Shown: positions 1-15,491, numbered from the stretch's first letter. The stretch: 15,491 bases of DNA from an uncultured Actinomycetes bacterium (GCA_963725665.1 CAVRZA010000012.1:1-15491), one strand, 5' to 3'. The notes: a model not told the origin generated them from the letters alone. Numbers and translations are program-made.

Positions 1-669
1 TACCTCAAGCATCTGCGTTCGGCCAATATCCCCGGCGTGCTCGATGTGCAGTTGCACGAAGCCACGGGGAGCTACGGGCTCATGGTCATCCAGCTCAAGA
101 AGGCGCACCCGTCGCAGCCGTGGCAGGCGCTGCACTCGGCGGCAGCGCTCGATCCGACCATCGGGAAGATGATCGTGGCCGTCGACGACGACATCGACCC
201 CAACGATGCCGATGCCGTCAACTGGGCGATGGCCTTCCGCATGCGTCCTCATCTGGATGTGCACATCCTGACGGGCAAGGCCTCGATCCTCGACCCCTCG
301 TCGGCGCCGCCCGAGGCGCACGTCGACGAGCAGCGCTTCCCGTCGCCCGTGGGCACGTCCTGCATCCTCATCGACGCCACCCGCAAGTGGGACTACCCAC
401 CCACCTCGCTCCCGCGCAAGGAGTTCATGGACAAGGCGTTGAGGCGGTGGGAAGAGGAGGGGCTGCCGCCGTTGTCGCTCAAGAAGCCGTGGTTCGGCTA
501 CGAGCTGGGCTACTGGACCGACGAGGCGCGTGAGGAGGCCAAGGCGGCGGTCGAAGGCGGCTATCTGAGCACCGGCTCTCGACTGCGATCCACACGCGAG
601 CCGGTGCCCTCGTCGGGGTTCGCGGACACTGAGAGCACAGAGACAAGAAGGGGAGAGTTAGATGGTTGA
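1..669 (+). CDS. UbiD-family (prFMN-dependent) decarboxylase/carboxylase, C-terminal part; the 5' end lies outside the window
   Basis: The frame is open from base 1 (YLKHLRSANIPGVLDV...). UbiD C-terminal motifs are present: KMIVAVDDDIDP, VNWAMAFR, LDPS and ILIDATRK. The TGA at 667-669 overlaps the next gene's start. This is a family-level call with unknown substrate. Confidence 0.9.
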   Translation, partial: YLKHLRSANIPGVLDVQLHEATGSYGLMVIQLKKAHPSQPWQALHSAAALDPTIGKMIVAVDDDIDPNDADAVNWAMAFRMRPHLDVHILTGKASILDPSSAPPEAHVDEQRFPSPVGTSCILIDATRKWDYPPTSLPRKEFMDKALRRWEEEGLPPLSLKKPWFGYELGYWTDEAREEAKAAVEGGYLSTGSRLRSTREPVPSSGFADTESTETRRGELDG

Positions 670-1888
670 TCTGTCGGTCGATTTCGCGGGGCTCAAGCTC
701 AAGAACCCGTTCATCATCGCCTCATCAGAACTGACGAACAAACTGGACAAGATCAAGATCGCCGAGGAGAACGGGGCTTCGGCCGTCAGCACCAAGCTCA
801 CCTTCCTCAAGGTGCCGCTGTACGCTCGGCCCTACCACATCATCGAGAAAGGCGGCGCCTTCTACTCGCCTTCCGGTGAGCGCATGCAGGTGGAGGACAC
901 CCAGGAGCTCATCCAGCAGTGCAAGGAGCAGACCGACCTCAAGATGATCGCCAACATGATGGGACCGGGCGAGGATCTCGAGGGGTGGGCGAAGCTGGGG
1001 CGCATGCTGGAGGAAGCCGGAGCCGACATGCTGGAGCTCAACATGTCGTGCCCGAACCTGGGCCTGATGGCCAAGCAGATGGGTGTGGACGAGGAGCCCG
1101 AGCTGGGCGCCACGCTGGGCAAGGACCCCGTTCTCGCCGGCAAGGTCTGTCAAGCCGTGGTCGATGCCGTCGGCATCCCGGTGATGCCCAAGATGACCCC
1201 CGAGGCCAACACCATGATGGTGTCGAAGTCCGTGGAGAAGAACGGGGCGGCGGCCGTGTCGGCCATCAACTGCCCGCAGTCGCTGCCGCCGCTCGACATC
1301 AACAACGGCGGCAGGCCGTTCTACCCGTCCACGGGCAACCAGTCCTACGCCGGATTGTGCGGCCCCTGGATCCGGCCACTCGCCTACCGACACGTGGCCC
1401 AGATGCGCACCATCTGTCCCGACCTGCCCATAGCCGGTGGCGGCGGGCTCATGAACTGGCGGCACTCGGTGGAGATGCTGATGTACGGCGCCACCGTCCT
1501 GACCTACTGCTCGCTGCTCTACCTCAAGGGCTACAAGGAGTTCACGAAGATCGAGCCGGGCGTGCGTCGGTTCATGGACCAGCACGGCTACGAGACCCTG
1601 GCCCACATGCGCGGCCTCGCGCTCAAGTACATCGTCACGCCCGGCGACGTCGACTACATCCCGATGCTGCCCGAGATCGACCTGGAGAAGTGCAACGGCT
1701 GCGGGCTCTGCGCGGCCCCCGGACACTGCGAGTGCATCGAGATCGTCGACGGCAAGGCCGTCCTGGTGAACTCCACCGACTGCTACTCATGCGCCGTCTG
1801 CTACTTCCTGTGTGCGCGTGAAGCCATCCGCATGAAGGAGGCGCCGATCGAGCAGACGCGGGCCGGCGTGGCGGCTCTGCCGCGATGA
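662..1888 (+). CDS. PreA-like dihydropyrimidine/dihydroorotate dehydrogenase-family FMN enzyme with a C-terminal 2x[4Fe-4S] domain
   Basis: N-terminal DLSVDFAGLKLKNPFIIAS, catalytic loop ELNMSCPN, PKMTP, AINC, GLCGPWIRPLA and GGGG. Ferredoxin motifs CNGCGLC...C and CYSCAVCYFLC. Purine-rich RBS (ggggagag) before ATG 662. Confidence 0.88.
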   Translation: MVDLSVDFAGLKLKNPFIIASSELTNKLDKIKIAEENGASAVSTKLTFLKVPLYARPYHIIEKGGAFYSPSGERMQVEDTQELIQQCKEQTDLKMIANMMGPGEDLEGWAKLGRMLEEAGADMLELNMSCPNLGLMAKQMGVDEEPELGATLGKDPVLAGKVCQAVVDAVGIPVMPKMTPEANTMMVSKSVEKNGAAAVSAINCPQSLPPLDINNGGRPFYPSTGNQSYAGLCGPWIRPLAYRHVAQMRTICPDLPIAGGGGLMNWRHSVEMLMYGATVLTYCSLLYLKGYKEFTKIEPGVRRFMDQHGYETLAHMRGLALKYIVTPGDVDYIPMLPEIDLEKCNGCGLCAAPGHCECIEIVDGKAVLVNSTDCYSCAVCYFLCAREAIRMKEAPIEQTRAGVAALPR

Positions 1889-1904
1889 CCCGCCGGGGAG
1901 AGGG

Positions 1905-2813
1905 ATGGTGTCGATGAAGGACTTCGAATACCTCTGTCCGTCGTCGCTCGAGGAGGCGTGCGCCGCGCTTGCCGGCACGGACGGCGCCGGCGCGAGGGAC
2001 GGTCCGGTCAAGGCACTGGCGGGCGGCACCGATCTTCTCGTGCAGCTGAAGCTGGGGAGCCTGCAGCCGCGGGCGCTGATCAGCCTCAAGAATGTGCCCG
2101 GTCTCGCCTTCGTGCGCCTCGAGGACGACGGCGCACTCGTCATCGGCGCCGCCACCACCCTGGCGGCCGTCGAGAACTCGCCCGACGTGCAGCGCGCGTT
2201 CCCGGCCGTCGCCGAAGCGGCGGCCTGCATCGGATCGGTGCAGGTGCGCAACCGGGCGACCGTGGGTGGGAATCTGTGCAACGCGGCCCCGTCGGCCGAC
2301 ACGGCGCCTATCCTGATCGCCGCCGGCGCTGAGGCCATCATCACCGACGGCCGGGTCGAGCGCGCGGTACCGGTGGAGGACTTCTTCACCGGACCGGGCG
2401 AGACCGTTATCAGGCGGGGAGAGCTGCTCAAGGCCGTGCGCGTGCCGCCGGCACCCGTGGGCAGTTTCTCCAGGTACTTTAAGACCTTCCGCTCGGCCAT
2501 GGACTGCTGCACCGTCGGGGTGGCCATCTTTGCCGTCTTCGATCTGGAGTCGATGATCGTCGGCGATGCCCGGCTGGCTCTTGGAGCCGTGGCTCCCACT
2601 CCCATCCGCGCGCGCGCCGCCGAGAGGATGGTGATCGGGCAGAAGCTCGACGAAGGGTTGATCGAGCGCACCGCCGCGCGCGCCGCTGAGGAGGCCCTGC
2701 CGATCAGCGACGTGCGCGCCTCGGCGGCCTACCGCAAGACGCTCGTTGAAGTCCTGTCCAGGAGAGCCATGACGGCGGCGCGCGCCTGGGCAGAGAAGGG
2801 AGCATCGCGGTGA
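1905..2813 (+). CDS. Xanthine dehydrogenase-family FAD-binding subunit (CoxM/CutM-like)
   Basis: FEYLCPSSLEEA, ALAGGTDL, IGSVQVRNRATVGGNLCNAAPSAD, LGAVAPTP and PISDVRASAAYR. RBS ggagaggg. The start could alternatively be ATG 1914. Confidence 0.95.
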   Translation: MVSMKDFEYLCPSSLEEACAALAGTDGAGARDGPVKALAGGTDLLVQLKLGSLQPRALISLKNVPGLAFVRLEDDGALVIGAATTLAAVENSPDVQRAFPAVAEAAACIGSVQVRNRATVGGNLCNAAPSADTAPILIAAGAEAIITDGRVERAVPVEDFFTGPGETVIRRGELLKAVRVPPAPVGSFSRYFKTFRSAMDCCTVGVAIFAVFDLESMIVGDARLALGAVAPTPIRARAAERMVIGQKLDEGLIERTAARAAEEALPISDVRASAAYRKTLVEVLSRRAMTAARAWAEKGASR

Positions 2814-3304
2814 AGCAGGAGTTGCACATCACGGTGAACGGCGATGAGTATCACCTGCTGGTCGATACGCACCGCACGCTCCTCGAGGTCATCCGCGACC
2901 AGATCGGGCTGACCGGCACGAAGAACGGCTGCGGTGCCGGCGAGTGCGGCGCCTGCACGGTGCTGGTCGAAGGCCGGCCGGTCAACTCCTGCCTCATGCT
3001 GGCCGTCGAGGCCGAAGGCCAGGAGGTGCTCACCATCGAAGGCCTGGCCAAGGGAGACGTGCTGCATCCGATCCAGAAGGCGTTCGTCGAGTGCGGCGCC
3101 ATCCAGTGCGGCTACTGCACGCCCGGCATGGTCCTGACGACCAAGGCCCTGCTCGACCGCACCCCCGACCCGACACGAGAGGAGATTCTCCAGGGCTTGC
3201 GAGGCAACCTCTGCCGGTGCACGGGCTACGTGAAGATCGTCGACGCGGTCAATGCCGCGAAGGCCCTGCTTGCGGAGGTGGAGTCCACATGGACGCGCGC
3301 GTAG
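2810..3304 (+). CDS. Xanthine dehydrogenase-family 2x[2Fe-2S] subunit (CoxS/CutS-like)
   Basis: GTKNGCGAGECGACTV, NSCL, QCGYCTPG and GNLCRCTGY. The GTG start overlaps the upstream TGA (GTGA). Confidence 0.96.
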   Translation: MKQELHITVNGDEYHLLVDTHRTLLEVIRDQIGLTGTKNGCGAGECGACTVLVEGRPVNSCLMLAVEAEGQEVLTIEGLAKGDVLHPIQKAFVECGAIQCGYCTPGMVLTTKALLDRTPDPTREEILQGLRGNLCRCTGYVKIVDAVNAAKALLAEVESTWTRA

Positions 3305-5664
3305 CCGACCGACACAGGCCCGTCTCTGTGAGCGACACCGTCATCGACCGAGAGACGCCGGTCATCGAGCGCGACACGGTCGTGCACGGGGAGACCCGCG
3401 TCATCGGCAAGGGGGTCCCTCGCATCGACGCCATCCCGAAGGTGTCCGGCGAGGCCGAGTACACCGTCGACCGCAAGATGCCGGGCATGCTCATCGGCAA
3501 GATCCTGCGCAGCCCGCATCCGCACGCCGTGATCAAGGCGATCGATACCTCGGCCGCCAAACGGCTCAAGGGCGTGCGCGCGGTCATCACCGCCGGCGAC
3601 GTGCCGGGCAACCTGTTCAGCTTCTTTCAGTGGCTCGCCGACAAGAACATCCTCTGCGTCGACAAGGTCCGCTACGTCGGTGACGAGGTCGCTGCCGTGG
3701 CCGCCGTCGACGAGGACACAGCAGAAGAGGCCCTCGAGCTGATCAAAGTCGAGTACGAGCCGCTGCCCGCCGTGCTCAGCATCGAGGAAGCGCTGCGGCC
3801 GGGGGCGTCTTTGGTGCACGACGACAAGGAGAGCAACGCTACCTGGCGCGTCGAGCGTCTCTTCGGCGACCCCGACGCCGCCCTCGCCGAGTGCGACTAC
3901 GTGGTCGAAGGCACCTACGTCACACGCCAGGTGGCGCACGCCTGTCTCGAGGTCTCCAACTGCATCGCGCAGTGGGACAAGAAGGATCGCCTCACGATCT
4001 GGACTACCACCCAGGCGCCCCACACGCAGAAGCAGGAGGTGGCCCGCGTCCTGGGCATCCCGCAGCGCAACGTACGCATCATCAACTCGTACATGGGCGG
4101 CGGCTTCGGGTCGAGGCTGGTGATGGACATGAAGCTCCCCATCGCTGCCGTTCTGTCGCGCATCACGGGGCGCCCGGTGCGCATCGTCAACACGCGCAGC
4201 GAGGAGTTCACGACCGCCAAGGCCCGCTACCCGTACACCATGCACTTGAAGACCGGCGCCACGAAGGACGGCAGGATCCTGGTGCGCGACCTGAAGCTGA
4301 TCGGCGACGCCGGCGCCTACCACGACAAGGGGCCCGCTACGGTGAACTTCTCGAGCATGATGTTCGGCACGCTCTACAACGTCCCCAACATCCGCTTCGA
4401 GGGGCAGCTCGTCTACACCAACAAGGAGATGGGCACGGCGTTCCGGGGCTTCGGCAACCCGCAGGTGACGTTCGCCACCGAGTCGCAGATCGACGAGCTG
4501 GCCGAGAAGATGGGCATTGATCCGCTCGAGCTGCGCCTCAGAAACGCCAACCGGCCCATGGAGACCACCTTCTGCGGCGCCGAGGTCGATGGCTGCGGCA
4601 TGACCGATTGCATGCATGCCGCCGCCGAAGCCATCGAGTGGGAGCGCAAGAGGAGCGAGAAGAGGCCGCTGCGCGGGGTCGGACTCGCCAACATGGTCCA
4701 CACCGGCGGCGGCGGCCGCTTCTACGGCTACAACTCGGCCGAGGCGTTCGTCAAGCTGTCAGACGAGGGCACCGTGACGCTGATCACGTCGGCCCTCGAC
4801 ATGGGTCAGGGCGCCCACACCGCCATGGCGCAGATCGCCGCCGAGGAGCTCGGCGTGCGCATGAGCGACATCAACGTCCTCTCCAACGATACCGACCTCA
4901 CCCCCTACGACCTGGGCTCCTGGGGGAGCCGGGCCAGCTTCATGAACGGCAATGCCGTGCTGGCCGCCGCGCGTGACGCCAAGAAGGTGCTCGTCGCCGC
5001 CGCGGCAGAGATGCTGGAGGCCGACCCCGACCACATCGTCATCGAGGACAGCCGCGTCTGGGTCCAGGGCTCCGAGGAGAGGCACGAACTGGCCGAGATC
5101 GTCGATCACGCCGTCAACCAGCACGGATCGACGATCTCGGGCACCGGCCGCTTCGTCGACAGGCTGCCCGAGGGCTACACGATCCCCACCGCGTTCGCCA
5201 AGAACATCCCCTGCTTCTCGTTCGGCACGCAGGCCGTCGAGGTCGAGATCGACGACGAGACGGGGCAAGTAAGGGTGCTGAAGGTGGCCGCCGCGCACGA
5301 GACCGGCACGACCATCAACCAGACCATGGCCGAGGGTCAGATCGAGGGCGCCGTCGCGCAGGGGATCGGCTTCGCCCTGATGGAGGAGCTCGTTCACGAG
5401 AACGGCCGGGTGGTGAACGACCGCTTCCTCGACTACAAGATCCCCAACATCGGCGACATGCCCGAGGTCGTGGCGATCTGCGTCGAGAGCGTGGGCACCG
5501 ACGGGCCGTTCGGCGCCAAGGGCATCGGCGAGCCCGGTCTGGTGCCCACGGCCCCGGCCATCGCCAATGCCGTGTTCGACGCCATCGGCGTGCGCTTCCA
5601 CGAGCTCCCCATCACCCGGGAGAAGGTCCTCGAAGCGCTCGGGGAACGGCGCGAGGCGACCTAG
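3289..5664 (+). CDS. Xanthine dehydrogenase-family molybdopterin-binding large subunit (about 791 aa)
   Basis: The likely start is ATG 3289 after ggaggtggag, not the ORF-track start at 2944, which overlaps the 2Fe-2S gene. Motifs: ILRSPHPHA, DKVRYVGDEVAAVAA, TTQAPH, MGGGFGSR, AFRGFGNPQ, DMGQG, EGQIEGA, DYKIP and GPFGAKGIGEP (catalytic Glu). Confidence 0.95.
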   Translation: MDARVADRHRPVSVSDTVIDRETPVIERDTVVHGETRVIGKGVPRIDAIPKVSGEAEYTVDRKMPGMLIGKILRSPHPHAVIKAIDTSAAKRLKGVRAVITAGDVPGNLFSFFQWLADKNILCVDKVRYVGDEVAAVAAVDEDTAEEALELIKVEYEPLPAVLSIEEALRPGASLVHDDKESNATWRVERLFGDPDAALAECDYVVEGTYVTRQVAHACLEVSNCIAQWDKKDRLTIWTTTQAPHTQKQEVARVLGIPQRNVRIINSYMGGGFGSRLVMDMKLPIAAVLSRITGRPVRIVNTRSEEFTTAKARYPYTMHLKTGATKDGRILVRDLKLIGDAGAYHDKGPATVNFSSMMFGTLYNVPNIRFEGQLVYTNKEMGTAFRGFGNPQVTFATESQIDELAEKMGIDPLELRLRNANRPMETTFCGAEVDGCGMTDCMHAAAEAIEWERKRSEKRPLRGVGLANMVHTGGGGRFYGYNSAEAFVKLSDEGTVTLITSALDMGQGAHTAMAQIAAEELGVRMSDINVLSNDTDLTPYDLGSWGSRASFMNGNAVLAAARDAKKVLVAAAAEMLEADPDHIVIEDSRVWVQGSEERHELAEIVDHAVNQHGSTISGTGRFVDRLPEGYTIPTAFAKNIPCFSFGTQAVEVEIDDETGQVRVLKVAAAHETGTTINQTMAEGQIEGAVAQGIGFALMEELVHENGRVVNDRFLDYKIPNIGDMPEVVAICVESVGTDGPFGAKGIGEPGLVPTAPAIANAVFDAIGVRFHELPITREKVLEALGERREAT
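3334..3411 (+). repeat. Imperfect 39-nt tandem duplication in the N-terminal extension of the Mo subunit
   Basis: gacaccgtcatcgaccgagagacgccggtcatcgagcgc and gacacggtcgtgcacggggagacccgcgtcatcggcaag, translating to DTVIDRETPVIER and DTVVHGETRVIGK. Confidence 0.6.
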
Positions 5665-5727
5665 CCGCGCGGGGGGATGCGCCCGACATGGCCGCGCCCG
5701 GGGATGCGATCGACATGGCCGTGCGCG
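5657..5727 (+). repeat. 27-nt imperfect tandem repeat (about 2.6 copies) across the Mo-subunit stop and yqeC start
   Basis: cgacctagccgcgcggggggatgcgcc, cgacatggccgcgcccggggatgcgat and cgacatggccgtgcgcg. Confidence 0.7.
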
Positions 5728-6551
5728 CCCACGCCGTCGAGTCGCTCACCGTCGCCCTCGGTCTCGGGGATCGGGAGCTGGTGGCGCTGGTCGGCGGCGG
5801 AGGCAAGACCAGCGCCCTGCGTTTGCTCGCCGGAGAGCTCGCGGCGAGCGGAGCGCGCGTCGGCGTGACCACGACGACGGCCATGTTCCTGCGGGACATG
5901 GCCGCCGTCGGGCCGGTGGTCATGAGCGCGGGCGGCGGGGTCCTTGTCGACGGAGTGAGGAAAGCTTTGGCGAAGGGACAGACGGTCGCGGTAGCGCGCT
6001 CCGCGGTCGAAGGCGGCAAGGTCGCGGGTCTGTCTCCGGCTGCCGTCGACGAGCTGTGGGAGGAGGGCATGGTCGACTACCTCATCGTCGAGGCCGACGG
6101 CAGCCGGGGCAAGTCGTTGAAGGCGTTCGGCCCTCACGAGCCTCAGGTGCCGGACGCGAGCACGACGATCGTCCAGGTCGCCGGCCTGGACGCGATCGGG
6201 GCTCCGCTCAGCGACGCCTGCGTGCACAGGGCGGAGACGCTGGCGACAGTGCTGGCCGTGCCGATGGGCTCCGAGCTGACCACGCGCGTCTTCGCTGACG
6301 CGATGCGGGCGCAGGTGCGGCGTCTGCGGCGAGCCCAGAGGCCGTGCCGTATCGTCGTCTTGCTGAACAAGGCCGACGGACCGGACCAGCAGGCCTCTGG
6401 GCTGGCGGTGGCACGGGAGCTGCTTGCCGATGCTCGCGGCTCAGACTGTGCGCCAGGTGTACGCGCCGACAGGCGTCCCGACTCCGTGGTCGTGGCGAGT
6501 CTTGGGGAGCGGCGGTTCGCCTGGGTGTCGTCGACCGAGGTGTGTGCGTAG
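5688..6551 (+). CDS. yqeC: Selenium-dependent molybdenum hydroxylase accessory protein YqeC
   Basis: P-loop-like LVGGGGKTS, VTTTT, and the YqeC-type DYLIVEADGSRGKSLKA...HEPQVP and GLDAIG. Context next to mocA, xdhC and yqeB. The start is ATG 5688 or ATG 5715, duplicated by a tandem repeat. Confidence 0.88.
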   Translation: MAAPGDAIDMAVRAHAVESLTVALGLGDRELVALVGGGGKTSALRLLAGELAASGARVGVTTTTAMFLRDMAAVGPVVMSAGGGVLVDGVRKALAKGQTVAVARSAVEGGKVAGLSPAAVDELWEEGMVDYLIVEADGSRGKSLKAFGPHEPQVPDASTTIVQVAGLDAIGAPLSDACVHRAETLATVLAVPMGSELTTRVFADAMRAQVRRLRRAQRPCRIVVLLNKADGPDQQASGLAVARELLADARGSDCAPGVRADRRPDSVVVASLGERRFAWVSSTEVCA

Positions 6552-7172
6552 GTGGTCGCCGAGGATGAACGGAGAGGCGCCGAGGTCTCCGTCGCGGCCA
6601 TCGTGCTGGCGGCCGGGCGGGCCACCCGCATGGGGGGACAGAAGCTGCTGCTGTCGCTCGGGGGACGGCCGCTTGTGCAGTGGGCCGTCGACGCCGCCCT
6701 GGGCTCGAAGGCCAGCGGCACGGTCGTCGTGGTCGGCCACGAGGCGCCGCGGGTCGCCGAGGTCCTTGCGGGCTGGCCGGTGACGGTTGTCGTAAACTCG
6801 CACTACGAGCAGGGATTGAGTACTTCGCTCCAGGCAGGGGTGAGGGCGACCGGCGGGGCGTGCGACGCGGCGATCTTCGTGCTCGGCGACCAGCCGTTCG
6901 TGACCTCGGCCGTGCTGGACCGCCTGATCGAGCGGTTCGCGGAGACCGGGAAGGCGGTCGTCCGGCCCCTGGTGGCCGGCCGGCCGGCCAATCCGGTGCT
7001 GATGAGCGCGGAGCTGTTCCCGGAGATCCTCGGGCAGCACGGAGACCTCGGCGGCCGTGAGATCATCGCAAGGCACCCCGGCGAGATCTGCCTGGTCGCG
7101 GTGGACGACCCGCGCGTGGGCATGGACATCGACTCGGTGGAAGACTACGAGGCGGCGAGGGAGAACGCATGA
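6552..7172 (+). CDS. mocA: Molybdenum cofactor cytidylyltransferase (MocA/YgfJ family)
   Basis: AIVLAAGRATRMGGQKLLL, N..YEQGLSTSL, LGDQP, GDLGGR and DID. It starts immediately after the yqeC stop and sits beside a xanthine-oxidase-family enzyme, which in bacteria commonly uses MCD. Confidence 0.88.
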   Translation: MVAEDERRGAEVSVAAIVLAAGRATRMGGQKLLLSLGGRPLVQWAVDAALGSKASGTVVVVGHEAPRVAEVLAGWPVTVVVNSHYEQGLSTSLQAGVRATGGACDAAIFVLGDQPFVTSAVLDRLIERFAETGKAVVRPLVAGRPANPVLMSAELFPEILGQHGDLGGREIIARHPGEICLVAVDDPRVGMDIDSVEDYEAARENA

Positions 7173-8011
7173 GGGCTGAGGGACTCTACGCGAAGGTGGC
7201 CGAGCTCACCCGGGAGGGGGCTCGCTTCGTGGTGGCCACCATCACCGACGTCGAGGGCTCCAGCCCCCGCGGCGTGGGCACCAAGATGCTGGTCCTGAGA
7301 GACGGTACGACCTTCGAGACCATCGGCGGCGGCGTGCTCGAGAAGCAGGTCGTCGCGGACGCCCTCGCCTGCTTGGCCGCGGGAGTCTCCCGCAGCGAGC
7401 GCTACGAGCTGCGGGAAGAAGGCGATCATGCGCTCGGCGGGCTGTGCGGCGGCGAAGCCACGGTCTTCTACGAGGTGCACGCGCCCGAGTGCACGCTCCT
7501 CATCGTGGGAGCGGGCCACGTAGGCCAGGCGTTGTGCCGGTTCGCGGCGCTGCTCGACTTCCGCGTGGTCGTCCTCGACTCTCGGGAGGACATGATCTCG
7601 CCCGAGCGCTTCCCGCAGGCGGATCAGCGCATCTGCGGCGACCCGGCGCGGACGCGCGAGCTGTTCGACATCGACGAGGACACCCACGTCGTCATCGTCA
7701 CCCACGGTCACGTGCACGACAAAGAGGCGCTGCGCTCGGTCGTCGACTCGCCGGCCGCCTACGTAGGCATGATCGGCAGCCGCAACAAGGTGCGCGCCGT
7801 CTTCGCCCAGCTTCGGGAGGAAGGCGTGAGCGCCGAGCTGCTCGACCACGTCCACTCACCCATCGGGCTCGACATTGGGGCCGAGACGCCGGCCGAGCTC
7901 GCTCTCTGCATCATGGCCGAGATCGTGGCCGCCCGGTACGGCAAGCTGGCGCCGCGCACGTCCGCCTCGGCCGCCGGGCGGGCGGCAGCCGAGGAGGTCC
8001 CCCCGGAGTGA
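7169..8011 (+). CDS. xdhC: XdhC/CoxI-family molybdenum cofactor insertion chaperone
   Basis: GSSPRGVGTKM, TIGGGVLE, GGLCGG, IVGAGHVG, VTHGH..D, YVGMIGSRNK and PIGLDIGAETPAELALCIMAEI. ATGA overlap with mocA. The symbol is used in the Rhodobacter accessory-factor sense. Confidence 0.92.
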   Translation: MRAEGLYAKVAELTREGARFVVATITDVEGSSPRGVGTKMLVLRDGTTFETIGGGVLEKQVVADALACLAAGVSRSERYELREEGDHALGGLCGGEATVFYEVHAPECTLLIVGAGHVGQALCRFAALLDFRVVVLDSREDMISPERFPQADQRICGDPARTRELFDIDEDTHVVIVTHGHVHDKEALRSVVDSPAAYVGMIGSRNKVRAVFAQLREEGVSAELLDHVHSPIGLDIGAETPAELALCIMAEIVAARYGKLAPRTSASAAGRAAAEEVPPE

Positions 8012-8970
8012 TCCCGCCAGCGTTCAGCGGCCGCGACGCCGCCGGGCGTCCCGTCGCGCTCGTCAAGGGTGCGGGCGACCTGGCCACCGGAGTGGCTCTG
8101 CGCCTCCTGCGCTCGGGGTTCGCCGTGGTCTTGACCGAGATCCCTCAGCCCACCGTCGTGCGACGGACGGTGGCCTTCGCCGAGGCCGTGTACGAGGGCC
8201 GGACGGTGGTCGAAGGGGTGGAAGGAGTGAGGGTCGAGGCGGCCGAGCGGATCGACGACCTCCTGGTCCGCGAAGCGGTGCCCGTGGTCGTCGATCCCGA
8301 GGCGGCGGTGCTGCGTCCGCTCAGGCCCGCCCTGCTCGTCGACGCCATCGTGGCCAAGCGTAACCTGGGCACGCGTCTGGGTGACGCCCCGGCGGTGGTC
8401 GCCCTGGGGCCGGGGTTCGTCGCCGGGCGCGACGTGCACGCCGTGATCGAGACCAAGCGCGGTCACACGTTAGGCCGGGTCATCTTCGAGGGAGAGGCCC
8501 TGCCCAACACCGGCATCCCCGGAGAGGTGGGCGGCTTCGCTGAGGAGCGTGTGCTGCGTGCTCCCGGCGCGGGGGTCTTTCGCGGCGCGCGCGAGATCGG
8601 CGATCGGGTGAGTCGGGATGAGATCGTCGGCTACGTCGACGATCTCCCGGTCCCCGCGCGCCTGGACGGCGTGCTGCGTGGCTTGCTTCACTCGGGTGTC
8701 GCGGTGGGCGCCGGCTTCAAGGTGGGCGACGTCGATCCCCGCGCGCAGCGTGAGCACTGTTTCGTCGTCTCAGACAAGGCGCTGGCCATCGCCGGTGGAG
8801 TGCTCGAGGCCGCGTGCACCCTCCTCGGCGGCGTGCGCTTTGCGATGACAGAGACGCGACTGTATGAACGTGACGACAGAGACGCGACGGTGAGAGACGT
8901 GGCCGTCAGAGAGGCGACAGTGGGAGACGCGACAGAGATCGACCGGAGGTCCGAAGGAGGTAGGCAGTGA
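8008..8970 (+). CDS. yqeB: EF2563/YqeB-family selenium-dependent molybdenum hydroxylase system protein
   Basis: The likely start is GTG 8008 (GTGA overlap with xdhC, gaggagg upstream) rather than 7444. Motifs: KGAGDLATGVA.RL, P.VVRRTVAF, DAIVAKRNLGT, LGPGF.AG, ETKRGH.LGR, NTGIPG, ERVLRAP, LRGL, KVGDVDPR and SDKALAIAGGVLEA. Confidence 0.92.
   Translation: MIPPAFSGRDAAGRPVALVKGAGDLATGVALRLLRSGFAVVLTEIPQPTVVRRTVAFAEAVYEGRTVVEGVEGVRVEAAERIDDLLVREAVPVVVDPEAAVLRPLRPALLVDAIVAKRNLGTRLGDAPAVVALGPGFVAGRDVHAVIETKRGHTLGRVIFEGEALPNTGIPGEVGGFAEERVLRAPGAGVFRGAREIGDRVSRDEIVGYVDDLPVPARLDGVLRGLLHSGVAVGAGFKVGDVDPRAQREHCFVVSDKALAIAGGVLEAACTLLGGVRFAMTETRLYERDDRDATVRDVAVREATVGDATEIDRRSEGGRQ
8878..8937 (+). repeat. 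15-nt imperfect tandem repeat (4 copies) in the yqeB 3' tail
   Basis: agagacgcgacggtg, agagacgtggccgtc, agagaggcgacagtg and ggagacgcgacagag (RDATV/RDVAV/REATV/GDATE). A fifth out-of-phase copy, agagacgcgactgta, lies at 8850-8864. Confidence 0.7.
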
Positions 8971-9968
8971 AGTCCTATAGCACACTCATCAAGGGCGCAC
9001 GCCTTGTCGTGGAGCGTTGCTTCGCCGTGAAGGAGGGCGACGCGTTGCTCATCATCGCCGACGAGGACCACGAACGTGAGGCCAAGGCCATCGCCGGGGT
9101 GGCGTACTCGCACGGCGCGTACCCCACGATCGCCGACGTCTCGCACCACGTGAGCGCCGCGCTGGCGTCGATGGCCGTTGCCATGGAGCCGTCCAAGACG
9201 GTGGCGGCCGCCATGAAGGCCTCCGACGTGATCATCATCACGACCAACCTCGAGTGGGCGAACCGCTTCGCCCACGTGAACCCGGTCGCCGAGAGTTGCG
9301 CCCTGGGTGCCAAGATCGGGTCGGTCGAGGAGGGCATGGCGGACTGGGACCTCACCTTCGACGACATCGACGCGATCGTGGGTCGGGCCGAGAAGCTCAT
9401 GGCGGCCATGGAGGGCGCTCGGTGGTGTCGCGTCACGAACCCGTCGGGCACCGACGTGCGCATCTGCATCGAAGATCGCCCGCCGCTCAAGGTTGTGCCC
9501 ATCAAGGGCGCCGGCGAGATGATGGGTCCCGTGCCGCTGTGGGGCGAGGTCGCCTACGCGGCGCGCGAGGACAAGACCGTCGGCACGATCGTGGTCGACG
9601 GCATCATGCTCGGCGTCGGGGTCTACGGGTCGCTCAAGGAGCCCATCACGTGGACCATCGAGGACGGACGCGCCGTGAAGATCGAGGGCGGGCCCGAGGC
9701 GGAGCGTCTGAGGAGCGTCATCGCCGATTCCGACGACATGGCCGACGTGGTCGCCGAGTTCGCCATCGGGACGAGCCACAAGGAGGTCTTCGGATCACCC
9801 TCCGAGAAGGGCATGATGGGCACGACGCACTTCGCCCTGGGCGACAACTCGCACGCCTATCCGGGAGGACAGAGCCGCAGCCGGTTGCACCTCGACGGCT
9901 CGGTACGCGACGTGACCATCGAGGTCGACGGGAAGGTCGTCATCAAGGACGGTGCCCTTGTCATCTGA
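8967..9968 (+). CDS. Peptidase M29/aminopeptidase-T-like metallohydrolase
   Basis: T.PSGTD, P.WGEV, GTIVVDG, EFAIGT, EK..GTTHFALGDN and SRLHLDG. The E/E/E/H/H/D metal-ligand pattern appears retained. GTGA overlap with yqeB and RBS aggagg. Confidence 0.82.
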   Translation: MKSYSTLIKGARLVVERCFAVKEGDALLIIADEDHEREAKAIAGVAYSHGAYPTIADVSHHVSAALASMAVAMEPSKTVAAAMKASDVIIITTNLEWANRFAHVNPVAESCALGAKIGSVEEGMADWDLTFDDIDAIVGRAEKLMAAMEGARWCRVTNPSGTDVRICIEDRPPLKVVPIKGAGEMMGPVPLWGEVAYAAREDKTVGTIVVDGIMLGVGVYGSLKEPITWTIEDGRAVKIEGGPEAERLRSVIADSDDMADVVAEFAIGTSHKEVFGSPSEKGMMGTTHFALGDNSHAYPGGQSRSRLHLDGSVRDVTIEVDGKVVIKDGALVI

Positions 9969-9969
9969 G

Positions 9970-10357
9970 ATGTCGGAGAGAGTAGTCGTGGTCGGGCTCG
10001 ACGCCGGCAGGCGCAGCGACATCCCCGGCGGGAGCTGGGTCTGCGAACTGGTCTCGGGACCGCGCACCGGAGCGAGCGCCAGCATGCTCGGCTTCTCGAG
10101 CTGGGCTCCGGGAGCGGACACCAAGCAGCTCGTGCACGAGGTCGACGAGCTCTGCTACATCGTGGGTGGCGAGGGCAAGCTCTCCGTGGGCGAGAGAGCT
10201 CGTCCCGTTCCGCGCCGGGGAGGCGGTGTTCGTCCCAGCCGGCGTGCCGCATGGCGTGGTGAACGACTCGACGGCCGAGATGACCATGGTGTACGTGTTC
10301 TCGCACCCCGAGTACCCACCCACGCGCGAGGCCACCGAGGCTGAAAGAGGCGCGTGA
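9970..10357 (+). pseudogene. Cupin-domain protein interrupted by a frameshift near 10192-10198 (pseudogene, recoding event or sequence error)
   Basis: ATG 9970 lies 1 nt after the upstream stop. Cupin motif 1 (PG....LVHEVDELCYIVGGEG) is in frame +1. Motif 2 (GEAVFVPAGVPHGVVN) is in frame +2 and ends at TGA 10355-10357. The frames switch in ggc-gagagag-ctc. Confidence 0.8.
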
Positions 10358-10376
10358 TCGGGCCGGGTCTGCCGTC

Positions 10377-11006
10377 GTGGGTCGTTCCGACGAGCGGCGG
10401 TCGCGGCTGAGTCGCCGGGGCGCGCGCGGCGCCGCGCTCGTCGCCCTAGCCCTCGCCGCGCTCGTCGTACTGGCCGTCACGCTTCTCGGCGCCTGCTCGG
10501 AGTCCGCCCCAGGCGCGTCGTCTTCGCCCTCGTCGGTGAGCGACGCGTTTCGAGCTGCGCATCCGGCCGGCGGCGTCCCGCCGGGGCTCAAGAGAAGCGG
10601 CGACGCGAGCCGCGCCGCGCAGCTGCTCGCGGCTCGCGTCGCCGCCGATGGCATCCTGCTCCCCGGCTGGCTGCCGCCAGACTACGGTCTTGCGGCGCCG
10701 TACGTCGGCATCGGGAGTGGCGTCGCCCTGCCCAACCCCTACGTCTGGGACGGCGGCTACCGCGTCTCCTACACCGACGGTCGCGGCCTGATCCTGGTGC
10801 ACGTGGGTTCAGGGCGCCTGCCCGGCGAGGGTGCCTGGCAGGCGCTGGCGCGCACGTGGCGCGGGGCTGCCGTACGGATGCGTGTCGCGAACGGACTCAC
10901 GACGGTGGCCTCCCGCGCTGGCGCGCGGCCGGTCGCCGTCGTCGCGGCCGGAGTCCCGACCCCACGGGAGACGGCCGTCCGCGTGCTCCGCAGTCTTCGC
11001 AGGTGA
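10377..11006 (+). CDS. Hypothetical lipoprotein
   Basis: Arg-rich n-region, long hydrophobic h-region and lipobox LGAC (Cys40), followed by an S/P/A-rich linker and a globular part containing LLPGWLPPDY. The start codon is uncertain. Confidence 0.65.
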   Translation: MGRSDERRSRLSRRGARGAALVALALAALVVLAVTLLGACSESAPGASSSPSSVSDAFRAAHPAGGVPPGLKRSGDASRAAQLLAARVAADGILLPGWLPPDYGLAAPYVGIGSGVALPNPYVWDGGYRVSYTDGRGLILVHVGSGRLPGEGAWQALARTWRGAAVRMRVANGLTTVASRAGARPVAVVAAGVPTPRETAVRVLRSLRR

Positions 11007-11070
11007 CGGCGGTCGGCTGACCGAGAGTGCTGGGCGGCGGGTCGTCTCCTCGACGAAGCGAATTCTCCGC

Positions 11071-12546
11071 TTAGACCCGGCCTTCGTCTACGGAGGGCGG
11101 CCCGCCTTCGCCGCACAACCGAGCGATGACGCCGGCGTACACGTCGACCGCGGCTTCGAGCTGCGCCACCGGCACGTGCTCGTTCGGGCGGTGGATGTTG
11201 CCCGTCGCCTCGCCCGGTCCGAAGACGACCACGTCCATTCCGGCTCCCTGGTACACCGACGCTTCGGTCGTGCCGCTCTTGAGCTCACTGTCGGTGGGCA
11301 GGCCGAGCGAGCGCAGCGTCGTGGTGAGCGCCGCCAGGGTCGCCGATTCGTCGGCCGCGAGGAAGGGCGGCGACTCGAGGAGCCGCCGGACCTCGACCAC
11401 GCATCGGCTCTCCGTGCAGCCCTCCTTGAGTCGCTGCTCGTACTCGCCGAGAGCGGCGCCCGGCCGGCCGGCAGACACCGGGCCGGCGGGCACCGAGCGG
11501 ACATCGATCACGTACTCGAGCCGGCCGGACGCCAGCCACAGAAGCCCGTTGTTGACGGTGCTCCACGGCGGCTCGAAGCCCTCGACGACCTCCCCGCGCA
11601 GCTCGGATTCAAGCTGGCGCGTCGCCTCGTGTACGCGTAACAGCAGCGTGATGAGGTCGGGCGAGGTGAGGGGCTCGTTCACAAGCGCGTCGGGCGCCAA
11701 GGGAGACACCTCGACGCCCACCCCGCCGACGCGAGACACGTCGGGTCGCTCCGCGGCGCACATCACGAGTCGGCAGGAGGCCGCCACCTTGTTGACGAGG
11801 TCGCCGCCCTCGATGCCGACCACTTCGACAGGCCGCTCGCTCGACCGTCTGCCCGCGAGGTCGCTCAGCAGGTCGAGGCAGGCGTCGTTGGCCGACGCCC
11901 CGACATGTGGCTGCGACGAGTGAGCCGCCCTGCCCGTGAAGGTGAGGCTCCAGAGGGGAAGTGGCGACGGCGACCTCACCGCCGCGTCGGCGGTGACGCG
12001 GAACTCGACGTAGCCCTTGTGAGCCGGAGTCGGGCGCAGGCCGCTCGGCTCGCCGACGAGCGCGAGGGCCGGTAGGGGCCGCAGCGCCGTGACGAGCAGC
12101 TTCGCCCCCCAGCGGCCCGTCTCCTCGCCGTAGGTGCCGGCGAGCAGCACCGGGCGCTGGAGCGGCTCCTCGCGGAGCCGCTCCAGCGCCGCCAGCTTGC
12201 AGAGGAAGTCGATCTTCACGTCGGCGGCGCCCAGGCCGTACAGCCGACCCTCGTGGAGTGTGAGGGCGAAGGGGTCGCCCCCCGTGCGCGTCCACAACAC
12301 CGGGTCGCCGGGCGGCACGGTATCGAGGTGGGTCGTCAGCAAGAGGGCGCCGGACCGCGGCTCGCCCCGCCACGCCAGCAGGTTGTACTGTCGCTGCCCG
12401 TCGTGGACTTCCTCCTGCAGGGTCGTCGTCAGGCCCGCTTGCGAGCAGAGCGGCGCGAGAAACTCGACTACGGGAAGGTCGGAGACTGAGGAGCGGCTGT
12501 CGATGGCGACGAGCTCGCGCGCGGCGGCGACGACGTCAAGCGACAT
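11071..12546 (-). CDS. M20-family metallopeptidase/deacylase (ArgE/DapE-like), about 491 aa
   Basis: THLDTVP, LYGLGAADVK, GEETG, VGEPS, HKG, GRAAHSSQP, GTTEAS and FGPG...IHRPNEHV. ATG 12546 (MSLDVVAAARELVAIDS) fits typical M20 N-termini. The frame stays open to ATG 12714. Confidence 0.88.
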   Translation of the reverse strand: MSLDVVAAARELVAIDSRSSVSDLPVVEFLAPLCSQAGLTTTLQEEVHDGQRQYNLLAWRGEPRSGALLLTTHLDTVPPGDPVLWTRTGGDPFALTLHEGRLYGLGAADVKIDFLCKLAALERLREEPLQRPVLLAGTYGEETGRWGAKLLVTALRPLPALALVGEPSGLRPTPAHKGYVEFRVTADAAVRSPSPLPLWSLTFTGRAAHSSQPHVGASANDACLDLLSDLAGRRSSERPVEVVGIEGGDLVNKVAASCRLVMCAAERPDVSRVGGVGVEVSPLAPDALVNEPLTSPDLITLLLRVHEATRQLESELRGEVVEGFEPPWSTVNNGLLWLASGRLEYVIDVRSVPAGPVSAGRPGAALGEYEQRLKEGCTESRCVVEVRRLLESPPFLAADESATLAALTTTLRSLGLPTDSELKSGTTEASVYQGAGMDVVVFGPGEATGNIHRPNEHVPVAQLEAAVDVYAGVIARLCGEGGPPSVDEGRV

Positions 12547-12719
12547 GGGAGCCGGGCTCAGCGGCGAGGGCTTGAATGCGACCGGGCACGGTGGTCCTCG
12601 GGATCTTCTCCTCCTCAGGGTCGGGGTGCCGAGCAGGTCACGCGCTACGCCAAGCACGTCGCTCCGCACTCCATGGACGCCCCGAAGCGCACCTGCACGC
12701 CGGGGGGCTCTCATCCGGA

Positions 12720-12729
12720 TGCTATAGTA
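12720..12729. promoter_or_regulatory. Candidate overlapping divergent -10 elements for the SDR (+) and M20 (-) genes
   Basis: The + strand has TG-C-TATAGT (extended -10, 12720-12728). The - strand has TACTAT (12729-12724). This is the only AT-rich patch in the divergent intergenic region. Confidence 0.5.
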
Positions 12730-12804
12730 GAAGGCCTGATGAGCGAACCCCTCGCCTCATTGTCGATCGGCGTCCCCGCGACCGCCGACACCTGCTGAGG
12801 GCGG

Positions 12805-13581
12805 ATGGAGTCGGGCGGCATAGCCGGCAAGCGTGTCCTCGTCACCGCCGCGGCCACCGGCATCGGCCGCCGCGTGGCTGAGCGCTTCGCCGACGAGGGC
12901 GCCCGCGTCCACGTCTGCGACGTGGACGCGGGCGCCCTCGAAGCCTTCGGCGCCGCTCATCCCTCGATCACCGCCACGCTCGCCGATGTGGCCTATCCCA
13001 GCGACATCGACCAGCTCTTCTCCGACGTGCGCGCCCGCCTCGGCGGTCTCGATGTGCTCGTCAACAACGCCGGCATCGCCGGCCCTGCCGCGCCGGTCGA
13101 GGAGATGGACGACGGCAGCTGGCGGCGCACCCTCGACGTGAACCTGACGGGCGCCTTCCTGTGCAGCAAGTTCGCGGTGCCGATGATCAAGGAGGCCGGC
13201 GGCGGGTCGATCGTCTTCATGTCATCGAATGCCGGCACGATGGGCCTTCCCTTCCGCGGGCCCTACGTGGCCTCGAAGTGGGGACTCATCGGCTTCACGA
13301 AGTCGCTGGCCATGGAGCTCGGCCCACACAACATCCGTGTCAACGCCGTCTGCCCCGGCGACGTCGAGGGCGAGCGCATCGATCGCGTCATCGCCGCCGA
13401 GGCGCGCAACCGTGGCATGAGCGAGGATGAGGTCATCGCCGAGCGTGTCACCGCCGTCTCGCTGCGCACGATGGTCACCGCCGACGACGTGGCCGCGCTC
13501 ATTCTCTTCGTCTGCTCCGAGGCGGGGGCCAAGATCTCGGGCCAGGCGCTGGTCGTCGACGGCAACGCCGAGCGCGCCTGA
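12805..13581 (+). CDS. Classical short-chain dehydrogenase/reductase (SDR), probably NAD-dependent
   Basis: VLVTAAATGIG, acidic CDVD after beta-2, NNAGIAG, N in VNLTG, catalytic S (MSSNAG), YVASK, IRVNAVCPG and ISGQALVVDG. Confidence 0.93.
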   Translation: MESGGIAGKRVLVTAAATGIGRRVAERFADEGARVHVCDVDAGALEAFGAAHPSITATLADVAYPSDIDQLFSDVRARLGGLDVLVNNAGIAGPAAPVEEMDDGSWRRTLDVNLTGAFLCSKFAVPMIKEAGGGSIVFMSSNAGTMGLPFRGPYVASKWGLIGFTKSLAMELGPHNIRVNAVCPGDVEGERIDRVIAAEARNRGMSEDEVIAERVTAVSLRTMVTADDVAALILFVCSEAGAKISGQALVVDGNAERA

Positions 13582-13610
13582 GGGGTCAAACCCGGGACAG
13601 TCAAGCGCAG

Positions 13611-14231
13611 ATGCGAACGGAGGCGCTCGACGTGCGTGCTCGCTGGTTCCTAGTCGCATTGTTGGCCACGCTGGTGGCTGTCGTTGCGGCGCTCGCCTAT
13701 CGCTACGTCCCCCCGCCCAGAGACGAGCTGGCGGCCATGCAGAAGACGGCGGCTGCCCTCGAAAGTGCCTTTCTCCCGGGCTGGCCCGAGCAGTACGTCG
13801 GTAGACCGCTTCCCAAGACCGTGAGGGCGGCCATCGACGCGGAGTACCAAGGCGTCATCGGTCGTCTTGGGACGGAGGAGTTCGCGCGCAGCTACGAAGG
13901 CACGGACAGCCACGCGCGCATCATGATGTGGGCGCAGCGTGAGAACGGACGGAGCGACTACGTCGTCAGGCACTGGTTCGATCCTGAGAGCGTGCGCTTC
14001 GTGCGCAGGCTGTGGAACGGAGACGTCGAGATAGAGATCATCGGACGCGAACACGACGACGAGGCAACGTGGAGCCCGAGGCGTGAGCGCATCGTGCGTG
14101 TCACGGAGCGGCAGGCCTTCTACCGCGACCTTATCCGCTTTCGCATGCGTCATGACGATGGTCGCTGGAGGGTCGTCTCCAAGGAATCGATCCGGGCCAT
14201 CGACGAGACTGGCAGGATCGTCGAGGGGTAG
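13611..14231 (+). CDS. Hypothetical membrane-anchored protein
   Basis: A 206-aa ORF filling the gap after the SDR, with one N-terminal hydrophobic helix (WFLVALLATLVAVVAALAY) and a beta-rich C-terminus ending DDGRWRVVS. No recognised family. Confidence 0.6.
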   Translation: MRTEALDVRARWFLVALLATLVAVVAALAYRYVPPPRDELAAMQKTAAALESAFLPGWPEQYVGRPLPKTVRAAIDAEYQGVIGRLGTEEFARSYEGTDSHARIMMWAQRENGRSDYVVRHWFDPESVRFVRRLWNGDVEIEIIGREHDDEATWSPRRERIVRVTERQAFYRDLIRFRMRHDDGRWRVVSKESIRAIDETGRIVEG

Positions 14232-14420
14232 CCCGGCCCCGCCTCCGCGGCACGACGTCGGGTGCTCTCGTGCGGCGGCCTAATCCTCCCGGCGTCGTCT
14301 TCTATTCCGTGGTGCGGCTCCCCCGGCAAACGGCTTCTGCAACGCAGCATCAGGGCAAGAAGGCTGGCGGTGAGAACGACGCGGGCCGTGCCGGCCCGCA
14401 TTCTGCAGAAGGAGGACGTC

Positions 14421-14735
14421 ATGTTCGCACGCGTCACGTCGGCACAGCTCGAGCCGGAGCAGGTAGAGACCTTCGTCAGCATGATCCGCGACCAGGTCAT
14501 CCCCAGGGCTCAGAACCTGCCGGGCTTCAAGGGAGGGTACTGGTTGGTCGATCGCAGCACCGGCAAGGGTATCGGCGTCACATTGTTCGAGAGCGAAGAG
14601 GCGCTCGACGCGTCCGAGGCGCAGGCGAATCGGATACGCGAGGAAGCCAGCAGCGGCGCCGGGCTTGCCGTCCCCTCGTTCGAGCGCTACGAGGTCGTAG
14701 CGTCGGTCGGCGCAGCCGAGACGCTGGCCGCCTAG
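14421..14735 (+). CDS. Small dimeric alpha/beta-barrel (ABM/antibiotic biosynthesis monooxygenase-like) protein, 104 aa
   Basis: Strong RBS aggagg (14410-14415) before ATG 14421. MFARVT, PGFKGGY.LVDRSTGKGIGVTLFESEEALDASE and YEV are typical of actinobacterial ABM-like proteins. Confidence 0.8.
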   Translation: MFARVTSAQLEPEQVETFVSMIRDQVIPRAQNLPGFKGGYWLVDRSTGKGIGVTLFESEEALDASEAQANRIREEASSGAGLAVPSFERYEVVASVGAAETLAA

Positions 14736-14765
14736 CCACACGCCGGGCCGGGCGTTGCCGCGGTC

Positions 14766-14793
14766 GCGCGGCGAGGCGAAGGCCTCGCCGCGC
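14766..14793. terminator. Perfect 12-bp GC hairpin between convergent genes; candidate bidirectional terminator
   Basis: gcgcggcgaggc-gaag-gcctcgccgcgc. There is no U-tract, as is common in high-GC bacteria. It lies between the stops at 14735 (+) and 14848 (-). Confidence 0.6.
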
Positions 14794-14847
14794 CCCGGGT
14801 CGAAGCCGACGTCCAGCGTCACCCCGCCCGGCGCCGGGGCGGCGTCG

Positions 14848-15201
14848 TCAGCAGGTGATATGAAGGACGGCCCGGGCCTCCTTCGCCTGTGCCTCTCCGA
14901 GCAGCCGTAACGCCTGCTCGGTGGGCAGCGCGACGATCTCGATGCCGCGTCGCTCGGCCTCCGCCCACACCTCTGGCATGATCGGCAGGCTGCCGTTGGC
15001 ACCGGTCCCCACGATCAAGCGCTTGCCGCCCCAAGGGATCACCTCATCGACGGAGAGCGGGGTGTGGCCATAGCGGTCACGGTAGGCCTTGGAGCGCTTC
15101 TTGCTTCGCTTCTCGACCCGGCCCGCGTCGATCACCACGTCGTTGATGTAGCGGTGGCCGTCGATCTCGATCTCACCGAACTCGATCCAGCGCGCTTTCA
15201 T
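14848..15201 (-). CDS. Mth938-like (DUF498/598, AAMDC-like) domain protein
   Basis: FGEIEIDG..Y..DVVI, LIVGTGANG.L, PTEQA and C-terminal LHITC. RBS aggaggtg precedes GTG 15204/ATG 15201. Confidence 0.88.
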   Translation of the reverse strand: MKARWIEFGEIEIDGHRYINDVVIDAGRVEKRSKKRSKAYRDRYGHTPLSVDEVIPWGGKRLIVGTGANGSLPIMPEVWAEAERRGIEIVALPTEQALRLLGEAQAKEARAVLHITC

Positions 15202-15284
15202 CACCCACCTCCTGCGGGCGCGTTGTTGCACCCGTACCGGAGTGTTCCCGCAGCGGCCAGAGTGCTGCGCCGGCGGCTGCCTGG

Positions 15285-15491
15285 CTATGCCAGGCCCAGC
15301 CGGCGCAGGTCGTCCTCGTCGAGGCCGAAGTAGTGCGCGGTCTCGTGGATGACGGTGACGCGGATCTGCTCGGCGATGTCCTCGGGCCGGCCGGCGTAGC
15401 GCTCGATGTTACGCCGGAAGAGCAGGATCACGCCGCTCGCCGGACGACCTAGCGTCGAGCCGTGCGGCAGGGGGATACCGGTGAAGAGGCC
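15285..15491 (-). CDS. Minimal zincin-like metalloprotease (Zincin_1/DUF1025), 3' part; missing from the ORF track
   Basis: Manual translation: GLFTGIPLPHGSTLGRPASGVILLFRRNIERYAGRPEDIAEQIRVTVIHETAHYFGLDEDDLRRLGLA*. It contains the HExxHxxG motif. TAG at 15287-15285. Confidence 0.88.
   Translation of the reverse strand, partial: GLFTGIPLPHGSTLGRPASGVILLFRRNIERYAGRPEDIAEQIRVTVIHETAHYFGLDEDDLRRLGLA

Follow-up and report, generated by a model that had tools for sequence, protein, structure and literature searches.

What kind of compound is broken down by the enzymes encoded in this stretch of DNA, and does the breakdown need oxygen? The window (the whole stretch analysed, 15,491 nucleotides) is an entire 15.5-kb contig (G000:C12) of an uncultured soil or sediment actinobacterium. 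An initial annotation, made from the sequence alone, had read bases 1-10357 as eleven co-oriented genes of a candidate undescribed selenium-dependent, oxygen-independent pathway for a carboxylated (hetero)aromatic compound. The contig duplicates G000:C1:302136-317692 at 88-96% nucleotide identity, and this second copy was the source for reading the genes upstream of UbiD. For comparison, 80 loci were fetched using the alignment of the NicX-like protein as query, which is why this protein is present in 80/80; 32 of them form group A and 48 form group B, as described below.

Genes of the window

All eleven genes were found on the + strand (Table 1), joined as the initial annotation had described. 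There are overlaps of 8 bases between UbiD and the PreA-like gene (662-669), 4 bases between the FAD and [2Fe-2S] subunits (2810-2813), 16 bases between the [2Fe-2S] and Mo large subunits (3289-3304), and 4 bases at each of the MocA/XdhC, XdhC/YqeB and YqeB/NicX-like junctions (7169-7172, 8008-8011, 8967-8970). The gaps are 16 bases between the PreA-like gene and the FAD subunit (1888/1905), 23 bases between the Mo large subunit and YqeC (5664/5688), and a single base between NicX-like and cupin (between 9968 and 9970), while YqeC and MocA abut (6551/6552). The ATG of the Mo large subunit at 3289 is preceded by GGAGGTGGAG. Pfam and NCBIfam profiles bore out the family calls for all eleven. UbiD is only a 3' fragment, and the cupin gene is frameshifted.

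Table 1. Coordinates of the genes in the window, with the profile matches of each.
Feature	Position	Strand	Profile matches
UbiD-family (prFMN) decarboxylase, 3' fragment, 222 codons	1..669	+	UbiD_C 85.3 bits
PreA-like FMN reductase, DHO/dihydropyrimidine dehydrogenase fold with C-terminal two-[4Fe-4S] ferredoxin domain	662..1888	+	DHO_dh 70.9 bits
FAD-binding subunit, xanthine-oxidase-family Mo enzyme	1905..2813	+	FAD_binding_5 161.2 bits, CO_deh_flav_C 82.2 bits
[2Fe-2S] subunit of Mo enzyme	2810..3304	+	Fer2_2 114.8 bits, Fer2 36.7 bits
Molybdopterin-binding large subunit	3289..5664	+	MoCoBD_1 273 bits, MoCoBD_2 268.7, Ald_Xan_dh_C 108.2
YqeC, labile-selenium Mo cofactor accessory protein	5688..6551	+	TIGR03172 153.2 bits (above cut-off 73.05), Pfam YqeC 132.6 bits
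MocA-like Mo cofactor cytidylyltransferase	6552..7172	+	TIGR03310 best model, 177.7 bits (just below cut-off 186.45), NTP_transf_3 135.6
XdhC-family Mo-enzyme maturation factor	7169..8011	+	XdhC_C 156.7 bits, XdhC_CoxI 76.4 bits
YqeB, selenium-dependent Mo cofactor biosynthesis protein	8008..8970	+	TIGR03309 357.8 bits (above cut-off 220)
NicX-fold, M29-derived metalloenzyme	8967..9968	+	Peptidase_M29 31.5 bits, residues 6-63 only
Small monocupin (~128 aa)	9970..10357	+	Cupin_2 weak, 19 bits, E 0.0011
ArgE/DapE-like M20 deacylase, 547 aa, convergent	11071..12714	-	Peptidase_M20 110.5 bits

The UbiD gene is incomplete because the contig start cuts it, and the last ~95 residues of the fragment are an extension with no Pfam match. 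A full-length relative (L022:8113-10008) has the UbiD_N, UbiD and UbiD_C domains and scores 251.3 bits with TIGR00148 (cut-off 244.85). Among solved structures the closest UbiD homologue is 6h6x (196 bits over ~420 residues, E 8.7e-57), which we take to be HmfF of Pelotomaculum thermopropionicum, an FDCA decarboxylase, whose substrate is a heteroaromatic dicarboxylate. A literature listing places the Pelotomaculum thermopropionicum protein beside HmfF of C. basilensis. UbiX, for which the initial annotation had suggested a search, is encoded elsewhere in the host genome. The best NCBIfam model for the PreA-like protein is PreA, at 216.8 bits (cut-off 335), and no PreT partner was found near the gene. 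Aligned with pig DPD, the protein retains the NxSCP motif that holds the catalytic Cys, as well as a second Asn; two other positions are changed (Gln for Asn and Cys for Thr).

The large subunit of the Mo enzyme is below the cut-off of every curated NCBIfam model: the nearest is 4-hydroxybenzoyl-CoA reductase alpha (TIGR03194, 693.3 bits, cut-off 994.55), with XdhA at 601.2 (cut-off 780) and the selenium-dependent XDH model at 395.1 bits (cut-off 830.45). Among solved homologues it scores 499 bits with 1rm6_A, and 294.5 and 222.5 bits with nicotinate dehydrogenase (3hrd_A and 3hrd_B). The FAD subunit has XdhB as best model (230.8 bits, below the cut-off of 310) and only 113.8 bits with 4-hydroxybenzoyl-CoA reductase beta. 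The enzyme probably carries a labile selenium cofactor, judging from its predicted maturation by YqeC, MocA, XdhC and YqeB. Extracts of one study (PMC2276186) describe YqeB, YqeC and MocA beside a xanthine-oxidase-family enzyme, together with SelD, as the signature of a selenium-dependent Mo hydroxylase; a SelD gene with an in-frame TGA lies on host contig C11. The link of YqeB and YqeC to the cluster is stronger than the initial annotation could see: YqeB is directly beside the NicX-like gene in 6/6 relatives that have it, and YqeB, YqeC and MocA flank two deltaproteobacterial versions of the cluster. XdhC was not detected in three (L023, L032, L033) of the 14 loci keeping YqeB in the 18-locus homologue search.

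The predicted structure of the NicX-like protein (pLDDT 85.8) is closest in fold to NicX (7cn3, TM 0.76, E 3e-22, sequence identity 21%), followed by M29 aminopeptidases (TM 0.63-0.71), and its homologues carry PF26233, named 'NicX' in the Atlas naming. The initial annotation had called it an M29-like hydrolase; NicX is the best predicted fold match, and the hydrolase role is a proposal. Only two of the four NicX iron ligands align (H308 and D310). Of the others, Ser302 is replaced by an invariant Ala and His265 by Glu or Phe. E264, E280, H288, H308 and D310 are invariant in groups A and B, a set that presumably resembles the two-metal site of M29 hydrolases. We propose that the protein may be a ring-opening amidohydrolase.

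Compared with the undamaged copy on C1, the cupin gene carries one extra base near 10195, so that the C-terminus of the listed ORF (9952-10344) is nonsense; the conserved C-terminus is found in the +1 frame, which reaches its stop at 10357. The six orthologues aligned with it keep both the H-E-x-x-E motif and the C-terminal one. The best model for the M20 protein is acetylornithine deacetylase (191.7 bits, below the cut-off of 297.7), and it is possibly an amide or N-acyl hydrolase for a ring-opened product.

Conservation and the upstream half of the cluster

The initial annotation had named two observations that would count against it, namely a gene combination not conserved in other genomes, or each enzyme falling within a characterised clade of one known pathway such as furoate HmfABC/F or purine degradation. 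Neither was seen, and its interpretation is supported. The same gene order was found in 17/18 loci of the homologue search, the 18th (L039) being a 26%-identity partial match without a cluster gene, and the combination recurs in the 32 group A loci, whose hosts are Actinomycetota, Desulfobacterota, SAR324, Spirochaetota, Chloroflexota, Bacillota and Aerophobetes. For none of the catalytic enzymes is the curated threshold of a characterised family attained, the scores with the PreA, 4-hydroxybenzoyl-CoA reductase alpha and XdhA models all being below it. With the order repeated in 17/18 loci and the core present in other phyla, it is concluded that the arrangement is not due to chance. Every carrier seen is a metagenome-assembled genome.

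Within group A, UbiD is present in 29/32 loci, a PreA-like copy (60-91% identity) in 27, and a Mo large subunit of at least 50% identity in 19. The M20 gene is a conserved neighbour in the Thermoleophilia versions and occurs in 17/32 group A loci; another M20 gene is found downstream of the Mo genes in L066. UbiD and the PreA-like gene are both absent from group B (0/48). There, a luciferase-like oxidoreductase (46/48) and a class II aldolase-type decarboxylase (41/48; a relative of Mlr6791, 78.8 bits) occur, and each is found in 0/32 group A loci. The reciprocal replacement of PreA and UbiD by the luciferase-like and class II aldolase-type enzymes is clean.

The window covers just the lower half of a larger cluster. 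In the second copy, the upstream half encodes a BMP-family ABC importer, a transaminase-like enzyme, two aldehyde:ferredoxin oxidoreductases (AFORs), and Fe- and Zn-alcohol dehydrogenases. The substrate-binding protein of the importer has as its sole match NF047927, 'putative B6 ABC transporter SBP' (362.3 bits). For the class V aminotransferase the best match is pyridoxamine-pyruvate transaminase (332.3 bits; next model 166.9), and its best solved homologue is 2z9u (261 bits; next 139). The order transaminase-AFOR1-...-FeADH-AFOR2-UbiD is seen in 13/14 Thermoleophilia loci whose upstream sequence extends for ~10 kb; the exception, L022, showed no transaminase within the range of its sequence. 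A Desulfobacterales locus (L056) has matches to the transaminase (399.3 bits) and the substrate-binding protein (329.2 bits), and to 5-formyl-3-hydroxy-2-methylpyridine-4-carboxylate dehydrogenase as best model (335.6 bits). In group B the NicX-like gene is linked to pyridoxal 4-dehydrogenase and 4-pyridoxolactonase, both above cut-off: in L094, from which the scores are taken, the NicX-like gene and cupin occur with the dehydrogenase (362.7 bits, cut-off 325), the lactonase (355.2, cut-off 325) and a B6 substrate-binding protein (405.2, cut-off 400). The cluster context, read from sequence, points to vitamin B6.

Some observations count against this reading. The B6-specific models in group A, to which this genome belongs, are all below cut-off (transaminase 332-399 against 600, substrate-binding protein 329-362 against 400, 5-formyl-acid dehydrogenase 336 against 500). 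Between groups A and B the Mo large subunits share only 30-50% identity and so are not orthologues. In 8/32 group A loci an AFOR-family enzyme and a GlpC-like Fe-S protein stand in place of the Mo enzyme, three genomes with this replacement having only 40-44% paralogues of the Mo subunit, so the shared job could be aldehyde oxidation and not ring hydroxylation.

A possible route for vitamin B6, and its alternatives

Our preferred reading, to which we give a probability of roughly 0.55, is that the operon makes up the lower half of a vitamin B6 catabolic cluster that lacks the oxygenases of both known routes. From the observed gene content, family membership, conservation and replacement patterns between the cluster types we infer a substrate, a set of reactions in order, the use of selenium and independence of O2. 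Pyridoxamine, pyridoxal and pyridoxine would be taken up by the BMP-family importer, and pyridoxamine converted to pyridoxal by the transaminase-like enzyme. Oxidation of the 4-formyl and 5-hydroxymethyl groups by the AFORs and alcohol dehydrogenases would yield 3-hydroxy-2-methylpyridine-4,5-dicarboxylate, from which UbiD, as the proposed decarboxylase, would remove the 4-carboxyl group. The Mo enzyme, proposed as a selenium-dependent hydroxylase, would then use water to hydroxylate the only free carbon adjoining the ring nitrogen, giving a pyridone of the 2,5-dihydroxypyridine type. The PreA-like FMN/[4Fe-4S] enzyme is the proposed reductase of this hydroxylated ring; it would reduce a ring C=C bond with electrons from the oxidative steps. 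The lactam would be hydrolysed by the NicX-fold enzyme, and the open-chain product would be handled by the putative cupin and M20 enzymes. Literature searches found no oxygenase-free vitamin B6 route; if true, this would be a so far undescribed B6 breakdown with a selenium-linked Mo enzyme instead of oxygenases.

The host genome has haem-copper and cytochrome bd oxidases, so by gene content it is not an obligate anaerobe. COX1-family hits were found in 4/5 other cluster-bearing genomes, the one without a hit being 1.7 Mb with completeness not given. Anaerobic use is therefore not arguable from lifestyle. The cluster itself has two or three AFORs of the O2-sensitive type and a ferredoxin. B6 could be kept as substrate with an O2-dependent ring opening, which we regard as rather unlikely. 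Here the Mo enzyme would convert 3-hydroxy-2-methylpyridine-5-carboxylate to a 2,5-dihydroxypyridine derivative, the NicX-like protein would cleave it as an Fe(II) dioxygenase like NicX, the PreA-like enzyme (in group B, the luciferase-like one) would reduce the open-chain enoate, and M20 would remove the N-acetyl group. NicX, an O2-dependent dioxygenase, is the nearest solved relative as well as the best predicted fold match (TM 0.76). It cleaves the 2,5-dihydroxypyridine substitution pattern (PMC7910607, in extract), which on chemical grounds is also that expected of the hydroxylation product. All candidate active-site residues are common to the NicX-like proteins of both groups, group B belongs to typically aerobic lineages, the host carries terminal oxidases, and M20 is closest to N-acetyl deacylases. 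However, the iron ligands Ser302 and His265 are not kept, the invariant five-residue set presumably resembles a two-metal M29 site, the group A gene shares its operon with AFORs, a ferredoxin, a prFMN enzyme and the selenium-cofactor genes, a company typical of anoxic metabolism, and the 1.7 Mb genome of unstated completeness has no COX1 hit.

The remaining alternatives change the substrate. That it is another carboxylated N-heterocycle (a nicotinate, picolinate or dipicolinate derivative, or another substituted pyridine), the B6 hits being family resemblance, would suit the sub-threshold group A models, and a sequence of hydroxylation, reduction and hydrolysis is that of nicotinate fermentation. 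Pairs of UbiD and Mo hydroxylase do serve other heterocycles, for example lumazine (extracts of PMC12391406). We nevertheless think it decidedly improbable: each B6 model is the top or only match for its protein, the transaminase, two aldehyde oxidoreductases, alcohol dehydrogenases and decarboxylase fit the three substituents of B6, and group B ties the NicX-like gene and cupin to pyridoxal 4-dehydrogenase and 4-pyridoxolactonase above cut-off. Furanic aldehydes (5-hydroxymethylfurfural, furfural) deserve very little weight. AFORs and alcohol dehydrogenases would make 2,5-furandicarboxylate, an HmfF-like UbiD would decarboxylate it, and an HmfABC-like Mo enzyme would hydroxylate the furoate; 6h6x as UbiD homologue agrees with this, as does the one aldehyde and one hydroxymethyl group of 5-hydroxymethylfurfural. 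But a route for furans has no need of the conserved transaminase, no CoA ligase lies beside the Mo genes, the substrate-binding protein matches a B6 model only, the ring-opening candidate is folded like an enzyme that cleaves pyridines, and similarity to HmfF at 196 bits over ~420 residues is not that of an orthologue. Purines or pyrimidines (a variant of the 2,8-dioxopurine or clostridial xanthine route, or orotate/uracil reduction) are equally hard to credit, even though the PreA-like protein has a pyrimidine reductase fold and BMP-family binding proteins often bind nucleosides. For the selenium-dependent Mo hydroxylases known so far, the cited sources give purines and nicotinate as substrates (PMC2276186, PMC11448449; bioRxiv 2025.04.24.650524), and the genes for clostridial conversion of xanthine to formiminoglycine were unidentified as of 2012 (PMC3519856). 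Against this, none of the purine-route partners YgeW, YqeA, YgeX, SsnA, HyuA and YgfK was assigned in the general annotation by Pfam, NCBIfam and tblastn, which covered the window, the flank on C1 and all fetched loci; the PreA and XDH models are below cut-off, the only match of the substrate-binding protein is to B6, and the AFORs, alcohol dehydrogenases and transaminase would have no role.

Comparison with known systems

The oxygenase-free B6 reading has the same proposed substrate and upper intermediates as degradation pathway I of Pseudomonas sp. MA-1 and Mesorhizobium loti MAFF303099, which in the extracts of PMC3538738 runs from pyridoxamine through pyridoxal, 4-pyridoxate, the 5-formyl acid and the 4,5-dicarboxylate to the 5-carboxylate. 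The transaminase, the B6-type substrate-binding protein and, in some loci, the 5-formyl-acid dehydrogenase have homologues in the cluster. In contrast to pathway I, pyridoxal 4-dehydrogenase is found in 0/32 group A loci and a lactonase homologue in only 1/32, aldehydes are apparently oxidised by AFORs, and decarboxylation would be by UbiD and not by a class II aldolase-type enzyme. For the steps of the flavin oxygenase and (E)-2-(acetamidomethylene)succinate hydrolase, proteins of the Mo hydroxylase, PreA-like, NicX-like and cupin genes appear to stand in.

NicX of Pseudomonas putida (2,5-dihydroxypyridine 5,6-dioxygenase) shares the predicted fold and the His-x-Asp pair of the metal site, and its substrate class matches the predicted hydroxylated intermediate; the differences are the 21% identity, the two iron ligands not kept, and an anaerobe-type context for which a hydrolase is proposed. 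Clostridial xanthine dehydrogenase/purine hydroxylase and 2,8-dioxopurine dehydrogenase have the same signature of YqeB, YqeC, MocA and SelD, but the large subunit here scores 395.1 bits against 830.45, and the purine partner genes are not annotated. HmfF/HmfABC (furoate/HMF) and xanthine-8-carboxylate decarboxylase (lumazine) likewise represent systems that combine a UbiD acting on a heteroaromatic acid with a hydroxylase of the xanthine-oxidase family; the cluster differs in having no CoA ligase beside the Mo genes, a modest UbiD similarity (196 bits), and other partners and context.

Nicotinate fermentation in Eubacterium barkeri uses labile-selenium Mo hydroxylation, with oxygen from water, adjoining the ring nitrogen, reduction of the pyridone by an Fe-S flavoprotein, and hydrolytic ring opening. 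Its nicotinate dehydrogenase, 6-hydroxynicotinate reductase and enamidase thus follow the same logic as the proposed pathway. Here, however, the reductase is PreA-like, the candidate hydrolase has the NicX/M29 fold and not that of the amidohydrolase-fold enamidase, and the Mo subunit resembles 4-hydroxybenzoyl-CoA reductase more closely (499 bits); the cluster also adds a UbiD step and an aldehyde-oxidising upper pathway.

A gene cluster that is conserved and has spread horizontally most likely mineralises vitamin B6 with enzymes of anaerobe type, and the window contains the half that would attack the ring. We give the full reading, vitamin B6 breakdown with these enzymes, a probability of about 0.55; B6, or a pyridine closely analogous to it, is considerably more probable as the substrate. 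The initial annotation had described a selenium-dependent, oxygen-independent pathway for a carboxylated (hetero)aromatic compound, and this reading is supported and sharpened towards vitamin B6 by the NCBIfam scores of neighbouring genes and by the conservation of two groups of loci.

The gene series and its second copy

Scans with Pfam and NCBIfam models recovered eleven genes on the + strand between positions 1 and 10357, with exactly the junctions listed in the initial annotation (table below). The gene set therefore stands, with three corrections: the UbiD gene is a fragment at the contig start, encoding only the C-terminal 222 residues, the cupin gene is frameshifted, and the window is the whole of a small contig. 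Its G+C content is 68-70%.

The genome (G000) consists of 3.73 Mb in 12 contigs, with 97.5% completeness and 5.04% contamination. The window is contig C12 of this genome, and over its full length it is 88-96% identical in nucleotide sequence to a second locus on contig C1 (C1:302136-317692). Some dozen frame changes break up the UbiD, FAD, Fe-S and Mo subunit, MocA, XdhC and YqeB genes of the C1 copy, and its proteins are 100% (NicX-like) and 95% (PreA-like) identical to those of the window. We read the two as assemblies of one locus, differing by strain variation or long-read consensus errors, with no functional duplication; the contamination estimate is consistent with this origin. The upstream context that the initial annotation lacked was obtained from the C1 copy, where the preceding genes are all co-stranded.

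Genes of the cluster in order, the upstream series being taken from the C1 copy (AFOR, aldehyde:ferredoxin oxidoreductase; SBP, substrate-binding protein)
Gene product	Position	Strand	Model match
ADP-forming acyl-CoA synthetase	C1, upstream 1		
BMP-family ABC transporter: SBP, fused ATPase, two permeases	C1, upstream 2		
Class V aminotransferase	C1, upstream 3		
AFOR1	C1, upstream 4		
Zn-alcohol dehydrogenase, frameshifted	C1, upstream 5		
ThiS/MoaD-like protein	C1, upstream 6		
GntR/UTRA regulator	C1, upstream 7		
Fe-alcohol dehydrogenase	C1, upstream 8		
AFOR2, followed by UbiD and the rest of the window genes	C1, upstream 9		
UbiD decarboxylase, 3' end	1-669	+	UbiD_C, 85.3 bits
PreA-like, 408 aa, dihydroorotate/dihydropyrimidine-dehydrogenase fold, two-[4Fe-4S] tail	662-1888	+	PreA (NF006183), 216.8 bits, cut-off 335
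FAD subunit, xanthine-oxidase-family enzyme	1905-2813	+	
[2Fe-2S] subunit, xanthine-oxidase-family enzyme	2810-3304	+	
Molybdopterin subunit, xanthine-oxidase-family enzyme	3289-5664	+	
YqeC	5688-6551	+	153.2 bits, cut-off 73.05
MocA-like cytidylyltransferase	6552-7172	+	177.7 bits, cut-off 186.45
XdhC	7169-8011	+	Pfam domains found
YqeB	8008-8970	+	357.8 bits, cut-off 220
NicX-like, 333 aa	8967-9968	+	weak N-terminal M29 match, 31.5 bits
Small cupin	9970-10357	+	weak Cupin_2, 19 bits, E 0.0011

Compared with the C1 copy, which is intact, the cupin gene carries one inserted base near 10195, and its conserved C-terminus is in the +1 frame, with a stop at 10357; the cupin ORF as listed, 9952-10344, ends in Arg-rich nonsense. 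Between the cupin and a convergent ArgE-like M20 gene (191.7 bits, cut-off 297.7) is a + strand ORF of 209 codons (10377-11006), which has no Pfam or NCBIfam match; stretches 40-57% identical to it occur in relatives, located across the M20 gene. Further downstream, a FabG-like short-chain dehydrogenase (SDR; 12805-13581) scores 251.3 bits with NF009466 (cut-off 222) and, weakly, 167.6 bits with SDR-type pyridoxal 4-dehydrogenase. This gene, a 206-aa ORF at 13611-14231, overlapping ORFs at 14270-15002 on the two strands and a minus-strand DUF498 protein (14848-15231) are not tied to the cluster. The window and the 20 kb upstream contain no riboswitch or other RNA matched by Rfam, and nothing useful came from scanning 9800-13000 for promoters and terminators.

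Conservation of the cluster and the vitamin B6 signal

A scan with the PreA-like protein gave 18 loci (handles of the form L0xx denote related genomic loci retrieved with cluster proteins). Gene order is kept in 17 of them, from Thermoleophilia or related metagenome-assembled genomes (MAGs), the other (L039) being a partial match of 26% identity without a cluster gene. Among the 17, the Mo module is locally missing in L029 and L030, the four maturation genes in L026, and XdhC in L023, L032 and L033. Of the 14 Thermoleophilia loci with enough upstream sequence, 13 have the order transaminase-AFOR1-...-FeADH-AFOR2-UbiD there; the exception is L022, where no transaminase was seen within range. 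L022 has a Liv-type ABC transporter between AFOR2 and UbiD (L022:3616-8047; Peripla_BP_6, BPD_transp_2 and two ABC_tran ORFs, several of them frameshifted), a second transporter type for the cluster. An apparent 703-aa fusion of the PreA-like protein with the FAD subunit (P0224), considered as a Rosetta-stone link, was rejected as a frameshift artefact of an error-prone assembly, because its alignments alternate conserved and Arg-rich nonsense stretches.

Homologues of the NicX-like protein number 939 and carry Pfam PF26233, a family with the Atlas name NicX. Their alignment, used as a query, retrieved 324 genomic loci. The best 80 were fetched, and the mapping of 28 query proteins onto them split them cleanly into group A (32 loci, including the cluster of the window) and group B (48 loci); the counts for both groups refer to these best 80 of 324. 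Group A, in which the NicX-like protein is 60-84% identical, comes from Thermoleophilia, Desulfobacterales, SAR324, other Deltaproteobacteria, Spirochaetes, Aerophobetes, Chloroflexia, Clostridia and Syntrophomonadaceae. The PreA-like gene is present in 27 of the 32 and UbiD in 29, the loci without them being cut by contig ends; AFOR2 is present in 22, and a xanthine-oxidase-type Mo subunit at ≥50% identity in 19.

Group B (NicX-like identity 53-57%) comes from Thermomicrobiales and other Chloroflexota, Gaiellaceae, Solirubrobacterales and a few others. Neither PreA-like nor UbiD occurs in any of its 48 loci among the best 80. A luciferase-like oxidoreductase lies directly upstream of the NicX-like gene in 46, a class II aldolase-type protein downstream in 41, and a xanthine-oxidase-type enzyme is present in 33, its large subunit only 30-50% identical. 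The Mo subunits of the two groups are thus not orthologous, which is a point against the main reading. Common to both groups are the NicX-like protein, the cupin, the transaminase and the SBP type. In the host's own family the NicX-like gene is patchy, occurring in 6 of 24 members, and none of 16 class members from outside the family has it. No cultured carrier was found among the loci listed (the 18 of the PreA-like scan, the best 80 of 324 and the best 80 of 184), all of which are MAGs except L064 ('Candidatus Aerophobetes bacterium').

The decisive lead to vitamin B6 as the substrate came from NCBIfam scans of the neighbouring genes. The SBP on C1 matches a single model, NF047927 ('putative B6 ABC transporter substrate-binding protein'; 362.3 bits, cut-off 400). 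The top model for the C1 aminotransferase is pyridoxamine-pyruvate transaminase, at 332.3 bits (cut-off 600) against 166.9 for the next, and among solved structures it is closest to 2z9u (261 bits; runner-up 139), which we take to be the pyridoxamine-pyruvate aminotransferase of M. loti. In the Desulfobacterales locus L056 the transaminase reaches 399.3 bits (cut-off 600) and the SBP 329.2, and the top model for a gene between UbiD and NicX-like is 5-formyl-3-hydroxy-2-methylpyridine-4-carboxylate 5-dehydrogenase (335.6 bits, cut-off 500). Every B6 model in group A is under its curated cut-off, and this counts against the B6 reading.

By their predicted gene functions, the group B clusters are for vitamin B6 catabolism and keep the upper part of the classical pathway. 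In L094, a locus of this group, the B6 SBP (405.2 bits, cut-off 400), 4-pyridoxolactonase (355.2, cut-off 325) and SDR-type pyridoxal 4-dehydrogenase (362.7, cut-off 325) are all above cut-off, the formyl-acid dehydrogenase model scores 435.2 bits, and the class II aldolase-type protein is related to Mlr6791 (78.8 bits), a decarboxylase cited as reference 16 in PMC3538738. Where the oxygenase/hydrolase pair would be expected, group B has the Mo hydroxylase, the luciferase-like oxidoreductase, the NicX-like protein and the cupin, and no such pair is recognisable. 'Hybrid' B6 clusters of this kind, with classical dehydrogenases, lactonase and aldolase-type decarboxylase beside luciferase-like, NicX-like, cupin and Mo hydroxylase genes, are seen in Chloroflexota and Actinomycetota (L071-L073 and L075-L119, for example L094:8206-18846).

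Enzymes of the proposed pathway

From the gene content we infer all of the following steps. Pyridoxamine would be imported and transaminated to pyridoxal, the 4-aldehyde of which would be oxidised to 4-pyridoxate by AFOR1. The 5-hydroxymethyl group would then be oxidised by an alcohol dehydrogenase and, by AFOR2 (in deltaproteobacterial loci, by the dehydrogenase homologue), on to the 4,5-dicarboxylate, from which UbiD would take off the 4-carboxyl group. The Mo enzyme could use water to hydroxylate the sole free carbon adjacent to the ring nitrogen of 3-hydroxy-2-methylpyridine-5-carboxylate, yielding a pyridone with the 2,5-dihydroxypyridine pattern. The PreA-like enzyme would reduce the ring, and the NicX-like protein may open the resulting lactam.

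Membership of the UbiD family is clear from the full-length relative in L022, which has UbiD_N, UbiD and UbiD_C domains and scores 251.3 bits with TIGR00148 (cut-off 244.85). Among solved structures, chain 6h6x scores best, at only 196.2 bits (E 8.7e-57) over about 420 residues; we take it to be furan-2,5-dicarboxylate decarboxylase (HmfF), an enzyme also acting on a heteroaromatic dicarboxylate. UbiX is encoded outside the cluster (C2:49778-50353; TIGR00421, 166.8 bits, cut-off 108.9). Residues ~127-222 of the UbiD fragment form a C-terminal extension of ~95 residues past UbiD_C with no family match; it is 74-85% identical in Thermoleophilia relatives, and the deltaproteobacterial UbiD, of 480 aa, lacks it.

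The PreA-like protein does not reach the PreA equivalog, and no PreT (GltD-like) partner is encoded in the window, in 20 kb upstream on C1, or in L022, L044, L056 and L066. With a [4Fe-4S] domain of its own and no PreT, it probably receives electrons from ferredoxin or from the oxidative steps. In the alignment with pig dihydropyrimidine dehydrogenase (DPD), the NxSCP motif, presumably the catalytic cysteine motif of that enzyme, and a further Asn are kept, while two other positions differ (Gln for Asn and Cys for Thr); we take the positions compared to be pyrimidine-binding residues.

The Mo large subunit is nearest to 4-hydroxybenzoyl-CoA reductase alpha (693.3 bits against a cut-off of 994.55; PDB 1rm6, 499 bits) and is under all curated cut-offs in the NCBIfam scan. 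It differs from that system in the beta subunit, where the model with the [4Fe-4S] insertion gives 113.8 bits against 404.55 in two partial stretches. No CoA ligase lies beside the Mo genes in the window or the C1 flank. The xanthine dehydrogenase models are likewise not reached (XdhA 601.2 bits against 780, PucD 521.6 against 783.65, Se_dep_XDH 395.1 against 830.45).

This Mo enzyme clade is robustly linked to selenium-cofactor genes. YqeB and YqeC both score above cut-off; they lie within the operon, between the Mo genes and the NicX-like gene; the genome encodes SelD (C11:541083-541916; TIGR00476, 333.6 bits, cut-off 125); and the genes co-occur in relatives and other carriers. YqeB is above cut-off in 8 of 40 relatives and adjoins NicX-like in all six that carry both. 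Of the deltaproteobacterial or Syntrophomonadaceae carriers, five genomes were tested and each has one above-cut-off YqeB; in two of these YqeB, YqeC and MocA lie just past the transporter genes of the cluster. None of YqeB, YqeC, MocA and XdhC was found in the 48 group B loci among the best 80. This predicted hydroxylase would carry labile selenium at its Mo. The SelD gene has one in-frame TGA, so that the host very probably also makes selenocysteine proteins.

In 8 of the 32 group A loci among the best 80, a third AFOR (AFOR3) and a GlpC-like CCG/Fe-S protein are found in the position of the Mo enzyme. In these loci (L044:5905-10004; also L041, L046, L047, L065, L067, L069 and L070) an AFOR-family enzyme of 676 aa and a CCG/4Fe-4S protein of 679 aa lie between PreA-like and NicX-like, in the place of the xanthine-oxidase-type enzyme and its maturation genes. 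Two relatives with a Mo-less cluster have the large subunit elsewhere in the genome (74-75% identical), and the three tested genomes with the AFOR3 module have Mo subunit paralogues of only 40-44%, which suggests functional replacement. Either AFOR-type hydroxylation is possible, or the shared job of the two enzymes is aldehyde oxidation in the lower pathway.

Alternative readings and known systems

The main live rival concerns the NicX-like protein, which might act as a dioxygenase. Its predicted model (pLDDT 85.8) is closest in Foldseek to NicX (7cn3, TM 0.76, E 3e-22), with the M29 peptidases PepS, AmpT and AmpS at TM 0.63-0.71, and the M29 model PF02073 covers residues 6-63 only. The iron ligands of NicX given in PMC7910607 are His265, Ser302, His318 and Asp320. 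The Fe(II) set differs here: just H308 and D310 align with His318 and Asp320, while the positions of Ser302 and His265 are taken by the invariant A290 and by E264/F265. Residues E264, E280, H288, H308 and D310 are invariant across groups A and B. This set, which in our view resembles the two-metal hydrolase site of M29 enzymes, favours hydrolysis but is no proof of it. Nor does the host lifestyle argue for an oxygen-independent route: G000 encodes a haem-copper oxidase and a cytochrome bd oxidase, and four of five other carrier genomes have COX1-family matches, which rules out that argument. 'Oxygen-independent' is a statement about enzyme types and makes no claim on lifestyle.

Other substrates were also considered. 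The PreA fold and the M20 gene raised a pyrimidine or orotate route, which was dropped because the transaminase, SBP and dehydrogenase score best against B6 models. The clostridial route from xanthine to formiminoglycine, in which UbiD would be a 4-aminoimidazole-5-carboxylate decarboxylase, is kept as a weak rival only, as it has no need for a PreA-type reductase, an AFOR or a transaminase; the genes for its steps are described as unidentified in 2012 in PMC3519856. The Atlas family name CgnE refers to a crocagin biosynthesis protein and is irrelevant to the cluster.

If the cluster is an oxygen-independent route for B6, four enzyme functions would be new: decarboxylation of 3-hydroxy-2-methylpyridine-4,5-dicarboxylate by a prFMN enzyme, hydroxylation of the hydroxymethylnicotinate so formed by a selenium-dependent Mo enzyme, pyridone reduction by a PreA-type enzyme without PreT, and ring opening by a NicX-fold enzyme through hydrolysis and not dioxygenation. 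The AFOR-family tungsten/molybdenum enzyme of the 8 loci (of 32 in group A, best 80 of 324) would be the first AFOR-type N-heterocycle hydroxylase. The cluster would also provide a testable gene set for anoxic B6 mineralisation, extend UbiD substrates to pyridine dicarboxylates, and give a function to a widespread family annotated as 'aminopeptidase', the NicX-like homologues. The exchanges of UbiD with the aldolase-type enzyme, PreA-like with luciferase-like, and xanthine-oxidase-type with AFOR-type form a natural experiment in non-orthologous replacement. Scavenging and destruction of B6 could matter for vitamin cross-feeding in microbial communities.

To our knowledge, nothing is known of B6 mineralisation in anoxic soils, sediments or guts. 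The literature covered, which included few subscription journals and main texts only, contained no report linking B6 breakdown to a molybdenum hydroxylase, UbiD or AFOR, nor one of B6 breakdown under anoxic conditions. It is tentatively proposed, at somewhat less than even odds, that this is the first route to mineralise B6 independently of oxygen, and that gene transfer has carried it into uncultured bacteria, anaerobic and facultative, from six or more phyla.

Among known systems, the lumazine route combines a Mo dehydrogenase with UbiD, according to PMC12391406. Labile-selenium Mo hydroxylases would gain a fourth substrate class, after purines, 2,8-dioxopurine (a pathway described in bioRxiv 10.1101/2025.04.24.650524) and nicotinate. 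For vitamin B6, PMC3538738 describes only two breakdown routes, both with oxygenase ring opening. In the annotated loci, scanned with models of other families, no ORF was assigned to the ring-opening flavin oxygenase or to (E)-2-(acetamidomethylene)succinate hydrolase. Group A differs from B6 degradation pathway I in having pyridoxal 4-dehydrogenase in 0 and 4-pyridoxolactonase in 1 of its 32 loci (best 80 of 324), and its class II aldolase-type 4,5-dicarboxylate decarboxylase in none, against 41 of 48 in group B; UbiD stands in its place. Compared with group B, group A thus has AFORs for the NAD-dependent aldehyde steps, UbiD for the aldolase-type decarboxylase, and the PreA-like enzyme for the luciferase-like oxidoreductase.
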